Part shown: positions 1 to 64,000 of the stretch, in pieces | Layout of the letters: each line of letters begins with the position of its first letter | How positions within the stretch are numbered: the stretch's first letter is position 1 | Sequence record: MN101221.1 | Strand: one strand, 5' to 3' | Origin: Klebsiella phage KMI7 | DNA length: 64,000 nt | The notes under the pieces: generated by a model | What the model saw: only the letters and a program-made list of their open reading frames with translations | What the model was told of the DNA's origin: nothing | Database searches by the model: none | Translations under genes and position numbers: made by a program

Positions 1-1
1 T

Positions 2-130
2 GGGAACCACGATCCGGAAAAAATGAGCGTCACGCGCCGTACATGCGGTTATTTGGGTGCTCCTGCTGTCCGTGGGTTCAACGAAGGTAAGAACAAAGAA
101 ATGATGCATCGCATTAAGCATCAAAATTAA
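2..130 (+). CDS. nrdD: Anaerobic ribonucleoside-triphosphate reductase NrdD, C-terminal fragment (5' end outside window)
   Basis: Frame-2 translation ...TRRTCGYLGAPAVRGFNEGKNKEMMHRIKHQN* carries the glycyl-radical RxCGYxG motif of NrdD C-termini; TAA stop at 128-130. Confidence 0.75.
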   Translation, partial: GNHDPEKMSVTRRTCGYLGAPAVRGFNEGKNKEMMHRIKHQN

Positions 131-140
131 TCAAAAAGCC

Positions 141-190
141 CTTGACTTCGGTTGAGGGCTTTTGTTATATTGGGCCTATCGAAAAAGGAG
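141..190 (+). promoter_or_regulatory. Hairpin/early-promoter cassette copy 1: UUCG-loop stem 145-170 with TTGACT -35 in the stem, spacer 17, TATATT -10, leader ATCGAAAAAGGAG
   Basis: aaagcccTTGACTtcggttgagggcttttgtTATATT seen directly; six further copies elsewhere in window. Confidence 0.7.
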
Positions 191-197
191 ACATATT

Positions 198-440
198 ATG
201 AAACTGACTAAGAAAATGACCGATGTAGTGGCATGTGCGTTTGCATTAGGCTACAAAGTTGAAAATCATCCAACTCGCGTTGAAGTCATCAACCCTATCA
301 AGGGCCGTCCTGGTTTGGTTCTGTGTGAAGACGGTACAGCATATCGTAATGATGTCTCTTTAGAACTGGCAACTACTATCCGCACCGCAAAACAAATGAA
401 AGATGTTCTCATTAGCGGCGCAAAATTGAGGGCTTTATGA
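198..440 (+). CDS. hypothetical protein (80 aa)
   Basis: ATG at 198 preceded by AAAAAGGAGA RBS; track ORF 162..440 extended by upstream alternative start. Confidence 0.6.
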   Translation: MKLTKKMTDVVACAFALGYKVENHPTRVEVINPIKGRPGLVLCEDGTAYRNDVSLELATTIRTAKQMKDVLISGAKLRAL

Positions 441-934
441 TGTATTGGACAAAAGATAAATTTGTTTTTCGTGATGATACGTGCTTTGGGACTGCATACC
501 GAAACTTAGCTATTCGTGGAGGTTCGTTTTCGGCTAATGATTTGTCTAAGGTAGTATTTCCTATTAAAGTTACTGAGTATGACGTATTCGGTGTTAAAGG
601 GTTTACTGATTACTTTGGTACAAAGTTTGAATCAGAATCCTACATTTTTACTAATAGCGATCGTGAATTGTTCAAAAAACACGTTGTTGTTAAAGAAAAA
701 CCGCTATTACCAAAAGAAGATGAAGCAAAGGAAATCTATGATCTCCTGAACATGCTTGATAATCTCGGTACGTGTCATCTGTTCGGTAAACGCGCCCGTA
801 AAGCGAAAGATGTTCTCAACCTGTTACGCTCTCGCCGTAATTATCTGATCCGGGAAGCGGAACGTAATCTGAAAAATTCAGAAAAACAAGTTGATTTTCA
901 TAAATCAACCCTTGCGAAATTAAAGGCTTTGTGA
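437..934 (+). CDS. hypothetical protein (165 aa)
   Basis: ORF with ATGA start/stop coupling to neighbours. Confidence 0.55.
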   Translation: MMYWTKDKFVFRDDTCFGTAYRNLAIRGGSFSANDLSKVVFPIKVTEYDVFGVKGFTDYFGTKFESESYIFTNSDRELFKKHVVVKEKPLLPKEDEAKEIYDLLNMLDNLGTCHLFGKRARKAKDVLNLLRSRRNYLIREAERNLKNSEKQVDFHKSTLAKLKAL

Positions 935-1140
935 TGTTTCCGTTATACGCTAAAGTGCGTCGAAATGTCGGGAATTCATATCAAGAATGGAGTGAATGGC
1001 TACGTGAAACAAAGTCATTCTACATTTCAAAAGCAACTGATATGAAAGGCCGTAACATTCGCTATCGTAAACCCAGTGGTAAACGAGTGAATGGGATAGA
1101 TTACATTGTTCTTGATTCGATTCGGGATGATATAAAATGA
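931..1140 (+). CDS. hypothetical protein (69 aa)
   Basis: ORF, ATGA overlap coupling. Confidence 0.5.
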   Translation: MMFPLYAKVRRNVGNSYQEWSEWLRETKSFYISKATDMKGRNIRYRKPSGKRVNGIDYIVLDSIRDDIK

Positions 1141-1649
1141 TTAGCAAGATCCTTGATAAGTTATTTCCTTCCCGTGTTGCTGAACGCGAGAAGAGACAAA
1201 ATCGTTTTCAGAACGCTATTGACTATCTCGAAGAAATTCGATTTCAGAAATTCCTTGAAGATAAAAAGATGCGTGAAGACGAGAAGCACCCAAATTCTAA
1301 AATGGCTGACGGTGTAACAAAATGTGCGGTTGGTCGGACGTGGAAACGAAAAGACTACAAGGATCTTGTTTCTGCTATACCACGCGGAAGCCTGGAAGAT
1401 TACTCAAAAGCAACGGGCCGATCTTATACCGGATGCCTTAACAGACTCTGTATGATTGGTGTTGTTAAGAGAATGACTCCTACGTATAATCATGTTTATA
1501 TGGCTATCGTAAAGAAAAGAAGGTTGCAATTCTATGCAGCATCTGGGGAATCTATCAATCTAATTGATGATTTAATTGAAGTTGGGTATGTAGACGACGG
1601 GAAAATTTTAAAAGCTCCTGATTATCTACGTGGTAAACTATTGAAATAG
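1137..1649 (+). CDS. hypothetical protein (170 aa)
   Basis: ORF, ATGA overlap with upstream gene. Confidence 0.55.
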   Translation: MISKILDKLFPSRVAEREKRQNRFQNAIDYLEEIRFQKFLEDKKMREDEKHPNSKMADGVTKCAVGRTWKRKDYKDLVSAIPRGSLEDYSKATGRSYTGCLNRLCMIGVVKRMTPTYNHVYMAIVKKRRLQFYAASGESINLIDDLIEVGYVDDGKILKAPDYLRGKLLK

Positions 1650-1658
1650 GTATAAATT

Positions 1659-1910
1659 ATGATTTTCAACAAAGCAAATTCACGTAATTTGAACTATCTA
1701 CGCTGTGAACTGGAAGCTAACGAAATTGAACTGTTTTTCTGTGGGGCTACAGATCCGGAACACAAATTGCATTGGGTATCAGGTGAGATTATAAGCCTAA
1801 CCGATCAGATTGTCGAAGAGGCTACCCGCCGCGATGCAATCGTTAAAATTGGTGCTGTTGATGTGAACTATGAAGGACATCCTTCATTTTTCATTCAATA
1901 CTATCCATAA
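1659..1910 (+). CDS. hypothetical protein (83 aa)
   Basis: ORF with GGTATAAATT upstream and ATG at 1659. Confidence 0.5.
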   Translation: MIFNKANSRNLNYLRCELEANEIELFFCGATDPEHKLHWVSGEIISLTDQIVEEATRRDAIVKIGAVDVNYEGHPSFFIQYYP

Positions 1911-1915
1911 AAGTA

Positions 1916-1944
1916 TTGACATGTATATCTGAATGTAGTAACAT
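1916..1944 (+). promoter_or_regulatory. sigma70-type early promoter (TTGACA-17-TAACAT)
   Basis: TTGACA at 1916-1921 and TAnnnT hexamer 17 nt downstream, directly upstream of RBS AAGGAGG and ATG 1971. Confidence 0.5.
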
Positions 1945-1970
1945 CCTTCTTGTCAACTAAGGAGGATGTT

Positions 1971-2165
1971 ATGAAAATCAAAAACACTGCTACTGAAACT
2001 CTTTGCAACGAAATTGCAGAAATGTACTGGAGTAAAGGTCACTTAGAGGCTATGAAAGAGTTTCAAAAGTGGTGTGATACCCAAAAGTTAGCTAAATGGG
2101 AATACATCGTTATTGTTGAACGGATCAAAGAACTGATCCTCGTGAAGAAAGGTAACATGAAATGA
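1971..2165 (+). CDS. hypothetical protein (64 aa)
   Basis: ATG 1971 with AAGGAGG RBS; track start 1950 is an upstream TTG. Confidence 0.55.
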   Translation: MKIKNTATETLCNEIAEMYWSKGHLEAMKEFQKWCDTQKLAKWEYIVIVERIKELILVKKGNMK

Positions 2166-2689
2166 TTCAACTGAAATTAGACACAAATGCGGTGTTAAGC
2201 CTGTTTCCAGAAGGTTCAACCGCTCGCGTAGATCTCCAATCTGCTATCATCAAAAACGTGGTGAATAGCGTGGTTGGTAAGCGTGTTAGCGAAGAAATCA
2301 ACAAACGGATCCAGGAACAGTTAGCTGTTCTAATGCCGAACTCATCCGAAATTACACAGATCATCAAATCTGAATTCTCGGATTACGTCGAAAAACGTTA
2401 TGGGTATTCTAATGTTTTCGATGTCAATTATGGCAATATTCGCGAACTGTCTGGTAAAATCAAAGAATCGGTAAAACAGCAATGCCAAACCATTCTTAAA
2501 GATATCGAGAAAGAGGCGATTGCTCATGCAACAGAAAACATTATTGCAGACGAAGCCGCGTTTATCGCTCGCGTCTCGAATAACCTGGAAGTTACTGTAC
2601 GCAAAGCAGTAACGCAACGGGTTAACACTCAGTTCCCAGACATTATTGACGAAGCGATCAGAGAACGTCTGTTTGGTGAAAAAGCATGA
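2162..2689 (+). CDS. hypothetical protein (175 aa)
   Basis: ORF, ATGA coupling. Confidence 0.55.
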   Translation: MIQLKLDTNAVLSLFPEGSTARVDLQSAIIKNVVNSVVGKRVSEEINKRIQEQLAVLMPNSSEITQIIKSEFSDYVEKRYGYSNVFDVNYGNIRELSGKIKESVKQQCQTILKDIEKEAIAHATENIIADEAAFIARVSNNLEVTVRKAVTQRVNTQFPDIIDEAIRERLFGEKA

Positions 2690-3177
2690 ATTACGACCGC
2701 ATCTATAATATGGATGTGGTCAACGGAAAAGGGATCCGTGTTGTTTTGTTTGTGACTGGATGCAATCATAAATGCGAAGGTTGTTATAACAAATCGACGT
2801 GGAACCCTTGCAACGGAACACCGTACACGGAAGAGACAGAAAACCATCTGATTTCTCTGTTGAGTAATCCGCATGTTGATGGACTTACATTAACTGGCGG
2901 CGATCCGCTTTACCGTGACAACTATCCTACTATCCTAAAACTGCTTGAGCGCGTTTCTAAGGAACTTCCAAAGAAAAACGTATGGTTATGGACAGGATAT
3001 ACCCTGGAGGCTTTACAGGCCGACCCAGAACGTTCTAAGCTACTTCCTTACATTGATGTTCTGATTGATGGTAAGTATGAAAAAGATTTGCCAACGAAAA
3101 AGCCGTTTCGCGGTTCAGATAATCAACGTATGATCGAATTCGCTAAAAATTCGATAGAAATTAAAAATATTGCTTGA
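2686..3177 (+). CDS. nrdG: Anaerobic ribonucleotide reductase activating protein NrdG (radical SAM)
   Basis: CNHKCEGCYN = CxxxCxxC radical-SAM cluster motif; size and context (nrdD upstream) match T4 NrdG. Confidence 0.85.
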   Translation: MNYDRIYNMDVVNGKGIRVVLFVTGCNHKCEGCYNKSTWNPCNGTPYTEETENHLISLLSNPHVDGLTLTGGDPLYRDNYPTILKLLERVSKELPKKNVWLWTGYTLEALQADPERSKLLPYIDVLIDGKYEKDLPTKKPFRGSDNQRMIEFAKNSIEIKNIA

Positions 3178-3246
3178 CCTAATGTGTAACTATGGTAATC
3201 TTACCACATCGTAAATGACGATTAACTTTAATTGAGAGATAATATC

Positions 3247-4206
3247 ATGATCCTGAATTTCAAAACCCGTAAAGAAGCGCGTAACTACTGCTGGAAGTGG
3301 AACATTCCCCTGAAAACTATCCGTAATACAGGGCGCGGTTCTTGCCCGTGGACAGTTCAAGCAAATGAACTGAAAACGTTCGTGGTTGGTAAAACTTACA
3401 AACTGGTTGACCGTGAAGGGTTTACTACCAATTCACACGGCGGATCTAACACCGCAAACACTATCCAAGCGAGACAGATCGAAAAATTCCTGAATAACGA
3501 GGTAAAAATTATCTCGAAAACCAATTCAGATACTTTCAAAATTGAGCATACTCCGGAAATGACTTTTAGCTCTCTGCGTTCGTGGGAAGCTCGTTATTTC
3601 GTTGAAGTTGGCGCGGCTCCGGTTAAGAAAACGAAAGCTAAACCGAAAAAAACCAACGTTACGGCTCCGGTTGCGCCTGTTGCACCAGTAACCGCAGATC
3701 TTGATCAAATGCTTGATGGTGGTTCGGCAATGTCGGTTGAATTAAATCCGACTGAATTTGTTGAAGGCCGTTCGTATGTTCTGGTTAAACCGCAGCAATT
3801 TAAAAATCGTTGTGGTGCTAACCACGGGATCAAATCATATACCGATGAACACAGTAATGGTGTATACACCGTTTACCATACGAATAATCTCAATCAACAT
3901 CAATTGAGCAAAACGGTAGAAACCATTGATTCCCAGACAGGGAAAGTTGGTTACTATCTGGTTGATTCTGAACGTTCGTTCTTCCGTGAACTGGCGACCG
4001 GAACTGCTGATGAACCTGTTAGCGTTTCCGGTAATAGCGCTATCGCTATCAACGTAGACGAAGCGGCTAAGAAAGAAGAAATCGCAAAAGCAATGGCACA
4101 GCTTGAAGAAGCGGTTAAAGCCCATGATGACGCGCTTCAAAATCTGCGTACTGCTTCCGACCTGGTTCGCAAAGCTGCTCGTAAAGTAGCAGAAGTAAGC
4201 AAGTAA
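3247..4206 (+). CDS. hypothetical protein with two repeated N-terminal modules, APVAPVAPV linker and C-terminal coiled coil
   Basis: ORF; ATG 3247 after GAGAG; internal repeat FVVGKTYKLV / FVEGRSYVLV. Confidence 0.55.
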   Translation: MILNFKTRKEARNYCWKWNIPLKTIRNTGRGSCPWTVQANELKTFVVGKTYKLVDREGFTTNSHGGSNTANTIQARQIEKFLNNEVKIISKTNSDTFKIEHTPEMTFSSLRSWEARYFVEVGAAPVKKTKAKPKKTNVTAPVAPVAPVTADLDQMLDGGSAMSVELNPTEFVEGRSYVLVKPQQFKNRCGANHGIKSYTDEHSNGVYTVYHTNNLNQHQLSKTVETIDSQTGKVGYYLVDSERSFFRELATGTADEPVSVSGNSAIAINVDEAAKKEEIAKAMAQLEEAVKAHDDALQNLRTASDLVRKAARKVAEVSK

Positions 4207-4212
4207 ATTAAA

Positions 4213-4236
4213 CTGGGTGCTCCGGCACCCTTTTTA
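4213..4236 (+). terminator. rho-independent terminator (GGGTGC-UCCG-GCACCC + U5)
   Basis: GC hairpin followed by TTTTT seen in sequence. Confidence 0.7.
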
Positions 4237-4247
4237 TGAGGTGACAC

Positions 4248-4916
4248 ATGGAATTATTAGAAGGTAAATCTTATACCCTGAACATCGACGCTAAAGAATT
4301 TGCAGAAAAAACCTGGCGAAATGCTTTAGCTGAATTGATCAAAAACAACGGCTATATCACAATCGATCGTATTGCTATTGGGGATACTGAGGACATTGCT
4401 TATGTTCTGCAAGATGATTTCGAATATGAGATCCCTAGCCATATCTGGAAATACTTCAAACCATATGATTTGCCGGAAGAAGAACCGAAGATCGCTACTA
4501 AAGAAGAAATCGCCGCGCCTGTTTTAAATTTTGTATCTTCTGATCCTAAAATGTGGATGACTGTAAAACCTGTTCAACAAGATATCAATGATCTGCGATT
4601 TGATTATCCTTTTGTCAAGCGGATCACTTCGATTTCTGTACTACCAGCGCCGACTGATTCACAGGCACTTGAATTTGCATTACAGCATGTTTTCGGTGAT
4701 AATAAGCTGTACGCGATTGACAAGGAAGCTGCTATTGATGAACAGAAAAAGGAAATCATCAACCTTCTTTCTCTGCATCAACAACTTGAAGCGGTGGAAT
4801 TGATTGAGCGTATGCTTTCTGATACAAAGAAAGATATCATTAGCAAAATCACTCCGGCACGAAGGAAAGCAATTGATGAAAATCGAGATTTACGGTATTC
4901 CCGAATCGCTTCATAA
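4248..4916 (+). CDS. hypothetical protein (222 aa)
   Basis: ORF with GAGGTGA RBS; N-terminus MELLEGKSYTL resembles the repeated module of the upstream gene. Confidence 0.6.
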   Translation: MELLEGKSYTLNIDAKEFAEKTWRNALAELIKNNGYITIDRIAIGDTEDIAYVLQDDFEYEIPSHIWKYFKPYDLPEEEPKIATKEEIAAPVLNFVSSDPKMWMTVKPVQQDINDLRFDYPFVKRITSISVLPAPTDSQALEFALQHVFGDNKLYAIDKEAAIDEQKKEIINLLSLHQQLEAVELIERMLSDTKKDIISKITPARRKAIDENRDLRYSRIAS

Positions 4917-5157
4917 ATGTTACGGCTGTATTGAAGCTCGGAAATTACTTGATGATCATGGATTAGAATACGAATTTTATTCTGTTCTAAAGCCAGCAAA
5001 TAACAGTGTGGGGTTTGATTACGATCGACCCCGCATTGAAGAGTTAGCGAAACGTGTTCGTAGTCGAAGCATGGCATTTACTTACCCTCGGATCTTTGTA
5101 GATGGTAATTTTATTGGCGGTTATATGCAATTGAAAGAGTATTTGGGTGAAGCATGA
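4876..5157 (+). CDS. nrdC: Glutaredoxin/thioredoxin NrdC
   Basis: MKIEIYGIPESLHKCYGCIEARKLL... aligns to T4 NrdC (MFKVYGYDSNIHKCVYCDNAKRLL), CxxC active site, C-terminal GGYMQLKEYL. Confidence 0.85.
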   Translation: MKIEIYGIPESLHKCYGCIEARKLLDDHGLEYEFYSVLKPANNSVGFDYDRPRIEELAKRVRSRSMAFTYPRIFVDGNFIGGYMQLKEYLGEA

Positions 5158-5453
5158 ATAAAGAATACATTCGCAAAGTAGCAAACGCTATTCACGCAAC
5201 AACGATTGATTTTATGGAAGGATTTGATCATATTATCCATCCCGAAACGTTGGATAGTTGGGAAGCCAAACTGTTTAAAAGCATCAATGAACAGTTTCCG
5301 GAAAAAGTTAAACGCTGGTTTGTTAGACAGGAAATCGTAGCAACGATCCTTAATGAACGTGGTGTTGAGGCGTTCGGTGTAACCCCTCTATATAAACGAA
5401 ACCAGATTACAGACGAAACAATCAAGAAATATAAAAAGATGGTTCGGAAGTAA
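5154..5453 (+). CDS. hypothetical protein (99 aa)
   Basis: ORF with ATGA coupling. Confidence 0.5.
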   Translation: MNKEYIRKVANAIHATTIDFMEGFDHIIHPETLDSWEAKLFKSINEQFPEKVKRWFVRQEIVATILNERGVEAFGVTPLYKRNQITDETIKKYKKMVRK

Positions 5454-5470
5454 TAAATAATCAGTTAAAT

Positions 5471-5489
5471 GGCCTTCGGGCCATTTTTT
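5471..5489 (+). terminator. rho-independent terminator (GGCC-UUCG-GGCC + U6)
   Basis: Hairpin + T-run immediately before late promoter. Confidence 0.7.
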
Positions 5490-5492
5490 GTA

Positions 5493-5500
5493 TATAAATA
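5493..5500 (+). promoter_or_regulatory. T4-type late promoter TATAAATA for gene 34
   Basis: Exact TATAAATA about 30 nt upstream of gene 34 ATG. Confidence 0.8.
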
Positions 5501-5532
5501 TTGGTATTGAATACAATATAGGAAAAAAGATA

Positions 5533-8500
5533 ATGGTAGCTAAATCATTCCGCGCACGAAGTGGCCTTGATGCCGCTGGTGAAAAAGTTATCAACGTTGG
5601 GAAGGCTGATCGTAATACGCTGAGTGACGGCGTTAACGTTGACTTTTTCAATGAATTTAACGGAATCCAGCAGTATGACCCGACCCGTGGTTATTCTCAA
5701 GACATGGCGATCATTTATGCGCGTCGTATCTGGTACGCAAAACAGAATATTGCTTCCCCTGCTGGGGCTTTCGACGAATCCAAATGGATCGCAACTCGTA
5801 ATGACCCGAAATGGGTTTATAGTAACGTAACCACTCCAGACGGTAGCATTATTGAATCTGGTAGTTACATTATGGCTGATGGGCGCTTTACTGAACTTCT
5901 GTACCTGCTGCCGGACAACCCGACAGAGGGCGACGTAATCACGTTTAAAGATTGCGGTGGTTTAGTAGGTGTGAACAGTATCCTTGTTAAGTCTAACACC
6001 CGTCAAATCCGTTTACGTGCGGTACAATCGGCACAGTATAGACTGACCCACCCGTACATGATCGCAACGTTTATCTATAACGGTAACGTATGGCGTGTTG
6101 CTGAAACTCTGGACAACCGTGATTCTGAGATCGTGAACGCAACCGGAACAGGTTCATTCCAGTTACAATCTGGTATGACAGTTTTCCGTAACAGTGCTAC
6201 AGGTAAAATCACTCTCCAGTTGCCGAAATATGCAAATGATGGTGATGTGATCACAACCTATGACGCTGATAAAATGAACTCTATCAACGTAGCCGTGTTG
6301 CAGATTTATCCAGGTAGTGGACACACTATTTCTGATGGTGCAAGTACTGGTGTTACTTCGGTAACTAGCCAGAAATCCGGCTTTGGTATGTTCATTTTTG
6401 ATGCACAGAATAGCCAATGGAAAGTATATGATGCTGATAACCGTGTTCGTCTGCGTCGTATCTATAGTGATTTAAACGCAGTTCCTAACGATTACGTTTT
6501 TGTTACTGCAAACCCTTCTGGGACTATACCAAACGTTACAGTTACCCTTCCAACTGATGTTGCTGATGGTGATCGCGTTTACGTATCCCTTTACATGATG
6601 GGTAAAAACCAGAACTGTACAATCAAAGTTAAAGATGGTACAACGGACAAGATCCGCACCAACAAAAATATGATGAAGTTCCCGCAGCGCAAAGATTATC
6701 CGCCTGATGATTGGTTTAGTGTAACTTCATTAGCCTTTAATGCTGGTAGTGATTACCTCCCGTATATCGAGTTTTCTTATCTGAAAGCTACGAAAGAATG
6801 GGTTGTTGCTAATTATCGTCCAATCGTTGAACGTGTTGATGCAACGAACAGATCGCGTACTGGTGTTATTGCTCTTGCTGCACAGGCAGAAGTAAACAAA
6901 AACTTGGAAGATAACCCGAACGACGAAACCGCTATTACTCCGATGACGTTAGCAAATAAAACTGCTACTGAAACCCGTCGTGGTATTGCGCGTTTAGCAA
7001 CAACTGCCGAGGTTAACAAACTTTCAACCGATACCTATCTGGATGATGTGATTGTTACCCCTAAGAAGCTGAACGAAAGAACAGCAACTGAAACCCGTCG
7101 TGGGCTGGCAGAAATCGCAACTCAGGCAGAAACCAACGGAAGCACCGATGATATTACTATTGTAACCCCTAAAAAGTTGCATAACCGTATTGCATCGCCG
7201 ACCTTGACTGGTATCCTTGCCCTTGTTGCTACTGGTGGTGCTCCTAACACCAACACGGATCGTGCTCAGGCTGGTACTGGGGTTTATGATCATTCAGATT
7301 ATCAGAAAGCGGTAACGCCTAAAACTCTTCGTGAGTATAAAGCGACTCAGTTACAATCCGGTGCTGTATGGCTGGCTTCTGAAACCGAAGTTATTAACGG
7401 TACTGTTGCAAGTTCAAACATTCCGACCGTTGTTACTCCGGAAATGCTGCACAAGAAAACCTCTACTGATGGTCGTATTGGTTTGATCGAGATTGCTACC
7501 CAGGCAGAAACAAACGCAGGGACTGATTACACGCGAGCGGTAACGCCTAAAACGCTTAACGATCGTGCTGCAACGGAAACGCTGACAGGTATCATTGCAA
7601 TTGCAACCACTGCCGAAGTATCAGCAGGTACTGTAACGAATAAAGCGATCGTACCGTCTAAACTGAAAGGTTATCTGGACGATACAAGTCATATTACTGT
7701 TGCTACTGCTGACGGGTTAACTCAATCTGGTACTATCTGGACTACGGTTAACATCGGTATTCAATCAGCAACCGAAACTCAACGTGGTACTTTACGCGTT
7801 GCTACGCAGTCTGAGACGAACGCAGGGACATTAGATACAGTATTTGTCACCCCTAAGAAGTTACACGCTAAGAAAGCGACTGAGAGCGCAGAAGGTATCA
7901 TTCAGGTGGCTACGGCTGCTGAAACTACTGCTGGCACCGTTGCAAACAAGGCTGTTTCTCCTAAGAACTTGAAAAATACAATTCAGGTTGATACTTCATG
8001 GCAAGCTACCGATCTGGTACGTGGTACTGTGAAGCTGTCTAAGGGGCTTGGTACTTGGTCTGGTAATGATGTGGCTGGTTCTACTCTTCCGGATGATGGT
8101 TACGCCGCTGTAGGTGTTGCTGTTTCTCCGTATGAACTGAACTTAACACTGAAACACTATCTGCCGATCGGGGCTAAAGCGGTTGATGCTGACAAGCTGG
8201 ATAACCTGGATTCTTCCCAGTTCATTCGTCGTGATGTTGATCAGACGGTTAACGGGGCATTGACTCTAACGAAAGCAACCACTGTACAGGCTGACATTAA
8301 CTCAACCGCTGACGCAAGTTTCCGGGTAATGAATGTTAGTGGAGATCTGAACGTTGGTAACGGCTCTACGATGGGTAAACTTCGTTTGAATGGTGGATCA
8401 TCTAACGACTGGTCAATTCAAGCAAGTTCAGCCTCTGGGCGTATTGCAATGATCTCAACGGGTAACACTGGCACAGTTCATCTTTCTGTGTATAATGATA

Positions 8501-9306
8501 CTCGCGGCGTTGTCGCTAACGTTAAATTCCAGGCTCCTGAAATTCAGGCGATTAGCAAAGTGACTCTGGGTAATGATACAGTGATCACGGCTGCTGGTTC
8601 TGTTCTCTCTATGGGTACGAACAACAAGACAACTAAGATCCTAACTTCGGATGCTGGTAACATTTTGGCAGAAGAATCAGGGAACTCTTATAAAGTCTTT
8701 ACTGAGAAGAACGCGCAAACCTTGCTGAATCCTACGTATGTACGTAAAGCAGGTGATACGATGTCTGGACGGTTGACGATAAGCAACAGTTCAATTATCA
8801 TCGCAGGTCAAGCGGCTTGGTCAACGCTGGATGCAGTAACAGAAGCATCTAGGGGTAACTGGACGGCTGAGATCACAGCATCGGCGCAATACAACTTGCT
8901 CCCAGGTTATGCGGTTCCGGTTCTTGAACCAGACCCGATTAATCCGGATATCATGATTGTAACCCGTTATACCTATGTTAAAGCACCTGGTACTTTAACG
9001 CAGTTTGGTAACGGAACTGCATTCACTTATCAGATTTGGGCACCTCGTCCGACCTCTGGTACTGGTGTTAATGCGCTGGCGCAATCCTTCTGGATCCGTC
9101 AGATGAACCCAATCACAGGTAAATTTGACGAGTGGGGCCGCATGTATACGAGCAACAACCCGCCTACTGCTGGTGAGATTGGTGCAACGTCTGCTGTTGG
9201 TACTACGGTTAAAAACATGACTGTTACCGATTGGATCAAAGTTGGTAACGTTAGGATTTACCCAGATCCGGTTACTCAGACAGTTAAATTTGAGTGGGTG
9301 GCATAA
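5533..9306 (+). CDS. 34: Long tail fiber proximal subunit gp34
   Basis: Strong alignment to T4 gp34 (e.g. SRTGVIALAAQAEVN..TATETRRGIARLATTAEVN, tandem TETRRG-ATQAETNAGT repeats, C-terminal NVRIYPDPVTQTVKFEWVA); track start 5488 is an upstream ATG, RBS favours 5533. Confidence 0.95.
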   Translation: MVAKSFRARSGLDAAGEKVINVGKADRNTLSDGVNVDFFNEFNGIQQYDPTRGYSQDMAIIYARRIWYAKQNIASPAGAFDESKWIATRNDPKWVYSNVTTPDGSIIESGSYIMADGRFTELLYLLPDNPTEGDVITFKDCGGLVGVNSILVKSNTRQIRLRAVQSAQYRLTHPYMIATFIYNGNVWRVAETLDNRDSEIVNATGTGSFQLQSGMTVFRNSATGKITLQLPKYANDGDVITTYDADKMNSINVAVLQIYPGSGHTISDGASTGVTSVTSQKSGFGMFIFDAQNSQWKVYDADNRVRLRRIYSDLNAVPNDYVFVTANPSGTIPNVTVTLPTDVADGDRVYVSLYMMGKNQNCTIKVKDGTTDKIRTNKNMMKFPQRKDYPPDDWFSVTSLAFNAGSDYLPYIEFSYLKATKEWVVANYRPIVERVDATNRSRTGVIALAAQAEVNKNLEDNPNDETAITPMTLANKTATETRRGIARLATTAEVNKLSTDTYLDDVIVTPKKLNERTATETRRGLAEIATQAETNGSTDDITIVTPKKLHNRIASPTLTGILALVATGGAPNTNTDRAQAGTGVYDHSDYQKAVTPKTLREYKATQLQSGAVWLASETEVINGTVASSNIPTVVTPEMLHKKTSTDGRIGLIEIATQAETNAGTDYTRAVTPKTLNDRAATETLTGIIAIATTAEVSAGTVTNKAIVPSKLKGYLDDTSHITVATADGLTQSGTIWTTVNIGIQSATETQRGTLRVATQSETNAGTLDTVFVTPKKLHAKKATESAEGIIQVATAAETTAGTVANKAVSPKNLKNTIQVDTSWQATDLVRGTVKLSKGLGTWSGNDVAGSTLPDDGYAAVGVAVSPYELNLTLKHYLPIGAKAVDADKLDNLDSSQFIRRDVDQTVNGALTLTKATTVQADINSTADASFRVMNVSGDLNVGNGSTMGKLRLNGGSSNDWSIQASSASGRIAMISTGNTGTVHLSVYNDTRGVVANVKFQAPEIQAISKVTLGNDTVITAAGSVLSMGTNNKTTKILTSDAGNILAEESGNSYKVFTEKNAQTLLNPTYVRKAGDTMSGRLTISNSSIIIAGQAAWSTLDAVTEASRGNWTAEITASAQYNLLPGYAVPVLEPDPINPDIMIVTRYTYVKAPGTLTQFGNGTAFTYQIWAPRPTSGTGVNALAQSFWIRQMNPITGKFDEWGRMYTSNNPPTAGEIGATSAVGTTVKNMTVTDWIKVGNVRIYPDPVTQTVKFEWVA

Positions 9307-10430
9307 TGTCAAACTTAATGGCGGGGTTCGGCCCCGATTTTGTAGAAACGCAAATTCTATCGGAAACAAACAGCGTAACTTACAGAATAACCGCAAAGGC
9401 AACACATCCCAATGCGGTTCCTAATCAGTATGAGTTTACACTAAATCAAAAGGCGGTAGGGACACCGCCTAGTGTTGGGATCAACGTATGGAGAATTAAC
9501 AATGCTGTAGTTGATCCAATTAAAACCTTCACATTATCGAATGATAATTCATCGACCGCAAATAAAGCGTTTGTTGAATATATGGATGCTCAAACTTCTG
9601 GGCTGTATTTGATAATGACTAACGGTGAATACAAAACAAGTCAAATCGTTGATGATTGGTTTGCTAAAAACAGATCCGTTATGTGGCAAGGCGCTGATTT
9701 CGCTCAGAGATTCCCAAATTCTGCATATGTTGCATTGTATGGGGCCGCAAAATCTCGTATACTGATTGAATCGTTTTACGCAAACGATGGAGTTTTAAAA
9801 GAAGATTCACGCGCATCAATCGATCTTGTCTATGATAACGTTGGTGATGTTGGGCGAACTGGTGTACCTTTCCGATCTGTTGAAGATACGGAAGAATACA
9901 ATTCAACCAATGGATCTGAATATAAAGTATATCCTGTTGCAACCCCAGTAATCTCTAAACTGGCTGATTATGGTATGGCTCCTGGGTTAGCTATGATGAT
10001 TACTGGTGATTTTTACGCCAGCAAAGCATTATTGGATGCTGGATCAACAACAAGGGTTACTGTTCGATGGTTTACGGGTACTGCTCAAACTTCATCATCG
10101 GTGATTGAAGTTCCTGCAAATAAACCTGATGAGTGGTTACGATTTGAACAGTTCTATACGATCCCTAGTGGTTGTGATGGATTTAACGTTGCTGTATCTC
10201 GTTATCCTAAACCCGCTACGGATAGTTTATCTGCGATCCGTAACTTCGTGATGGTTCAGGTATCTGCTGCCGAAGCTGATCAAAACTTTGCTGCACAGTT
10301 TGGGGTTAACGGTATCAGAATGAACAACATGATCGATGGTGGAACACCGTATATATTTGAATTGCCGAATACTAAGGTTTATCCTGGTGGCGATTATTCT
10401 GCTTCCGAATTCCGTGAAGTTGATGCATAA
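9306..10430 (+). CDS. 35: Long tail fiber hinge connector gp35
   Basis: Position between 34 and 36, size (about 374 aa) as T4 gp35, TAATG coupling to 34. Confidence 0.8.
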   Translation: MSNLMAGFGPDFVETQILSETNSVTYRITAKATHPNAVPNQYEFTLNQKAVGTPPSVGINVWRINNAVVDPIKTFTLSNDNSSTANKAFVEYMDAQTSGLYLIMTNGEYKTSQIVDDWFAKNRSVMWQGADFAQRFPNSAYVALYGAAKSRILIESFYANDGVLKEDSRASIDLVYDNVGDVGRTGVPFRSVEDTEEYNSTNGSEYKVYPVATPVISKLADYGMAPGLAMMITGDFYASKALLDAGSTTRVTVRWFTGTAQTSSSVIEVPANKPDEWLRFEQFYTIPSGCDGFNVAVSRYPKPATDSLSAIRNFVMVQVSAAEADQNFAAQFGVNGIRMNNMIDGGTPYIFELPNTKVYPGGDYSASEFREVDA

Positions 10431-10455
10431 ACAAAGGCCCGGATCATCGGGCCTT

Positions 10456-10463
10456 ATAAATAT
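10456..10463 (+). promoter_or_regulatory. T4-type late promoter TATAAATA for gene 36 (preceded by stem-loop 10436-10453)
   Basis: Exact TATAAATA seen upstream of gene 36. Confidence 0.7.
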
Positions 10464-10479
10464 GTAAAAAGGGGTTATT

Positions 10480-11148
10480 ATGGCAGATTTAAAAGCTGGT
10501 TCTACAGTCGGGGGTTTACCTATTTGGCACTCCGGCACATTTCCGCTGGTTCCGGTTGGTAATACTCTAACCTATCGCGGATATAAGGTTTATACTGAAA
10601 ACGATAAACCGCAAGCATCAAATAACGACTTCGTTTCTAAAGCAAGCGGTGGTCAATATTTGGGTGTAGTTGCCTTTAAACAGGGGCTACAAATTAACGC
10701 TACTTTCACAGGCGGAAGTGACCAGAACGGTTTATATTCTGGTGATGGTGATGGTGCGACATTATCAAAAGCCAACATAGATCTTGTATCATGGTACGGT
10801 ATTGGTATTCGTTCATCTTCCGGAACTAATGGTCGCGTATTAGTCATCAACGCTCGAAATGGTGATTTAAACACTCAGGGTAATATCACGGTTGAAAAAC
10901 AAATCAGTATTACAACCGCTAACCCTACTGACGCAAGTCATGCAACACGAAAAAGTTATGTTGATGGTCAGATAAATACTGTCACAACAAATGCTAATAG
11001 CAGGGTATTACGCGCTGGCGATACAATGACAGGGCTATTAACTGCCCCGCAATTCGCGAGCACAGGCGCGGCTTCCCGTCCCGAACACGTACCACGGCTC
11101 GACCAGGTAATTACTAAAGGGACTATCATAGATTTTGGATCTTATTAA
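10480..11148 (+). CDS. 36: Long tail fiber distal subunit connector gp36
   Basis: MADLKAGSTVGGLPIWHSGTFPL... aligns along full length with T4 gp36 (MADLKVGSTTGGSVIWHQGNFPL...). Confidence 0.95.
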   Translation: MADLKAGSTVGGLPIWHSGTFPLVPVGNTLTYRGYKVYTENDKPQASNNDFVSKASGGQYLGVVAFKQGLQINATFTGGSDQNGLYSGDGDGATLSKANIDLVSWYGIGIRSSSGTNGRVLVINARNGDLNTQGNITVEKQISITTANPTDASHATRKSYVDGQINTVTTNANSRVLRAGDTMTGLLTAPQFASTGAASRPEHVPRLDQVITKGTIIDFGSY

Positions 11149-11156
11149 GGTGAAAC

Positions 11157-14100
11157 ATGGCTGATTTAGCAAAAATTCAATTCCTACGTAGCACAGTTGC
11201 GGGGAAAACACCTACTACAAGTCAGCTTGCAGATGGTGAACTGGCGATCAACATGGCTGATTATGCCATTTACACGAAAAATGGTTCTTCGATCGTTCAG
11301 TTAGCGGGTAAAGGTATCCCAGAAACAAATACCAAAAAATTAACAGTAGATGGGCCTAGTGCTCTTAATGATACCGTTACCGTAGCGGAAGGTAAAACTA
11401 TTACTTTCACCAACGCGGATTTGAGCGGGGGTATGGTTCGTCATATCACTGGTAAAAACGCGCTTAACGATGGTTGGTACATCGGTTCTGGTGGTGAGAG
11501 CAATAAAGGGTTTTTAGAAATCGGTACAATTGATGACGGTGATGAAGAGATCCGTTTCGTTTCCCGTGGTTCTGGTGATACTGTTCGCCGTACTTTGAAA
11601 CTTATTGATTCCGGTGGTAATACTCGCGTACCAGGTAACATCTATATTGATAAAGCTATGGGCGGTGGTGGTTCTGCCTTTATTTCAAAAAATAAAGCAT
11701 ATTTCGGTGCTGGCGGTGCTGATATCTATATGCGTAACACTGCTGGCGGTGCAACAAATCAGTTAACGATCACTGATGGCGGTGAATTGCTGTTTCAAGC
11801 AAAACCTGTATACTGGGACGGTCGTAAACCGACTTTAACAGAATTGGGGATCGGGCGGGTTGAAAACGCGCGTCAGCTTGAGCAAGATAATTTCCCTGTA
11901 ACTACAGGCAACGAAACTCGTTGGATCAAAGTTGCTCTTTTAAAAGATCCGGCTTCCGGTCAGAGTCGCTTGCAACTGATGGTGACTAACGGCGGTAACT
12001 ATGGTTCTACGCGTAGTTCTATCGACTTTATCGATTGTACTGCTCGAAGCATTCCAGCAACATTAACAAGCGCAAACATTCGTTCTTACCTGCAAATTCG
12101 TCGAATCGGGGATCCAGCAATTGATAATACTAACCAGATGCGTTATAGCCTGGTTCGTACCTCCGAAGGTTTAGAACTGTGGTTTACTCAACGCGCGTTT
12201 ATTGGTGGTGTTAAAGTTGCTCTGCTGTCTATTGCTGGCGGTGCTGCTACTGAATATTATCTGCCTACTGGTTACACAACTTCTGCAACTGCTCCGGAAG
12301 GGTTAGTTGAGAGTGTGGCTATTCGTATCTATGACGAAATGAACAAGCCTAACCTTGACGATGGTACTGATGGTATTCTGTCTGTTGCTAAAGGTGGTAC
12401 AGGCGCAAGTACAGCGGCTGCTGCTCGCACAAACTTAGGTTTGGGTACTGCTGCAACCCGTGATGTTGGTACAGGATCCGGACAAGTAATGCTTGTTGGT
12501 GCTTACGGTTTAGGCGGTAAGGGTACATCATATAGCATCGCAAATGCTCGCGACTTCCTGAAACAACTGCGTACTGATGGTTCTCAGTTCATGCGAAATA
12601 CGCTTGGTACTGACGTTAACTATGGTATGGGCGCAAGTTTTTATAGTTCCGTATCAGATGTTCATGCAGTGATCTCGGTCGATTGGAATACTGGTCGCGT
12701 TAAAGTTGGTGCAACTAATGATACTAACCTTAACTCAGATACAGGAAGAATCAACTTCCAGGAACTGTACGGTACTGCATTTAAACCGACTCCAGATGAC
12801 GTAGGGGCTGTTGCTCGTACTGGTGATACGATGTCTGGTGATCTGACGATCTCGAAAACATCGCCTGGGTTCCATTTGAATGCTGTTAGTGGAAACGCTG
12901 TAATTTGGTTTAAAAATAACGGGGTTGAAAGTGGTGCTGTATGGGCGTTGCCTAACACTTCCTCTTCTGGTGAAGTTCGTATTCGTGCTAAAACGACTGG
13001 TGGAACAACTGGCGGTGAATTCTCGTTTAAATCAGACGGTACATTTACATCACCGGGTAATATTAACATCACATATGGTGCATTTAACGGTCGAACTGTT
13101 AATACATCTTATGCAAACTTTAATAACGCAAGTTCAACCACAACTGAAAACACTGTTACTATTAGTGGTTCGCAGCACACTCCGCTGTTACTGAATAGAC
13201 CGACTAACTCGAACTTGTCTATCGGGTTTAAACTTTCCGGAATGAACATGAAACGTTTGGGTATTGATCTAAACGGTGATATTCGTTACGGTGAAGCAGA
13301 AAACCAGACACAAAACTCATGGCTGTTGACTTCGGATACGATAAACAGATGGATTGTTAACTTCGGTCGTGATATTAACGTTGCAGGTGTGGTTAATTCA
13401 ACTGGTGGATTTACTGGCCCTGTTACTGCATATGATTTGACTGGGGTAACTCAGGATCTTAATAATTTAACATTGAACTATACCGAACCCGGCCATATTA
13501 AAGTTTATTCGTGCCGTAGTATGGGTGGCGGTGATAACATCACCAATAAACCTTCTGGCGTAGGTGGTAACTTTATTGTTATCGTTGAATGTCTCCGTAA
13601 AGTAAACGATACCGATTACACTAACCGTCAAGTATTACGTGCATCGGACAATAAACGCAGTTGGGAACGTTGGTTAACTGTTAGCGGTACTGCTAAAACC
13701 TGGACACCGTGGAGAATGAACGTTGTTAGCGGAAACGATGATGATGTATCATTTAAATCTGTTACCACGACTACAGGAAACCTGAACAGTGGAAACGATC
13801 TGATTGTTGCTAACAACGCTCGCGTAGGCGGCAACTTAGGGTTAGGTGGTGCTTCTTCCACGACGTACACTGATAAAGGTGTTGTGATTGGTAACGGTAG
13901 TGCTCTGTTAGAAAGTACTGATGGTCGCGTGATTATTGGTAGTTCTGGTGCTGGTCGTGCTGTTGAATTTCGTCCTGGTGGCCCAACTCAAACCAACAAC
14001 GGGATCAAAGTAACTGCTACCTCTGGAAGTGGTGGTGATACTGCGATCGAGTATGCACAAGGGGTGAAAATTCGTTCTAATGCCGCTGGTGCGTTGATTG

Positions 14101-15341
14101 TTTCTGCTAAAGCAGGACAAGCAATTTATCTGCGACCGCAAGGTGATACATCCAGCACAAACGAAACCCGTATTGATTCAAACGGTAGTATCACGATTAA
14201 CGGCAATATTAACGCTAACGGTACACTAACTTGTACTGGTGGTGCTGTTAACGGCGAACTTACTGTTAATAACGTTGGCCCGCTCCTGAAAAAAGGTATC
14301 CGAACTTACGCTGATGGTTCAGTTACAGTTAACGAAACTGACGGCATTAAGATGTTTGGCAACGGTACTATATCTGGTACTATGAGATTAGTTGAACGTG
14401 TTAACGATACTACGTTTATTGGTCTTCAAACATCGCTTAATGCAGATACCAACGGTTGGTTTGAGTTTCACCATAATGGGATGCTTCGAGCAAACCATGC
14501 GGAACTGACAACAGGTCTTCGTGTTAAAGGTTCTCCGATTGTTCAGCCAACAAGTGACAACAACGCCTGGGCGTCTATTAACTTTAGGCATACGGACGGT
14601 ACTACAAATCGTGGTATTTTGTTTGCTGATGCTGCTGGTAATATCGGGTTTAGTAATATAAACGGTAAAAACGTTATATGGAACACTGGTAACTACTTTA
14701 TCATTCAGCAAGGCGAACTGAACGTTGGTGTTAACAACGGTGGTACTGGAGAAAACAACGAAGACAGGAACAAAGCTAACTTCTACAACAAAGGTTCTAT
14801 TGATTGCGCAGGTACACGCGCGTATCAGGATGCCAACGCAGGAAACCGCTGGGTTCGTGAAGTTCGTGGCGTAAGACATCTTATGCAAGGAACCGACCTC
14901 GGTTCTGAGAATATATTTGTTGAACGTGTAGGCGAACGTCATTTCCATATGCTTCATGTGTTTGGGGCTAACAGTAACGGTTGGTTTGAATTCCGTAATA
15001 ATGGTGATATGTCGTGTAACGGTACGTTGTATGCGCAGGATGTCTATATAACTTCCGATAAACGACACAAACGTAATATCACTAAAGTTGAAAGCTCCGA
15101 AGAAATTTTGAGCAAAATGTCAGCTTATAATTACGAAGTTCGAGATCCTACAGCAGATGATGCATGGACGAAAGCAACGGGGCTTATTGCTCAGGAAGTT
15201 CAGGAAGTTCTTCCTACTGCTGTTGATGATTCAGATCCTGAACATATTCGCTTGAACTATAACGCGATTGTTGCGGTTCTGGTAGAACAGGTCAACAAGT
15301 TAACTGCTAAAGTTAATGAACTTGAAAGAAAACTTAATTAA
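11157..15341 (+). CDS. 37: Long tail fiber distal subunit gp37 with C-terminal S74-type intramolecular chaperone domain (about 15054-15338)
   Basis: N-terminus MADLAKIQFLRST.. like T4 gp37; C-terminus SDKRHK...GLIAQEVQEVLPTAV...LNYNAIVAVL...coiled coil matches the Ser-Lys dyad autoproteolytic chaperone domain of endosialidases/T5 pb1. Confidence 0.9.
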   Translation: MADLAKIQFLRSTVAGKTPTTSQLADGELAINMADYAIYTKNGSSIVQLAGKGIPETNTKKLTVDGPSALNDTVTVAEGKTITFTNADLSGGMVRHITGKNALNDGWYIGSGGESNKGFLEIGTIDDGDEEIRFVSRGSGDTVRRTLKLIDSGGNTRVPGNIYIDKAMGGGGSAFISKNKAYFGAGGADIYMRNTAGGATNQLTITDGGELLFQAKPVYWDGRKPTLTELGIGRVENARQLEQDNFPVTTGNETRWIKVALLKDPASGQSRLQLMVTNGGNYGSTRSSIDFIDCTARSIPATLTSANIRSYLQIRRIGDPAIDNTNQMRYSLVRTSEGLELWFTQRAFIGGVKVALLSIAGGAATEYYLPTGYTTSATAPEGLVESVAIRIYDEMNKPNLDDGTDGILSVAKGGTGASTAAAARTNLGLGTAATRDVGTGSGQVMLVGAYGLGGKGTSYSIANARDFLKQLRTDGSQFMRNTLGTDVNYGMGASFYSSVSDVHAVISVDWNTGRVKVGATNDTNLNSDTGRINFQELYGTAFKPTPDDVGAVARTGDTMSGDLTISKTSPGFHLNAVSGNAVIWFKNNGVESGAVWALPNTSSSGEVRIRAKTTGGTTGGEFSFKSDGTFTSPGNINITYGAFNGRTVNTSYANFNNASSTTTENTVTISGSQHTPLLLNRPTNSNLSIGFKLSGMNMKRLGIDLNGDIRYGEAENQTQNSWLLTSDTINRWIVNFGRDINVAGVVNSTGGFTGPVTAYDLTGVTQDLNNLTLNYTEPGHIKVYSCRSMGGGDNITNKPSGVGGNFIVIVECLRKVNDTDYTNRQVLRASDNKRSWERWLTVSGTAKTWTPWRMNVVSGNDDDVSFKSVTTTTGNLNSGNDLIVANNARVGGNLGLGGASSTTYTDKGVVIGNGSALLESTDGRVIIGSSGAGRAVEFRPGGPTQTNNGIKVTATSGSGGDTAIEYAQGVKIRSNAAGALIVSAKAGQAIYLRPQGDTSSTNETRIDSNGSITINGNINANGTLTCTGGAVNGELTVNNVGPLLKKGIRTYADGSVTVNETDGIKMFGNGTISGTMRLVERVNDTTFIGLQTSLNADTNGWFEFHHNGMLRANHAELTTGLRVKGSPIVQPTSDNNAWASINFRHTDGTTNRGILFADAAGNIGFSNINGKNVIWNTGNYFIIQQGELNVGVNNGGTGENNEDRNKANFYNKGSIDCAGTRAYQDANAGNRWVREVRGVRHLMQGTDLGSENIFVERVGERHFHMLHVFGANSNGWFEFRNNGDMSCNGTLYAQDVYITSDKRHKRNITKVESSEEILSKMSAYNYEVRDPTADDAWTKATGLIAQEVQEVLPTAVDDSDPEHIRLNYNAIVAVLVEQVNKLTAKVNELERKLN

Positions 15342-15361
15342 GGGGCTTCGGCCCCTTTTCG
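15342..15361 (+). terminator. rho-independent terminator (GGGGC-UUCG-GCCCC + U4)
   Basis: Hairpin + T-run after gene 37 stop. Confidence 0.65.
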
Positions 15362-15372
15362 GAGGTTAACTA

Positions 15373-15900
15373 ATGGCTATTTCCGGCCCACTAGTTGGAA
15401 GTTCGGCGGTTAATGAAACTGGACAACGATCCATGATTCAAGCTGCTGCCGTCGTTCGACTTGGAACCCCATTTTATATGTCTCAATTAATTGGGCGTAG
15501 CAAATGGCATTTTACTTTTGTTCCCCAGGAACGTTGGTATAACAACACTCGTTGGCGTGGTGTTTGGCGTAAGGGTGCTGATACTGGCGTATGGTATAAT
15601 ATTTCTGACTCTGATTATACTATCGTTGGTGATTATAATGGTAAGCAAATAGGTACTATTGGCGCTATCGGTGATTCAGCAGAAAACGTGTCTAACTTAA
15701 CAATCTATGACGGGCCAAATCGAAATGTACGCATTTTGTTTACCCGTGTAGATAACAATCAACAATGGACGTTTGATTTCAGGATATCAAGTTATATGCG
15801 TGATGGATTCAGAAACTATGACGCGATGAGTAAAGATTGGTATGGTTTCCTTAATGGTAACGTAGGTGTGACCATTTCTGGGATCATTACTGAGATTTAA
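15373..15900 (+). CDS. hypothetical protein in the gene-38 position (175 aa, beta-rich, no recognisable gp38 chaperone or Gly-rich adhesin motifs)
   Basis: ORF with GGAGG RBS between 37 and t; no similarity recognised. Confidence 0.6.
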   Translation: MAISGPLVGSSAVNETGQRSMIQAAAVVRLGTPFYMSQLIGRSKWHFTFVPQERWYNNTRWRGVWRKGADTGVWYNISDSDYTIVGDYNGKQIGTIGAIGDSAENVSNLTIYDGPNRNVRILFTRVDNNQQWTFDFRISSYMRDGFRNYDAMSKDWYGFLNGNVGVTISGIITEI

Positions 15901-15906
15901 TTTTTA

Positions 15907-15933
15907 AGGCTACCATACAGGTAGCCTTTTTTG
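15907..15933 (+). terminator. rho-independent terminator (AGGCTACC..GGTAGCCT + U6)
   Basis: Hairpin + TTTTTT seen. Confidence 0.7.
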
Positions 15934-15979
15934 TTGTATCCTAAATATACCTATAGTAACCTAAGAAGAGTCTTATAAA

Positions 15980-16627
15980 ATGGCTGAGAGAAATCCCGTA
16001 GATAAACTAGCCTTATTTGATCGGGTAATCTCGTTTGTGATGGGTGTGAAAACATGGAAACAATTGCTGATAAAAATAATTCTAATAATGGTTATGTTTC
16101 TTATGGTAGTAACTTGGTACAAATGGACTGATATATTCCCGATGATAAAAGGTGCCCTTGTAGTCGATACAAGGGCTATCGAAATGGAAAGAACAGAAAA
16201 GTTTAATCAATCCGCGTTGGAACAGTTGAGCATAGTTCATCTTACTTCCAACGCGGATTTTTCGGCGGTACTGGCATTCAGACCAAAGAACATAAACTAT
16301 TTTGTTGACATTGTAGAATATCAGGGAAAATTACCATCCCAGATCGATCCTAAAAACCTCGGCGGTTATCCGATCGATAAAACATCCGAAGAATACACGA
16401 ATCATATAAATGGCTTGTATTATTCATCCACTAAAGCAAGTTCCTACCTACCGACACGTGATTTTGTGCCAGTAGCTTATACTTTTAGTTGCCCTTATTT
16501 TAATCTTGATAACTACTATTCTGGATCGGTTTTGATGGAATGGTACGCAAAGCGGCCTGATATACCAGATATGAAGCTAAACATCATATGTGGACAGGCC
16601 GCGCGTATTTTAGGTCGAGCGAGGTGA
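15980..16627 (+). CDS. t: Holin t (T4-type class III holin)
   Basis: Single N-terminal TMD; ...FNLDNYYSGSVLMEWY...ICGQAARILGRAR aligns with T4 gpt (CPYFNLDNIYAGTITMYWY..ICAQAARILGRAK). Confidence 0.9.
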   Translation: MAERNPVDKLALFDRVISFVMGVKTWKQLLIKIILIMVMFLMVVTWYKWTDIFPMIKGALVVDTRAIEMERTEKFNQSALEQLSIVHLTSNADFSAVLAFRPKNINYFVDIVEYQGKLPSQIDPKNLGGYPIDKTSEEYTNHINGLYYSSTKASSYLPTRDFVPVAYTFSCPYFNLDNYYSGSVLMEWYAKRPDIPDMKLNIICGQAARILGRAR

Positions 16628-16909
16628 TTAACGTAATGCTGGTGTTAAATTGTGTGATCTTCCAATAGCCCGTTTGATTGCTTTAAAGAAGTTCATCACC
16701 GGGCTATTTTTCTCGTAAATATCCCAAACTTTCAATTTGTCCCACGGATCCGGAACATAATCTTCATTCCTTGCCGAAACCCCCAACGTAACCCGCCTGT
16801 ATCCAGCGCTGTCGTGATAATACACGAAGAATGGCCTACCTATTGGCGCAACTTTACAACCTCTCTTAGCGGCTCTCATAGCCTCATCGAACGTCATTGA
16901 TACCCCCAA
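16628..16909 (-). CDS. hypothetical protein (93 aa), DUF2829-like N-terminus (MTFDEAMRAAKRGCKV)
   Basis: ORF; weak family resemblance only. Confidence 0.5.
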   Translation of the reverse strand: MGVSMTFDEAMRAAKRGCKVAPIGRPFFVYYHDSAGYRRVTLGVSARNEDYVPDPWDKLKVWDIYEKNSPVMNFFKAIKRAIGRSHNLTPALR

Positions 16910-17184
16910 AAATTTCTATGCATGAATGGTCGAATTCCGATAGTTTCACTCAAAATGAATATCGGATGATCTAGCTCATCGTGGTTTTCTTCGTCAATGA
17001 CGATATCCCAATCAGTAGCCTTTTGTTCTTCTACCGTGGCAATGAATACCTGGTTTACTTCACACTTGCGGTGTGTACGTCTGATGATTGTATCCCCTTC
17101 ACGAAACACAATCATATCAGGGTTGGTAGTGCGGTACGCGGTTTTACCCGCGCACACTTCATTAAGCATATCTTCGTATGTCAT
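16894..17184 (-). CDS. hypothetical protein (96 aa)
   Basis: ORF. Confidence 0.5.
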   Translation of the reverse strand: MTYEDMLNEVCAGKTAYRTTNPDMIVFREGDTIIRRTHRKCEVNQVFIATVEEQKATDWDIVIDEENHDELDHPIFILSETIGIRPFMHRNFWGYQ

Positions 17185-17981
17185 TATAAAACCTTTACAC
17201 GTTGAACGATGGTTTGTTTAACGTCTTTGTATTCTCCGTGCTCTTTAACGGTTGCTTTGAAAGTGATTTCATCACCTTCGTTTGCAATGTTATTACCGAA
17301 GTAAACAACAACATTACCATCAACATTAATTTTGGTCATGAATCTTTCCACAGAAGTGTAGTAAGAAACTTGAGTATATCCCAGTGAAATCACTTTCTCA
17401 ACGGTTCCGGTCATTTCCAGACGTTGTTTGATTTCACCGATGTGGTTAGCTTTAGAAATGCGTTCCTGGCGCTCTTGTTCCCACTGTTCGCGGATTTCTT
17501 CGCGTTTGGCGATATAATCCTTCTCCAGTGCAACACCCATGCAGTAAGCGCACACGGCGTCAAATACAGGGCTGTTTTTGTTGTCTTCTTTAGACTGGTC
17601 AGCCCACCAAAGAACAGTAAACATTGGCATTTCTGCAATTACTTCGCCTTTACGCTTGCCAATCGGCATGATCCCTTTTTCCAGCAGTTCCAGTTTTTCA
17701 GTATCGAACACTGACAGTTTACCGCGACGTTCGAACAGATCGAAATCTGCAAAGCCCTGGAATACCATTTTGAAAGTATCAGTTTCAGTTAAACGGGCTG
17801 AAACACGGTCGAAATACTCACGCGCTTTCGCTTCCGCTTTCTCCGGATCGGTAGATAAGTTGCAGATATAGTTATCAGAAGTATAACCGCCACCTCTACG
17901 CTCAACACGCAAGGTATACATTGCATTTTTACGACCAGAAGAAATGAAGTAAGTGGTAGTAACTACGGTTGCGTTAGTCAT
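17184..17981 (-). CDS. hypothetical protein (265 aa)
   Basis: ATG at 17981 with AAGGAGA RBS and the cassette promoter/leader upstream; track ORF extended to 18050. Confidence 0.6.
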   Translation of the reverse strand: MTNATVVTTTYFISSGRKNAMYTLRVERRGGGYTSDNYICNLSTDPEKAEAKAREYFDRVSARLTETDTFKMVFQGFADFDLFERRGKLSVFDTEKLELLEKGIMPIGKRKGEVIAEMPMFTVLWWADQSKEDNKNSPVFDAVCAYCMGVALEKDYIAKREEIREQWEQERQERISKANHIGEIKQRLEMTGTVEKVISLGYTQVSYYTSVERFMTKINVDGNVVVYFGNNIANEGDEITFKATVKEHGEYKDVKQTIVQRVKVL

Positions 17982-18060
17982 GGTATTTCTCCTTAAAGGG
18001 TATCTCGTTTCGATATGGCTAATATAGCAAAAGCCCTTGACTTCGGTCAAGGGCTTTTTT
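17982..18060 (-). promoter_or_regulatory. Hairpin/early-promoter cassette copy 2 (terminator stem 18031-18056; -35 CTTGAC, -10 CTATAT, leader ATCGAAACGAG)
   Basis: aaagcccTTGACttcggtcaagggcttttgCTATATtagccatATCGAAACGAGatacccTTTAAGGAGaaatacc ATG on minus strand. Confidence 0.7.
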
Positions 18061-18074
18061 CATTTATTGCGAAA

Positions 18075-18494
18075 TTATAAGAAGAACCCAGTGCGAACAA
18101 TCAGATCGATTTTCTTTTCTGGTTCAAACGGTGATTTGCTATCGATGTTACACTGATAGAACATACCAACATACTTTTCAGGAATGTTGGATTCACGCGC
18201 CCATTTCAGGTTATCATCGGTATTCGGCCCCAGCATGAGGTTAACAACATCAACAGCATAATCCTGTTCTTTGGTGTTACCGGAACCGTTTACATAATGC
18301 CCGTGGGCGGTTTTGAGGATCTCAATTACTTCGCTATCGTCAGTTTCGACTTTGTAAAGCGTTGTATTTTCAGGAATTTCTTCAAGAATGATCAAAGCGG
18401 TTTTCATCACACTTACCTTTGTGTTTCTGTTTACGTTTTGCTTCTTTAAATGCTCGCTTGCGATCGCGGTGAGTAGAAGCGCGGTTGAAATCAT
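18075..18494 (-). CDS. hypothetical protein (139 aa; start uncertain, alternative Met 28 codons downstream)
   Basis: ORF. Confidence 0.45.
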   Translation of the reverse strand: MISTALLLTAIASEHLKKQNVNRNTKVSVMKTALIILEEIPENTTLYKVETDDSEVIEILKTAHGHYVNGSGNTKEQDYAVDVVNLMLGPNTDDNLKWARESNIPEKYVGMFYQCNIDSKSPFEPEKKIDLIVRTGFFL

Positions 18495-18520
18495 GTTTCG
18501 CTACCAAATTATTCATATAA

Positions 18521-18548
18521 GCCCCTTAAAGAAAAATATTTAGGGGCT
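18521..18548 (-). terminator. rho-independent terminator (AGGGGC-GAAA-GCCCCT + U-run)
   Basis: Hairpin with T-run on minus strand after 18561..18809. Confidence 0.6.
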
Positions 18549-18560
18549 TTCGCCCCTGTA

Positions 18561-18809
18561 TCAATCCAGCAGTTTGCGGATCTTGTCTGCGATACGTCCG
18601 GCGCGGGTTGCGCTTTCGGTATGATTGCTTTCTTTGGTAGCCAGTTCAGCCATACGAACTTTATGTTCTAATTCCGCTGCTTGGCGATCTTCTGCAACCT
18701 GTGCAACCTGCTCGTTATCGTGAGCAATACGCGCTTCCAGTTCAGACAGGGTTTTGTCGAAAGTTGCTACGATTTCATCTACAGAACGAATTTTATTAAA
18801 CAGTTTCAT
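18561..18809 (-). CDS. hypothetical coiled-coil protein (82 aa)
   Basis: ORF. Confidence 0.5.
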   Translation of the reverse strand: MKLFNKIRSVDEIVATFDKTLSELEARIAHDNEQVAQVAEDRQAAELEHKVRMAELATKESNHTESATRAGRIADKIRKLLD

Positions 18810-18845
18810 AATTTATCTCAATTGGTTAGTTTTAATCAGTATACA

Positions 18846-19283
18846 TCAATATGGTTGAAATTCAAAATCATAAATGTCATTCAGTGCGCGGTTCCACTCG
18901 GTGTAGTTTTCACCAGCACCATAACGCATTTGAATAGCACTTTCGAACGTTGATCCGTTGAGGTTCGGGAAACCGAACAGGTTTTTGATTTTGTCATGTG
19001 CTACATAGTACAGAGAAGCACTTTCCAGCATCGCAACCATCGCAGACGGTTCGTGTTCGCGGCGCTTGATACGTAACAGAGTACGACTAGCACCAGTTTT
19101 ACGGCGTTGATTTGGTGCTACGTAGAAACGGAATACTACGCGCCCTGTTTTATCATCAACTACCAGGTAAAACCCGTTTTCTTTCAGATCCACGCCTTCG
19201 AATTTCTTGAAGGTTCCGCGTTTCATGTCACCAATTTTAATTGCATATTTGTGAATGTCAAGTCTTGTCAGAATTCTTTTCAT
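18846..19283 (-). CDS. hypothetical protein (145 aa)
   Basis: ORF. Confidence 0.5.
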   Translation of the reverse strand: MKRILTRLDIHKYAIKIGDMKRGTFKKFEGVDLKENGFYLVVDDKTGRVVFRFYVAPNQRRKTGASRTLLRIKRREHEPSAMVAMLESASLYYVAHDKIKNLFGFPNLNGSTFESAIQMRYGAGENYTEWNRALNDIYDFEFQPY

Positions 19284-19632
19284 ATTTTTTAGATACCAGT
19301 TTGCCTAATTTTGTAATTTCGCCTGTTTTTACGTTAACAAACAAGGCGATGCTCAGAAATGGGATGCTAATCACTACGCTGATCAATGTAAACAGAAAAC
19401 GTATCACAAAAAGAACAGCACGTTCAAGATATCGTTGCATCCACGCGATTCCTAAACAACTATACCCTACTATAAAGGTTGATGCAATATAAAATTCACC
19501 AAATCCTTTACGAAATACGTAACCTTTCCCGGATTCTATCCGGTCGTCGGCCCACATTTCACGGGCAGTTTTAAGAATGGATTCACCACTTGCGCGAGTT
19601 TCGTTAGCCGAAGGCATGTTTTTAAATTTCAT
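19258..19632 (-). CDS. hypothetical membrane protein (124 aa, two predicted TM helices)
   Basis: ORF with hydrophobic segments FIVGYSCLGIAW / VISIPFLSIALFV. Confidence 0.5.
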   Translation of the reverse strand: MKFKNMPSANETRASGESILKTAREMWADDRIESGKGYVFRKGFGEFYIASTFIVGYSCLGIAWMQRYLERAVLFVIRFLFTLISVVISIPFLSIALFVNVKTGEITKLGKLVSKKYEKNSDKT

Positions 19633-19677
19633 GATAGTCTCCTATGCGCCCAGAACTCGCCAGGCGCGGTTGTTTAG

Positions 19678-20577
19678 TTAGTAATGGCTAAAACCATATG
19701 TAACATCAATCATGACTTTATAACGGCATACACGCATTTTTGCGTTATTGTAATCCACTGGGATCGCTACCACGTCAGCAGGATCCACCTTCACCTGAAT
19801 GACTCTACCAACACCGCCCCCGTAGTGTGGAAGGTATGATTTAGCCGCAACGTGTAGGCCAGTAGAACAGGTGCGCGTTTTATCTTCGTCTACCATGTTT
19901 CGAGGCATGGAGACAGTTACACCAGGACTATTATCAAATTTGCCAGTAGCGAGATCTTTATAGTTATCGCGTACACGTTTCCAGGCAAGAAAACAACCAT
20001 CATCGGTCAGTTCAATGTCATTATGTACAAGGAACCCGTAAAGCTGGTATACAGCATCGCGTGAAGGGTTTCGCATCAACCGTTCAAAGAAGTTCACCAG
20101 ATGTTCATACGGACGATCGTTATACATTTCGCGAATGATTCGTTGAGTGATATCAGAATCAAACACTACATCTTTATATAGAAGCTGATGACCAATGATT
20201 TTAATGTTGCCTTTGCTATAGGTTCGGATCGCTTCATGAGTATCCAAACAAGCTACAGCACCTTTGACATCACCAGCTTTCAGCATTTCATGCGCTTTCT
20301 TAAAGTTCGGATGTGTTTCACCCGCCATGAAAACGCGCCCTTCGTATACAACCGTAATGAACGATTCAGATCCGATCATACGCGGTACAGTGTCTGATAC
20401 TTTAGGCTTTTGTTTTACATCCCTTTTCTTAGGGAATTCCGCTAACTTGCGGTTGATAACGCGCCCAATGGTTCGGGCGCTTACGTTGAACTGTTGGGCC
20501 AGTGCTGTTTTACTTGCCCCCGTCAACCATCCATTATAGATAGCTTTCTGTTGTACTTCGTCAAGAATTTTGACCAT
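19678..20577 (-). CDS. rIIB: rIIB protein
   Basis: C-terminal region aligns with T4 rIIB (CSTGLHVAAKSY..RVIQVKVDPADVVAIPVDYNNAKMRVCRYKV vs CSRGLHVCSKSY..RVVKVKVHPRDVVSIPIDYNDAKMRTCQYEV); ATG 20575-20577 in TAATG coupling with rIIA stop. Confidence 0.9.
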   Translation of the reverse strand: MVKILDEVQQKAIYNGWLTGASKTALAQQFNVSARTIGRVINRKLAEFPKKRDVKQKPKVSDTVPRMIGSESFITVVYEGRVFMAGETHPNFKKAHEMLKAGDVKGAVACLDTHEAIRTYSKGNIKIIGHQLLYKDVVFDSDITQRIIREMYNDRPYEHLVNFFERLMRNPSRDAVYQLYGFLVHNDIELTDDGCFLAWKRVRDNYKDLATGKFDNSPGVTVSMPRNMVDEDKTRTCSTGLHVAAKSYLPHYGGGVGRVIQVKVDPADVVAIPVDYNNAKMRVCRYKVMIDVTYGFSHY

Positions 20578-22838
20578 TATTTCCACCGTATTAATTTCTT
20601 AAACTCACTGAGATTCTTTTCGTTGTTGTAAATCGGACGAATTGAATAAGAATCGCTATGTTCAACAAGTGAAGCCAGTAACGGGTTTAGTGATTTAAAG
20701 ATTTCCCATGCCTGATCAACACGTTTTTTCATATTGCTGCGTTTAACACGCATTGATGCTATAGATTCACGCAGAATCGGACAACGCGCCCTGGAAAGAT
20801 TTCTACCATCTTTCTCATACCCTTCCAGACACACTATACGTTCGAGGGTATCAACAATCTTATACAGTTTTTCATTATATCGGTTTTTCACAATCCGATC
20901 AAGCGATACACCAAAACGGCTATGCAATGCGTCTGTTTCTGTTGAGTGTTCCTTACCAATCCATCCAGGCAAGCAATTATCTTTCAATGCCTTTTCGGAT
21001 TTAACATACTGCTTGCACAGCATATCATCAAAGCATACCAGATTTGAATCCGGGATCCACTTCCAGAGGCTGTTACGGATAGCAAACACAACAGGGATCC
21101 CAGTATGGCGCATGATACGCGATAAAGTAGATTCTTTCATTGCTGAATCCATAGACAACCTGGAATTTTCACCATCTAAGCGGCTATATTCATCAATACC
21201 ATACAACCGAACACCTGGGGCTTTATCCAGTGATAAAAACTCTGATTTTGTCATAAACAGAGAAGTTTTTGCCAGATTGCCGTTACTATCCAACTCATAA
21301 CGATATACGGTCGGGGTTTTTGGGCGCGGTTCTGAATTTTTCGGTGCATATAGCGCTTTTGATTTTTCGCGATCTGCATCATAGATCTCTTTTTCTTTTG
21401 TCATTTCACTGGTACGGAGATACACGATTTCCGATTCATCAAAATGACCTTTCCGAACGATATCATTAACAATCTCACGCTTTGAATCACTATCGTAATA
21501 TGCAACAAAGCTAACACGGCTTAGGTTATGCATTTTAGCATACCCGACGATATACGGTTTAACCGTGTTGGTATCCACTTTTAACAGAATGAGTTTCTTC
21601 TGTTTCCACGGATAATAAATGCGTGTGATGTCCTGGCGTTTGGTTGTTTCTGGCTTATACTTGCTCCAGCGGCCTCCGCTACCCGTTACCTGATACCATG
21701 CATCTTTACCGTCGTATTCGTTCGCCCAATACCCAGCAATATAATCATCATTATATTTGTTTGGTTTGACTAGCTCGCTATGGATCCAGCCAATAGAATC
21801 GCCGTTGATGCGAAAATTAGCATCTTTACCAACAAAGTTTTGTACCATTGAAGGCAGAGAATGGAACCACGTCAGTTTATCACGAACGGTTTGTAACTTA
21901 TCGAATTCTGATTTAACTCGATTGAAATACACCCGGCTGATTTGTTTCAGACGTTCTTTAACAATTCCTACTGTCATTTTATCCATACTCAACTCTTCGC
22001 GAGAAGGCATGAAATCAAGTTCACCGATCGGGAAGTCAATAATATACGTATACTGGCTTTCTGTATAGCAATAGAACATCGAGGTATCATACAAATCTTT
22101 ATCCAGAGGATAAATGATGTTACCCATGCGAGCATATACACCGCTAGTGTATGCTGATTTATGACGGATCACCCCGCTATCGTTGGTTGCTTCTTTCGGC
22201 TGATAGTTGATTTTGAGAATAGAAGCACCAACAAAGTTAGGACGAATATCAGTAAATGATTCGTATACCCTTGCTGCTTCGTTTTCCCATTCTTTGATAT
22301 CTTCAACTTTAACCGGAACAGTGATAGTAACCCCGTTAGGTTCATCACTTTCAATCTCATACAGAGGATCGCAGAACGGTTCCCCATCATCCATATAGAT
22401 TGTGTAACCGCATTTGATACCGTCTTTTACAGATTCAACTGTGAACGCATCGGCATAGCAAAGCGGAGATTTGCAACCCAGACCCATAGAACCGATCAGG
22501 TCGTTTGAATCATTTTTAGTTGATTCGAAGTAAACGGTAAACGCATCACTAACGAAATCAGGAGACATACCGATCCCGTAGTCACGAATAACAAAACGAG
22601 GATCAACAGCAGTTGGCAACTGGACATCAAACGGGTTCTGATTTCCCGCTTCTTTGTGTCCATCGATCGCATTACAAGACAGTTCGCGAATGATTGCGCG
22701 GATCTTGTATTTGTATACTGTCGAAGAAAGGATCTTATACGCTTTCTTGTTTGCGCGTAGAGATAGTTTGTTTCGTCCCTTGCTGGTATCTGTACCAACA
22801 CGGTAGATGGTTTGCGGTGTATCTTCGCGTAATTTCAT
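20577..22838 (-). CDS. rIIA: rIIA protein (GHKL ATPase-like N-terminal domain)
   Basis: 753 aa, ELSCNAIDGHKEAGN Bergerat-fold N-box, position immediately upstream of rIIB as in T4. Confidence 0.9.
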   Translation of the reverse strand: MKLREDTPQTIYRVGTDTSKGRNKLSLRANKKAYKILSSTVYKYKIRAIIRELSCNAIDGHKEAGNQNPFDVQLPTAVDPRFVIRDYGIGMSPDFVSDAFTVYFESTKNDSNDLIGSMGLGCKSPLCYADAFTVESVKDGIKCGYTIYMDDGEPFCDPLYEIESDEPNGVTITVPVKVEDIKEWENEAARVYESFTDIRPNFVGASILKINYQPKEATNDSGVIRHKSAYTSGVYARMGNIIYPLDKDLYDTSMFYCYTESQYTYIIDFPIGELDFMPSREELSMDKMTVGIVKERLKQISRVYFNRVKSEFDKLQTVRDKLTWFHSLPSMVQNFVGKDANFRINGDSIGWIHSELVKPNKYNDDYIAGYWANEYDGKDAWYQVTGSGGRWSKYKPETTKRQDITRIYYPWKQKKLILLKVDTNTVKPYIVGYAKMHNLSRVSFVAYYDSDSKREIVNDIVRKGHFDESEIVYLRTSEMTKEKEIYDADREKSKALYAPKNSEPRPKTPTVYRYELDSNGNLAKTSLFMTKSEFLSLDKAPGVRLYGIDEYSRLDGENSRLSMDSAMKESTLSRIMRHTGIPVVFAIRNSLWKWIPDSNLVCFDDMLCKQYVKSEKALKDNCLPGWIGKEHSTETDALHSRFGVSLDRIVKNRYNEKLYKIVDTLERIVCLEGYEKDGRNLSRARCPILRESIASMRVKRSNMKKRVDQAWEIFKSLNPLLASLVEHSDSYSIRPIYNNEKNLSEFKKLIRWK

Positions 22839-22848
22839 TGTTTATTTC

Positions 22849-23085
22849 TCACTTAACATTAAAAATAACTTGGTCACAAGAGTACTTCGTTGGCTTTTTG
22901 TTCAGACCATATTCTACTACTTCGCAATAAGTGTCAAGGAATTTTACCAATTTTTCTTCCTCGACCTGCTGTTTCTTCATATCAAGGATACCCATCACAA
23001 TAGCAATGATAATAGAACAGAAGAATACGCAGATCCCAAATATGGTCAGATATTTTCCCAACTTAGGCGCATTATAGCGTGTCAT
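22849..23085 (-). CDS. hypothetical small membrane protein (78 aa)
   Basis: ORF with one TM helix. Confidence 0.5.
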   Translation of the reverse strand: MTRYNAPKLGKYLTIFGICVFFCSIIIAIVMGILDMKKQQVEEEKLVKFLDTYCEVVEYGLNKKPTKYSCDQVIFNVK

Positions 23086-23088
23086 ACC

Positions 23089-23643
23089 TTACCCCTCTTT
23101 GCGAATGTACGCAAGTTCTTCATGGGTTACTGGACGGATATACAGACGGCCTTTTGTATATGCCTTGCGCCCACTGATCCAAATGTTTTTCATATCCTTA
23201 ACACCGTTCATCACATCGTTGTAAAACTTCTTATCAGCTTTAGCCTGATAGACTTCACGGCCTTGATAATCTTTCATGAACAAACAATAAAGGATCTCAT
23301 TCTTATCAACTAGATTAGCATCCTTTGTAGTTGTTTTACTTGGTGAAGGTTTAGCACCCAGGCGCAAGGCCATAGCTTGCCACACTTTACCATGTTCATA
23401 ACCGCGCCCGACAAGAGCATGAGCGATTTCGTGTAAAAGAGTGTCTAAAATATCCTCGTAGATATCTTCCGCAACATGACGACCAGATAGCTCGATCAGT
23501 TTTTTGGTATAACTGCAACGGCCCAGAGTTTTTGTAATGCGTCCATTGATCCGGAATGTCCAACCATTACTGATCAAACCGTGTTTTTCCATCATGGTAC
23601 GCGCCCAGTGGGTTACTTCCATTGCACTACGAGTTTTCAACAT
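23089..23643 (-). CDS. SprT-like zinc metallopeptidase family protein
   Basis: HEIAHAL HExxH motif and SprT-like N-terminal pattern; ATG 23643 follows AAAGGAG RBS and cassette promoter (track ORF extended to 23697). Confidence 0.65.
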   Translation of the reverse strand: MLKTRSAMEVTHWARTMMEKHGLISNGWTFRINGRITKTLGRCSYTKKLIELSGRHVAEDIYEDILDTLLHEIAHALVGRGYEHGKVWQAMALRLGAKPSPSKTTTKDANLVDKNEILYCLFMKDYQGREVYQAKADKKFYNDVMNGVKDMKNIWISGRKAYTKGRLYIRPVTHEELAYIRKEG

Positions 23644-23712
23644 TTTAGAATCTCCTTTGCTTGGTACAAAACCAATATAGCAAAAAGCCCCCTGCATTGC
23701 AAGAGGCTTTGT
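23644..23712 (-). promoter_or_regulatory. Hairpin/early-promoter cassette copy 6 (-35 TTGCAA in stem, -10 CTATAT)
   Basis: aaagcctcTTGCAAtgcagggggctttttgCTATAT...AAAGGAG on minus strand. Confidence 0.6.
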
Positions 23713-23714
23713 TA

Positions 23715-25001
23715 TTATTTCAACTTCTTAGAAAGTTCTTTTAAATCATTGAGATACTCAATTTTAGGGGTTGTTTCTTCCCAGTATTTCAACTGTTTGC
23801 GCAATTCTTCGGCTTCGTCTTCCAGCTTTTTGCTTTCGTCCGTGGTTAGATGGTAGATGTTCATAGCCACTAACATTTCGGCATGATTCTCGCAACCTAT
23901 CCACGTAGACACAAATTTAACCGCTTCGCTGCGACTAAGGCCACGCAGAGAATCAGGAGATTCTACCATTTGAGTAATAAACGCAACCTTTGCCAGTGCT
24001 TTATCTAACGCTTCCTTAGTTTCCTGGATACGCTTATTGATACGCTGTTGATATACATTCATACGAATATCAACGAAATCCTTTAGAAGCGTTTCAGGGC
24101 GTTCATATGAGTATAATTTACCCTCAAAGATAACGTTAATGTTTGGGTTTGAATTTTCAATCAACCCGAAATCTTTCAGGATCTTTTCGCGGGTTAACCC
24201 GTTGGCATACTCTCGCTTGAGCGTTACTTCATAACGAAAATCTTCTTTCGATAGATCCTTGTAGCTAACGATAACGCCTTTTTCTTCCAGCTTGTCAAGG
24301 ATTGCAATGTATTTCACACGGTCGTACTTCACTGGGATCTCGGTGATCACCAATTTGGTTTTACCTTGCAATTCATACGTGCCGTAAATTGTCCCGTCTG
24401 TGATTTCACCTTTAAAGTAAGGGTATTTCAGATCCAGTGTGAAATCTTTATCATTCAGATATGCAATGCACCCGTTAACAACCGATTTAGGATCATGAGG
24501 CGGAATGTTTGTTGCATATGCTTTTGCAATCCCGCTAAACCCGTTAACCAGTACCATCGGGATGATCGGGAGATAGTACGCTGGCGGTACATGTTCCGGA
24601 TCTTCATGAACTGGCGTTAAATCACCATCCATATAAATTGCTTTGAATATTGGCGATAGTTTACACTTGATGTAACGAGGTGCGCCAGGTTTCTTAACCA
24701 AACGGGAACCAAAGAACCCATCACGGTCGAATAACGGAATGTTATTGCACCAGTGCGCCGCCATAAGGGATAACGCTTCTTCTACAGAGGTTTCCCCGTG
24801 GTGATACCCATACATAGCAACACCGCCAGCGATAGAAGCTACTTTCTGAAATCCCGTTCCGCCCTGCATAGCAGAGTGAATAAAGAAACGGTGAACGGGT
24901 TTAAACCCGTCTACCAGGTGCGGGATCGCACGTGAATAAATCGTGTAAAGGGCAAACGTTAGCCCTTCCACCTGTACAACATCTTTAATACTTCTTTCCA
25001 T
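23715..25001 (-). CDS. 52: DNA topoisomerase II medium subunit gp52 (GyrA-like, active-site Tyr domain)
   Basis: VDGFKPVHRF, IPYKYDR, DFGLIE etc. align with T4 gp52. Confidence 0.92.
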   Translation of the reverse strand: MERSIKDVVQVEGLTFALYTIYSRAIPHLVDGFKPVHRFFIHSAMQGGTGFQKVASIAGGVAMYGYHHGETSVEEALSLMAAHWCNNIPLFDRDGFFGSRLVKKPGAPRYIKCKLSPIFKAIYMDGDLTPVHEDPEHVPPAYYLPIIPMVLVNGFSGIAKAYATNIPPHDPKSVVNGCIAYLNDKDFTLDLKYPYFKGEITDGTIYGTYELQGKTKLVITEIPVKYDRVKYIAILDKLEEKGVIVSYKDLSKEDFRYEVTLKREYANGLTREKILKDFGLIENSNPNINVIFEGKLYSYERPETLLKDFVDIRMNVYQQRINKRIQETKEALDKALAKVAFITQMVESPDSLRGLSRSEAVKFVSTWIGCENHAEMLVAMNIYHLTTDESKKLEDEAEELRKQLKYWEETTPKIEYLNDLKELSKKLK

Positions 25002-26905
25002 TAGTCAACCTTAGAAAATTTGTGTTTTCCATTAACCCAATCTTTACGCGGATCAGATTCGTCGCCGAAGCATAGTTCTAACACTTCTTTGTATTCGTCG
25101 TCAAGTACAATGACATCATACTTCAACTGATCACCCAGAACACGGTCGTAATCTTCTTTGCGTAAAGAACCCAGCCCCTTGATATATCGTACATCTTTTG
25201 CTTTATCGCGGAACGGCGCAAACTCATCAAGAGAATAGAACCATTTTTCCTCGCGCCCAACTTTAGCGATAACGATCGGGGTTCGAATATATCGGATCCG
25301 TTTCTCAGTGAACAAAGAAGGCCAACGGCTAAAGAATGCAAGCAACAGAGTTAAAATGTCGCCGCCGTCAACGTCAGCATCGACCATGATGCCGATATTA
25401 TCATAAGTCATTCCGGAAGTATCACCAGGATGAATATTGAGGATAGCCATTAGCTCAAACAGTTCTTTGTTTTTGATAATGTCTGTAAAACTCATACCCC
25501 ATGTATTCAGAGGCTTACCACGTAGCGGGAAAGCGCCTTGTGTTTCTTCATTACGGCATTCGATGAACTGACCAACAGCGGAATCGCCTTCTGTCAGAAA
25601 CAATGTTGTTTCTACCCCAGGGGTATCAATACCGGAAGCCGGAACGTGTTTAGCAATTTTTGCCTTTTTCGCTTTCTTTTTCGCTTTGGTGATCGCGGCG
25701 GCTTCTGCTGCTTGTTTACGAATCAATGCGGATTCAATGATCGGAGTAATGATTTCTGGGGTATCCATAATCATTTTTGCGATCTTTTTGTAGTTCAAAT
25801 TCGCATGATTGTTAAACTCACCTGCTGTATTTGCTAATCGCTCTTTTGTTTGGCTATCGAATGCAGGTGCATTAAAGTTATGCAGGAATACCACAAGAGT
25901 TAAGCATTCTTTTACACGTGCTTTCGGGATCTCGATACTATGCTTTTTCTTGATCATCGGTTCAAGTTCAGAATAGATACCATCAATCATACACTCAACA
26001 TGAACACCGCCGTTTTTCGTATCCAGACCGTTAACAAAGGATTTCTGTTTAAACCCGTCCTCAGTGCTCGCCAGAATGAAGCTGAGGCGATTATTTGTCT
26101 GGACAATGGTTTTATCCCCATACATGGAAGCGTACAGCGGGAAGCGATTAGAGAGCGTTTCGCCGTTATATGTGAATTTCACAGACGGGAAAGCAACGGC
26201 AAGGGCCATTAAGCGATCCTTAATCACTTCTTTGGTTTCTTCATCGATACCAGTTACACCAAACATAGAGAAGTCTGGAGTAAACTTAACAGTAGTACCC
26301 TGTTCTTTACTGGGGCTGGTTCGGTAATCGATGTTCTGTGCGCCGTCCGTACAGTTAATGGTTACTTTGCGTTTCCCGTTTGCAGTCTCGCCAATAAAAA
26401 TCGAGCTATAACAGTTTGTCAGGAAAGAACCAACACCATTCATACCCATCGTTACGCGGTTTTTATCATCGAAGTTAGAACCCGATTTTGCCATAGTCCA
26501 CGCCGCAACTGGTTTAGGAACTATTTTCCCGTCTGGGGTTTTTACATCATCCTGGGGAATACCGCGCCCGTTATCAGAGATTTTAACCAGATTATGATCA
26601 ATGGTTACATCAATCTTATTAGCATGTTTGAATTCAGTTCGGATCGCCTCATCAATAGAGTTATCAAGGATTTCGTTGATGATTTTAACCAACCCTTCCA
26701 CGTACTCAACCTTGCGATATTGGCCCATTATGAAACGTTCATGCGCTTCTTTGTTAACCGATCCGACGTACATATTTGGACGCAACCGAATATGATCGCG
26801 ATCGCTCATACAAAATGATTCGTCAACCTTTGCGCCTTTTTTGGCTGGTTGTGGTTTCTGTTCTGGTTCATCATCTGCCAGAAGAAAATCTAAACTCATA
26901 TTCAC
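25001..26905 (-). CDS. 39: DNA topoisomerase II large subunit gp39 (ATPase + Toprim), contiguous with the gene-60 portion (no split/bypass)
   Basis: ILDNSIDEA GHKL motif, FLTEGDSA Toprim, 634 aa = T4 gp39+gp60 combined; aligns with T4 gp39 throughout. Confidence 0.92.
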   Translation of the reverse strand: MNMSLDFLLADDEPEQKPQPAKKGAKVDESFCMSDRDHIRLRPNMYVGSVNKEAHERFIMGQYRKVEYVEGLVKIINEILDNSIDEAIRTEFKHANKIDVTIDHNLVKISDNGRGIPQDDVKTPDGKIVPKPVAAWTMAKSGSNFDDKNRVTMGMNGVGSFLTNCYSSIFIGETANGKRKVTINCTDGAQNIDYRTSPSKEQGTTVKFTPDFSMFGVTGIDEETKEVIKDRLMALAVAFPSVKFTYNGETLSNRFPLYASMYGDKTIVQTNNRLSFILASTEDGFKQKSFVNGLDTKNGGVHVECMIDGIYSELEPMIKKKHSIEIPKARVKECLTLVVFLHNFNAPAFDSQTKERLANTAGEFNNHANLNYKKIAKMIMDTPEIITPIIESALIRKQAAEAAAITKAKKKAKKAKIAKHVPASGIDTPGVETTLFLTEGDSAVGQFIECRNEETQGAFPLRGKPLNTWGMSFTDIIKNKELFELMAILNIHPGDTSGMTYDNIGIMVDADVDGGDILTLLLAFFSRWPSLFTEKRIRYIRTPIVIAKVGREEKWFYSLDEFAPFRDKAKDVRYIKGLGSLRKEDYDRVLGDQLKYDVIVLDDEYKEVLELCFGDESDPRKDWVNGKHKFSKVD

Positions 26906-26942
26906 CTCTTTGTTTAATCACTGACATTATATAGGGTTCTAT

Positions 26943-26968
26943 GAAAAAGAAAACCCCTTTCGGGGTTT
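26943..26968 (-). terminator. rho-independent terminator (AAACCCC-GAAA-GGGGTTT + U-run)
   Basis: Hairpin and T-run on minus strand overlapping stop of 26967..27173. Confidence 0.6.
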
Positions 26969-27173
26969 ATGCTCGTTTTATCTTTTCCAGAATGGAAATA
27001 AGTTCATCAACCTGCATTCTGGTCAGTGTTATTGTTTTTCCGTCCTGGATAATTTCTGTCATTTCTGATACGGATTCCGTATTAAATTTGACATCCAGTA
27101 AATCAGAATACGGTTCTGGTTGAAATCCTTCTGCAAAACCGTAATCATCGGGGATCCATTCATTAATTTTCAT
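26967..27173 (-). CDS. hypothetical protein (68 aa)
   Basis: ORF; ATG 27173 preferred over track GTG 27182. Confidence 0.45.
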   Translation of the reverse strand: MKINEWIPDDYGFAEGFQPEPYSDLLDVKFNTESVSEMTEIIQDGKTITLTRMQVDELISILEKIKRA

Positions 27174-27178
27174 GATAA

Positions 27179-27343
27179 TCACTTGTTATAAGGGAAACCA
27201 TCACGAACCATTTGCGGTTTGTCCACCGTTCGTTTTGCTTTGCCCCCGCAATAACACTCTTTCGGTTCGTCGCGGCTTGCGATGCTTGACATCTTCGGGA
27301 ATTCTTTTTCGCACTTGGTGCATTTATAGGTATAGGTAGGCAT
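27179..27343 (-). CDS. small zinc-ribbon protein (54 aa; CxxC...CxC, FmdB-like) not in ORF track
   Basis: MPTYTYKCTKCEKEFPKMSSIASRDEPKECYCGG...; TAATG coupling with upstream gene stop at 27343. Confidence 0.55.
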   Translation of the reverse strand: MPTYTYKCTKCEKEFPKMSSIASRDEPKECYCGGKAKRTVDKPQMVRDGFPYNK

Positions 27344-27783
27344 TAATAAATCTCTTTTAAACTTAACATCTTAACTAAACGGGCTTTGTTTATGTCAAAA
27401 ACACATTGACGTGCGCCCGGATACAACTTTTCAACTTCGTATACCATGCAGACGAAACCAACATTGTGCATGTACTCGCGTTCATATGCATTGAACCAAC
27501 GAGAAAGGCGCTGTATTGACTGAAAACCAAAGTATAACCCAGCCGCTTGAAAGTCTACATTATCTTTTTCAAGGTTGCGCATCAATCGATTATCGTCATC
27601 CGGAGCTGGATGTCGGTGATCATCCATATCAATATAGATATCAGGATTCATACAGAATTGATCCAGCCATTCAGCAGTATCCATTGACAAATAACGATTG
27701 ACATATGGGCCACTTTTTGTTTGCCATTTTTCTGTACAATCATTCCAGAAAGAACAAGAAAATTCCACACGATATACGAACAT
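27343..27783 (-). CDS. hypothetical protein (146 aa)
   Basis: ORF. Confidence 0.5.
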   Translation of the reverse strand: MFVYRVEFSCSFWNDCTEKWQTKSGPYVNRYLSMDTAEWLDQFCMNPDIYIDMDDHRHPAPDDDNRLMRNLEKDNVDFQAAGLYFGFQSIQRLSRWFNAYEREYMHNVGFVCMVYEVEKLYPGARQCVFDINKARLVKMLSLKEIY

Positions 27784-27805
27784 GATATAATCCTCACAAG
27801 TAAAC

Positions 27806-28399
27806 TCAAGGTTTACAAGTACGATACCACTTATCTAATTTTTCGTCAAGCATTTCGTTGATAATTTTTGCAATTTCGTGCCGTCCGTGAGTAGTACCCA
27901 GTTCCAGGTAAATCACATCAAGTGCGCACACAATAGCATCAATACTTTCTTCAACGATATTACCGCCGCGTTGAGGCTGAATGAGGCATTCGCTGATCTC
28001 GCCAACTTCCGCTGATAGGTGATGAACCACATCACTCTTCGTGCGTTTCTTCACTTTATGCGCGGTTTCGAAAAACTTATCAAGTACAATCGCCGTTTCT
28101 TCTCGCGTTGCAGTATTCTCGGATGTCGTATCCATCGCATTTCGCAAAACAGTTTCCAAAGATGTAAAATAGTTTTCAAACACGTTGAAAGGGATCACAT
28201 GAGGAACACCATTCAAAAACACCCCTTCTTTACAAACATAATGGATTTTGCGCGGAATAGACAAACCGCCGCTGCGTTCCAAATGTCGTTTAATGCTTGC
28301 TACAAAATCGAAATCTTTCCCGTATCCAGCCAACATACTGTGATAAGTGAGTTGACCAATTGCAGGAACATAGAGATCATTTTCTTTATACAGATTCAT
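27806..28399 (-). CDS. hypothetical protein (197 aa), possibly all-alpha NTP-pyrophosphohydrolase (MazG-like) fold
   Basis: C-terminal EVGEISE...EESIDAIVCALDV resembles MazG EExxE/D motifs; weak. Confidence 0.45.
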   Translation of the reverse strand: MNLYKENDLYVPAIGQLTYHSMLAGYGKDFDFVASIKRHLERSGGLSIPRKIHYVCKEGVFLNGVPHVIPFNVFENYFTSLETVLRNAMDTTSENTATREETAIVLDKFFETAHKVKKRTKSDVVHHLSAEVGEISECLIQPQRGGNIVEESIDAIVCALDVIYLELGTTHGRHEIAKIINEMLDEKLDKWYRTCKP

Positions 28400-28697
28400 T
28401 TACAATACCTTTATGGTAGCCAAAAATATAACAATCAATCGAAGGACGTTCACCAGGGAAGTGAATGCATTGCATGATACGTTCGGCCATTAGATCTTCT
28501 CCCATGTATACCGAAGTAGTTTCTTCGTTGTAATGGGTATCATACGACGTTTTAAGCGTCATGCCCGGAAGCCCTGCAATGTGCATGAATTTAGAATTGG
28601 TGCAAGGTTTCCCTACTTCACCGTTGATCATCAACACTGCATTAGTTTTACGTGCTTTTCTCATTTGAATTTCACCCCGATTTGCGATACGTTCCAT
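28386..28697 (-). CDS. hypothetical protein (103 aa)
   Basis: ORF. Confidence 0.45.
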   Translation of the reverse strand: MERIANRGEIQMRKARKTNAVLMINGEVGKPCTNSKFMHIAGLPGMTLKTSYDTHYNEETTSVYMGEDLMAERIMQCIHFPGERPSIDCYIFGYHKGIVNESV

Positions 28698-29257
28698 TCT
28701 TTTACTTCATCAACAATATCATAATGGTTGATGTATGGTAAAGCAATTTTTAAATTACTCGCGTCTTGAATGTTGCGTAAGAAACGAGTAGGAGAAAGAA
28801 GACACAACCGCTCGGATCCGTTGTTTCCTTTAGCGGCAAATGATAGGGTTTCTCCCCCGTCAATCTTCATATCAACAGAAATCGTTTTGAATTCTGGTGC
28901 ATATGACGTGATTTTGCCGTTGTCTCTCGGCGTACTATAGAAACATACACTTTGTGGGACATTATAACGATCTGTTTCAATGTACATGTAATCGCCGTCA
29001 GTCATTCCCCACACAGTGTAAAGGGATCCGGTATAGTCACCAAAGGAATTTTTAAAATCTTCCTTCGTGGTATATCCCAGCGAGCGCAATTGCATAAGCT
29101 GGTTATGCTGTTCGATTGCGTCGGCTTTTTGTTGTTCCTGTACTTGCGCATCAATCGTTTCTTGCCAGGAATTATACGCATAGTAACCCACAACAGCGAT
29201 TACAGCCATAACCCCTACAGCTTTCCAGATTTTAGCGTCTTCGTTTTTGTTACTCAT
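28661..29257 (-). CDS. hypothetical membrane-anchored protein (198 aa, N-terminal TM helix, periplasmic/exposed body)
   Basis: ORF; AVGVMAVIAVVGYYAY signal-anchor. Confidence 0.5.
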   Translation of the reverse strand: MSNKNEDAKIWKAVGVMAVIAVVGYYAYNSWQETIDAQVQEQQKADAIEQHNQLMQLRSLGYTTKEDFKNSFGDYTGSLYTVWGMTDGDYMYIETDRYNVPQSVCFYSTPRDNGKITSYAPEFKTISVDMKIDGGETLSFAAKGNNGSERLCLLSPTRFLRNIQDASNLKIALPYINHYDIVDEVKEWNVSQIGVKFK

Positions 29258-29270
29258 GCTATATTCCTTT

Positions 29271-29296
29271 TAAGAAAAAGGGCCGAAGCCCCTTTG
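29271..29296 (-). terminator. rho-independent terminator (GGGC-UUCG-GCCC + U5)
   Basis: Hairpin + T-run on minus strand after 29297..29626. Confidence 0.6.
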
Positions 29297-29626
29297 TTAA
29301 CGAAGATAAACCACATAACCGCTTTGGTCAATCGCGCGGTCTGCGTCATTGAAGATATTACCACGAATGCCTTTTGCTGGTGCTTTCCAGCTTGCAGGTT
29401 TCAGGATATTACCATCATTATCGATGAAAGCGGCAACAGAACGCTGATTGAACATTTCACCAGTTTCTTTGTTGCGAGTATCCTGAATAACGCGATGATA
29501 TTTGCGGCCTTTCTCCAGAAAGAAAACAGTTTCGAAAGGAGAATCTTGGAAACGAGCGTTACGCGCTTTGTACATTGCTTCCATGAAAGGGGCTGCTTTT
29601 TCTGCGAGGATTTCGAAAGTGTTCAT
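29297..29626 (-). CDS. hypothetical protein (109 aa)
   Basis: ORF preceded by promoter/leader element and AGGAG RBS. Confidence 0.55.
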   Translation of the reverse strand: MNTFEILAEKAAPFMEAMYKARNARFQDSPFETVFFLEKGRKYHRVIQDTRNKETGEMFNQRSVAAFIDNDGNILKPASWKAPAKGIRGNIFNDADRAIDQSGYVVYLR

Positions 29627-29693
29627 GGTATATCTCCTAAAGTGTGTTTCGTTTCGATGTAAGTACTATATCAAAGATGGTTATTCTATGCAA
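29627..29693 (-). promoter_or_regulatory. Early promoter + conserved leader (TTGCAT-17-TATAGT-6-ATCGAAACGAAAC...CTTTAGGAG)
   Basis: Read on minus strand: ttgcatagaataaccatctttgatatagtacttacATCGAAACGAAACacaCTTTAGGAGatatacc ATG. Confidence 0.65.
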
Positions 29694-29910
29694 GGCTTTT
29701 TTCGTTATCCATCAAATATTTTAAGTGTTCTTTTAATGCAGGGAGTTCGTTCAAATGGCGTTGCTTAACTTTCTCGTACTCTTTGCGTTCCCAGTTTTCA
29801 AGATTGCTTGCCAACGCTTCATCACAATAAGCGATCCCGCGTTCTGCATCCTGAACTTTCTGTTTCCATTGTGCAACTGCTTGTTGATAAAGAGAACCGT
29901 TAACCATCAT
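29686..29910 (-). CDS. hypothetical coiled-coil protein (74 aa)
   Basis: ORF with GGGAGG RBS and leader variant ATCGAAACAAGGGAGG. Confidence 0.5.
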   Translation of the reverse strand: MMVNGSLYQQAVAQWKQKVQDAERGIAYCDEALASNLENWERKEYEKVKQRHLNELPALKEHLKYLMDNEKSLA

Positions 29911-29975
29911 AATAATTTCCTCCCTTGTTTCGATGGGGTAACTATACCAAAGCTACCCCAGAATGTTTTAACAAA
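29911..29975 (-). promoter_or_regulatory. Promoter/leader variant (TATAGT-6-ATCGAAACAAGGGAGG)
   Basis: tatagttaccccATCGAAACaagggaggaaattatt ATG on minus strand. Confidence 0.45.
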
Positions 29976-29983
29976 AAGTGCTA

Positions 29984-30247
29984 TTAGTAGGTATCCAGTT
30001 TATACATTTTGCACCAGTTCATGAATTCTTCGAAAGTCTGAGTATTAACACGTTTTTCCTTCTTCACTTTCTTAGTGATTACAGGACGGTTAGTAAAACG
30101 TTTTTGCATTTTCACAGTGATTGCTACTTTATCGCCCAGGTCTTCAACCTTTTCAACCAGCGCCCACTGAGAACCAATTTCAGCGCCGAAAGTCAAACCA
30201 ACAATCTCACCTGCTTTAACGTGTGCTGCATATTTTACTTTAACCAT
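29984..30247 (-). CDS. hypothetical protein (87 aa)
   Basis: ATG 30247 after AGAGAAAGGAA RBS and conserved leader; track ORF extended upstream to 30313. Confidence 0.55.
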   Translation of the reverse strand: MVKVKYAAHVKAGEIVGLTFGAEIGSQWALVEKVEDLGDKVAITVKMQKRFTNRPVITKKVKKEKRVNTQTFEEFMNWCKMYKLDTY

Positions 30248-30322
30248 TTTCGTATTCCTTTCTCTGTTTCGTTTCGATGAATACAAGATACCAAAAAGCC
30301 TCCCGCAATGCAAGAGGCTTCT
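30248..30322 (-). promoter_or_regulatory. Hairpin/early-promoter cassette copy 7 with leader (stem 30296-30320 containing TTGCAT; -10 TATCTT; ATCGAAACGAAAC)
   Basis: aagcctcTTGCATtgcgggaggctttttggTATCTTgtattcATCGAAACGAAACagagaaaggaa on minus strand. Confidence 0.65.
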
Positions 30323-30336
30323 TTAACAAAAAAATG

Positions 30337-30639
30337 CTATTTTATTTCTTTGAGTAATTTACGGATCCCGCCGCCCTGTGTCTTATCAAAGATTTTCTTT
30401 GCATCAATAACAGAAGTGATTATGTGGTAGTTGTTACCTTTTCCGTCAAACTCAAACTCGACCTTGTAGTCACTACGAAATTTCACAAAAACAAATTCAC
30501 CTGCAAAGTGCTTACGAAACTGTTTTTCGTTAATGTCCAACCATTCCTGTGTATCATCTAACTGATACATGCGACAAAACAGGATCGAACCCATTACAGC
30601 AATCACGACAAGGATAGCTAACGCGAATTCTGACATCAT
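30337..30639 (-). CDS. hypothetical membrane protein (100 aa)
   Basis: ORF with N-terminal TM helix. Confidence 0.5.
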   Translation of the reverse strand: MMSEFALAILVVIAVMGSILFCRMYQLDDTQEWLDINEKQFRKHFAGEFVFVKFRSDYKVEFEFDGKGNNYHIITSVIDAKKIFDKTQGGGIRKLLKEIK

Positions 30640-30860
30640 TTACCCCTGTTTACTGATTGACGGTGCAATGATTTAGGCACAACCGGATTTCGGTATGGTT
30701 TGACTTTATGGATCGTGGGTTCTTCCCCAACCAAATTAGGAAATTGGCTGTTCCATTCCATCGAAAATGGATAGGGTGATGACTTTAACTCTTCGATCAT
30801 ACAGTTTACTAAACGGTCGCCGATTACACCCAAAGCCGCCCCAATAATCGCTATACGCAT
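30636..30860 (-). CDS. hypothetical protein (74 aa)
   Basis: ORF, ATGA coupling. Confidence 0.45.
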   Translation of the reverse strand: MRIAIIGAALGVIGDRLVNCMIEELKSSPYPFSMEWNSQFPNLVGEEPTIHKVKPYRNPVVPKSLHRQSVNRGK

Positions 30861-30863
30861 AAA

Positions 30864-31046
30864 TCACCCCTTAATTGTGTCAAGTACAGTAAACCAGTCA
30901 TGAAGCCATATCGTTGTTCTTACAGCGATATACGTTAACAAACTAATCAATGATACCGCTCCGCAAATAGCCAGCGTAATCAACAGCCGGATTTCAAATT
31001 TAGTAAAATTCATATCAATCTCCTTTCTGAGAACCCAATATAACAA
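30864..31046 (-). CDS. hypothetical small membrane protein (60 aa)
   Basis: ORF downstream of cassette copy 3 with AAAGGAGA RBS. Confidence 0.45.
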   Translation of the reverse strand: MLYWVLRKEIDMNFTKFEIRLLITLAICGAVSLISLLTYIAVRTTIWLHDWFTVLDTIKG

Positions 31047-31090
31047 AAGCCCTCAACCGAAGTCAAGGGCTTTGTTTTAAATTTTTACTA
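31034..31090 (-). promoter_or_regulatory. Hairpin/early-promoter cassette copy 3 (40-nt identical to copy 1 in reverse orientation)
   Basis: revcomp of 31034-31073 = aaagcccttgacttcggttgagggcttttgttatattggg, identical to 145-184. Confidence 0.7.
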
Positions 31091-31358
31091 GTTTTGGCAA
31101 TCGAATAACTATACCAGGATGGATCAGACGTGCATCCGGAATAGAATCACGGTTGATTTTAGCGATATCAGGCCAAAGTTCACCAACACCATACAGTTTC
31201 TTTGCTATAGAATATAGGCTATCGCCTGGTTGCACGACATAGCGATCAGATTCAATCTTAACCAGATCCTGGTTAATGATATCATCAAAGGCTTTTGCTT
31301 TCGCTTCGTTAATCGTGTTCCCGTAGTAATGGCGATCCATAATAGTTAATGTGATCAT
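31077..31358 (-). CDS. LysM domain protein (93 aa)
   Basis: QPGDSLYSIAKKLYGVGELWPDIAKINRDSIPDARLIHPGIVIRLP = LysM consensus. Confidence 0.7.
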   Translation of the reverse strand: MITLTIMDRHYYGNTINEAKAKAFDDIINQDLVKIESDRYVVQPGDSLYSIAKKLYGVGELWPDIAKINRDSIPDARLIHPGIVIRLPKLVKI

Positions 31359-32026
31359 CGTTTCTTTCCTATGCTGTTTTCGTCTGTCTCTTCTAAGGAT
31401 GGAGGTTCTTCCAGCCCCAGGGCATAACGTTTAGCATAGATTAGCATCAACGCATCTTTAGCGCAATCATGAATTGAATCATGCTGAATGAATCCATCTA
31501 ACATGCCTTTACGCAGTGGACACGTGGTCACTCCGCGAGTCAGTAAACGGTTTTCAATAGCTGTACGCACATCACGACTATTCCAGAACACGGTCGGCAT
31601 ATCTTCAAACGTGTCAAGTTTCCCTGTCATAGTTCGTACAACATCGGTTAGCATAGAACGATCGAATTCAGGGCCGCGCGTATAATCGTATGACTGCCAA
31701 CGACTCACACCGTCAGCCGCTAAATCAGCAAAGAATTGTCGATGACCTTCGTACAAATCCATGTCAATATCAGAAGGGAACAAAACCCTTTGCGCTTCTT
31801 TAGATTGCTGTTTCCACCATTCGATCGTTTTTTCATCTTTGATGCGTTCTGGTTGTTTCCGGATGTCGAATTTATACTTTCTTCCTTTAGCAATCAGTTC
31901 CTGAAAGGTAGGCGGATCATAAGGATCATCAACAAACGGAACATAGCTAAGTTCAGCTAATTTTCCTTTTGGAAACGGGCCAATACTTTCATAATCAAAT
32001 ACGAAATCTACGGGTAAATGACTCAT
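31355..32026 (-). CDS. dexA: Exonuclease A DexA (DEDD 3'-5' exonuclease)
   Basis: C-terminus CPLRKGMLDGFIQHDSIHDCAKDALMLIYAKRYALGLEEPPSLEE aligns with T4 DexA; N-terminal FDYES motif. Confidence 0.9.
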   Translation of the reverse strand: MSHLPVDFVFDYESIGPFPKGKLAELSYVPFVDDPYDPPTFQELIAKGRKYKFDIRKQPERIKDEKTIEWWKQQSKEAQRVLFPSDIDMDLYEGHRQFFADLAADGVSRWQSYDYTRGPEFDRSMLTDVVRTMTGKLDTFEDMPTVFWNSRDVRTAIENRLLTRGVTTCPLRKGMLDGFIQHDSIHDCAKDALMLIYAKRYALGLEEPPSLEETDENSIGKKR

Positions 32027-32307
32027 TCGCGACCCCGCTTATATGATTCCATGAAATAGGCCAATGATAGCGCAACTTCCGGAGTAACATCAACAGATTC
32101 GATCATGCCTGGAGTTACCGCCATCATCCCGAACTGACGAAGCCCACAACGAGCAATCGATTTTTCCAGTCGGATCATGTTTTCTACAGCCTCTGCAAAA
32201 TTGTCCAGATGTTCCCAATCATGGTAATCTTCCATTGTCGAACGATCACTTTTCAAAATCAGATCGGCAACCAATTCAGCATAAAGGCGAGGAAGGTGAA
32301 TATTCAT
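32023..32307 (-). CDS. hypothetical protein (94 aa)
   Basis: ORF, ATGA coupling. Confidence 0.5.
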   Translation of the reverse strand: MNIHLPRLYAELVADLILKSDRSTMEDYHDWEHLDNFAEAVENMIRLEKSIARCGLRQFGMMAVTPGMIESVDVTPEVALSLAYFMESYKRGRE

Positions 32308-32616
32308 TTAAAACCCCTCAAGCATGTTTTTGTTTTCACGAATGTTACGACCCATTTTCAAGGTATCAATGATCACTGCATACTCTTCAAAAGTGAATTC
32401 GATATCTTGTGAAATGTTTCCCCACGTGTAGGTCGGCCCGTTAGGACAGTATAACCCAACTTCTTTGTTTGCGTTGTCAACGCAGCGCAATTTTGCAAAC
32501 AACAAATTGATATCGATAGAATTGAACCCTTCGAGATAATCAAGCCCCTCTCTACCAATACGGTCAACTTCTCGCAAAATCTTTTCTACATCTTTGACTT
32601 TAACAATAATTTTCAT
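32308..32616 (-). CDS. hypothetical protein (102 aa)
   Basis: ORF. Confidence 0.5.
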   Translation of the reverse strand: MKIIVKVKDVEKILREVDRIGREGLDYLEGFNSIDINLLFAKLRCVDNANKEVGLYCPNGPTYTWGNISQDIEFTFEEYAVIIDTLKMGRNIRENKNMLEGF

Positions 32617-32640
32617 AATAACCTCAAAGGGCCGAAGCCC

Positions 32641-33969
32641 TTAGACATAATCAACAGTGAATCGTGCGCGGGTAGTTCCTACATAAAGCAACTGCTTACA
32701 CAATTCATAATCGGCGTATGCGTATGCATCGCGCGTATACATGTATGAATGATCATACGTGCTTCCCTGACCTTTGTGATACGTACAAACCGGAAGCGCC
32801 TTAACCGTCTGGAACTTGTTTTTGATTTGCCAGAACGAATACCAGGGGGCTTTGTATCCGGTTTCCTGTTTCATCTTTTTATACTGAAACGCGACGTAGT
32901 TCAAATAATCGCCTAAACGTTCCTGCATAACCGGATCCGCGATAACCTGAATATCCGCTTTCGTATCCTCGAACATCGATTCTGTTTTCATCAAGAAATA
33001 ATCGATTTGAACCGGATCGCATCGGTCAGCTTTGATAGTATCAGAACGCGGTATGATTTCAAGGATTTTAATTTGCTCGTTGTTGTTATAGATAACTTCA
33101 ACAAACGAAACCCCATTCACACGGCCTTCCGTCACTAACGGTTCTTGCATCACAACTACTTCACCAACAATGAACGGCTGATCAGTTTTGTACAAGTGTT
33201 TGCGGATCACTGCGTTTAACTTGTCTACGTTTGCGTTAGTGTAAGCAAACATACGGTTATTATTCAGGTCATCCGGAGTCTTAACACGGCTAAAATAACG
33301 TCTCAGGAAGTCACCAGCGTTTTCGTGCTTCATTACCCCTAGTTCACCATTCATGAGGGGCATTAACGGCTTACCGTCGCGTATAGCGCGTGATACCTGG
33401 ATGATTGGGTTTCCTTCTGCCTGACGCATAATCTTATCCATGCGAATGACATCAAAAATTTCCTCATCAAAGAACGGTGAAAGCTCGGTGATCCCTTCGG
33501 TATTAACAGGACGGATCTGATCCTTATCACCCAATCCCAGGATCACCGCACAACTCGGAATAGTACGCTTGATGATACGGAATAGTTCTTTGTCAACCAT
33601 CGATACTTCTTCAACCACAAACACACGACATTCAGACAGATCAGCGGCTTTTTTGCCTTTTTGCTGTTCAAATACTCGTAACTCTTCGTTGGTTACGGGG
33701 CTGATTTTCAGTGCTGAGTGAATGGTCGTTGCATCCATACCCACCGCCTCAGAGAGAACGTTTTTAGCCTGGTGCGTCGGTGCTGTCAACCAGATCCCAC
33801 TAATACCCAGTTTTTTCAATGTTTCAAACACAAATTTTACCAGAGTAGTTTTACCAACACCCGGCCCACCTGTGATAGTAGTATGGATTTTGTTTCTGAT
33901 ATTTTTAATCACTCGATCATGTGCATTTTTCTGGTCTTCGCTCAGATCGTCAAAAGTTAATTCGCTCAT
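32641..33969 (-). CDS. dda: DNA helicase Dda (SF1B)
   Basis: MSELTFDDLSEDQKNAHDRV..GGPGVGKTT.. aligns with T4 Dda (MTFDDLTEGQKNAFNIV..GPAGTGKTT), C-terminal LLYVGTTRARFTVDYV. Confidence 0.92.
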   Translation of the reverse strand: MSELTFDDLSEDQKNAHDRVIKNIRNKIHTTITGGPGVGKTTLVKFVFETLKKLGISGIWLTAPTHQAKNVLSEAVGMDATTIHSALKISPVTNEELRVFEQQKGKKAADLSECRVFVVEEVSMVDKELFRIIKRTIPSCAVILGLGDKDQIRPVNTEGITELSPFFDEEIFDVIRMDKIMRQAEGNPIIQVSRAIRDGKPLMPLMNGELGVMKHENAGDFLRRYFSRVKTPDDLNNNRMFAYTNANVDKLNAVIRKHLYKTDQPFIVGEVVVMQEPLVTEGRVNGVSFVEVIYNNNEQIKILEIIPRSDTIKADRCDPVQIDYFLMKTESMFEDTKADIQVIADPVMQERLGDYLNYVAFQYKKMKQETGYKAPWYSFWQIKNKFQTVKALPVCTYHKGQGSTYDHSYMYTRDAYAYADYELCKQLLYVGTTRARFTVDYV

Positions 33970-34256
33970 ACTTTAATCAATACCCCTTGAATACTTGCGT
34001 GTTCAATAAACCAACGCATATCTTTCTTTTTCTTTTCGGTTACGGTTTCAACTTCTTCCTTTCGAAAGAATCGGCTAAGACCACTTTGTTTAACTGGATT
34101 CATCTTATCATGATATTCTTTGATAATCGAATTTTTATACTCGTTAGCATCGTCCGGAGATAGAAACAACAAAGGTGTTAACTCTCCTTCCTTAATGAAG
34201 GGAATTTTAAACCCGTCTTTATCCTTACTAACGACGATATAATATTTTGTAATCAT
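33966..34256 (-). CDS. hypothetical protein (96 aa)
   Basis: ORF, ATGA coupling. Confidence 0.5.
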   Translation of the reverse strand: MITKYYIVVSKDKDGFKIPFIKEGELTPLLFLSPDDANEYKNSIIKEYHDKMNPVKQSGLSRFFRKEEVETVTEKKKKDMRWFIEHASIQGVLIKV

Positions 34257-34438
34257 TCTCGCCCCTCATAACAAACGTAGAATATTCCAACAAACCAAAA
34301 CACTGATAGTATAATCAGTAAAAGTTTTCTTTCAACGCCATTTACGTGAAACACACACCAACCGAAAAGATATGTGATCATCGCGCAAACACCATAAGAA
34401 AGAACCCCAACAGCTACTAGCGCGATGATCGGATCCAT
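34253..34438 (-). CDS. hypothetical small membrane protein (61 aa)
   Basis: ORF with two TM segments. Confidence 0.45.
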   Translation of the reverse strand: MDPIIALVAVGVLSYGVCAMITYLFGWCVFHVNGVERKLLLIILSVFWFVGIFYVCYEGRE

Positions 34439-34971
34439 TAGTAGTTGTTAGCCCAACGGCGGAGGTTTTCGGCTTGTTTCAGTGCATACAGTTTGTAGAT
34501 AGTTTCCGCATCCATACCCAGCGCCAGGAATTTGCACATAAAGAAATGCCACTGATCGATAAGTTCAAACAGAACTTCTAAACGATCCTCTTCACTCAGA
34601 TCCGCAAATTTAGTATTGCGCAATTCCTGGTGATTTGCTTTCCACGGTTTCCAAACACCGGATGCAGGTTTAACACCGCGAGACATTCCACCCAGAGCGG
34701 TATACAATTCGCGGGTTTCGTCGGCGATCGCGTCATCTTGCAGTTTCAGCCAATCAAGGATTTCTCCGCAAGTTTCCAGATTATCTGGACGCGGAACCCA
34801 ATGCAGCGTATCAGACAGGCTTTGTTGTGCATGGTTTTGTAAATCCAGCATGGATTGTAAAGGATCACCATTACGGGCCAGAATCTTTTGATATTCGGAA
34901 TCTACAAATTCCAGATCTTCCGGGTTAACCAGGTGCGCACATGAATTAAATACAGGAGTTTTATCAGTCAT
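34438..34971 (-). CDS. 56: dCTP pyrophosphatase gp56
   Basis: Aligns with T4 gp56 throughout (CAHLV..DLQNHAQQ..MSRG..ASGVWKPWKANH..LFELIDQWHFFMCKFLALGMDAETIYKLYALK). Confidence 0.9.
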   Translation of the reverse strand: MTDKTPVFNSCAHLVNPEDLEFVDSEYQKILARNGDPLQSMLDLQNHAQQSLSDTLHWVPRPDNLETCGEILDWLKLQDDAIADETRELYTALGGMSRGVKPASGVWKPWKANHQELRNTKFADLSEEDRLEVLFELIDQWHFFMCKFLALGMDAETIYKLYALKQAENLRRWANNY

Positions 34972-34978
34972 ATCAATC

Positions 34979-36004
34979 TCATTTTTTCGGTGATTTGTCC
35001 CACGACTTAAATCGAAGTTTTGCCGTGAGTCCAGAAACAGTATTATCTTTCAAATACTGCATAATTTCAAGTTTAGTTGCGCCGTCCGTTTTTATCATTT
35101 CGTTGATATCTTTGGAAGGCCACGGGCATTTGTCCCACATTACAACCTTTTCTCCAGCCTCAATCAATTTAAAGAGGCGGTGAGTAGTATCCGGATGACG
35201 TGCTTCATTGTCAAGAACCCAGACACGCATATTTTTATACGGAACCTCAGAAAGCGCAAGCTGTCCACCAGTGATAGCGCCAGCATTATCAACAAACAGG
35301 CTATCTAATGGCCCCTCAAGAAGATAAACCGTTTTTAGCGGATCTATCGTATCCTGTCCGTAAATCTTAGTTGATTCCTCACAGGCTTTGATTGTGATAT
35401 ATTTCGACTTAGCACCATCACGTAAAGCACGGCCCTGGAAAGATTCTATTTTACCTTTCTTATCGAAGATAGGGATCACTAATCTCGGTTCTGGTTTTGC
35501 GATCGGATAGGTATCCGGATTCACAGTATTAACCAGTTGTTGCCATTCGCGAGTAAACCACAACCGATCCCACTTGTCACGGGGAATACAACGATTTTGC
35601 ACATATTTTATGATCGGATGTTCATCCGGCAAGGTATCTAACCTTTCGCAGAATTGAAGAGTAGGAATAAATTTCTTCTCTTCCTTCGGTTGTTCTGTAT
35701 GTGTTGGCTTTAACGAATTGCGATCCTTAAACGATTCCATGAGATAATCACGGTAATCGTCTGGATAATATTCTTTCAGGAATACGCTAAACGGTACACC
35801 ATAACCACAGTTAAAACAACCACAATTCATATGATCGCCCTTTTTAGAAGGGTAGATCCAAAATCGTTTTTTGTACTTGTCTTTCATTGAGTCGCCGCAA
35901 ATAGGGCAACGCGCATTGATGCTTAATGCCCCTGATTTACGAACGATTTCGCTTTGAGGCAATGATCCCATGATTCGGGTTGCAAATTCTATATCAAGAT
36001 ACAT
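34979..36004 (-). CDS. 61: DNA primase gp61
   Basis: CPICGDS zinc finger, HPIIKYV, PRLVIPIFDKKGKIESFQGRAL, VYLLEGPLDSLF, VWVLDNEARHPDT align with T4 gp61. Confidence 0.92.
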   Translation of the reverse strand: MYLDIEFATRIMGSLPQSEIVRKSGALSINARCPICGDSMKDKYKKRFWIYPSKKGDHMNCGCFNCGYGVPFSVFLKEYYPDDYRDYLMESFKDRNSLKPTHTEQPKEEKKFIPTLQFCERLDTLPDEHPIIKYVQNRCIPRDKWDRLWFTREWQQLVNTVNPDTYPIAKPEPRLVIPIFDKKGKIESFQGRALRDGAKSKYITIKACEESTKIYGQDTIDPLKTVYLLEGPLDSLFVDNAGAITGGQLALSEVPYKNMRVWVLDNEARHPDTTHRLFKLIEAGEKVVMWDKCPWPSKDINEMIKTDGATKLEIMQYLKDNTVSGLTAKLRFKSWDKSPKK

Positions 36005-36007
36005 TTC

Positions 36008-36268
36008 TTACCTCAGTTGACTATCTTTCGATCCTCGTCGATTATACCCGGCGCTGATCATTTCGTCATGTTCTTTTTGGCATTCAATACAATAACGGCA
36101 ACCCTTCACGATAGCCCTACGCTTTTCGGGTATCGGATCCCCACAATCAAAACAATGCGTTAATGATTCTCCGTTTCTGATTTGAGAACGTGCAAAATCT
36201 ATCGCATTGTCTATTGTTGTCTGGATGGTATCTTGAACACCGTCAGCAGGGCCAAATCCAACCGCCAT
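36008..36268 (-). CDS. DksA/TraR-type C4 zinc-finger protein (86 aa)
   Basis: CFDCGDPIPEKRRAIVKGCRYCIECQ C4 zinc finger. Confidence 0.6.
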   Translation of the reverse strand: MAVGFGPADGVQDTIQTTIDNAIDFARSQIRNGESLTHCFDCGDPIPEKRRAIVKGCRYCIECQKEHDEMISAGYNRRGSKDSQLR

Positions 36269-36323
36269 TGTAAATCCTCCTAATCAAATGATTTGAATAT
36301 CATAGACTAAGAGGATTTTTCTG

Positions 36324-36821
36324 TCAACTGGTTAATTTCTTTTTCTTTTTACCTGCACGGGTAACACCTAATACTTTCGGCCCGATGTTGGTTACTGCTC
36401 CAGTAGTCACACCAGAAGCAATCTTTTCCGGATCGCCGCCAGAATCGCCAGCGACCATATCCTCTAACATACGCCCCTTATCATAATATTCTTTGAGGCG
36501 TGGAACGTTCAGCATGATTTCTTCATGCTCTTGTTCCGTCAGATTGTAGCGATTGCGTAAGGTATCATATGAACTGGTTAAGTTCATAAATCCAGTCATA
36601 TACGGAACAGAATTCATTCGACGCTTGATATGGCGTACTGAACGATGAAAAGGAGAATACGCTTCTAACTCTTCTTTTGTTTTGGGGTTGCGAATTACTT
36701 CGCCTTGTCCATCAAGGATCCCCAGCTTGTAAGCAGTCCATTCAGTCCAGGGCTTTTTGAGTAGCCGGATCATCCGGACGCTATATGTTAAATCCATATT
36801 TTTAACTAATTGATCACTCAT
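36324..36821 (-). CDS. hypothetical protein (165 aa)
   Basis: ORF. Confidence 0.5.
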   Translation of the reverse strand: MSDQLVKNMDLTYSVRMIRLLKKPWTEWTAYKLGILDGQGEVIRNPKTKEELEAYSPFHRSVRHIKRRMNSVPYMTGFMNLTSSYDTLRNRYNLTEQEHEEIMLNVPRLKEYYDKGRMLEDMVAGDSGGDPEKIASGVTTGAVTNIGPKVLGVTRAGKKKKKLTS

Positions 36822-36826
36822 GATTA

Positions 36827-37603
36827 TTACTCTATTGTGAAAGTGAATAAATCAGATTTGGTTTCAGGTTCAAACTCCATACAAACAACCTCGCATAGTG
36901 GTTTAACCCCTTTCCAATCCTCCAGGTAATACCCAGTATCTATACCGCATCCAGGATTCATAACAAGGCCAGTTTCATCAAGAAACTTTTTGCATTTACT
37001 TGATGTGGTGCTGTCATCTTGTCGGAAACAATGTGTTTTCGAATACCGGAAATTTGCAGACATTTGAGGGATTATGAAAGTTCCCTGACGCGCGATCTGT
37101 GATGCACGTTCGATTACTTTATACTCAAATTCTGCCCCTGTATACTTACCCTTAAAATCAGAGGTTTTGATTTTACCAAAAGGCGGATTACTGATCGCCA
37201 TATCAAACACCTGATTAAATTCAGTTGTTAAGGCGTCTCCATGCACCCAGGAGGCTTCTGGTACGATACGCTTACCTAACTCATAGTATGTGTGATTTAA
37301 CTCAACACAGACGATTTCACGCGGCGTATTGTACATCATGTAATGAACCATAGCGAAAGATAATCCACCGATACCAGCACACAGGTCAATAACGCTTCCA
37401 CCTGTGCAAGCATCGATTGTGAAATCGCGAGCAAGTCCAATAGGGGTAAAGAACGCCCCTAATTCAGAGTTGTTTGTAAACGCGCCTTCATGAAAGTTTT
37501 CGATAATGAACAACTTCTCTTCGTAAGTTAGCGCTTTGTCAGAGTGAACCAGATCCATTATCTGATTGTGTTTCTTGGTTTCCGCTTTCGTTAACTTTGC
37601 CAT
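36827..37603 (-). CDS. gamma-class N6-adenine DNA methyltransferase (orphan)
   Basis: Motif X FFTPIGLA, motif I VIDLCAGIGG, motif IV ISNPPFG in gamma order; start at MAKL (37603) inferred because track N-terminal extension is out-of-frame overlap with 37539..37925. Confidence 0.75.
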   Translation of the reverse strand: MAKLTKAETKKHNQIMDLVHSDKALTYEEKLFIIENFHEGAFTNNSELGAFFTPIGLARDFTIDACTGGSVIDLCAGIGGLSFAMVHYMMYNTPREIVCVELNHTYYELGKRIVPEASWVHGDALTTEFNQVFDMAISNPPFGKIKTSDFKGKYTGAEFEYKVIERASQIARQGTFIIPQMSANFRYSKTHCFRQDDSTTSSKCKKFLDETGLVMNPGCGIDTGYYLEDWKGVKPLCEVVCMEFEPETKSDLFTFTIE

Positions 37604-37925
37604 TGTCCCAGCTATACAATAATGTTGATTCATTCGGATAGAATTCCCATCCGTCCACGTATCCGGTTTCCCAGTCAGTAGTTTGTTCAAAACCACAGAT
37701 CCATTCATACACACCCGGAGGCATTTCGATAGAATCAGGAAGCCCGATATCTTCCGCGCTGCGTCCACATTCAAAGAATGCATCGTGAATGAATGGTCGA
37801 GATAATACCGTAACATAACCTTCATCGTCAACAGCTACGATCCAGCGCGAACTGTGAGGACTATCGAACTTCGGTTCTTCGTCCATATCCGCTTTTATTT
37901 CAGCCTTACAAAAATCAATATTCAT
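37539..37925 (-). CDS. hypothetical acidic protein (128 aa)
   Basis: ORF; 3' end overlaps methyltransferase start. Confidence 0.5.
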   Translation of the reverse strand: MNIDFCKAEIKADMDEEPKFDSPHSSRWIVAVDDEGYVTVLSRPFIHDAFFECGRSAEDIGLPDSIEMPPGVYEWICGFEQTTDWETGYVDGWEFYPNESTLLYSWDNGKVNESGNQETQSDNGSGSL

Positions 37926-38209
37926 TTCAAACCCTCTTTAACACCCTCTTTCATGGCTTTCCAGGTAGAACCCGCTTCACCATTCAGGGCGGCGAATACA
38001 AATAGTAAGATAGCAAGGACAAGATTCACGCCAGCAATCACCATGATTTTGCTATACACGAAAATGTAAGGCATTGCCACCACCCACCAACTAAAAGAAT
38101 TACCAGTTACGATGTTGAGTGCTGCAAGTAAGAAAGTGATAACGAATGCGATTTTCATAATGTCCTCCTTTGTTATGATTAAGGTATCATCTTTTGTGAA
38201 AGAATGCAA
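37922..38209 (-). CDS. hypothetical membrane protein (95 aa)
   Basis: ORF, three hydrophobic helices. Confidence 0.5.
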   Translation of the reverse strand: MHSFTKDDTLIITKEDIMKIAFVITFLLAALNIVTGNSFSWWVVAMPYIFVYSKIMVIAGVNLVLAILLFVFAALNGEAGSTWKAMKEGVKEGLK

Positions 38210-38220
38210 TACCTACAGAT

Positions 38221-38243
38221 ACAAAAAAGCCCCTTTCGGGGCT
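38221..38243 (-). terminator. rho-independent terminator (AGCCCC-GAAA-GGGGCT + U6)
   Basis: Hairpin and T-run on minus strand after 38250..38504. Confidence 0.65.
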
Positions 38244-38249
38244 TAATTT

Positions 38250-38504
38250 TTATGCGTTATTGATGAGATACCGAAGAACGTTTTTCGCTTGTTCCTCATT
38301 ACAACCAACTTTGAAACCAGGTTCGATAGGGAGGAAGTTCCAGAGGAAATCAACACTTCCTTCAACGTCATCTTTGCCTTTTTCCAGCATCGCTAACAGT
38401 AAACCTTTGTTTTTGATGCTGTTTACGATTGCGTCAAAATAACCATCGCTGAAATCAACATTCGGGTTCAGCATTTCGTTGTAAGGGTTGTTGAATACGT
38501 TCAT
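38250..38504 (-). CDS. hypothetical protein (84 aa)
   Basis: ORF. Confidence 0.5.
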   Translation of the reverse strand: MNVFNNPYNEMLNPNVDFSDGYFDAIVNSIKNKGLLLAMLEKGKDDVEGSVDFLWNFLPIEPGFKVGCNEEQAKNVLRYLINNA

Positions 38505-38584
38505 TTTGAATCTCCTTTGTTTAACTCAGTATCTTGTCTACGTGAGTTATATTACCACAATGGAGATTCAGGTCAATACCTTTT

Positions 38585-38854
38585 TTACGATTTTTTGAAA
38601 AATTTTTCGTATTTGGCTTTTACCCAGCGATACATATCTTCGGCCTTGTCACTGGAAATCAGTGAGAACAGCAGATAGATCGCAATACCCACCAACACAA
38701 CGCCTACAACAATGTAGACGGGTAATAGAACTGGGAAGAGAACCCAGAACCATGACATTTGCGAGAAGCCGAACACTTTAGCGGCTGCAAAAATCAGAGT
38801 TAGTCCAGTTAGCAGTTTGATAGCCGGAATCGGAATCGTTATAGTCTTAGTCAT
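38585..38854 (-). CDS. hypothetical membrane protein (89 aa)
   Basis: ORF with two TM helices. Confidence 0.5.
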   Translation of the reverse strand: MTKTITIPIPAIKLLTGLTLIFAAAKVFGFSQMSWFWVLFPVLLPVYIVVGVVLVGIAIYLLFSLISSDKAEDMYRWVKAKYEKFFKKS

Positions 38855-38858
38855 TTCA

Positions 38859-39095
38859 TTACCTTACATTTTTTGCAATAAACAGTGTTAAACGCGGGAA
38901 TACGTTTGATAGAATGATCATTCTCAGTACAAAACCACCTACTAACACCAACAGCGGAGAACAAACCAACCACCAGGAAGCAGTAGCCATAACGCCGATT
39001 GCTGCTAATTTTAGGTATACCATCACACCAAACAAAATAATTAATATAAGTTTCATTTTAGATTCCATTGTAGGGGCTTTTTCGCCCCCAGTCAA
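38859..39095 (-). CDS. hypothetical membrane protein (78 aa)
   Basis: ORF with two TM helices. Confidence 0.5.
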   Translation of the reverse strand: MTGGEKAPTMESKMKLILIILFGVMVYLKLAAIGVMATASWWLVCSPLLVLVGGFVLRMIILSNVFPRLTLFIAKNVR

Positions 39096-40532
39096 TTAAA
39101 ATTGAATGTCAGATTTTGCAATCTGTGCCATTTTATCACGTCGGGTAGATTCAGCCTGTTTAATCATCGGGCCTTGTGTCTGTTCTACTGTTTTAGGCAT
39201 AGTGTTGCCGTGGTAGTCAGATTTAAACCCGTATTCGCTGTTGTCGGTATCCATCCAGCGCTGATTACCCTTGCGAACTTCCAACTTGAACTTGTTGAAA
39301 GTGTTCTTATCGCCATAACGGGATTTGATTTGCTTGAACAGTTGCATACCCTGATCAGCTAACTCTTCCGTCTCGATTACAGCTAACATAAAATCAGCCG
39401 TAGCAGGTAAACCAGCGGATTCCGCAACATCACCCATACTCACATCCGAACTATCCCATGCAGAACGACCAACCTGTGCGCCTGTCCACATTACGGTATT
39501 AGTTTCAACAGCAAGACCGCGTAGTTCTTCGGCAATTGCTTTAACCAGAATATAGGTATTCTCAGCACCTTTAACACGGGTTGAAGTACAGATCCCCAGG
39601 TAATCGACAATGATCACATCCGGAACAAACTGTTTCTTCAATTTAAGCTCTTTCACAAGCGCTCTAAAGTGGTTTGCACCTGCACCCGATGTAGGGTACT
39701 GCTTAACCACCAAACGCCCAACCTTACCCGCTTTAAGGCGCTCCATTTTGTTCTTATAGTCTGCGTATGTAATGTTCCCTTCGTCGATGTCATCCATAGT
39801 CACATCAAGAAGGTTAGCATCGATACGCTTAGAGCAAACATGCTCTGCCATTTCCATAGAAATGTAAAGAACGTTTTTACCCTGTTGCAGATAATCAGCC
39901 GCAAGAGAACATAAGCCCAGTGATTTACCAACGTTAACACCAGCCATGATGATATTCAGTGTACCACGTTCCGCGCCGCCTTTGGTGATTGCGTTCAGGA
40001 TCGGGATACCAAACGGAATTTTCATCGCCTTCGATTGGTAAAGCATCCACCGTTTTTCATAATCTTCGAAATAGTCATGACCTACTGAACTATCGAATGA
40101 AATTGCTAATGCTTCCTCCATGATTTCAGGGATAGCCCCAACACCAGGAAGTTTCTTGTTCTGTTCTGTCAGTGGTTTTTCTGCGTTCGCCTGGATCTCA
40201 ATTGCGCGAGAAAGAGCACGATACATTGCTTTGTCTTTGCAATATGTTTCCGTTTCCTTCATTAGCCAATCTAAATCTTCTGGCGCATTTTTCAGCGACT
40301 GAATCGCCTTTTTCGTGTCTTCGTAGACTACATCACTTAGATTTCGTTTGTCAAGCGCAACCTCTAAAGCAGTTTTTGACGGAATGCCGTTGAATTCCTG
40401 TACATGTTTATCAATGAGGTCAAACAAAACTTGCGCATTGCCTTCGAAATATTCCTTTTTCAGATGGGGCCATGCTTGGACAAAATATGTCCCGTTATAA
40501 ATCAGGTTAGAAAATATTGTATCAACGATCAT
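39096..40532 (-). CDS. 41: Replicative DNA helicase gp41 (DnaB family)
   Basis: Aligns with T4 gp41 end to end (GAERGTLNIIMAGVNVGKSLGLCSLAADYLQ.., AESAGLPATADFMLAVIETEEL, IKSRYGDKN). Confidence 0.95.
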   Translation of the reverse strand: MIVDTIFSNLIYNGTYFVQAWPHLKKEYFEGNAQVLFDLIDKHVQEFNGIPSKTALEVALDKRNLSDVVYEDTKKAIQSLKNAPEDLDWLMKETETYCKDKAMYRALSRAIEIQANAEKPLTEQNKKLPGVGAIPEIMEEALAISFDSSVGHDYFEDYEKRWMLYQSKAMKIPFGIPILNAITKGGAERGTLNIIMAGVNVGKSLGLCSLAADYLQQGKNVLYISMEMAEHVCSKRIDANLLDVTMDDIDEGNITYADYKNKMERLKAGKVGRLVVKQYPTSGAGANHFRALVKELKLKKQFVPDVIIVDYLGICTSTRVKGAENTYILVKAIAEELRGLAVETNTVMWTGAQVGRSAWDSSDVSMGDVAESAGLPATADFMLAVIETEELADQGMQLFKQIKSRYGDKNTFNKFKLEVRKGNQRWMDTDNSEYGFKSDYHGNTMPKTVEQTQGPMIKQAESTRRDKMAQIAKSDIQF

Positions 40533-40541
40533 TGTATTGCC

Positions 40542-40862
40542 TTATACCAGGTTGCTGAACATCATGAAAAAGTTGTAAACCTTTTGTTTGAATACATCCC
40601 ATAATGTCAGTTTAGGCTTTGGGACAACTGAACCCTTTTCAAGCTCTTTAATCTGTGCATAAATTGCATCATGCACCAGCGGGATCAACGCTTCTTTGTC
40701 TTCGTCTGGGGTACTGAATTCTACTTTCAGCCCATGATCCCAAAACACCTTATGAATATAAACCAGATGCGCAACACCTTTTTCATCGTTAATCAGAAGT
40801 TCCTGAATAACATCTTTCATCGCTTCATCAATATAATTCTTTGCTTTGCTCTCGATATCCAT
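40542..40862 (-). CDS. hypothetical protein (106 aa) in the gene-40 position
   Basis: ORF between uvsX and 41; hydrophobic C-terminus. Confidence 0.5.
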   Translation of the reverse strand: MDIESKAKNYIDEAMKDVIQELLINDEKGVAHLVYIHKVFWDHGLKVEFSTPDEDKEALIPLVHDAIYAQIKELEKGSVVPKPKLTLWDVFKQKVYNFFMMFSNLV

Positions 40863-40898
40863 ACATTGCCTCGGTTATGGGGCCGAAGCCCCATATTT

Positions 40899-42056
40899 TT
40901 ATAAAATTTCGTCGTTTTCTTCGATATCATCAAATGATTCTGGGATATCGTCATCATCCAGATCAGGATCTGGGATGCTATCAGTGCTGTATAAATCTTC
41001 CAGCGCGGAACCATCGCTGATTTCACGATCTGGGATCTTATACTTTTCTTCGATAGCTTTCAAGAATGGTTGATGAGTAAACAGAGGACGCCAGAATTCA
41101 ACGCTATTTGTTTCTGACTCACGCCATTTCTTTTCTTCAACTTCGAGTTCGCCAGTCTCAGTATTCAGGAAAGCGCGGTTGCGCCATCCTTTGGTTACGG
41201 TCTGTACAAAGTTCATTTCCATTGCCAGATCCAAAAGGCCAGAATACATACTAATACCGCCTTCATAGGTAACATGCAGCGGGAATTTTGATTTCTCTTT
41301 CACGAATCGAGATTTTTCGATGTTCATGATGAAATCATAACCCACTACCTCAGTACCTTCTTTCACCTGTTGTTTACCCAGGATGATCGCAGTATCAGCG
41401 GAATACATTAAACCAGTACCACCGGAAATAACTTTCTTGCTGTACATTTCTTGTGTGTCATAGGTATGACAGATACAAACCATCGGGATATCCAGGTCAG
41501 CCAGATAAGGCGTAACCATACGGAACATACCTTTTAATGCTTTTGCTCGCGTCATATCCTGTTTATCGTTATCAGACAGCGCGTCAGCAAGTTCTTTTTT
41601 ACTTGCCGTGTTGCCTACTGAGTCAACGAATACAATCACCTTATCACCGCGTTCAAGCGCGTTAAGCTGGCTTACAACGTCATTACGCAACTGCTCGACC
41701 GTCGTGATACGAGTATACACAACACGATCCGGATCAACACCCATTGATTTCAGATAGGATTTAGTAACACCTTTTTCTGAATCGTAGAACAGGCACACAG
41801 CATCTTCATACGTTTTGAGATAAGCCGCTACAGTCAGCAAACCTAAGTTGGATTTGAAGTGTTTGGACGGGCCAGCGAAAAGGGTAAGACCAGAAGTTAG
41901 GCCACCGTTAAACGCACCGGACAACGCCAGATTCAGAATCGGCACACGGGTTCGCGTGATGGTAATATTGTTGAATACGTCGCTTTCAGAAAGTACAGAT
42001 GCAGTTTGGCTATTCGAGTTTTTGATCAGTTTTTTTAGTAGTGCTTTGTTTGACAT
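40899..42056 (-). CDS. uvsX: Recombinase UvsX (RecA/Rad51 family)
   Basis: Aligns with T4 UvsX (GPSKHFKSNLGL.., VIVFVDSVGNTASKKE, MVCICHTYDTQEMYSKKVISGGTG, KSRFVKEKSKF). Confidence 0.95.
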   Translation of the reverse strand: MSNKALLKKLIKNSNSQTASVLSESDVFNNITITRTRVPILNLALSGAFNGGLTSGLTLFAGPSKHFKSNLGLLTVAAYLKTYEDAVCLFYDSEKGVTKSYLKSMGVDPDRVVYTRITTVEQLRNDVVSQLNALERGDKVIVFVDSVGNTASKKELADALSDNDKQDMTRAKALKGMFRMVTPYLADLDIPMVCICHTYDTQEMYSKKVISGGTGLMYSADTAIILGKQQVKEGTEVVGYDFIMNIEKSRFVKEKSKFPLHVTYEGGISMYSGLLDLAMEMNFVQTVTKGWRNRAFLNTETGELEVEEKKWRESETNSVEFWRPLFTHQPFLKAIEEKYKIPDREISDGSALEDLYSTDSIPDPDLDDDDIPESFDDIEENDEIL

Positions 42057-42130
42057 TTAATTTTTCCGATTTATTCATTGTCATTCTATATATCTCACTA
42101 GTTAATGAAAGGGGCCGAAGCCCCTAGAGT

Positions 42131-44830
42131 TTACCAGTCACCAAACAGGTCGTTTAAACTGGCACGTTTTTCATAATCAATTTTACATACTTCTGTGATG
42201 TTAGTCAATGGACTAATAACATGTTTTTCAAACATACCCGGATAATCTACCCATGCGAGAATATCACTTTCGATCTCTGCTGGTAGTCTATTTCCGGATT
42301 GCCACGCGATGCAATCAGCTTGCCACGGGTTTTTATCCCTTAGTGGTAGAACCATTACCTTTTCACCTTCCATGATTGGCGTAACACCATCAATACAAGC
42401 AGTGAAACGGTTAAAGAACAGCACCCCTTTAATATGGTTTGGTGTTCCTTTTATTGGATATCCAGCCCCATCACGATATTTCGAAATGTTGTTGGCAGAT
42501 GATACACCAGCAATTTCCCTGTAGTCAAGTGCCTTATATTCTTCTTCGAACTTTTTATAATGTTCGTGCAAAGATAATTCACCTTCTTGCAGGATACGGC
42601 GGATCGCTTCTTTCAGGAATACTTTCACAGAGGTCGGAGTACTCGATCGCTGTGTTTCCATACCCATGATTTTCAATTTCGGTTTTTCATAGCGGGTTCC
42701 TTCGGAGTCCCACACGTTAGCCGCATATCGTTTTTTAGCAGTCCAGAAACTTCCCAACCCTTCGGAACCCAACGGAGGCCCAGAAATGATTTCACGATCC
42801 ATAAACATCAGGTGTTCCACGTTGTTCATGTATTCGCAAAGTTCACGATACCCTTTATCGATCATCGGTTCCATTCTTTCTTTAGCAAAGCGATCCAGGA
42901 AGTCAACCCAATGGTTATTATCCTTAAATTTAGCCTCACCGCCAACTTTTGCAATCACATTATCCATGCAAACATAAATGGAGTCAGTATCACAGTATCG
43001 AACGTATGCATGATCCGTAGTACCGCACAGGTCGTTAAGGTATTCGTTTACCTTACGTTCAATCCACTGGATAGCCAACTGCCCGAACATGGTGATCGCG
43101 CTGGCGTTTCGTAGATCGAAGTATCGGAAGTGTTCATTACCCAACGCACCATAAAGGGAGTTGATAGAAATCTTACGGTTAAGCTGTGCGGTGTTCGCTT
43201 GTGCGATCTTCTTCTCACACACGCGCTTAACTGCTTTAAGCATTTGTTTAGTAAGAGTTTTCAGAACTGCTTTCGATTCATCACTGAAATCTGTATAGAA
43301 ATCAAAATCAGGATCAACCATTTGGTTATGCGCGTCCGTTAAGTGTTCGAGTTCATGCTTGATGAGTTCAAGATTTCGCTCACCCGCCATCATTCGTTTT
43401 TTCCACATCTTACGCTGATCAAATACTTTCTTGATCTCTACTGGGATCACGCCTTTGATATCACGGCGGAACATCCACCCGTTAGGAGAACAGCTAAATT
43501 CATCGCTAGGGCGCGGCGCGGTCTTATTAATATACTCTTCAAGAGCACGTACCGCAAAACTTCCCATAATCGTTTCAGGGCTTATATTCACCTGTCGGAT
43601 GATGGAAGGGTACAGGCTTGTTAAGTCGAACGATACCATGTATTTGTAAGGCCCAGGAACAGGATCCTTCACAAATGCCCCAGGGTAAGGGGTTTTAGTA
43701 TGGCGTCTGTTTTCCGGAATAACAACCTTATCTTCACGCAGAGAGTTATAAATGATCGCGTCCCACGTTTTCAGTGGAGACATAACCCCAGGGAAGTTAA
43801 TTTTTGCATAGTACGCTACAGACAGAACCAGTTCAATAAAGTTTCGTTTACCATCGATATCAAGTACACGGATAACGTCAACAATGTTGTACGTGATGTA
43901 CAGTTGGTGATCTCGCTGTCGTAGTTCAGACAGGGAACCTTCATACTCAACTTTATTTTTACCAGTTTCGTATTCCGCGATCGCGTCCAGGCGGTAAGAT
44001 GGTTGCGGGGTAAAACTGAATTTCTTATACAGTGCCATACCATCCATTTGAGCAACGCCGGAAATGTCATATCCTAACTGTTCGTTGCCGTAAGCGTCGG
44101 TAGTGGTTCTGGCGGTTACTTTACCAAATGGGCTAAAATGCCTTACTACGTTTTGACCGAAAATGTTCAGGTATCGCGTGATGATATATGCAATATCGAA
44201 TTTGTCAGAGTTCCATCCGGTTACAATAACAGGGGTTCGCTCTTTCCAATCTTTGATATACGCAGACAATAACGACTTCTCGGTCTGGAAAGACCGATAA
44301 ACAATTTTGTTTAAATCTTCTTCGCTAATATCTTTTCGGTCAACGTTTGCCGCGCACCATTCAGCAAGACAACCCTCAACCAGATCGTATACATAGAATT
44401 TATCTTCGATGCTATCGTAATGGGTTATCGCATCGATTGGATATTTTGCTTCACGTGGATCCGGAAATTCTGGGGCGGTCACCTCGATATCGAGAGAAGC
44501 AATACGAATATGTTCGCGGTTGTATTCAATTTCATTCCGGTACATGTCAGAAATGTAAGCCAGTCGGTAATCATCCATACCTAGCGCTTCCATCCCAACA
44601 TCGCGCATACGTTGCATCCAGTTTTTAGCTTCTTTGATGCTGTCAAACTGTTTTTTGAGGCAAGGCTTGCCGTAAATGTCTTTGTAGGGGGTTTCTACGC
44701 CATTCATAGCGTGTTGATACATTACGGGCGCATATTTCGTCTTACGTACCTGTTCGGTGCCGTTAGAGTCAACGAAGCGCTCATAAATGGTATCTCCCAT
44801 TTGTTCAACTGATAGGTAAAATTCATTCAT
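42131..44830 (-). CDS. 43: DNA polymerase gp43 (family B, with 3'-5' exonuclease)
   Basis: 899 aa; exo motifs FDIE/YNIVDV, pol motifs SLYPSII, KISINSLYGALG, YCDTDS; colinear with T4 gp43. Confidence 0.95.
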   Translation of the reverse strand: MNEFYLSVEQMGDTIYERFVDSNGTEQVRKTKYAPVMYQHAMNGVETPYKDIYGKPCLKKQFDSIKEAKNWMQRMRDVGMEALGMDDYRLAYISDMYRNEIEYNREHIRIASLDIEVTAPEFPDPREAKYPIDAITHYDSIEDKFYVYDLVEGCLAEWCAANVDRKDISEEDLNKIVYRSFQTEKSLLSAYIKDWKERTPVIVTGWNSDKFDIAYIITRYLNIFGQNVVRHFSPFGKVTARTTTDAYGNEQLGYDISGVAQMDGMALYKKFSFTPQPSYRLDAIAEYETGKNKVEYEGSLSELRQRDHQLYITYNIVDVIRVLDIDGKRNFIELVLSVAYYAKINFPGVMSPLKTWDAIIYNSLREDKVVIPENRRHTKTPYPGAFVKDPVPGPYKYMVSFDLTSLYPSIIRQVNISPETIMGSFAVRALEEYINKTAPRPSDEFSCSPNGWMFRRDIKGVIPVEIKKVFDQRKMWKKRMMAGERNLELIKHELEHLTDAHNQMVDPDFDFYTDFSDESKAVLKTLTKQMLKAVKRVCEKKIAQANTAQLNRKISINSLYGALGNEHFRYFDLRNASAITMFGQLAIQWIERKVNEYLNDLCGTTDHAYVRYCDTDSIYVCMDNVIAKVGGEAKFKDNNHWVDFLDRFAKERMEPMIDKGYRELCEYMNNVEHLMFMDREIISGPPLGSEGLGSFWTAKKRYAANVWDSEGTRYEKPKLKIMGMETQRSSTPTSVKVFLKEAIRRILQEGELSLHEHYKKFEEEYKALDYREIAGVSSANNISKYRDGAGYPIKGTPNHIKGVLFFNRFTACIDGVTPIMEGEKVMVLPLRDKNPWQADCIAWQSGNRLPAEIESDILAWVDYPGMFEKHVISPLTNITEVCKIDYEKRASLNDLFGDW

Positions 44831-44876
44831 TGGATCTTGTCTTCTCCATTAATATAATGTTCCATTGTAACACCAC

Positions 44877-45206
44877 CTACAGCAAATTCAAGTTTACTCG
44901 ATGTTCTAAAACCAATAACCCTTCTGCTAACAAGTCACGGATCTTTCTCAGTTGAACAAGCTGGCGTTCAAGTTTAAACCCGTCGAATAACATGCTAAAA
45001 ATACTGGAATTGATACTATGATATTTTGCTTCTGCAATGCCCTGGTTAACCATCATGATAGCTTTGTTAACCAGTAGTTTCCTTTCCGTTACTGTATGTT
45101 CATCCAGTTGACAGGTTGCAAGGGAAACCAGATCATCATAAGCACGTTGATCAATAACGTTATCCATACGGGCCGCGAAAATTTTATTCATGTAAGTGCG
45201 GATCAT
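44877..45206 (-). CDS. hypothetical protein (109 aa)
   Basis: ORF between 43 and regA. Confidence 0.5.
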   Translation of the reverse strand: MIRTYMNKIFAARMDNVIDQRAYDDLVSLATCQLDEHTVTERKLLVNKAIMMVNQGIAEAKYHSINSSIFSMLFDGFKLERQLVQLRKIRDLLAEGLLVLEHRVNLNLL

Positions 45207-45490
45207 TGCGCGTCCTCCATTCTTTTCATAAAGACTTCTTTTGCTTGTTGGATCAAGTCCAGAGATTTTTTAATACGCTCATAGAAATGAGTGGTTTCAA
45301 CTTGATTGCATAACAACGTGTACTCTGAAATGTTACGATCGTAAAATCCAGGAAAGTAATGTTGTGCATAGCTGTAAGTGCGGGTATCTGACAGATTGCA
45401 AGTTAACGATAACAAGATGTCATCTTTTACAATCGGGATGATCAAAGTTTCGTTGGATTTGATTGAATCCATGATTTCGTTAATAGTCAT
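45203..45490 (-). CDS. hypothetical protein (95 aa)
   Basis: ORF, ATGA coupling; preceded by cassette copy 5. Confidence 0.5.
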   Translation of the reverse strand: MTINEIMDSIKSNETLIIPIVKDDILLSLTCNLSDTRTYSYAQHYFPGFYDRNISEYTLLCNQVETTHFYERIKKSLDLIQQAKEVFMKRMEDAQ

Positions 45491-45558
45491 AATATATCCC
45501 TCTCAATGGTGTACACCCAATATAACAAAGCCCCTGCACGAATGCAAGGGCTTTTTGA
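45491..45558 (-). promoter_or_regulatory. Hairpin/early-promoter cassette copy 5 (UUCG-loop stem with TTGCAT -35, TATATT -10)
   Basis: aaagcccTTGCATtcgtgcaggggctttgtTATATTgggtgtacaccattGAGAGGgatatatt ATG on minus strand. Confidence 0.65.
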
Positions 45559-45921
45559 TTAGTGACCGATCCGGTACTTGTACTTGAGGATCCAATCTGC
45601 TTTTTGCGAGTGAGTCAGTACGCGGAAGTTGTTTTCTTCTGCAAACTTCAACCCAGGGGTTACGATCTTAACCATGCCCCACTCTTCGAGAAGTCGCGCA
45701 ATGTTGTTCCGGCGTAGTTCGTCTTCTTCCGTCATATCGACTTGACGACCATCGAGTTTCAACAGTTCTTTAAAATGCACGATAAAATACTTACCTTGCT
45801 TTTTCAGAATGTGACACGATTGCCAGAGCATTTTCTTTTTGTTGTTTGCAATACCAATACGGGTTAGCGTTTCACGGATCTTTAAAAAAGAATCGTCGCT
45901 GATTAGTTGAATTTCTAACAT
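45559..45921 (-). CDS. regA: Translational repressor RegA
   Basis: MLEIQLISDDSFLKIRETLTRIGIANNKKKMLWQSCHILKKQGKYFIVHFKELLKLDGRQV.. nearly colinear with T4 RegA. Confidence 0.95.
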   Translation of the reverse strand: MLEIQLISDDSFLKIRETLTRIGIANNKKKMLWQSCHILKKQGKYFIVHFKELLKLDGRQVDMTEEDELRRNNIARLLEEWGMVKIVTPGLKFAEENNFRVLTHSQKADWILKYKYRIGH

Positions 45922-45924
45922 ACA

Positions 45925-46488
45925 TCACCATTGTTTAATCAATTTTTCCAATTTCTTTTGTTCAGCTTTGTTTTTCACAATACCCAACAAAGACAGAGCG
46001 ACCTTTGCGTGTTTTCTTTTCCAATCCTCGAACATTCCGAGGTCTTTAAGTTCCTGCAAATATTCCATCGCTGTACGTGTATTTACACTGTATTTTTCGC
46101 GAAGGATTTCGATAATAATTTTCTCTTCAAAATCTTCCGATAGTTTAGCCCATGCACCGAAGCGTTTAGCCTTCCTAACAGAGTTGAGATAATAGTTATA
46201 GTGCATTTGGTCAGAGATACTACCGCCTACCAGATTCATCACATACGCGTTGTATATCGTGTCTATGTGCTGGCTCATTGCGTTGTCTACAAAGTACTTA
46301 TCATACACTTCATCGATAACCAACGGCGTTTTGCCGTTGTTGATTTCGTCTATGATGTTAAACAAGGTGTTTTCTTTATCCTTGCCGTACTCTTTGACCA
46401 GTTCTTCAACCTTATCCCAATCTTTAGAAAGCCAAGCGGATTCATGCGGGGATAACTCTTCTTCATCCAGAAATTCCGCCAGGCTCAT
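45925..46488 (-). CDS. 62: Clamp loader small subunit gp62
   Basis: 187 aa; aligns with T4 gp62 (NYLMAAVPRGKRYGKWAKL.., KLALEW vs KLIKQW). Confidence 0.9.
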   Translation of the reverse strand: MSLAEFLDEEELSPHESAWLSKDWDKVEELVKEYGKDKENTLFNIIDEINNGKTPLVIDEVYDKYFVDNAMSQHIDTIYNAYVMNLVGGSISDQMHYNYYLNSVRKAKRFGAWAKLSEDFEEKIIIEILREKYSVNTRTAMEYLQELKDLGMFEDWKRKHAKVALSLLGIVKNKAEQKKLEKLIKQW

Positions 46489-46490
46489 GA

Positions 46491-47489
46491 TTACGCCTCC
46501 CAGACCATAGAAAGCATCAGGTTCATCAACAGATATTGCAGATGAATTTCTTTATTCATCGCCAGCCCGTATTGCGCGTTGTTTTCGCCTACAATCTGGA
46601 TCAGTGCGATTTTCGAATCCTGATTCACGATAGGGTAAATCGTATCAGTCAATTTTCCGATAAAGGTATCGTATTCTGACGCATATTTAATAACCTCAGA
46701 GCGCAACCCTTTATAGTTCTTTTCTTTCAACAGGGTAATGATATGAGACACATCAGAACCAACGATCTCATTTAGGATCCCCGCATCAATTTCACCACGT
46801 TTCGAGTAGAACCCGATCGCTTTGATAATAGAACGCGCATCCGGATAATGCTCTTTAACAAACGCTGCAATGACTTTAGGATCATACTTGATATTCTCGA
46901 TTTCAAGGATACCGAAACAACGCTTGATTAACTGTTTCATCAGTTCGATACGTTCAGCATCAGACGGAACACCGAATTTAACAGGAGGACAACGAGAAAG
47001 CAGAGCACTATGCACACCGTTAATGTTGTTCGCCGTTACAATAACAGAAACGTTTTTACTGTATGCTTCGATAAAGCTACGCAAGTGTTTCTGTGCTTCC
47101 GCCATACCAGAACGATCGAATTCATCAATGATGATAATCTTTCCGCCCGGTTTCTGCGTCATTGATGAAGCAAAACGATCCAGTTCATTACGAATGAAGT
47201 TTACACCACAGTTCGAACCGTTGACAAAGAACACCTCAGCATCAACCTCACGGGCCAACACAAGCGCGAGGGTCGTTTTACCAGTGCCAGGGGAATCAGA
47301 TACAAGGGTCATGTTCTCAACACGCCCAGATTTGATTATGCCCCGCATAGCGGCTTTGTCACCAGAAGGTAAAATACACTCTTCAATCGTTGTTGGGCGA
47401 TAGCGCTGATCCCATGCAAATTCATCAGGAGATCGGGAGATTTTACCGTATTTGGTTTCGATGATTTCAATATTTTCACTAAGTTCCAT
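46491..47489 (-). CDS. 44: Clamp loader large subunit gp44 (AAA+ ATPase)
   Basis: SPGTGKTT Walker A, IIDEFDRSG Walker B, SRC motif, colinear with T4 gp44. Confidence 0.95.
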   Translation of the reverse strand: MELSENIEIIETKYGKISRSPDEFAWDQRYRPTTIEECILPSGDKAAMRGIIKSGRVENMTLVSDSPGTGKTTLALVLAREVDAEVFFVNGSNCGVNFIRNELDRFASSMTQKPGGKIIIIDEFDRSGMAEAQKHLRSFIEAYSKNVSVIVTANNINGVHSALLSRCPPVKFGVPSDAERIELMKQLIKRCFGILEIENIKYDPKVIAAFVKEHYPDARSIIKAIGFYSKRGEIDAGILNEIVGSDVSHIITLLKEKNYKGLRSEVIKYASEYDTFIGKLTDTIYPIVNQDSKIALIQIVGENNAQYGLAMNKEIHLQYLLMNLMLSMVWEA

Positions 47490-47547
47490 AATATACCTTC
47501 AAAATAAATGGTGTAAAAGAAAGGGGCCGTAGCCCCTTAAAACTATC

Positions 47548-48213
47548 TTACTTGAATGTGCTACTTGCTTCAAGTACGACGACGTAAGCAACGCCGTTAT
47601 CAGAAGAGAATTTTGCGGCCCCTTTTGAGGAAATCTCTACTTTGTAATCGCTGTTGATGAACTGCATGTTATCAATCTTCATATCGAAATTGAAAACATT
47701 GTCACCTTCATACTCACCGACTTCAACGGAGAAAGTTGATTGACTTTCTTTGCTTTTCGCGGTGATGACCAGTTTACCATCAATCGGTTCAACGGACAGG
47801 TCGGTCAGTTTCATCATGCGAGACGCTTTGATCAGTTTTTCGAAATCGTTAGCGGTAATCTGGAAAATCAGATCTGCTACTGGCATCACCAGACGTTTTT
47901 TTGGTTTCGGGATCGTTGTTGCGTCTGCTGAACGTTCGATGATCTTCATCTTATCGCCGCGAATCACGATTTCACCAGTGGAAATATCATGAGTGATTTC
48001 CGCGTCAGTGCCGACGATGTTCAGCATGTTCAGGAATGAGTTGAGATCGTAGATACCAACATCTTCATCAATCACATCAGCAATTTCAGCTTCTGCGTAT
48101 ACAACGCTGTTGATTGATTTCGTCATGATGAATGAACCTTTGGTCAGCATGATCGAAGAGTTGATTTGAGAAAAGTTTTTCAGGATATCAATAGTTTGTT
48201 TAGAGAATTTCAT
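47548..48213 (-). CDS. 45: Sliding clamp gp45
   Basis: MKFSKQTIDILKNFSQINSSIMLTKGSFIMT.. aligns with T4 gp45 (MKLSKDTTALLKNFATINSGIMLKSGQFIMT). Confidence 0.95.
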   Translation of the reverse strand: MKFSKQTIDILKNFSQINSSIMLTKGSFIMTKSINSVVYAEAEIADVIDEDVGIYDLNSFLNMLNIVGTDAEITHDISTGEIVIRGDKMKIIERSADATTIPKPKKRLVMPVADLIFQITANDFEKLIKASRMMKLTDLSVEPIDGKLVITAKSKESQSTFSVEVGEYEGDNVFNFDMKIDNMQFINSDYKVEISSKGAAKFSSDNGVAYVVVLEASSTFK

Positions 48214-48239
48214 ATTCAGCCTTTAGTTTTCAATAAGTG

Positions 48240-48509
48240 TTACTTAATAAGTGATTTTACAACGGTTTCCGCTGCGGTGTCAAGCATATCAGCCATTTCT
48301 TTAACGGTTGTACGCTTCGGATCTTCGCGGCGTTCGCTGGTAAGTTTACGATGTTCCGCAACCACTTTTTCATCAATGTCACGATAGTGTTTAAAACGTT
48401 CCTCTTGAGGCATAGCTTTAAACAGTTCTTTGGTTTCGTCCGAGAGTTTAGCAACCCAGGATTTACGGACGCGGTTCATGTAGTCAACAAAAACATTACT
48501 TTCATTCAT
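48240..48509 (-). CDS. hypothetical protein (89 aa) in the rpbA position downstream of gene 45
   Basis: ORF; no confident similarity recalled. Confidence 0.5.
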   Translation of the reverse strand: MNESNVFVDYMNRVRKSWVAKLSDETKELFKAMPQEERFKHYRDIDEKVVAEHRKLTSERREDPKRTTVKEMADMLDTAAETVVKSLIK

Positions 48510-48564
48510 ATATTTCTTCTCTAACTTAGAATTCTTTGAGTGGGGGCCGAAGCCCCCGCTTGTA

Positions 48565-49536
48565 TTACATGTCTAACAGTTTATCCAGGTCATCATCACC
48601 GGAGCTATCAGAATCATCCAGATCGAACGGTACGCCGTCATCTTCGCCTACCGGAACCGATGCAACACCACCAGATGATTTCACATCAGATGTCTGATTG
48701 TCAAACTTAGCCATTTCGTTATCGAAGTTGCTCAGTTCGCTATCAAGGTCAGCGGAAGCACTGGAACCAGCAGAACCGATCGAACTACCCATAACTTTAT
48801 TGAAGCGAGTAGTCAGGTCAGCCAGCGATTTGAATTCGCTTTCGGCGGTGATCGGGCGGAGATCGCTCATACCTTCGAAAATTGCTTTCTGAACTTCTTC
48901 ATCGTCGATGTTTTTGATCTTAGCCGGAACACCAAACGAGCTATCGTCATAGTTAGGCCAATCACCAACTTTTTTCGCTTTCAGGGTGAAGTTAGCACCA
49001 TCAAACGGACAGGTTACAGCAATACCCGGTTCATCAAGTTCTGGATTACCGTTAATTGCGGCGGTGATCTTGTCCATGATTTTCTTACCGAAGCGATATT
49101 TGAACACCTTACCTTCGTTTTCTGGAGCGCCTGGGTCTTTAACGATCAGGACGTTAGCCCAGAAACTTTGTTTACGACCGATCTGGCTCAGTAGTTTATC
49201 TTCTGGCCCGTTTTTGTTGGCTTTAGCCTTCTCATACAGATCGTTTTCAGAAATGTACTTACATGCAGGACAGCCGTCATAATCGCCGTGGGTAGAGGAA
49301 CAGTTCTCAATGTACCACTGGTTGTTTTTCTTGAAAGAGTGGCTCACGATACGGACGAACGCCAGTTCATCATCGGAACGTGCTGGGAGGAATCGAATAA
49401 CGGCGGAACCGTTTTTCTGTGCGTCCAGGGTCAGTTTCCATTCTTTCTCATCTTTCTGGAAGCCGGAACCACCTTTCAGATTTGCTACCTGTGCCTGGAG
49501 TTTAGCGGGATCTTGACGTTTAAAAATGCTGCTCAT
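48565..49536 (-). CDS. 32: Single-stranded DNA-binding protein gp32
   Basis: Aligns with T4 gp32 (KGFSSEDKGEWKLKLD..AVIRFLP.., [53 protein letters not shown]); acidic C-terminal tail. Confidence 0.95.
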   Translation of the reverse strand: [323 protein letters not shown]

Positions 49537-49551
49537 ATTCTGTTTTCTCGT

Positions 49552-50211
49552 TTAGTTTAGTTTGATTAACGTTTGTTTCATTAAGTTTCGATATTTTATG
49601 ATATCTTTTTCAGTAAGGTCAAATATTTTTCTGTATGCCTTTAACTTAATGCTAAAGTCAGACCAAATAATATCATCAGCTACTTGATCGTGTTTATTTA
49701 TGATACCTAAAAATGAGTCAAAAATCAAAAACGATTCGTAAGATATCACATTTGACAGGACAAGTTTGCTTATGTAGGACGTTGATGATTTTTCGCTGTA
49801 CTTGAACACCAGAGACACGGGGATCTCTTTCATTTTGGCGAATTCGTACACGTTTTTAACGTCATCCACAAACACGTTATCTAGTCTTTGTAATTTTCCT
49901 ATGTACTGCCTGTAAAAGACAATACTATCTTCATCAACATCGCCTACCCAGAAATCCGGATTGGCTACGAAGTTGGAGAGGAATATAAAATAGATTTCTT
50001 TGAATGTAAAGCGTTGAGCTAATTTTACAAAGAAATATCTATCCTTTCGCTTGTTAAAGGCGTTTTCACTAACTTTGATCTGCCAGTTGTATTGAAGGAC
50101 ATCAAAACGCCCCTGGAAATGAGTTTTCATCGCCAGATATAACTTGTATACAGACAAAGGCACAAGCCGTGAATTCGCCTCACTATCAGCAAACGGAGCT
50201 TTAAATCTCAC
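49552..50211 (-). CDS. 59: Helicase loader gp59
   Basis: SVYKLYLAMKTHFQGRFDVLQYNWQIKVSENAFNKRKDRYFF.. colinear with T4 gp59. Confidence 0.92.
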   Translation of the reverse strand: MRFKAPFADSEANSRLVPLSVYKLYLAMKTHFQGRFDVLQYNWQIKVSENAFNKRKDRYFFVKLAQRFTFKEIYFIFLSNFVANPDFWVGDVDEDSIVFYRQYIGKLQRLDNVFVDDVKNVYEFAKMKEIPVSLVFKYSEKSSTSYISKLVLSNVISYESFLIFDSFLGIINKHDQVADDIIWSDFSIKLKAYRKIFDLTEKDIIKYRNLMKQTLIKLN

Positions 50212-50453
50212 ATGAAGCCGTCCAGAGTGGTTGATGAACTATGTTCAAGCGCAACCGATGGGCGAAGCATGTTTCCTTTGATCGCTTCGTCGCTAATCTT
50301 ATCAAGGATCGCGCGAGGAACCGTTTTATTCAGCATCGCATAATCAATGGAATTTTCATCCATCCATTGTAGCGTTGCTTCCATGTAGGTTGCCCCCTCA
50401 GAGGCAACCAGATTTTCGATATACAAACCGACTTCGGTCTTATTTCCGATCAT
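50208..50453 (-). CDS. 33: Late transcription co-activator gp33
   Basis: C-terminus YMEATLQWMDENSI...ILDKISDEAIKGNMLRPSV aligns with T4 gp33 (YLEATTAFLEENSI...IIEKIQSEAIDENLLRPSV). Confidence 0.85.
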   Translation of the reverse strand: MIGNKTEVGLYIENLVASEGATYMEATLQWMDENSIDYAMLNKTVPRAILDKISDEAIKGNMLRPSVALEHSSSTTLDGFM

Positions 50454-50456
50454 GCT

Positions 50457-50720
50457 TTACGCCTTATCGATCATATCATACAGTTCGATCAGTTCGTTGT
50501 TTTCTTCTTCGAAAGCGGTACGGGCCTGTTCGTGATACAGTTTGAACAGTTTCCCGAAGGTTTTTCCGTCGATACCGAAATCAGTTTTTGCTTTGGATTT
50601 GATATCCTTGAAAGTACCGTTGAAGATCTCAACTTGAGTTTTCACGTTGGATGCTTCTTTGATCAGTTCTTTTACCTGTTTTGCTACATCAGGGTTTGTT
50701 TGTAAAAATTCTACACTCAT
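50457..50720 (-). CDS. dsbA: dsDNA-binding protein DsbA
   Basis: Position between rnh and 33 and similarity to T4 DsbA (KAKTDFGIDGKTFGKLFKLYHEQ.. / ELIELYDMIDKA). Confidence 0.75.
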   Translation of the reverse strand: MSVEFLQTNPDVAKQVKELIKEASNVKTQVEIFNGTFKDIKSKAKTDFGIDGKTFGKLFKLYHEQARTAFEEENNELIELYDMIDKA

Positions 50721-50729
50721 TTTGTTACC

Positions 50730-51665
50730 TCAAAAATCACTTAGTTTTTCGAACATACGGGAAAGTTTGTTATCCATGAAGTAACGTTCCATTTTGGCTT
50801 TACTTCCGGATTTTGGAGTATTATACGCTTCAATAATCGAATTTTCAATATCTTTTGGTATAAATTCGAAATCACGTAGTTCCTCGTTTTCTTTGTAACG
50901 TGCGGCCCATTCAGGGGTCATCAACGTTGTCGGGTCGTCTGCCTCTAGCCATGCCTCTAACTCAGAGGATTTTACCGCTGGGGCGCGTTCACCTTCAACT
51001 TTCGTCACAATATAATCATTTCTGATTTTAATGCAAGCGATACTATCTTTTTTATCGCCTTTGATATTTTTGTATCGCAGATCGTTACGTGGTGAACCGT
51101 ACTTAGGCGTTACCCATTTTTTCTGGGGAGGCGACCATTGACGAACACCGTTATATTTTTGTAGTTGTGTAAAGTCGCTATCAGCGGAAACCACTAATAC
51201 TCGTCTACCTTCACCAACAGCCTTTTTCGTAACAACAGCAATTATATCATCAGCTTCCGCGAATTCAACCTTTAATCCGAGATAAGGCATATTCTGACGG
51301 ATTTCTTCGAACACCGGATTCAGGAAGTTGTTCAGACGATCCCAATCCCATTCTGATTCTTCGTGTTCGATCTGACGACGTTTTTTGTAGTACCAGGCTT
51401 TTTGCCTACGCCAGTAATTTCTGTCATCGAAGGCAATCACGATTTCTGGATACTCGCCTTTAAATTTTACAACGTTAAACCTTAAAGTGTCAAGCACCAG
51501 ATGACGAATCATTTCGATCGTGATGGATGCTTGTTCCTTTGGTTTGAAGTTATTCATCAGTGTAGCGATGGAAATGTTAGAGATATCGATGACCATAGTA
51601 TCATCGGGTTCCCCTTCATCTTGCATCAGCTTGTTCAAGTTAAACATGCTTGCAAAGCTGCTCAT
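50730..51665 (-). CDS. rnh: RNase H / 5'-3' flap exonuclease
   Basis: Aligns with T4 RNase H (WDW, ADD.IAV, GDKKD, RVEGER.P, RYKEN..L.DF motifs). Confidence 0.92.
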   Translation of the reverse strand: MSSFASMFNLNKLMQDEGEPDDTMVIDISNISIATLMNNFKPKEQASITIEMIRHLVLDTLRFNVVKFKGEYPEIVIAFDDRNYWRRQKAWYYKKRRQIEHEESEWDWDRLNNFLNPVFEEIRQNMPYLGLKVEFAEADDIIAVVTKKAVGEGRRVLVVSADSDFTQLQKYNGVRQWSPPQKKWVTPKYGSPRNDLRYKNIKGDKKDSIACIKIRNDYIVTKVEGERAPAVKSSELEAWLEADDPTTLMTPEWAARYKENEELRDFEFIPKDIENSIIEAYNTPKSGSKAKMERYFMDNKLSRMFEKLSDF

Positions 51666-51969
51666 ACATACCTCAATTTTTCAAAGAACGGGGTTATTGT
51701 AGTAACTTACGAAATGAAGTCAATACAAAAGATCATAAAATTTTTGATCAATAATACTTGATTTGATCAAATTTATGATCTATAATTTATTAATTAATAA
51801 TTATTTTACTACAATGATCATTGTAGGTCAAGTACTAAAATCAATAAATTTTATATAATTTAGATCTGATCTATAGATCATTAGATCTACTTTAACCTTA
51901 AATAATATAGAATGAAATTTGATTTTGTCTACAGTTATTATATAATATTCTTAACTTCAAAGAGGAAAT
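51666..51969. promoter_or_regulatory. 300-bp AT-rich divergent intergenic region with nine GATC sites and three perfect 12-bp GATC-centred palindromes
   Basis: ATTTGATCAAAT (51762-51773), CAATGATCATTG (51811-51822), GATCTATAGATC (51866-51877) seen directly. Confidence 0.6.
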
Positions 51970-52497
51970 ATGAATACTATGACTAAAGAAACAACCAATA
52001 TCTACGCAGACAATGAAAAATTATACCCTATCCTCTGTGCATGGAAAAAGCAAATCGCCGAAACAGGTGATCGCAAAATGCCTAATGAGTTGGGGGCTGC
52101 TATTATGGATATTGCAAACGGGCTATCACGTCGTTACAACTTCAACCGTTATTCCGAAGATTGGAAAATGGATATGATTGATGACGGAATTTCCGCTGCA
52201 ATCTCAGGACTGCATAACTTCGATGAAACTCGTTATACCAACGTTTACGGTTACATTAACAAAGCATGTTGGCAAGCATTCGTAACACGTATTCTGTACG
52301 AGAAAAAAGAGAACGCGAAGAAATATAAATTCTTCCTTGAGCACGTTTACGACTGCGAAGATTCAGATATGGTTAGTATTGCAGACGAAGGTTTCATTCA
52401 AGATCTACATGACAAACTATCTCAGTACGAGGCTTCCGCCACCAAAACCAAAGACAAGGAAGCGGAAGTATTCCCAACATTGGAAGATTTTCTATGA
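51970..52497 (+). CDS. 55: Late-promoter sigma factor gp55
   Basis: Aligns with T4 gp55 (GLHNFDETRYTNVYGYINKACWQAFV.., DMVSIADEGFIQDLHDK). Confidence 0.92.
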   Translation: MNTMTKETTNIYADNEKLYPILCAWKKQIAETGDRKMPNELGAAIMDIANGLSRRYNFNRYSEDWKMDMIDDGISAAISGLHNFDETRYTNVYGYINKACWQAFVTRILYEKKENAKKYKFFLEHVYDCEDSDMVSIADEGFIQDLHDKLSQYEASATKTKDKEAEVFPTLEDFL

Positions 52498-52709
52498 AAG
52501 CAATAATTGACTTAAACAAAATATTAACTGATATCGATTACGAAATTGACTTGCTACCCTACTTCGTAAAATTAGAGTTGCAAAACGTGGGAATCCCGGT
52601 TATCATCGATCCAACTGACGTAAGAAACCCCGATTTCGAAGTAGAAGAAGGGGTTTTGTCTTATATGATAAACGCCGAAACTATGATCATGGAGATCACT
52701 TATGATTGA
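52494..52709 (+). CDS. hypothetical protein (71 aa)
   Basis: ORF, ATGA coupling. Confidence 0.45.
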   Translation: MKAIIDLNKILTDIDYEIDLLPYFVKLELQNVGIPVIIDPTDVRNPDFEVEEGVLSYMINAETMIMEITYD

Positions 52710-53028
52710 TGAAGAGAAAGAAGTACTAACCAGTGTGGAAGAAGTGGATCCAGAAGAGGAAATTCAACAAAAGATCCAGGCACGTGTAGAAGCCGACGCA
52801 TTGAAGCGAGCACAAAAATTCATTAAGAAGAACCGGACTGAGATCAAACGCCTCCGTAGACACGCAGAGGAAGCCCTATTCAGGGGTAATAAAGTTCAGT
52901 ATGTGTATGCGGTTAAGAAACTTCGTGATATGCTCAAACAGCCGTATACAGAGGATTTCATTGATACGATGTGGAACACTTCACTAGCATCAATTCGAAA
53001 TATCGTAGCTTCACAACAGAAGCAATAA
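52702..53028 (+). CDS. hypothetical protein (108 aa)
   Basis: ORF. Confidence 0.5.
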   Translation: MIDEEKEVLTSVEEVDPEEEIQQKIQARVEADALKRAQKFIKKNRTEIKRLRRHAEEALFRGNKVQYVYAVKKLRDMLKQPYTEDFIDTMWNTSLASIRNIVASQQKQ

Positions 53029-53064
53029 CAAACAAGTAGCCCCGAAAGGGGCTATGAGGGTCTT

Positions 53065-54111
53065 ATGAGAAAGTACTTAATGATCGGGGATACTCACGCT
53101 GGCTTGCGTCAGGACAACCCCTGGAATGAAGAAAACCTATACAATGTATTCGTACAAATCGTAGAACACTGCAAAGCAAACGGCATTACCGAGGCTTTCC
53201 ATGCTGGTGATTTCTTTGATGTGCGCAAGGCCACCACACAAACCACGATGAAATTCATTCGTGAACGTATTGTGCCACTACTGGAAGAAGCCGGATTACA
53301 TATCTATGTTCTGGTTGGGAACCACGATTGCCAGTTTAAAGACAAGATCCGCCCTAACTCACCGCGAGAGATTCTTGATCAGTATGATTGCTTCACGGTT
53401 GTTGATGAACCGATGACAGTAAATCTTGATACTTCTCCGCTGCAATCAATAGATTTGATCCCGTGGATTTGTCAAGAAAACACACAACAGATTTTTGATT
53501 TCATCAAAAAGTCAAAATCTCAATACTGCTTAGGACACTTTGAACTGTCCGGATACTATTTCTATAAGAACAGTAAAGCGGATCATGGGCTTGAACCTGA
53601 TTTCTTAAAGAAATATGATATCGTGTATTCAGGCCACTATCATCACGCTAACGAAGGCGCTAACGTTTTCTATATCGGTACACCTCTTACCATGAGTGCG
53701 AACGATGAGGACGAAACCAGGGGCTTCTATGAGCTATCTTATGGCGACGGTAAACGTGAATTAACTTTCATTGCTAACCCAGTATGCCACCATCGCCGGA
53801 TCACCTATCCGGATCAAAAAGATGTTGATGTTGCAGATTACAAAAATTGCTCTGTTCGCTTGATTGTACGCGAAGTTGATAACGATTTGCCTAAGTTTCA
53901 AACAAAACTGGAAGAAACAGTTTATGAGTTGAACATTGTCGATCGCGTGATCACTGATTCAGAAGTCGATACTGATTTTGAAATCAAAAGTGTATCTGGA
54001 TTGATTAGTGAGTACATCAACAACATGCAGATCACTCCAGAAGAAAAGACCGAAGTATCTGCAATAATGAGTGCATTGTATGCAGAGGTTACGAGCAATG
54101 GAAATAGTTGA
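53065..54111 (+). CDS. 47: Recombination endonuclease subunit gp47 (Mre11/SbcD-like phosphoesterase)
   Basis: GDTHAG, HAGDFFD, GNHD, GHxH phosphoesterase motifs; size as T4 gp47. Confidence 0.9.
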   Translation: MRKYLMIGDTHAGLRQDNPWNEENLYNVFVQIVEHCKANGITEAFHAGDFFDVRKATTQTTMKFIRERIVPLLEEAGLHIYVLVGNHDCQFKDKIRPNSPREILDQYDCFTVVDEPMTVNLDTSPLQSIDLIPWICQENTQQIFDFIKKSKSQYCLGHFELSGYYFYKNSKADHGLEPDFLKKYDIVYSGHYHHANEGANVFYIGTPLTMSANDEDETRGFYELSYGDGKRELTFIANPVCHHRRITYPDQKDVDVADYKNCSVRLIVREVDNDLPKFQTKLEETVYELNIVDRVITDSEVDTDFEIKSVSGLISEYINNMQITPEEKTEVSAIMSALYAEVTSNGNS

Positions 54112-54385
54112 TTACGTTAATATTTTAAACGAAGAAGGGCGATATAAAGCCCTTTATAAAATGTTTGGATTTGATGTGATTGTTGCAGTACAGCAGGATT
54201 CCTATAATGAGTATGTGTCATTGGGGTTCACTCTGATTAAAGATAACTATCACGAAACAAAGGTTTGGACATTTACTGTCCTGAATAGCATGGATGAAGA
54301 TTCCGTGATATACTGCTTTGATAGCACGATTACAAACATGATTAGTGATATATCCCAAAGGATAATTGATGAAACTCAAATTTAA
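54098..54385 (+). CDS. hypothetical protein (95 aa) between 47 and 46
   Basis: ORF overlapping both neighbours by 14-17 nt. Confidence 0.45.
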   Translation: MEIVDYVNILNEEGRYKALYKMFGFDVIVAVQQDSYNEYVSLGFTLIKDNYHETKVWTFTVLNSMDEDSVIYCFDSTITNMISDISQRIIDETQI

Positions 54386-56060
54386 AACATTGACTTATCA
54401 AAATATCTTGTCGGTTGGTAACGTACCGATCGTCATTGATTTTGATTCAGCAAAGAAAACCCTCATTACGGGTAAAAACGGCGGTGGTAAATCCACCATG
54501 ATCGAAGCGCTTACATATGCTCTCTTTGGTAAGTCATTTCGCGATCTGAAAGTCGGACAACTGGTGAACAGTATCAACAAGAAAAAATGTCTGGTTGAAC
54601 TGTTGATCGAATACGGTAATGATGAATATAAAATCATCCGTGGACAAAAGCCGAAAGTATTTGAGATCTGGAAGAATGGCGAAAAACTGCCGGAAGATTC
54701 AGCCGCTGGTGATTATCAGTCACAGCTTGAATCAATGTTGAATATTAATCTGGTGGGCTTTAAACAGGTTATCGTTCTGGGTACTGCTGGTTATGTACCT
54801 TTCATGGAACTGAAAACACCAGATCGCCGTAAACTGGTTGAAGATTTGTTGTCTTTGTCTATCATCAGTGAAATGGACAAACTGAACAAATCATACATCC
54901 GTGGTGTTAACCGCGAACTGGATACGCTTTCAATGCAGATTGGACACGTACAACAGCAGATCGCAACACATCAAAAGTTCATTGACGAACAACGGGCAAA
55001 AGCAAATCAGAATACGGCGCGTTACCAGGATATCTACGATTCCCACGTAGAAACAGCAAAACAGATTAAAGCGCAATTAGTTGAACTTCAAACCCAGATC
55101 GCAGAATGTGTGATCAATGGTGAAGACCAAACAGCAAATATTCAAAAACTGCGTGATGGCTATACACGCCTCTCAATGAACGTAGAACAGTTGCAGCGTC
55201 TTGAGGTGATGTATCGCAAGGGTGGTGAATGTCCGGCCTGTAAACAGCCAATTAGCCCCACTCCTGAACGCATGGAAGAGATTGCCGAGAATATTAAAAA
55301 CGGTACTCAGAAACTTACGCTGATTAAGAACAAGCAAGATCAGCTACAGAAAATCATGGATGATTTACTAACACAACAACGTACACTAAATGGGCTGAAA
55401 TCCAAATACGAATCACTACGCGGTACACTTCAAAACGAAGTTGCAGCGGCTAAACGTGTTCGGGCTGTCATGGATAAAGCACAGGAAGACGTGGTGATCG
55501 ACGAATCCCCAGTTGAAAAACTCCGTGAAGATGAAAAGGAACTTGATTCTAAACGTTCTGGATTTGTCAAGGAAAAATATTTCAGAGGTATTGTTACGGA
55601 TCTGCTGAAAGATTCCGGCGTTAAAGCGAGCATCGTTAAACGTTATATTCCTTACTTCAATAAACAGATTGCGTACTATCTGGATCTGTTGGGTGCTGAT
55701 TATCAGTTCACTCTGGATGATGAATTTAACGAATCGATTAAATCGCTGGGTCGTAATGATTTTAGTTACGCATCGTTCAGTCAAGGAGAAAGAGCACGTA
55801 TCAACCTTGCTTTACTTTTCACCTGGCGCGATGTAACCAGTAAAATTTCTGGTGTTGATTTATCCCTTCTGATCCTGGATGAAGTGTACGATGGTGCAAT
55901 TGATCGTGATGGTAGTTTTGCTGTAAAAGCACTATTGGATGGGATAAATGGTAACGTAATTGTTATCAGTCATCAGGATTTGGATCCGGAAGATTTCGAC
56001 CGACATATTGTTATGTCAAAAGTCGGTCGATTCTCTAAAATGGAAGTTAAGAAGTCTTAA
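54369..56060 (+). CDS. 46: Recombination endonuclease subunit gp46 (Rad50/SbcC-like ATPase)
   Basis: GKNGGGKSTMIEA Walker A, coiled-coil middle with CPxC zinc hook, C-terminal signature and D-loop; colinear with T4 gp46. Confidence 0.92.
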   Translation: MKLKFKTLTYQNILSVGNVPIVIDFDSAKKTLITGKNGGGKSTMIEALTYALFGKSFRDLKVGQLVNSINKKKCLVELLIEYGNDEYKIIRGQKPKVFEIWKNGEKLPEDSAAGDYQSQLESMLNINLVGFKQVIVLGTAGYVPFMELKTPDRRKLVEDLLSLSIISEMDKLNKSYIRGVNRELDTLSMQIGHVQQQIATHQKFIDEQRAKANQNTARYQDIYDSHVETAKQIKAQLVELQTQIAECVINGEDQTANIQKLRDGYTRLSMNVEQLQRLEVMYRKGGECPACKQPISPTPERMEEIAENIKNGTQKLTLIKNKQDQLQKIMDDLLTQQRTLNGLKSKYESLRGTLQNEVAAAKRVRAVMDKAQEDVVIDESPVEKLREDEKELDSKRSGFVKEKYFRGIVTDLLKDSGVKASIVKRYIPYFNKQIAYYLDLLGADYQFTLDDEFNESIKSLGRNDFSYASFSQGERARINLALLFTWRDVTSKISGVDLSLLILDEVYDGAIDRDGSFAVKALLDGINGNVIVISHQDLDPEDFDRHIVMSKVGRFSKMEVKKS

Positions 56061-56772
56061 ACTTGCAGTTATCAAAATGCCAGCGATTCATATTGCTGGC
56101 ATCACCAGATTTATTGCAATATGGACAAATCAACTGCTTCCTTTTTGCTGGCGTCTTTCTATTTGGGTTATTTCTGCAATACGGTATATGTGAACGCAGA
56201 TAATGTAATGACGATTCTGTTCCGCAATATGGACAATTGCCCCGTTCTTTAGGTACGTTTCCGTTCTTATGGGAACACGGGATACCCTCGAACTTATGTT
56301 TCAACCCTTCATTACCTGGTTTCAGTTTGCAGTTGTCGAAGTGCCAACGAGTCATATTTCCAATTATACCTGATTTTCCGCAATGAGGACACACAACCCT
56401 TTCTTGTTGCTTTTTGGCTTTACTCATTCGCTGTCTGGTTTCTTCGGTGAACTCTCTATTCCTATGTGCTTCTGACGCTTTTTTCTTTAACCATTCATAG
56501 CGGCGGTTAGCTGTTCTTTCCTTTGATCTATTGGAACCAACTGTTAACATATGCGCTGCAAAAACAAGTTTGTTATTTCCTGGGTACATCTTGACTAATA
56601 ACAGATGCGCAATATAATGTTGACGCGCTGTAAGATTAACCAAATTATCATCAGAATCTGTTCCACCTATGCACTTAGGTATGATATGGTGTGATTCTGT
56701 ATATCCATCATACTGCGTTTGTTTAGCATGTTCTATGATAGAGTTATAAATTTTGTTATAGTTCATAAACAT
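56047..56772 (-). mobile_element. Free-standing HNH homing endonuclease (Mob-like) with three C-terminal CPxCG...RWHFDNCK zinc-finger repeats
   Basis: HHIIPKCIGGTDSDDNLVNLTARQHYIAH HNH motif; 3' end overlaps gene 46 stop convergently by 14 nt. Confidence 0.8.
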
Positions 56773-56822
56773 ATCTCTTGTTTGATGGGCCGTTAGATAC
56801 CCCTATTTAAGAGGATGAAATT

Positions 56823-57017
56823 ATGTTATTAGAAAAATCTTTTGAATTAGAAACCGCTCTGGAAATAGAGCGGTTTTATCTCCACAACAATTTTCTTGAA
56901 GAAAAACATATAGTTACTATGAAAGATGTTGAGGAAGCATTCAAAAATAATCCTATAGAGTTGACGCGAATCAAGAACAACAAAAGTTCTGTTTGGTTCC
57001 TCGAAAAAATCTATTGA
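56823..57017 (+). CDS. hypothetical protein (64 aa)
   Basis: ORF with AAGAGGA RBS; terminator hairpin follows. Confidence 0.5.
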   Translation: MLLEKSFELETALEIERFYLHNNFLEEKHIVTMKDVEEAFKNNPIELTRIKNNKSSVWFLEKIY

Positions 57018-57042
57018 CCGAAATCCATAAATACAGTAAAGT

Positions 57043-57075
57043 AGCCCATGTAACGAAACGTGGGCTTTGTTTTTA
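57043..57075 (+). terminator. rho-independent terminator (AGCCCAUG...CGUGGGCU + U-rich)
   Basis: Hairpin followed by TTGTTTTTATTT. Confidence 0.6.
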
Positions 57076-57090
57076 TTTGAGGAACAATAA

Positions 57091-57327
57091 ATGATCACCG
57101 AATCCAAAATGACTTATCAGGAAGCACTGAAAGTTTTGGGCGCAACTGGTAGCGAAACCAGCGCCGAAATGTCCAGACTCTTCAAACGTGCATCCTTACG
57201 CAATCACCCCGACCGTGGTGGTAGCAATGAATTAATGCAGAAAATTAACCAGGCTTACGACGTCGTTACAAAAACTGGGCCTAGTGGCGCACGTTCTGAG
57301 ACTGCTGGTGACGTTCGCGCACGTTAG
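57091..57327 (+). CDS. J-domain (DnaJ-like) protein, 78 aa
   Basis: YQEALKVLG...LFKRASLRNHPDRGGSNELMQKINQAYDVV with invariant HPD tripeptide; GAGGA RBS. Confidence 0.8.
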   Translation: MITESKMTYQEALKVLGATGSETSAEMSRLFKRASLRNHPDRGGSNELMQKINQAYDVVTKTGPSGARSETAGDVRAR

Positions 57328-57775
57328 CGGAAACGATATCTTTGTTGAAGTTGGTACACTGAAAGTTCGTTTCTATCGTCACGTGTTCATGCGCAAAGGT
57401 GCTTATGTGTTTAGCGCGGTGTATGATCCTGCTGTATCTAAGTATCGTCCGGCTGCACAACTTCGCGGAACCATGTTCGAAGACGAAGACGGCGCTTGCC
57501 TGGATATGATCGTTGATACGTTCAAAGAGTTGCAGAAACTGAAACCGAGTGTTCAAGGCGTTGTGAACGCGATCGATAAGATGAACGCAGAGTTTGCAGC
57601 GGGACATCGTTCAGCATCTTTTGTTAAACGTGTAGCTGCTCAGGAAGCCGCGCCGAAGCCAGAAGAGAAGCCAAAACGCACTGTTAATCGTATCGGTAAA
57701 GAGGCACTGGAAGAACGATATTCCAACATCACGGGGATCTTTTCCCCGTCCTTGACGTTGTTAATGATATCCTGA
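57284..57775 (+). CDS. hypothetical protein in +1 frame overlapping J-domain gene (start uncertain; possibly expressed by frameshift or from internal ATG 57389)
   Basis: Protein-like ORF (…FEDEDGACLDMIVDTFKELQKLKPSVQGVVNAIDKMNAEF…) with no RBS at its GTG/ATG candidates. Confidence 0.45.
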   Translation: MAHVLRLLVTFAHVSGNDIFVEVGTLKVRFYRHVFMRKGAYVFSAVYDPAVSKYRPAAQLRGTMFEDEDGACLDMIVDTFKELQKLKPSVQGVVNAIDKMNAEFAAGHRSASFVKRVAAQEAAPKPEEKPKRTVNRIGKEALEERYSNITGIFSPSLTLLMIS

Positions 57776-57915
57776 TCGATGAGTTCAATCAGGTCTCTTT
57801 TCTCCTTGATCAAGGTAGAAATTTCTTCTTGCAGCGGGGCTATCTGTGCATGAAGTTCTTTGATCCGTTGATCAATTACGGTCACTTCGAACGCTAAGTT
57901 TCTCATTGTACCCAT
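57640..57915 (-). CDS. hypothetical coiled-coil protein (91 aa; 3' 136 nt overlaps convergent ORF 57284..57775)
   Basis: ORF. Confidence 0.4.
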   Translation of the reverse strand: MGTMRNLAFEVTVIDQRIKELHAQIAPLQEEISTLIKEKRDLIELIDQDIINNVKDGEKIPVMLEYRSSSASLPIRLTVRFGFSSGFGAAS

Positions 57916-58109
57916 TCCCCGTTTTTATCAATGTACATGATCCAATCAGCAACCGCCCAATGGGAAGTATTGCCTTTCGGAGTAGCTACGATGTAGGAAC
58001 CAGCTTTAAACAGTACGCGTTTAGTTTCGTTCAGGGTCAGGTCGCTCATAATGTATTCCTCATTTAACCAAAGTGAATCGTGATTCATAAGCATCGTTCG
58101 GGCGCTCAT
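57903..58109 (-). CDS. hypothetical protein (68 aa)
   Basis: ORF. Confidence 0.4.
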   Translation of the reverse strand: MSARTMLMNHDSLWLNEEYIMSDLTLNETKRVLFKAGSYIVATPKGNTSHWAVADWIMYIDKNGEWVQ

Positions 58110-58455
58110 ACACGGTATCCGAACTTGTAATGACAGTGTACACGGTTTCTTTCACAAGATCCATGATTTTCTGTGATTCTCCCCAGACATTGATACTAAA
58201 ATAAATCCCATTTTTAGGAATAGGATTGTATTCCATATCATAATACATATCCATGAGTTCACAAATGAACAGGCGGCGCTGTTCGTTATCATATGTGAAA
58301 TAAATGTTAAAACAATCGAGAGATTTACTCAAAGTAATCTCTTTGATAACGATGTTGTCTTGTTTGCTAAAATGATCGCGGATTGCTTGCACACAACGCA
58401 ACAGGTTAGGGTAATCATATTTTTGTGAAACAATGACTTGATGTGAAACGCTCAT
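58060..58455 (-). CDS. hypothetical protein (131 aa)
   Basis: ORF downstream of cassette copy 4 with GAGAGGA RBS. Confidence 0.5.
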   Translation of the reverse strand: MSVSHQVIVSQKYDYPNLLRCVQAIRDHFSKQDNIVIKEITLSKSLDCFNIYFTYDNEQRRLFICELMDMYYDMEYNPIPKNGIYFSINVWGESQKIMDLVKETVYTVITSSDTVYERPNDAYESRFTLVK

Positions 58456-58522
58456 AATGTATTCCTCTCAATTAGATACACTCATAATAAAAAAGCCCCC
58501 GACCGAAGTCAAGGGCTTTTTG
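58456..58522 (-). promoter_or_regulatory. Hairpin/early-promoter cassette copy 4 (-35 TTGACT in stem, -10 TATTAT)
   Basis: aaagcccTTGACTtcggtcgggggcttttttTATTATgagtgtatctaattGAGAGGAatacatt ATG on minus strand. Confidence 0.7.
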
Positions 58523-59164
58523 TCAAATGATTTGTTTTTCTTCTAACAGCTTCGCGGTTGTATTAACCATACGAGCATAATCACGGGCTTCTTTCTTTGT
58601 ATACTTGAAACCAGCGTTATAGCTCGCAAGCGCCTTTTTCAAGTCGCCTTTGTGGTAATCAAGCCAGTACTCCAGTTCATAGATCGCATACTTCGATCCA
58701 CCTTGAAGAGTTTCGAGCTTTTTGATTACTACGCGTTTAGGATATGACTTATCCATTCGTGCGCTGGCGCTCCTTGCGGTAACTTGCCAGCATCCATAAG
58801 CGTGATGGCCTTTTTTACCTTTACCGACATTCTCACATGCGCGAGACTCAATCCAGGCAATAGCCGCTAAATGATAGCCTAAACGTTTAGCCTTATCTTT
58901 TTCTACAGGTTTTGCAGTCTTCAAATCATAGTTGTGTCCAACTCGATAAGCATACTCCAAAACCTCTTTCTGCTTCGGTGTGATATTATCCAAATCCTTG
59001 ATGTAGGATGGAGAATTTTTGTTTGCCGGAGGCTTTACAGTAGCCTTTTGTAAAGGCAATTGATGAGTAGGCAAATCCGCAATGAAATCCCCTAGCGGAT
59101 CCGTCGCAGCGTTGCCAGAAAAAGAGCACAAGAAAATGCTGGCAGCAATAATAATTTTCTTCAT
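58523..59164 (-). CDS. Secreted lytic transglycosylase (SLT domain) with signal peptide
   Basis: MKKIIIAASIFLCSFSGNAA signal peptide; AIAWIESRACE (catalytic Glu-Ser), GCWQV, SYNAG SLT motifs. Confidence 0.7.
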   Translation of the reverse strand: MKKIIIAASIFLCSFSGNAATDPLGDFIADLPTHQLPLQKATVKPPANKNSPSYIKDLDNITPKQKEVLEYAYRVGHNYDLKTAKPVEKDKAKRLGYHLAAIAWIESRACENVGKGKKGHHAYGCWQVTARSASARMDKSYPKRVVIKKLETLQGGSKYAIYELEYWLDYHKGDLKKALASYNAGFKYTKKEARDYARMVNTTAKLLEEKQII

Positions 59165-59228
59165 TTTAATACCTATGTTGCAAAAAGAGGGGCAATAATA
59201 CACCCCACTTTATATTTATGCAACTATT

Positions 59229-59783
59229 TTAGATAGTTTTCGCGTCACGTAGTTTATCGTTGATAAACTCAGCAATGTTATAATTTGAAATAGCCTTGTT
59301 AGGATCGTATAGTGCAACAATTTCATCTAATGATACCATAACGGCATGTTTAAAATAGACACTCCAGCTAGTAGTAAAGATTTCTCTGTTGTCAAATCCA
59401 CAATCAGGGCTGAACAATGCGCGGTATTTGTACCCACTGTATTTCGTCAGACGATTCGTGCTGTGTGCATCACTGGTGATCAGAAATTTTCCCTGGTGAG
59501 TTTGAATGACGAAAAAGTATCCGAGGCGTTCTTTGTTGTCCAGCATCTTTTCAAACTTGCGATCGGTTTCTTCGCGAAAAATACGAGAAGTCAGCATTTC
59601 CAACACTTTATCGTATTCGGGCCAATCATTCTCGATCACGATCGCATCAAATGGTTTCTTACCATTAATCCCGCGCCCGATTTCGATTTTCGTGCAAATT
59701 TCGTTGAACGTTTTCAAATCTTCTGGCGTCAGTTCTTTAAGATCGCTCAATTTTGCTACATAATAACGTTTTTCTAGTTTCAT
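59229..59783 (-). CDS. hypothetical protein (184 aa)
   Basis: ORF. Confidence 0.5.
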   Translation of the reverse strand: MKLEKRYYVAKLSDLKELTPEDLKTFNEICTKIEIGRGINGKKPFDAIVIENDWPEYDKVLEMLTSRIFREETDRKFEKMLDNKERLGYFFVIQTHQGKFLITSDAHSTNRLTKYSGYKYRALFSPDCGFDNREIFTTSWSVYFKHAVMVSLDEIVALYDPNKAISNYNIAEFINDKLRDAKTI

Positions 59784-59794
59784 TTATAGAAACC

Positions 59795-59998
59795 TCAATT
59801 CAAAAATAATTTCACAGAGTTACCACATTTGGGACATGTGATAAATTTTTTCACGACATAATCAGCAGCAGAGAAAAATCCATTGTAAATCGATTCTCTC
59901 TTTTGCTGTATATCAGATAGTTCATATTCTAACCCACTTTTACAGCAACTGCAAACAGTAATTAGTTTTGGGCTATGGATAACAGTAATCATATACAC
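59795..59998 (-). CDS. small zinc-ribbon protein (67 aa; CSCC...CPKCG)
   Basis: ORF with two Cys pairs. Confidence 0.45.
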   Translation of the reverse strand: MYMITVIHSPKLITVCSCCKSGLEYELSDIQQKRESIYNGFFSAADYVVKKFITCPKCGNSVKLFLN

Positions 59999-60002
59999 CT
60001 CA

Positions 60003-60024
60003 CAAAAAGGGGGCTTTCGCCCCC
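60003..60024 (-). terminator. rho-independent terminator (GGGGGC-GAAA-GCCCCC + U5)
   Basis: Hairpin + T-run on minus strand after PIN-PhoH gene. Confidence 0.65.
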
Positions 60025-60028
60025 ATCA

Positions 60029-61372
60029 TTAGAAATTGTCTTCGACAAACGCCGCGAGACGGGAACGATACACTGTATCAAGAATGATATGGCTTGAGTG
60101 TTCGTATTCTTTCAGCTTTTCAACAGCCCATACAAACCCGTTGTTAACGGCAGTGTTTCGAGGGTTGTCGATCTGCTTAATGTTCCCGCATAGTATCAGA
60201 AGTGTGTTCTCTCCGCAACGAGAAATGATAGATTTAATTTCGTGGTTGCTAAGGTTTTGACATTCATCAACAATCAGCACAGAACCTTTGCCCGGATCCG
60301 GATGTCCGATACTGCGACCACGGAAGTAATACAGGCTAGGGAATTGCACCACCCCTTTTTCAATCAAACCTTCAATGTATTTTTCAGATTCCGGATTATC
60401 CTTAAACAGAATATTCAGGCTAGTAATACAAGGTTCGATAGAAGGCCGGAGTTTTTCGCCCAATGTACCAGGAAGGAAGCCGATTTCACTTGATAACGGG
60501 CTATCTGACTTCACATACATCAAGTTAGCGTAATGTCCACTATTAACCAGGTGCATAGCACCGGAAACAGCAAGCATTGTTTTACCAGAACCAGCGCCGC
60601 CCATAATGGTAGCAACATCGATTTCATTGCTCATAATGGATTCGACAAAAGCCGCTTGCAGAGAATCACGGGGCTGAATAGCTTTCATGAGTTTGCGTTT
60701 CATAGCCTGTTCGTGCTTAACAGGTAAGACATTCAAGCAAATCTCATCAGCAGTCACCACACGCCCGACTAACTCACCATTTGAGGTAATGTACTGGTTA
60801 GGATAAAAATCTTCGTCAGGAAGCGAACTGTAAGTGATTTGGGCTACATTATCTGTATATCCCAACACTTCTACGGTATCCCAGAAATCAGGGATCTCTA
60901 CATAACCGGAATACAATACATCGCTATCTTTTAACGTATCGTCGCCAGTATACTGTTCTACCTTACACCCACGGGACATTGCGATCAGCAACATCATAAT
61001 ATCGCGAGTAACTAAGGTTGCATCCTGTTGCATACAAGTTTCAATGATTCGTTCGTCTTGCTTGTCAAGAGCAAACGTTTTGTTTCCGACATAATCAACC
61101 ACTTTAAGGGTGATAGTGTCAGACAGTGCTGGGTTTGTCAGGTTTAAAGGAATACCTGATTTCGTAATCGCATCATATGACTGACCGAAAATAACTTTTG
61201 ACAGAAGCCGGATCGCCAATCGTGCTTCGTGCGCTGTTCGTTCTTTCGTTTTCAGGTGATCTAATTCACCCATAGTAGCAGAGGTAATAATGATTTCTGT
61301 ACCAGGTTGAGTGAATGAATAGATTGAATAGGGGTTCGAGACTAAAACGTTAGTGTCTAAAACATATTTCAT
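60029..61372 (-). CDS. PIN-domain + PhoH-like ATPase (YlaK family)
   Basis: N-terminal MKYVLDTNVL PIN motif; GGAGSGKTMLA Walker A and PhoH core. Confidence 0.8.
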   Translation of the reverse strand: MKYVLDTNVLVSNPYSIYSFTQPGTEIIITSATMGELDHLKTKERTAHEARLAIRLLSKVIFGQSYDAITKSGIPLNLTNPALSDTITLKVVDYVGNKTFALDKQDERIIETCMQQDATLVTRDIMMLLIAMSRGCKVEQYTGDDTLKDSDVLYSGYVEIPDFWDTVEVLGYTDNVAQITYSSLPDEDFYPNQYITSNGELVGRVVTADEICLNVLPVKHEQAMKRKLMKAIQPRDSLQAAFVESIMSNEIDVATIMGGAGSGKTMLAVSGAMHLVNSGHYANLMYVKSDSPLSSEIGFLPGTLGEKLRPSIEPCITSLNILFKDNPESEKYIEGLIEKGVVQFPSLYYFRGRSIGHPDPGKGSVLIVDECQNLSNHEIKSIISRCGENTLLILCGNIKQIDNPRNTAVNNGFVWAVEKLKEYEHSSHIILDTVYRSRLAAFVEDNF

Positions 61373-61427
61373 AGAAAATTCCTGATTTGATTACGGGGTA
61401 CGCGGATTCGCACCCCGCGTACTGCAA

Positions 61428-61886
61428 TCACATACCCAGCGAAATTACGTGAATATATGCTAATGGGTGTCTCTTTTGTACACAATGCATGATTGTATTA
61501 TATACAATGTCCATGCGTTCATTGTGTGTGAGATCACACTCATCAAAAATAAGGTTTATTGCCTGGTGCTCTATTCGACGTCCACGGAAATGATTAAGAA
61601 TCGCCCCTTTACTGGTCAATACATCACATCCGGTAGCACCGTGTAGCCGTTTGGCTTCTTGTGCTGCATTTAACGTATGCGCTACGTAAATGTTAAGGGA
61701 ACTATGGGAACGTTTCATAAAATCAAACGCACCTTTAGTCTTTTGTGTTCTTCTACCCAGATCCAACCTGGTTTCAAATACCATAAAATCGTTAGGGCCG
61801 TAATTATGCGTTGGTTCTTCCAACTCTCGCATAAGATGCATCTTACGACATTCTTCAATTGTCTTTACATAAAATTCACTATTCAT
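61428..61886 (-). CDS. hypothetical protein (152 aa); weak resemblance of N-terminus (HLMRELEEP) to pyrimidine-dimer glycosylase DenV motif
   Basis: ORF; similarity tentative. Confidence 0.45.
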   Translation of the reverse strand: MNSEFYVKTIEECRKMHLMRELEEPTHNYGPNDFMVFETRLDLGRRTQKTKGAFDFMKRSHSSLNIYVAHTLNAAQEAKRLHGATGCDVLTSKGAILNHFRGRRIEHQAINLIFDECDLTHNERMDIVYNTIMHCVQKRHPLAYIHVISLGM

Positions 61887-61917
61887 GTTTTACCTTTAAG
61901 GGGCCAAAGCCCCTTTG

Positions 61918-62313
61918 TTACGCTAATTCCACATGCGGGGCATCAATGAATTTTGTTTCGATCGGAAGGTTCGGATCATTTTTCCAGTTGATACCAAAAC
62001 GCAGTTTAACACCCAGTTCATCACCTGCTTGTTTAACAGCATTCAGGACAGGCAACCACACTTTAGGGTTTGTTTGCCAGCCTTGAGGCAATACGCTAGG
62101 ATACAGATCCACAGCATCACCAGTGATGTGTTTTGAGTTCATTGTTTGAGATACACCCTTACGGACGTTCTCGCGCTGTTGTTCAACAGTACGCAGACCT
62201 TCACGTACACCAAAATCAACAGGAGACAGTTGCAGAGCACGTTCTACAACTTTCACCAGTTGAGGTTTAACACCTTTAAGGTTGTTAAGGCTTTTTTGAC
62301 TGAATTTAAACAT
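61918..62313 (-). CDS. Peptidase M15 family (L-alanyl-D-glutamate/DD-peptidase fold) putative endolysin
   Basis: SKHITGDAVDL (SxHxxGxAxD) and C-terminal DAPHVEL zinc-ligand motifs. Confidence 0.7.
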   Translation of the reverse strand: MFKFSQKSLNNLKGVKPQLVKVVERALQLSPVDFGVREGLRTVEQQRENVRKGVSQTMNSKHITGDAVDLYPSVLPQGWQTNPKVWLPVLNAVKQAGDELGVKLRFGINWKNDPNLPIETKFIDAPHVELA

Positions 62314-62380
62314 AAATCACCTCTTGTAAAAATACCCTGTTTGGGTACACAGGGTATTTATGGTTTAAGAGGTTCGATAA

Positions 62381-62782
62381 TTAATAATCGTAAAGATCAC
62401 CGAAGCATAATTCAAATTCACGTTTACGTTTCATCTGTTCTTCTTTTCTCTCTTTCATATCAGAAGGGAGACGATCTTCATTGACTTCATCAATGTACGC
62501 TTGTGCATCCTCTTTTGTTAGAAAGAATGCATGGAAGTTATATCTGTTACGCCCATTCATACTACGGTCGTCAAGAGAGAATTGAGTGTGACAGTCCCAG
62601 TCATCAAACAGGGTGATGCATTTTGCAAACAGCCCTATACCGCGATTCATATAAGGGAAGCCAGTAACAATCATCTTGTTACCCATTTCCGCTTTTTCAC
62701 CGTCCACGCAGAATACTTCATACATGATCGCACCTGGTTTAACATCTTTCTTAACAGCACGTTTTTCAAAAGCACTTTTCAT
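62381..62782 (-). CDS. hypothetical protein (133 aa)
   Basis: ORF. Confidence 0.5.
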   Translation of the reverse strand: MKSAFEKRAVKKDVKPGAIMYEVFCVDGEKAEMGNKMIVTGFPYMNRGIGLFAKCITLFDDWDCHTQFSLDDRSMNGRNRYNFHAFFLTKEDAQAYIDEVNEDRLPSDMKERKEEQMKRKREFELCFGDLYDY

Positions 62783-62836
62783 AATATATTCCTCTCAATT
62801 GGTGTAACTACAGGTTACTTGTTTATTTTCTGGATG

Positions 62837-63160
62837 TCAACAAGGTTTATCGTTTTTTGACGGAAAAGTTAGAGTGAACAAACGATCGTGAAGGTTGTCT
62901 ATCCGTTCACAAGCCTGTTTCAGTATGGTTTTATCACCATCATTTGTTGTTTCAATGCATCCAAGTTCATCGGCGTCAATGTTCACTACATCGCTCATCA
63001 ATGAAGCAAACACGTTAGCATCAGGATGTAACAGTTCTTCGATTTCGGCCTTCATGCCGTCGTGTTCAGAAAGGATATCAATAATATCGCGGGTTAAGTC
63101 TCCCTGGTACGGGAACCCCGTTTCTAAATGATTAATGATCCTTTGTGCTTTCGTAATCAT
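62837..63160 (-). CDS. hypothetical acidic protein (107 aa)
   Basis: ORF. Confidence 0.5.
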   Translation of the reverse strand: MITKAQRIINHLETGFPYQGDLTRDIIDILSEHDGMKAEIEELLHPDANVFASLMSDVVNIDADELGCIETTNDGDKTILKQACERIDNLHDRLFTLTFPSKNDKPC

Positions 63161-63170
63161 AATTTTACCT

Positions 63171-63193
63171 ACAAAAAAGCCCCTTTCGGGGCT
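63171..63193 (-). terminator. rho-independent terminator (AGCCCC-GAAA-GGGGCT + U6)
   Basis: Hairpin + T-run on minus strand after 63200..63463. Confidence 0.65.
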
Positions 63194-63199
63194 AGTTAA

Positions 63200-63463
63200 T
63201 TAAAGTTCACAGCAACGGCACACACCGTATTTTGTAAATGGAGCATCACCGCTAACATAGGCCCAGAAATCACATGCTTCTTCGGCAGTATCGAAGATTG
63301 CAGCATCATAGAACCCGTGGGCTTCGTTACCGTTCTCATCGATGAAAACCGGAGTCCAGATATTAGGATTGAAGCAATCGTCAACAACAACCCAACCTTC
63401 TTTAGCTTTCATTGCTTCTTTGTTGGCTTCGATGTGAGCTAAGATTTCGTTCATGATGTCCAT
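63200..63463 (-). CDS. hypothetical protein (87 aa)
   Basis: ORF preceded by promoter/leader element. Confidence 0.5.
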   Translation of the reverse strand: MDIMNEILAHIEANKEAMKAKEGWVVVDDCFNPNIWTPVFIDENGNEAHGFYDAAIFDTAEEACDFWAYVSGDAPFTKYGVCRCCEL

Positions 63464-63529
63464 TTTTCTCTCCTAAAGTGCGTTTCGTTTCGACAGGGCT
63501 ATAGTCTCATAACCCCGTATCTACGTCAA
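63464..63529 (-). promoter_or_regulatory. Early promoter + conserved leader (TTGACG-17/18-ACTATA-..TCGAAACGAAACgCACTTTAGGAG)
   Basis: ttgacgtagatacggggttatgagactatagccctgTCGAAACGAAACgcaCTTTAGGAGagaaaa ATG on minus strand. Confidence 0.6.
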
Positions 63530-63532
63530 CAC

Positions 63533-63793
63533 TTATTTGAAGCGAATTGTGCTATTTTTGAAAAATAATCCAGAGCACACAGCACCTTCAATTTTCACCC
63601 CTGTAGGACTTTTAGCAACGAACCCTGTTGCATAGGTGTCTTTCTCATCACATGCAAACCAGGCGTGGCCTGTGTACGTGATATCGGTAAACCCGTTAGC
63701 AGTCAGAATACGTTCGGCTTCTTTCTCATCGGTGCATCCGGCTTGTGCTAAAACGACAATGACGACTAACACCAAAGCAATAATATATTTCAT
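63533..63793 (-). CDS. Putative lipoprotein (86 aa; lipobox LAQAGC)
   Basis: Signal peptide MKYIIALVLVVIVVLAQAG|C. Confidence 0.6.
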   Translation of the reverse strand: MKYIIALVLVVIVVLAQAGCTDEKEAERILTANGFTDITYTGHAWFACDEKDTYATGFVAKSPTGVKIEGAVCSGLFFKNSTIRFK

Positions 63794-63794
63794 G

Positions 63795-63998
63795 TTAAAC
63801 TCTTTTTAAGTTGGTTTTACTGGCTTCAATCCAGTACACGGGATCAGAATAGTTACCGCACATACCCAGTAACACAGTTGTACATCCTAAATGATCGGAA
63901 GGTCTCAATCCATCAGGATGAAAAGGCAATTCGTTAACACCGATACTGGTAGCAAAAAGAGCACCTCCAGTACTGTAAAATGTTTTGATATGATCGTA
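63795..63998 (-). CDS. hypothetical protein, C-terminal 67 aa (5' end outside window)
   Basis: Open frame ...GGALFATSIGVNELPFHPDG...KTNLKRV* ending at TAA 63795-63797. Confidence 0.4.
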   Translation of the reverse strand, partial: YDHIKTFYSTGGALFATSIGVNELPFHPDGLRPSDHLGCTTVLLGMCGNYSDPVYWIEASKTNLKRV

Positions 63999-64000
63999 TG

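Follow-up and report, generated by a model that had tools for sequence, protein, structure and literature searches.

The spacer between rnh and gene 55 of Klebsiella phage KMI7 (sequence record MN101221.1) raises the question of what a dense cluster of GATC sites is doing in AT-rich DNA between two divergent gene blocks. Three answers had been offered by the original prediction: a replication origin or DNA-unwinding element, a Dam-methylation-sensitive pair of divergent promoters, or an operator array for a dimeric regulator. The window analysed here is the whole stretch of 64,000 nucleotides, and its source is a Slopekvirus (KP15/KP27-type T4-like Klebsiella phage). As predicted, a non-coding stretch of about 78% AT was found between the rnh and gene 55 blocks, and it is the longest and most AT-rich such stretch of the window. 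The locus is composed as follows:

50730-51665, minus strand: rnh (RNase H / flap endonuclease), heading the leftward block rnh-dsbA-33-59-32
51666-51969, no strand: rnh/55 intergenic hub (304 bp, 78.6% AT), the switch point of the coding strand
51970-52497, plus strand: gene 55 (late sigma factor), heading the rightward block 55-...-47-46

The rnh product matched Pfam RNaseH_C (2e-33), and the open reading frame at 51970-52497 (plus strand) is annotated as gp55 in all related records. In the KP27 genome, all genes from rIIA to rnh (31 kb) lie on the minus strand and all genes from gene 55 onward (>20 kb) on the plus strand. The cumulative GC skew has a local minimum at the hub, which was rejected as a sign of an origin because it is fully explained by gene orientation. 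Two small open reading frames of the spacer (34 aa, 51650-51754; 31 aa, 51763-51858) were treated as spurious, since they have TTG starts, are AT-rich and, in one case, overlap the rnh start; the 34-aa frame is annotated in some records. Across 113 Slopekvirus genomes the spacer is 97-99% identical, matching the flanking genes, and conservation within the genus is therefore uninformative on constraint. A search of the spacer against Rfam returned nothing relevant at E ≤ 1, and motif scans of the spacer found no T4 late promoter (TATAAATA) and no exact IHF site.

Nine GATC tetramers had been predicted in about 160 bp. Nine were counted in 157 bp (starts at 51731, 51746, 51765, 51777, 51816, 51863, 51868, 51876 and 51884), against 0.53 expected from base composition (Poisson P = 5.7e-9). 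Under a second-order Markov model fitted to this same region, the mean was 2.2 and nine sites were reached in 1 of 10,000 simulations. Of the 14 G and 16 C residues in the 169-bp core, nine of each lie in GATC, and the runner-up cluster of the window has five sites in 138 bp. The observed/expected count proposed with the original prediction was run on the window (418 observed; 236 expected from composition, 426 from a Markov-2 model) and on KP27 (1130 observed; 645 and 1146 expected, respectively): both are near the Markov-2 expectation, with no overall avoidance of GATC. The sites and palindromes are arranged as follows:

51731-51780, no strand: left GATC group with four sites (51731, 51746, 51765, 51777), including the palindrome ATTTGATCAAAT
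51761-51772: perfect palindrome ATTTGATCAAAT
51787-51800: perfect palindrome TTATTAATTAATAA (14 bp)
51809-51826: central perfect palindrome CTACAATGATCATTGTAG (18 bp), with GATC at its centre
51863-51887, no strand: right GATC group AGATCTGATCTATAGATCATTAGATCT with four sites in 25 bp, containing the palindrome 51867-51880 and two TTAGATCT motifs
51867-51880: perfect palindrome TGATCTATAGATCA (14 bp)

All three palindromes that had been described as 12-bp elements are present, but two of them are longer (18 bp and 14 bp). An imperfect 107-bp dyad (51765-51871, 73%) is centred on CTACAATGATCATTGTAG. The fold of the spacer as single-stranded DNA (z = -2.8) is expected from the palindromes; the fold of the P2 RNA leader was not significant (z = -1.2). 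The GATC contexts are mixed (TGATCA, AGATCT, TGATCT, AGATCA) and the spacing is irregular. In the full KP27 set, the spacings (5, 5, 8, 8, 12, 13, 14, 16, 17, 19, 21, 31 and 39) are without helical phasing; pairs at 12, 21 and 31 bp correspond to what is looked for in a SeqA binding cluster, at least two GATCs within ~31 bp and ideally facing the same side of the helix. Single sites vary among isolates: in the alignment, each of the nine other Slopekviruses reads GACC at site 51731 and carries an additional GATC at the window-equivalent position 51760. Between the window and the KP27 hub, one GATC was lost and one gained, with nine sites kept.

The rnh/55 cluster is not unique. KP27 has three such hubs (rnh/55, gp3/orf206 and gp24/uvsY), all promoter-rich, and they coincide with the three least stable 100-bp duplex windows of the 174-kb genome. 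Each is 15-20-fold enriched in GATC over the composition expectation (P = 1e-8, 2e-8 and 4e-6); in the AT-rich segments of KP27, GATC occurs 26 times and each other permutation of G, A, T and C at most 7 times. The hub GATCs form part of longer motifs that recur, TTAGATCT and TGATCTATAAT. The hubs make up 0.5% of the KP27 genome and hold 7 of its 8 copies of TTAGATCT and 17 of 61 TAGATC (P ~2e-4 for the excess of these longer motifs), and of the 23 hub GATCs, 15 have a TA flank (P = 3e-4). Modules are duplicated among the hubs (TTTATGATCTATAAT.TATTAAT, TTTAGATCTGATCT and GATCTTGAATT.ATAAAT), TTTAGATCTGATCT being common to the rnh/55 hub and hub 2 (gp3/orf206). In hub 3 (gp24/uvsY), a hub-class promoter faces away from uvsY into ~100 nt of AT-rich DNA followed by a terminator, with no gene. 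The paralogous set of three hubs and the longer motifs around GATC had been overlooked in the original prediction. A scan of IMG/VR with the 14-mer GAGCGAAGCGAAGG gave more than 100 unrelated chance matches, and a literature search for Slopekvirus and GATC found no earlier description.

Four sigma-70-type sites were located in the spacer, and the identical set is annotated in KP27:

51696-51723, minus strand: P1, rnh-proximal sigma-70-type promoter (TTGACT, 16 nt, TACAAT; predicted start ~51689)
51758-51786, plus strand: P2, hub-class predicted promoter toward gene 55 (TTGATT, 17 nt, TATAAT; start ~51793)
51803-51831, minus strand: P3, predicted promoter, consensus match only (TTGACC, 17 nt, TAAAAT; start ~51796)
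51898-51910, plus strand: conserved UP-element-like block TTAAATAATATAG upstream of P4
51919-51946, plus strand: P4, gene-55-proximal promoter (TTGATT, 16 nt, TATAAT; predicted start ~51953)

Divergent promoters are thus the best supported of the three earlier readings: there are four sigma-70-type sites, the outer two hold their position in the sister genus, and GATC lies against a -10 and in spacers. The P1 -35 (TTGACT) and -10 keep their place in RB43, leE and Phynn, as do a -35 (TTGAWW) and the -10 TATAAT at the place of P4, and TTAAATAATATAG differs little or not at all among Slopekvirus, RB43-type phages and Phynn, inside a spacer that is otherwise unalignable. P1 and P4 bracket a dyad-symmetric core of ~170 bp and ~80% AT, which contains P2, P3 and the nine GATCs. 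In the window, a GATC lies 7 nt upstream of the P1 -35. P2 has one in its spacer at -16 to -13, abutting the -10, and another beside the -35; the spacer of P3, which faces P2, is filled by the 18-bp palindrome with its central GATC. P2 and P3 thereby show the arrangement looked for in a Dam-sensitive promoter, a GATC inside or next to the -35, the spacer or the -10. P2 belongs to a set of four paralogous promoters (CTTGAnnT..TTTGATCTATAATAATTATTAAT) confined to the three hubs. This AT-rich class (CTTGAnnT...TTTGATC-TATAAT) is unlike the ordinary GC-hairpin early promoters of the phage; the ordinary KP27 class (AAAGCCCTTGCAT..GGGCTTT..TATATT) has essentially no GATC. In KP27, the 4-mer most often found immediately 5' of TATAAT is GATC (6 of 121, five of the six in hubs), and 14 of the 15 GATCs in the sequences surrounding its 42 annotated promoters belong to hub promoters. 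Promoter-like matches in the spacer numbered 8 against 3.9 ± 2.0 in shuffles.

The host of the phage is an enterobacterium, a group that has Dam and SeqA. Promoters such as IS10 transposase pIN and dnaA P2 can vary in strength with the methylation of their template. These promoters and the hub are alike in having GATC inside or against core promoter elements; they differ in that promoters of the IS10 pIN and dnaA P2 type have one or two GATCs, and the hub has nine in 157 bp over four promoters and their upstream regions, a pattern recurring at three loci. IS10 and dnaA are listed among Dam-sensitive promoters, and oriC (11 GATC) and the dnaA promoter (8 GATC) among SeqA-sequestered clusters (PMC10073500). 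The genus itself encodes a D12-class (Dam-family) methyltransferase (PMC5219037). An N6-adenine methyltransferase of the phage had been placed at 36827-37603, and this frame is a predicted DNA methyltransferase (NPPF motif; PHROG 3820 at 4e-129), with a weak match to Pfam N6_Mtase; the Dam-type enzyme is a separate gene outside the window (KP27 150190-151041, Pfam MethyltransfD12 1e-34). In the frameshift-rich CPRSB assembly, GATC accounted for 43 of 559 mismatches against 15.8 expected (2.7-fold, P = 6e-9) and was mostly read as AATC. This would fit methylation-linked base-calling errors; GCCG and TAGA were affected as frequently.

Our tentative explanation, which we place just short of an even chance, is that the rnh/55 spacer is a divergent promoter hub in which the GATCs would act as marks, readable by Dam and SeqA, on promoter contacts, and that it would probably double as a T4-style origin. 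Of all candidates for a methylation-sensitive switch region or a start site of replication, the three hubs are the best. The marked contacts would be the -16 to -13 positions (placing 6mA on the -15/-14 pairs that sigma region 3 reads), the -35 flank and the upstream UP region. Infecting DNA would be fully methylated and newly replicated DNA hemimethylated, the latter being the substrate of host SeqA, so that promoters with GATC marks on their contacts would respond to the state of the template. This would provide a replication-coupled switch for 55, 47, 46, dsbA, 32 and uvsY, genes driven by MotA in T4, in a lineage that lacks MotA. The turnover of individual GATCs among isolates and their unphased spacings weigh against this explanation, as do the 1-2 GATC of each sister-genus hub, the excess of longer motifs, promoter-like matches only ~2 sd above shuffles in such AT-rich DNA, and a P3 called by consensus match.

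The predicted origin or unwinding element was examined through duplex stability and known origin motifs:

51762-51861, no strand: candidate unwinding element, with the lowest duplex stability of any 100 bp in the window, -101.4 kcal/mol (mean over the window -132.4, sd 6.2)

In KP27, the homologous stretch ranks among the three least stable windows of the 174-kb genome. The unwinding part of the original prediction is supported in physical terms, by the low duplex stability. The analogy with oriC and SeqA holds for GATC density only: no DnaA box (TTATNCACA) was found at ≤1 mismatch on either strand of 51666-51969. A scan of the spacer for the oriC-type 13-mer GATCTnTTnTTTT gave one match with one mismatch and one with two, and the best local alignment to MG1655 oriC (26/33) is marginal (P = 0.04 against GATC-count-preserving shuffles). 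Both oriC and the hub have an AT-rich region with GATCT-type repeats, which in the hub is a candidate unwinding element, and GATCs that overlap promoters or origin elements. Compared with oriC, the hub packs its GATCs more densely (9 in 157 bp; oriC, 11 in 232 bp) and is far richer in AT (79%; oriC, 59%). It is a phage spacer in three copies, oriC being a chromosomal origin.

The hub was also compared with T4, where the minimal origin is a promoter with an AT-rich downstream unwinding element, where oriE, oriF and oriG sit at transcriptional divergence and skew switches, and where oriE reportedly uses an early promoter (PMC3016281). The hub has predicted promoters and an AT-rich candidate unwinding element within ~100 bp, the predicted starts of P2 (~51793) and P3 (~51796) lying inside 51762-51861; since a T4-type origin has this composition, P2 and P3 would be rightly placed to prime replication too. 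Hubs and T4 oriF/oriG are alike in combining a promoter with easily melted AT-rich DNA, in transcriptional divergence and in being several per genome. One hub is found immediately upstream of uvsY, at the position of oriF in T4, and the hub-flanking genes are 'middle' genes of T4, in which P55, P47, P46, PdsbA, P32 and PuvsY are MotA-dependent and the origins are driven by PuvsY and P34i (PMC2988021). T4 oriG is 2.1 kb inside gene 34, outside the rnh spacer, and origin synteny is therefore exact for uvsY only. Unlike T4 oriF and oriG, the hub has no MotA box (TGCTTNA; none within the spacer or 60 bp around it) and does have a GATC cluster. A single GATC lies within ±200 bp of T4 oriF and of T4 oriG, and the count for these two origins and the T4 rnh/34 spacer is 0-1 each; GATC density is therefore not a T4-origin trait. 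No Pfam match to MotA or AsiA was found in the syntenic t-rIIB interval of the window, and MotA and middle promoters are missing from RB43-type phages (PMC1524935).

In genomes of this RB43-type sister genus (Pseudotevenvirus), hubs lie at the same three junctions (rnh/55, gp3/orf and gp24/uvsY) with 1-2 GATC each, and a high GATC density is therefore not required for the general role of the hubs. Their core is a different dyad-symmetric cassette of ~170 bp with an AT-rich centre, present in exactly three copies per genome (RB43, RB16, Miller, leE and others). It has GC-rich 12-bp terminal inverted repeats (GAGCGAAGCGAA/TTCGCTTCGCTC), an invariant core (TTATATATAGAGAAAA) and no GATC inside. 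Two direct copies and one inverted copy of a 7-mer box change together between lineages (RB43 AACTACA/TGTAGTT; leE ATGTAC/GTACAT; Phynn ATGTCCAC/GTGGACAT). The cassette and the Slopekvirus hub share their approximate size, junctions, dyad symmetry and outer promoters, and are unrelated in sequence except for the box, which the CTACAATGATCATTGTAG arms CTACAAT/ATTGTAG resemble. The RB43-type P_rnh and P_uvsY have GATC in their spacers; hub promoters of both genera show GATC in the spacer or -35 flank, although their sequences cannot be aligned. A search of Rfam with the RB43 cassette returned nothing relevant; a search of IMG/VR with gp55 found Slopekvirus and Pseudotevenvirus loci only, with no intermediates for the replacement of the core. 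The literature searched on intergenic repeats or origins of RB43 and RB16 gave no earlier description of the three-copy cassette.

Four other explanations were weighed against these data. A T4 oriF/oriG-type origin is a possible explanation, less probable than the marked promoter hub and compatible with it: RNA started at P2 and/or P3 would persist as an R-loop in the easily melted core and prime leading strands outward, co-directionally with the gene blocks, and SeqA would be able to sequester the fired origin through the GATC cluster, as at oriC. The least stable duplex of the window lies at the strand switch, as would suit such an origin, and the composition and siting of T4 origins (PMC3016281), the three hubs per genome (T4 likewise has several origins) with one upstream of uvsY like oriF, the hub 3 promoter with no gene to express, and the three AT-rich-core cassettes at the same junctions of the sister genus all point the same way. 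The lack of both MotA box and MotA (PMC1524935), the single GATC at T4 oriF and at oriG, the location of oriG in gene 34 and a skew minimum explained by gene orientation count against it. Far less probable, and very improbable in itself, is a packaging initiation site of the P1 pac type, with groups of Dam-methylatable hexamers flanking a cleavage region. P1 pac (161 bp) has seven TGATCA/G hexamers as 4+3, and the hub has GATCs as 4+1+4 in 157 bp, so that both show two groups of (T/A)GATC(A/T) hexamers around an AT-rich centre in ~160 bp (PMC10028697). Unlike P1 pac, the hub is intergenic with promoters and exists in three copies rather than at one unique site; there is also no exact IHF site, the terminase is of the T4 gp16/gp17 type, and virion DNA of two Slopekviruses is reportedly circularly permuted and terminally redundant, without a coverage peak or preferred end (PMC9960720).

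Two explanations remain. An operator or iteron array would be bound by a sequence-specific, probably dimeric protein of phage or host on GATC-centred palindromes (TTAGATCTAA, TGATCTA), with GATC merely the core of a site through which the divergent promoters would be controlled or the three hubs marked. Judged from the motifs, we regard this as unlikely: the contexts are heterogeneous, the spacing is irregular, and sites are gained and lost among near-identical isolates. It is favoured by the hub concentration of TTAGATCT (7/8) and TAGATC (17/61), an excess for which a sequence-specific protein would account no less well than Dam/SeqA, by the TA flanks and the perfect palindromes of 12-18 bp, and by the covarying boxes of the sister cassette, a behaviour of operator or iteron sites with a co-evolving protein. 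More doubtful still is that the GATCs have no function of their own and came as passengers inside promoter modules, or inside a small mobile cassette, copied into three AT-rich junctions; as a variant, they would be by-products of -35-like TTGATC and AT-rich palindromes. The duplicated modules common to the hubs, the 12-bp terminal inverted repeats and MITE-like size of the sister cassette and the polymorphism of single sites are consistent with passengers. They would not lead one to expect GATC in at least three unrelated module types and singly, independent enrichment of all three hubs, nine sites kept in the window and KP27 despite one loss and one gain, or the recurrence of GATC in the spacer and -35 flank of sister-genus hub promoters that are unalignable.

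The marked promoter hub can be extended to a wider proposal, which we consider unlikely in full: the three hubs would be replication origins and, at the same time, a functional replacement for MotA-dependent middle transcription, with shut-off by SeqA. The hub promoters would fire on the fully methylated incoming genome, expressing 55, 46/47, 32/59/33, rnh and uvsY, and the same firing would prime replication through R-loops in the meltable core. After the first round of replication, the hemimethylated GATC clusters would be coated by host SeqA, turning promoters and origins off, and this shut-off would force the phage over to late transcription and to replication that depends on recombination. 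In the sister genus, the different three-copy cassette and a binding protein of its own would have the same effect.

These results bear on the timing of 'middle' genes and on replication start sites in MotA-less T4-like phages. T4 origins cannot be found by homology because they share no sequence motif; the outcome here is three small, sharply delimited candidate elements per genome of Slopekvirus, a genus widely isolated as a candidate for Klebsiella therapy, with positional counterparts in more than 60 Pseudotevenvirus genomes. If the reading of the three hubs as origins and switches is true, RB43/KP15-type phages would have a conserved three-site cis-element system not described in the literature searched. 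If Dam and SeqA do not read the GATCs, the region is still useful as an annotated promoter hub; if they do, a virulent phage would be exploiting the origin-sequestration machinery of its host as a developmental timer.

Window positions 50700-52600 were 98.9% identical to Slopekvirus Klebsiella phages (KP15, KP27, Matisse, Miro and others), T4-like phages (Straboviridae) with an 'RB43-type' gene order (PMC2993671). In KP27, all genes from rIIA to rnh (31 kb) lie on one strand and all genes from gene 55 onward (>20 kb) on the opposite strand, so that the spacer between rnh and gene 55 is the main transcriptional divergence point for replication and recombination genes. As originally noted, this spacer is long and AT-rich (304 bp, 78.6% AT); it is also the least stable duplex of the window (-101 kcal/mol per 100 bp vs -132 +/- 6). 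The GATC cluster was likewise confirmed: nine sites fall within 157 bp (51731-51887), against a composition expectation of 0.53 (Poisson P = 5.7e-9), and nine were attained in 1 of 10,000 simulations with a second-order Markov model trained on the same region. Within the GATC-bearing core of the spacer, 9/14 G and 9/16 C residues belong to a GATC. The proposed observed/expected count was run (window, 418 vs Markov-2 426; KP27, 1130 vs 1146), and there is no genome-wide GATC avoidance, the counts being near Markov-2 expectations. The reported palindromes exist, but two had been stated too short and measure 18 bp (CTACAATGATCATTGTAG) and 14 bp (TGATCTATAGATCA). The 18-bp palindrome is the centre of an imperfect 107-bp dyad (51765-51871, 73%).

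Four sigma-70-type sites (P1-P4) were detected in the spacer; the identical set is already annotated in the KP27 record.

Spacer promoters and neighbouring genes (window coordinates)
50730-51665, minus strand: rnh, left neighbour of the spacer
51723..51696, minus strand: P1, directly upstream of rnh
51758-51786, plus strand: P2, between P1 and P4
51831..51803, minus strand: P3, between P1 and P4
51919-51946, plus strand: P4, directly upstream of gene 55
51970-52497, plus strand: gene 55, right neighbour of the spacer

The predicted starts of P2 and P3 are face to face, ~3 bp apart, so RNA polymerase could not occupy both simultaneously. One group of four GATC sites lies upstream of P2 and another upstream of P3. 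At P2, a GATC adjoins the -35 and another directly abuts the -10 (TGATC-TATAAT); at P3, the 18-bp palindrome fills the promoter spacer, with GATC at its centre. Promoter-like matches are only ~2 sd above shuffles in DNA of such AT content, and P2 and P3 are promoters predicted from consensus and paralogy. Across the three hubs described below, four promoters are clearly paralogous to one another (CTTGAnnT..AAA..TTTGATCTATAATAATTATTAAT). Several recent records (phi1_146054, Squirrel, Roth23) annotate a 'hypothetical protein' at 51650-51754 (plus strand), a 34-codon ORF that begins with TTG and overlaps the rnh start; it extends across P1 plus two GATCs and has the look of an over-call.

In the ordinary annotated promoters of the phage, a GC-rich hairpin surrounds the -35 (AAAGCCCTTGCATTCGTGCAGGGCTTTGTTATATT) and GATC is absent. 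The -35 of the ordinary early promoters sits inside a GC-rich stem-loop (AAAGCCC-TTGAC/TTGCA...GGGCTTT-N-TATATT), a layout reminiscent of the 'promoter-early stem-loop' cassettes of RB49-type phages. Many of these promoters are doubly annotated in KP27, as 'middle promoter' and as terminator.

Ordinary stem-loop promoters, motif copies (window coordinates)
133-171, plus strand
18021-18060, minus strand
31037-31073, minus strand
45519-45556, minus strand
58484-58521, minus strand

The whole KP27 genome was assembled and scanned for AT-rich segments, duplex stability and GATC. Its three longest AT-rich segments were rnh/55, gp3/KP27_206 (100.4-100.8 kb) and gp24/uvsY (134.9-135.3 kb), hereafter hubs, and these also contained the three 100-bp windows with the lowest duplex stability in the 174 kb (-91, -96 and -101 kcal/mol; next, -111). 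They hold 9, 8 and 6 GATC where 0.4-0.6 are expected (P = 1e-8 to 4e-6); the other five AT-rich segments, all shorter, hold 0-2.

KP27 hubs outside the window (75-82% AT)
KP27 100437-100805 (L011:437-805): gp3/KP27_206 hub, AT-, promoter- and GATC-rich
KP27 134943-135255 (L011:34943-35255): gp24/uvsY hub, AT-, promoter- and GATC-rich

GATC occurs 26 times in KP27 AT-rich DNA, every other permutation of those four letters at most 7 times. Hub GATCs are also part of longer motifs: although the hubs are 0.5% of the genome, they contain 7/8 genomic TTAGATCT, 5/5 TGATCTATAAT and 17/61 TAGATC. GATC immediately precedes TATAAT more often than any other 4-mer does (5/6 occurrences in hubs). At the uvsY hub, a hub-class promoter faces away from uvsY, into ~100 nt of AT-rich DNA that runs up to a bidirectional terminator and holds no gene for it to transcribe.

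Within the genus, conservation is uninformative because the spacer is 97-99% identical, the same as the flanking genes. Individual GATCs nevertheless turn over: 51731 is GATC in the window and GACC in the other nine aligned genomes, the equivalent of 51760 is GATC in all nine and not in the window, and 51863 is AATC in PMBT1 and one metagenomic genome. The comparison covered the sister genus Pseudotevenvirus (RB43, Miller, leE, EC-F1 and Fraggle) and, in addition, Pantoea phage Phynn. In all of these the spacer length (302-323 bp, as in Slopekvirus) and the P1 and P4 positions are kept, as is the block TTAAATAATATAG (window 51898-51910) upstream of P4; the remaining spacer is unalignable. Only 1-2 GATC are present, within or beside the rnh promoter. 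In place of the core stands a dyad-symmetric cassette of ~170 bp that contains GAGCGAAGCGAA, a short hairpin, a 7-mer box, invariant TTATATATAGAGAAAA, an inverted copy of the box and TTCGCTTCGCTC, and has 12-bp terminal inverted repeats. The box covaries across lineages (AACTACA/TGTAGTT, ATGTAC/GTACAT, ATGTCCAC/GTGGACAT) and resembles the arms of the window's 18-bp palindrome (CTACAAT/ATTGTAG). BLAST found the cassette in 65 records, at exactly three places in every complete Pseudotevenvirus genome among the matches listed. No gene or function is annotated beneath it, and an Rfam search of the cassette gave no match, as did that of the spacer for structured RNA families. In RB43 it occupies the same three junctions as the hubs, in the same orientation.

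RB43 cassette copies
L149:3655-3835
L149:38375-38560
L003:1300-1480

Shared junctions in both genera imply that the three-hub architecture predates either genus; Slopekvirus has its own version, the one with a GATC-rich core.

Elsewhere, at 57321-57704 and 57699-58061, none of 176 related phage records is colinear with the window. A match to KP27 36.5-36.9 kb (the ORF downstream of gene 46) abuts one to KP27 81.6 kb, skipping ~44.7 kb that includes frd, td, nrdAB, ligase and baseplate genes, among others; ~490 bp (KP27 36045-36534) are also absent. None of the 176 records covered at least 80% of 55500-59500. The discontinuity could be a rearranged genome, a deleted genome or an assembly join.

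The spacer is thus a divergent hub with conserved, predicted outer promoters, a meltable dyad-symmetric core and highly non-random GATC on promoter elements. By orthology, the three hub loci flank genes driven in T4 by MotA-dependent middle promoters (P55, P47, P46, PdsbA, P32 and PuvsY; PMC2988021). Hub GATCs would be Dam marks, and TGATC-TATAAT would place two methylated adenines at -15/-14, base pairs that sigma region 3 contacts in extended -10 promoters (PMC2988021). Hub promoters may then tell fully methylated infecting DNA from hemimethylated replicated DNA, the latter being a substrate of host SeqA (PMC10073500). We give such a methylation-read hub slightly less than an even chance, its main weaknesses being GATC turnover and the nearly GATC-free sister-genus hubs. 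The ORF at 36827-37603 (minus strand), invoked originally as the phage's N6-adenine methyltransferase, is a predicted DNA methyltransferase (NPPF motif, PHROG 3820, weak Pfam N6_Mtase/MTS; 'hypothetical' in KP27, KP27_035), but it is distinct from the genus's D12 Dam-type and cytosine enzymes; the Dam-family (D12) gene lies outside the window (PMC5219037). In the assembly of Klebsiella phage CPRSB (OM971649.1), essential genes are in many fragments (DNA polymerase in 7). GATC is 2.7-fold enriched among its mismatches to KP27 (39/275 sites, mostly GATC->AATC; 5/9 hub GATCs affected), which fits base-calling errors at methylated sites, though not conclusively.

The suggested oriC likeness held for GATC density, the sole defining trait shared with oriC and the dnaA promoter; a scan of the spacer for DnaA boxes found none, and the oriC 13-mer region was marginally similar (P = 0.04). 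T4 origins combine a promoter with an AT-rich unwinding element, and three lie at transcriptional divergence (PMC3016281); the hubs match them physically. Their promoters are PuvsY and P34i (PMC2988021), and one hub lies directly upstream of uvsY. Since the predicted P2/P3 starts fall within the DNA that melts most readily, this element is also the leading candidate for a T4-style R-loop origin. However, no MotA box was found in the spacer, RB43-type phages lack MotA (PMC1524935), T4 oriF/oriG have no GATC cluster, and oriG is situated within gene 34, at 2.1 kb. We regard origin function as less likely than not; it is compatible with the promoter-hub reading. That a dedicated protein binds the GATC palindromes appears unlikely, and that GATC is a passenger less likely still. 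The layout also resembles P1 pac (161 bp, TGATCA/G hexamers arranged 4+3; PMC10028697), but with permuted Slopekvirus DNA lacking a preferred end (PMC9960720), a T4-type terminase and three hubs per genome, a pac site is very improbable.

In the literature searched, of incomplete coverage, we found no prior description of the GATC enrichment, of the three hubs as a set, of a promoter class specific to them, or of their positional correspondence to the three-copy RB43-type cassette. Methylation-read promoters at the hubs would provide a replication-coupled switch in a MotA-less lineage.

Follow-up and report, generated by a model that had tools for sequence, protein, structure and literature searches.

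The split J-domain reading frame of Klebsiella phage KMI7 is very probably a known Rki-type co-chaperone gene broken at two breakpoints

The gene family to which the locus described here belongs has been known since 2012, when Rki (ORF057w, 237 aa) of phage RB43 was characterized (Perrody 2012, PMC3486835). The N-terminal ~77 residues of Rki form a functional J-domain; grafted onto DnaJ, this 77-aa segment works with DnaK, and the exchange H38Q abolishes activity (PMC3486835). Rki binds DnaK and stabilises sigma-32, and its toxicity needs the C-terminal domain together with the J-domain, Rki(1-159) being non-toxic (PMC3486835). An RB43 Δrki phage is viable and grows poorly on some hosts (PMC3486835). 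In phages RB16 (Rki16) and KP15 (gp055), rki and ORF058w form an in-frame fusion, resulting in proteins of 565-569 aa, and for RB16 the fusion has been shown by Western blot (PMC3486835). The RB43 record contains ORF057w and ORF058w in one frame, split by a single TAA at codon 238, and thus represents a natural precedent for the split and fused states of this gene.

The DNA analyzed here, referred to as the window, is a stretch of 64,000 nucleotides from Klebsiella phage KMI7 (MN101221.1). Megablast against a phage collection identified it as DNA of Slopekvirus, the Klebsiella T4-like phages that include KP15, Matisse, phT4A, KM2 and others, with ~98-99% identity, and the whole KM2 genome (PV833077.1) was used as reference for comparison. 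KM2 and KM3 each carry the J-domain ORF as one gene of 1710 nt encoding 569 aa, flanked by gp45.2 on one side and by three small ORFs ahead of frd, td and nrdA on the other. Members of this 569-aa family, which corresponds to phrog_7739 (function unknown), start with a J-domain, which is followed by the Rki C-terminal domain and a pair of ORF058w-type modules. An uninterrupted 569-aa ORF was present in all 22 close relatives, namely KM2, KM3, ten contigs obtained via the gp46 of the window and ten obtained via its homing endonuclease (exact matches; NCBI, ENA, Logan, JGI), and the gene order was identical in 20 out of 20 fetched contigs. The single-frame version that the first-pass annotation of the window had suggested looking for in related phages therefore exists as one 569-aa ORF. 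The same annotation had considered a J-domain gene uncommon in T4-like phages, which does not hold for the clade of the window: tblastn with the 569-aa protein matched 204 phage records, 177 of them with one place covering at least 80% of the protein. The gene is conserved in Slopekvirus (KP15, Matisse) and in RB43/RB16, occurs at ~70% in Enterobacter, Cronobacter and Citrobacter phages, and is partially matched in Aeromonas phages.

The window resembles the loci of KP15 gp055 (UniProt D5JF99) and RB16 Rki16 in the position of the J-domain ORF after gp46, a homing endonuclease and gp45.2, which are all kept. The ORF itself (57091..57327, plus strand) comprises 78 aa followed by TAG and represents codons 1-78 of the 569-aa Rki-058w fusion gene. 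It is preceded by a Shine-Dalgarno sequence on the same strand, GAGGA at 57077..57081, which was read from the sequence and lies 9 nt 5′ of the ATG at 57091, in agreement with the good ribosome binding site reported earlier. Between gp45.2 and the J-domain gene (57014..57066), a consensus scan only indicated two further plus-strand elements, a promoter-like site (TTGACC-17-TAAAGT, 57014-57042) and a terminator-like hairpin with a T-run (57043-57066), the latter at a place equivalent to that where phage KLB10 annotates a terminator.

The initial assignment of a J-domain with its HPD motif was borne out by several comparisons. The HPD tripeptide forms residues 39-41 of the 78-aa product (NHPDRGG) and aligns with the HPD of Tim14 and DNAJA1. 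Residues 14-60 matched Pfam DnaJ (PF00226) with an E-value of 2.6e-5, its 24.7 bits falling a little short of the gathering score (27.8), and phmmer against the PDB retrieved 16 J-domains, with Tim14 as the best match (5e-8), E. coli DnaJ at 9e-4, and Hsp40 and large T antigen also among them. Within the phage family, the product was identical in all 78 residues to the KM2/KP15-type protein (KM2 XYO05601.1), showed 74% identity to the J-domain of RB43 Rki, in which the HPD is likewise conserved, and matched positions 1-74 of phrog_7739 (E 2e-38). Judged by these matches, the 78-aa product is a genuine J-domain; stimulation of the DnaK ATPase may be expected from its homology to Rki. The 78-aa sequence is on record once by exact-protein look-up, in a 2144-nt ENA contig that ends at that very codon and has 18 mismatches to the window. 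We considered this contig as a second occurrence of the truncation and rejected it, as it derives from a different strain and merely stops there, reflecting a selection effect of the exact look-up.

Downstream of the J-domain, the coding information continues in another frame. The +1 frame is open from 57236, after a TAA at 57233-57235, to a TGA at 57773-57775 (57091 mod 3 = 1; 57284 mod 3 = 2). Its earliest possible start is GTG at 57284, resulting in an overlap of 44 nt with the J-domain ORF, and its earliest ATG is at 57389; no Shine-Dalgarno sequence was found before the candidate starts of this frame, including these two. All coordinates that the first-pass annotation gave for this ORF (open from 57236 to 57775, 44-nt overlap, no credible ribosome binding site, first ATG at 57389) were reproduced by script. 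The region 57284..57775 is composed of three parts, (a) 43 nt from the J-domain coding region in the wrong frame, (b) the genuine codons 244-369 of the 569-aa gene, and (c) the last 71 nt, an antisense read-through of unrelated DNA.

The middle part belongs to a retained internal gene fragment (57327..57704, plus strand) containing part of codon 243, codons 244-369 and base 1 of codon 370, which represents the first of the two modules, homologous and each ~135 aa long, that the 058w half contains, and matches positions 237-367 of phrog_7739 (E 2e-81). Compared with KM2 residues 244-369, 124 of 126 residues were identical, the substitutions being M264F and L294F; at the DNA level there were 9 nt differences, six of them synonymous and three altering codons 264 and 294. 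Both phenylalanines are found in PhiK2046, whose sequence has its full length except for a 1-nt indel, and F294 also in RB43. By these comparisons the retained fragment is free of pseudogene decay, which implies that the lesion is either very recent or artificial. The final part, 57705..57775 on the plus strand (ALEERYSNITGIFSPSLTLLMIS*), is antisense to a truncated minus-strand gene and consists of DNA corresponding to KM2 126218 onward; it has no homology to the J-protein family, and the alignment with the KM2 protein stops at ...NRIGKE.

The change of frame could be traced to a junction located between 57326 and 57327, hereafter junction 1, by blastn against KM2 and base-by-base comparison. 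At this point 494 nt are missing (KM2 80487-80980), which comprise codons 79-242 and thereby the Rki C-terminal domain. The window reads ...GTTCGCGCACGTTA|GCGGAAACGATATC..., whereas KM2 runs on from the left side as ...GCGCACGTTATGCACGTCAA... and reads ...GGCGCTGACATTAGCGGAAACG... on the right side. The exact microhomology at the junction is restricted to TTA, which is surrounded by an imperfect 9-of-12 match between CGCGCACGTTA and GCGCTGACATTA. Since 494 = 3×164+2, this deletion both turns CGT TAT (R78 Y79) into CGT TAG, creating the stop after codon 78, and moves the remainder into the +1 frame; codon 244 onward now begins at 57326 (mod 3 = 2) compared to a start codon with mod 3 = 1. Exactly 494 nt separate the two window segments in 22 out of 22 close relatives. 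That the relatives instead gained these 494 nt by insertion or as a mobile element was discarded as explanation, since the segment encodes the conserved Rki C-terminal domain and RB43 has this domain too.

In its superficial geometry alone, the locus is similar to programmed +1 frameshifting of the prfB/RF2 type, with a short ORF running to a stop and a longer ORF in the +1 frame, and a frameshift within 57284-57327 that fuses the J-domain to the downstream ORF had been proposed on the basis of the 44-nt overlap, the downstream frame lacking a start signal and a 9-mer repeated in the overlap. The 9-mer is indeed duplicated: GCGCACGTT is present at 57287-57295 and 57317-57325 on the plus strand and nowhere else across the 64 kb. 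However, the two copies are ordinary codons for GARS and VRAR, and the same pair with the same spacing of 30 nt occurs in intact, single-frame orthologues (KM2 80447 and 80477; 21 of the 22 close relatives), though it is absent from RB43. We consequently rejected a role of the pair as recoding signal, the same pair occurring in unshifted intact genes. It was likewise dismissed as direct repeat of the deletion, as both copies lie upstream of junction 1 and also occur in intact genes. Inspection of 57284-57327, which ends ...CGC GCA CGT TAG C, revealed no slippery or stimulatory +1 motif, and in particular neither a CUU-UGA-type site nor a correctly spaced internal Shine-Dalgarno sequence. Moreover, the two-frame arrangement was found in none of the 22 close relatives and in no other record seen, and the downstream frame does not encode a complete conserved extension but 126 homologous residues followed by 23 antisense read-through residues. 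In contrast to the prfB/RF2 type, the window thus combines no slippery site, stimulator or conservation with a downstream frame that is not a complete protein. As the frame offset is fully accounted for by the arithmetic of the 494-nt deletion, programmed frameshifting was rejected and is almost certainly not the explanation.

A second alternative would be two separately expressed genes as in RB43, where rki and ORF058w are separate in-frame ORFs split by TAA: the J-domain ORF and a protein starting from the ATG at 57389. The annotated start of ORF058w corresponds to the methionine at window position 57389, and PhiK2046 is annotated likewise. In RB43, however, both parts are complete, share the same frame, and Rki keeps the C-terminal domain that is deleted in the window. 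The ATG at 57389 lacks a Shine-Dalgarno sequence, and the product would contain one of the two modules plus 23 nonsense residues, with a rearrangement junction as its 3′ end, and exact look-up retrieved no record of such a protein. We therefore regard two independent genes as highly improbable.

That 3′ end, junction 2, is located at 57704/57705, 378 nt from junction 1. Here KM2 81358 (base 1 of codon 370) is followed directly by KM2 126218 without a change of orientation, with 44.86 kb missing, and the junction sequence ...CGGTAAAGAGG|CACTGGAAGAACG... (...AAAGAGG|CACTGG...) shows essentially no microhomology. After codon 369, the sequence continues with DNA found 44.9 kb away in all relatives, inside a minus-strand gene that is truncated as well. 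Of this gene, a hypothetical one with 196 aa in KM2 (ECPAIMMK_00203; KM2 125835..126425), the 5′ ~67 codons are left in the window at 57705..57906 on the minus strand, with the ATG at 57906; from there on, the frame crosses the J-gene fragment in antisense to a stop at 57640. Compared to the KP15 gp055 and RB16 loci, the window hence lacks codons 79-242 and 370-569, the two kept pieces are in different frames, and the downstream neighbours (three small ORFs, frd, td, nrdA and so on) are swapped at junction 2 for DNA from 44.9 kb away. Neither the Rki C-terminal domain (~residues 79-237), which is expected after the J-domain in this family, nor a single frame leading through two ORF058w modules to the C-terminus (...LWRLTY) was found in the window, module 2 and the C-terminus being absent. 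The locus is a remnant of the Rki / Rki-058w fusion family and not an intact member.

The ends of the deletion lie near domain boundaries, one at the end of the J-domain, one lying a single codon beyond where rki stops in RB43, and one exactly where the two 058w modules meet. This placement follows the domains slightly more closely than would be expected of random breakage.

Taken as a whole, the window falls into three collinear blocks with 96-99% identity to KM2, window 1-57326 (KM2 24237-80486), 57327-57704 (KM2 80981-81358) and 57705-64000 (KM2 126218-133000). Within the first block, departures from collinearity were whole-gene indels and divergent tail-fibre segments. Such differences are usual in this group of phages. 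When every open frame of KM2 with 90 aa or more was screened against the window, only two annotated genes proved to be truncated, both at the junctions, and three small or divergent annotated genes were absent. The sequence is otherwise clean, with no further real gene truncated across the 64 kb, and a generally noisy assembly was ruled out on the same grounds.

According to the KM2 annotation, the missing block carries frd, td, nrdAB, denA, rnlA, the spanins, pnk, cd, gp31, DNA ligase, tk and others, as well as the baseplate hub genes gp27/28/29/48/54/51/26/25, and includes essential genes. The contiguous molecule would consequently be unable to sustain itself as a T4-like phage, unless the genome carries the block at another site beyond the window. 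As the window covers only 64 kb, such a site for the 44.9-kb block is conceivable, and the phage could then be viable.

Based on the comparisons described above, we conclude with high confidence that the locus is the known 569-aa co-chaperone gene, broken by a 494-nt deletion and a second breakpoint, with no recoding involved. An indel, which the first-pass annotation had offered as alternative to frameshifting, was right in kind; it is not a small one, but one of two breakpoints 378 nt apart, the second of which removes 44.9 kb. Both breakpoints seem to go back to one complex event, presumably a ~45.7-kb deletion (KM2 80487-126217) with a 378-nt patch copied from nearby, which could have arisen by template switching in vivo or from chimeric library molecules.

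Both junctions appear to be unique to the window. No phage record in the megablast collection covers the junction region, exact 25-26-mers across either junction were not found in IMG/VR, GTDB genomes or JGI metagenomes, and exact-protein look-ups retrieved no protein on record for the 163-aa, 128-aa and 91-aa junction ORFs. The breakpoints may stem from the phage genome or from library preparation, assembly or concatenation, and we lean towards a non-viable molecule or an artefact because the missing block holds essential genes. The chances are about evenly balanced that the junctions are artefacts (chimeric reads, mis-assembly, or end-to-end joining of contigs or fragments) and that no such molecule exists in the phage population. 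A joined molecule without gp31, ligase and baseplate hub would give no viable T4-like phage, neither junction recurs in more than 110 near-identical genomes or in three contig collections, the breakpoints are as close as 378 nt with junction 2 devoid of microhomology, and the retained fragment is undecayed. On the other hand, the rest of the window is clean and contains no frameshifted genes, and De Bruijn assemblers need junction-carrying reads to join sequences that share only 0-3 nt.

It is also quite possible, at somewhat less than even chances, that the junctions are real and arose in vivo by illegitimate recombination or template switching, either in a defective genome propagated by a helper or in a viable phage with the block moved outside the window. 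The gene is dispensable and, in natural phages, liable to deletion, as is evident from Klebsiella phage vB_KM5a1_KLB10 (PP505786.1) and PhiK2046. RB43 Δrki is viable on suitable hosts (PMC3486835). KLB10 carries a natural deletion in the same Slopekvirus gene (KM2 80099-81287) with short homology at its ends; unlike in the window, this deletion is in frame, the N-terminus of gp45.2 is fused to residues ~347-569 with loss of the whole J-domain, and the remainder of the genome is intact (174,281 bp; deposited as complete genome). PhiK2046 has a 1-nt insertion in a T-run at codon 216. At junction 1, the TTA microhomology and the imperfect match between CGCGCACGTTA and GCGCTGACATTA fit slippage. 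Nevertheless, the contiguous sequence lacks essential genes, no relative has a relocated block, the gene order being the same in all 20 fetched contigs, and junction 2 destroys a second gene as well.

If the molecule exists and the locus is expressed, the sole product with a start signal would be the 78-aa J-domain-only peptide, made from normal early signals. By analogy to the grafts of the Rki J-domain, such a peptide could still touch or stimulate DnaK, and it would lack the C-terminal domain needed for the biological effect and specificity of Rki. A viable phage with the block moved would be an rki-null mutant making this peptide. It is very unlikely that the junctions are real, that the 44.9-kb block lies elsewhere in a viable rearranged Slopekvirus and that a free 78-aa J-domain is naturally expressed; if this were true, the peptide would represent a minimal J-domain-only modulator of host DnaK and the locus a natural dissection of Rki almost exactly at its domain boundaries.

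Annotation of the region as a 78-aa DnaJ-like protein followed by a 163-aa hypothetical protein would be wrong, because the window contains a gene-destroying double breakpoint and lacks ~45 kb. The main value of the finding is that of a quality flag concerning the integrity of the sequence at 57.3-57.7 kb, where ~45 kb found in every relative are missing. The underlying J-domain gene family is an established one and the lesion is ordinary; if real, it adds merely one null allele of a dispensable gene.

At junction 2 (window 57704/57705), 44.86 kb are absent in comparison to every Slopekvirus relative, corresponding to positions 81359-126217 of the reference relative KM2 (PV833077.1). This block carries gp31, DNA ligase, the nrdAB/td/frd cluster, the baseplate hub genes and tk. 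Unless the 44.86-kb block has been relocated, no viable phage genome can contain the window, as written, as one contiguous stretch. A 91-aa ORF on the minus strand (window 57640-57915) spans the junction and is chimeric. Its real part, approximately 67 codons, represents the N-terminus of a 196-aa hypothetical gene (KM2 125835..126425) with its true start at window 57906, and beyond these codons the frame runs through the antisense of the J-gene fragment (window 57327-57704). An inverted repeat, ACGGGGATCTTTTCCCCGT (57732-57750), was also observed within the coding sequence of the 196-aa hypothetical gene.

The intact gene for the 569-aa J-protein, a fusion of Rki and ORF058w, is located at 1812-3521 of the relative's sequence L001 (KM2 80251-81960). 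Within the protein, the ORF058w-like half consists of a ~135-aa module duplicated in tandem; the two modules (residues 232-369 versus 370-500) share 33% identity across 132 aa (E 5e-15). The boundary between them is the exact site of junction 2. The right end of junction 1 (window 57326/57327) lies one codon beyond the position of the rki stop codon in the related phage RB43. In ENA, a 2144-nt metagenome contig (ERZ1303452 NODE_11939) that belongs to a different strain (18 mismatches) ends at the exact equivalent of window 57326, the final base ahead of junction 1; the exact-protein look-up, through a selection effect, is the most probable cause of this match in end-point.

Further differences between the window and KM2 comprise the presence or absence of whole genes, with small ORFs gained or lost at window 1134-1656, 18073-18077, 26969-27181, 36327-36335, 38874-39073 and 61369-61427, as well as tail-fibre segments that diverge (12469-12807 and 14266-15895). 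The difference at 61.4 kb is common to phages R4_1 and KP5 and thus reflects ordinary strain variation. Upstream of the J-protein gene, a MobE-like homing endonuclease gene (window 56047-56772, minus strand) separates gp46 from gp45.2; it runs opposite to them and overlaps the gp46 stop by 14 nt. This gene is present in the Slopekvirus relatives as in the window, whereas the RB43 locus is devoid of it and gp45.2 directly follows gp46.

Two GenBank records deposited as separate phages, PP273508.1 (vB_KpnM_W8-3, 74,353 bp) and PP273509.1 (W8-4, 100,477 bp), both match the J-gene region of the window at ~99%. Together they add up to the length of a single Slopekvirus genome (174,830 bp), but because of their overlap at the J-gene locus they do not simply represent one genome cut into two non-overlapping halves.

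Altered sequences of the J-protein gene were found in two further phages. In PhiK2046 (PP736830.1, 301-2011 of the fetched sequence), the T-run at codon 216 carries a 1-nt insertion, so that the gene is split and annotated as two CDS (229 and 305 aa), the second of which starts at the Met equivalent to window 57389 and to the start of RB43 ORF058w. The insertion could represent a real split allele or a sequencing error. Phage KLB10 (PP505786.1, 2857-3630 of the fetched sequence) carries a natural in-frame deletion spanning KM2 80099-81287, with ~15 nt of homology, by which the first ~38 residues of gp45.2 are joined to J-protein residues ~347-569. The J-domain is thereby lost in a Slopekvirus whose genome was deposited as complete.
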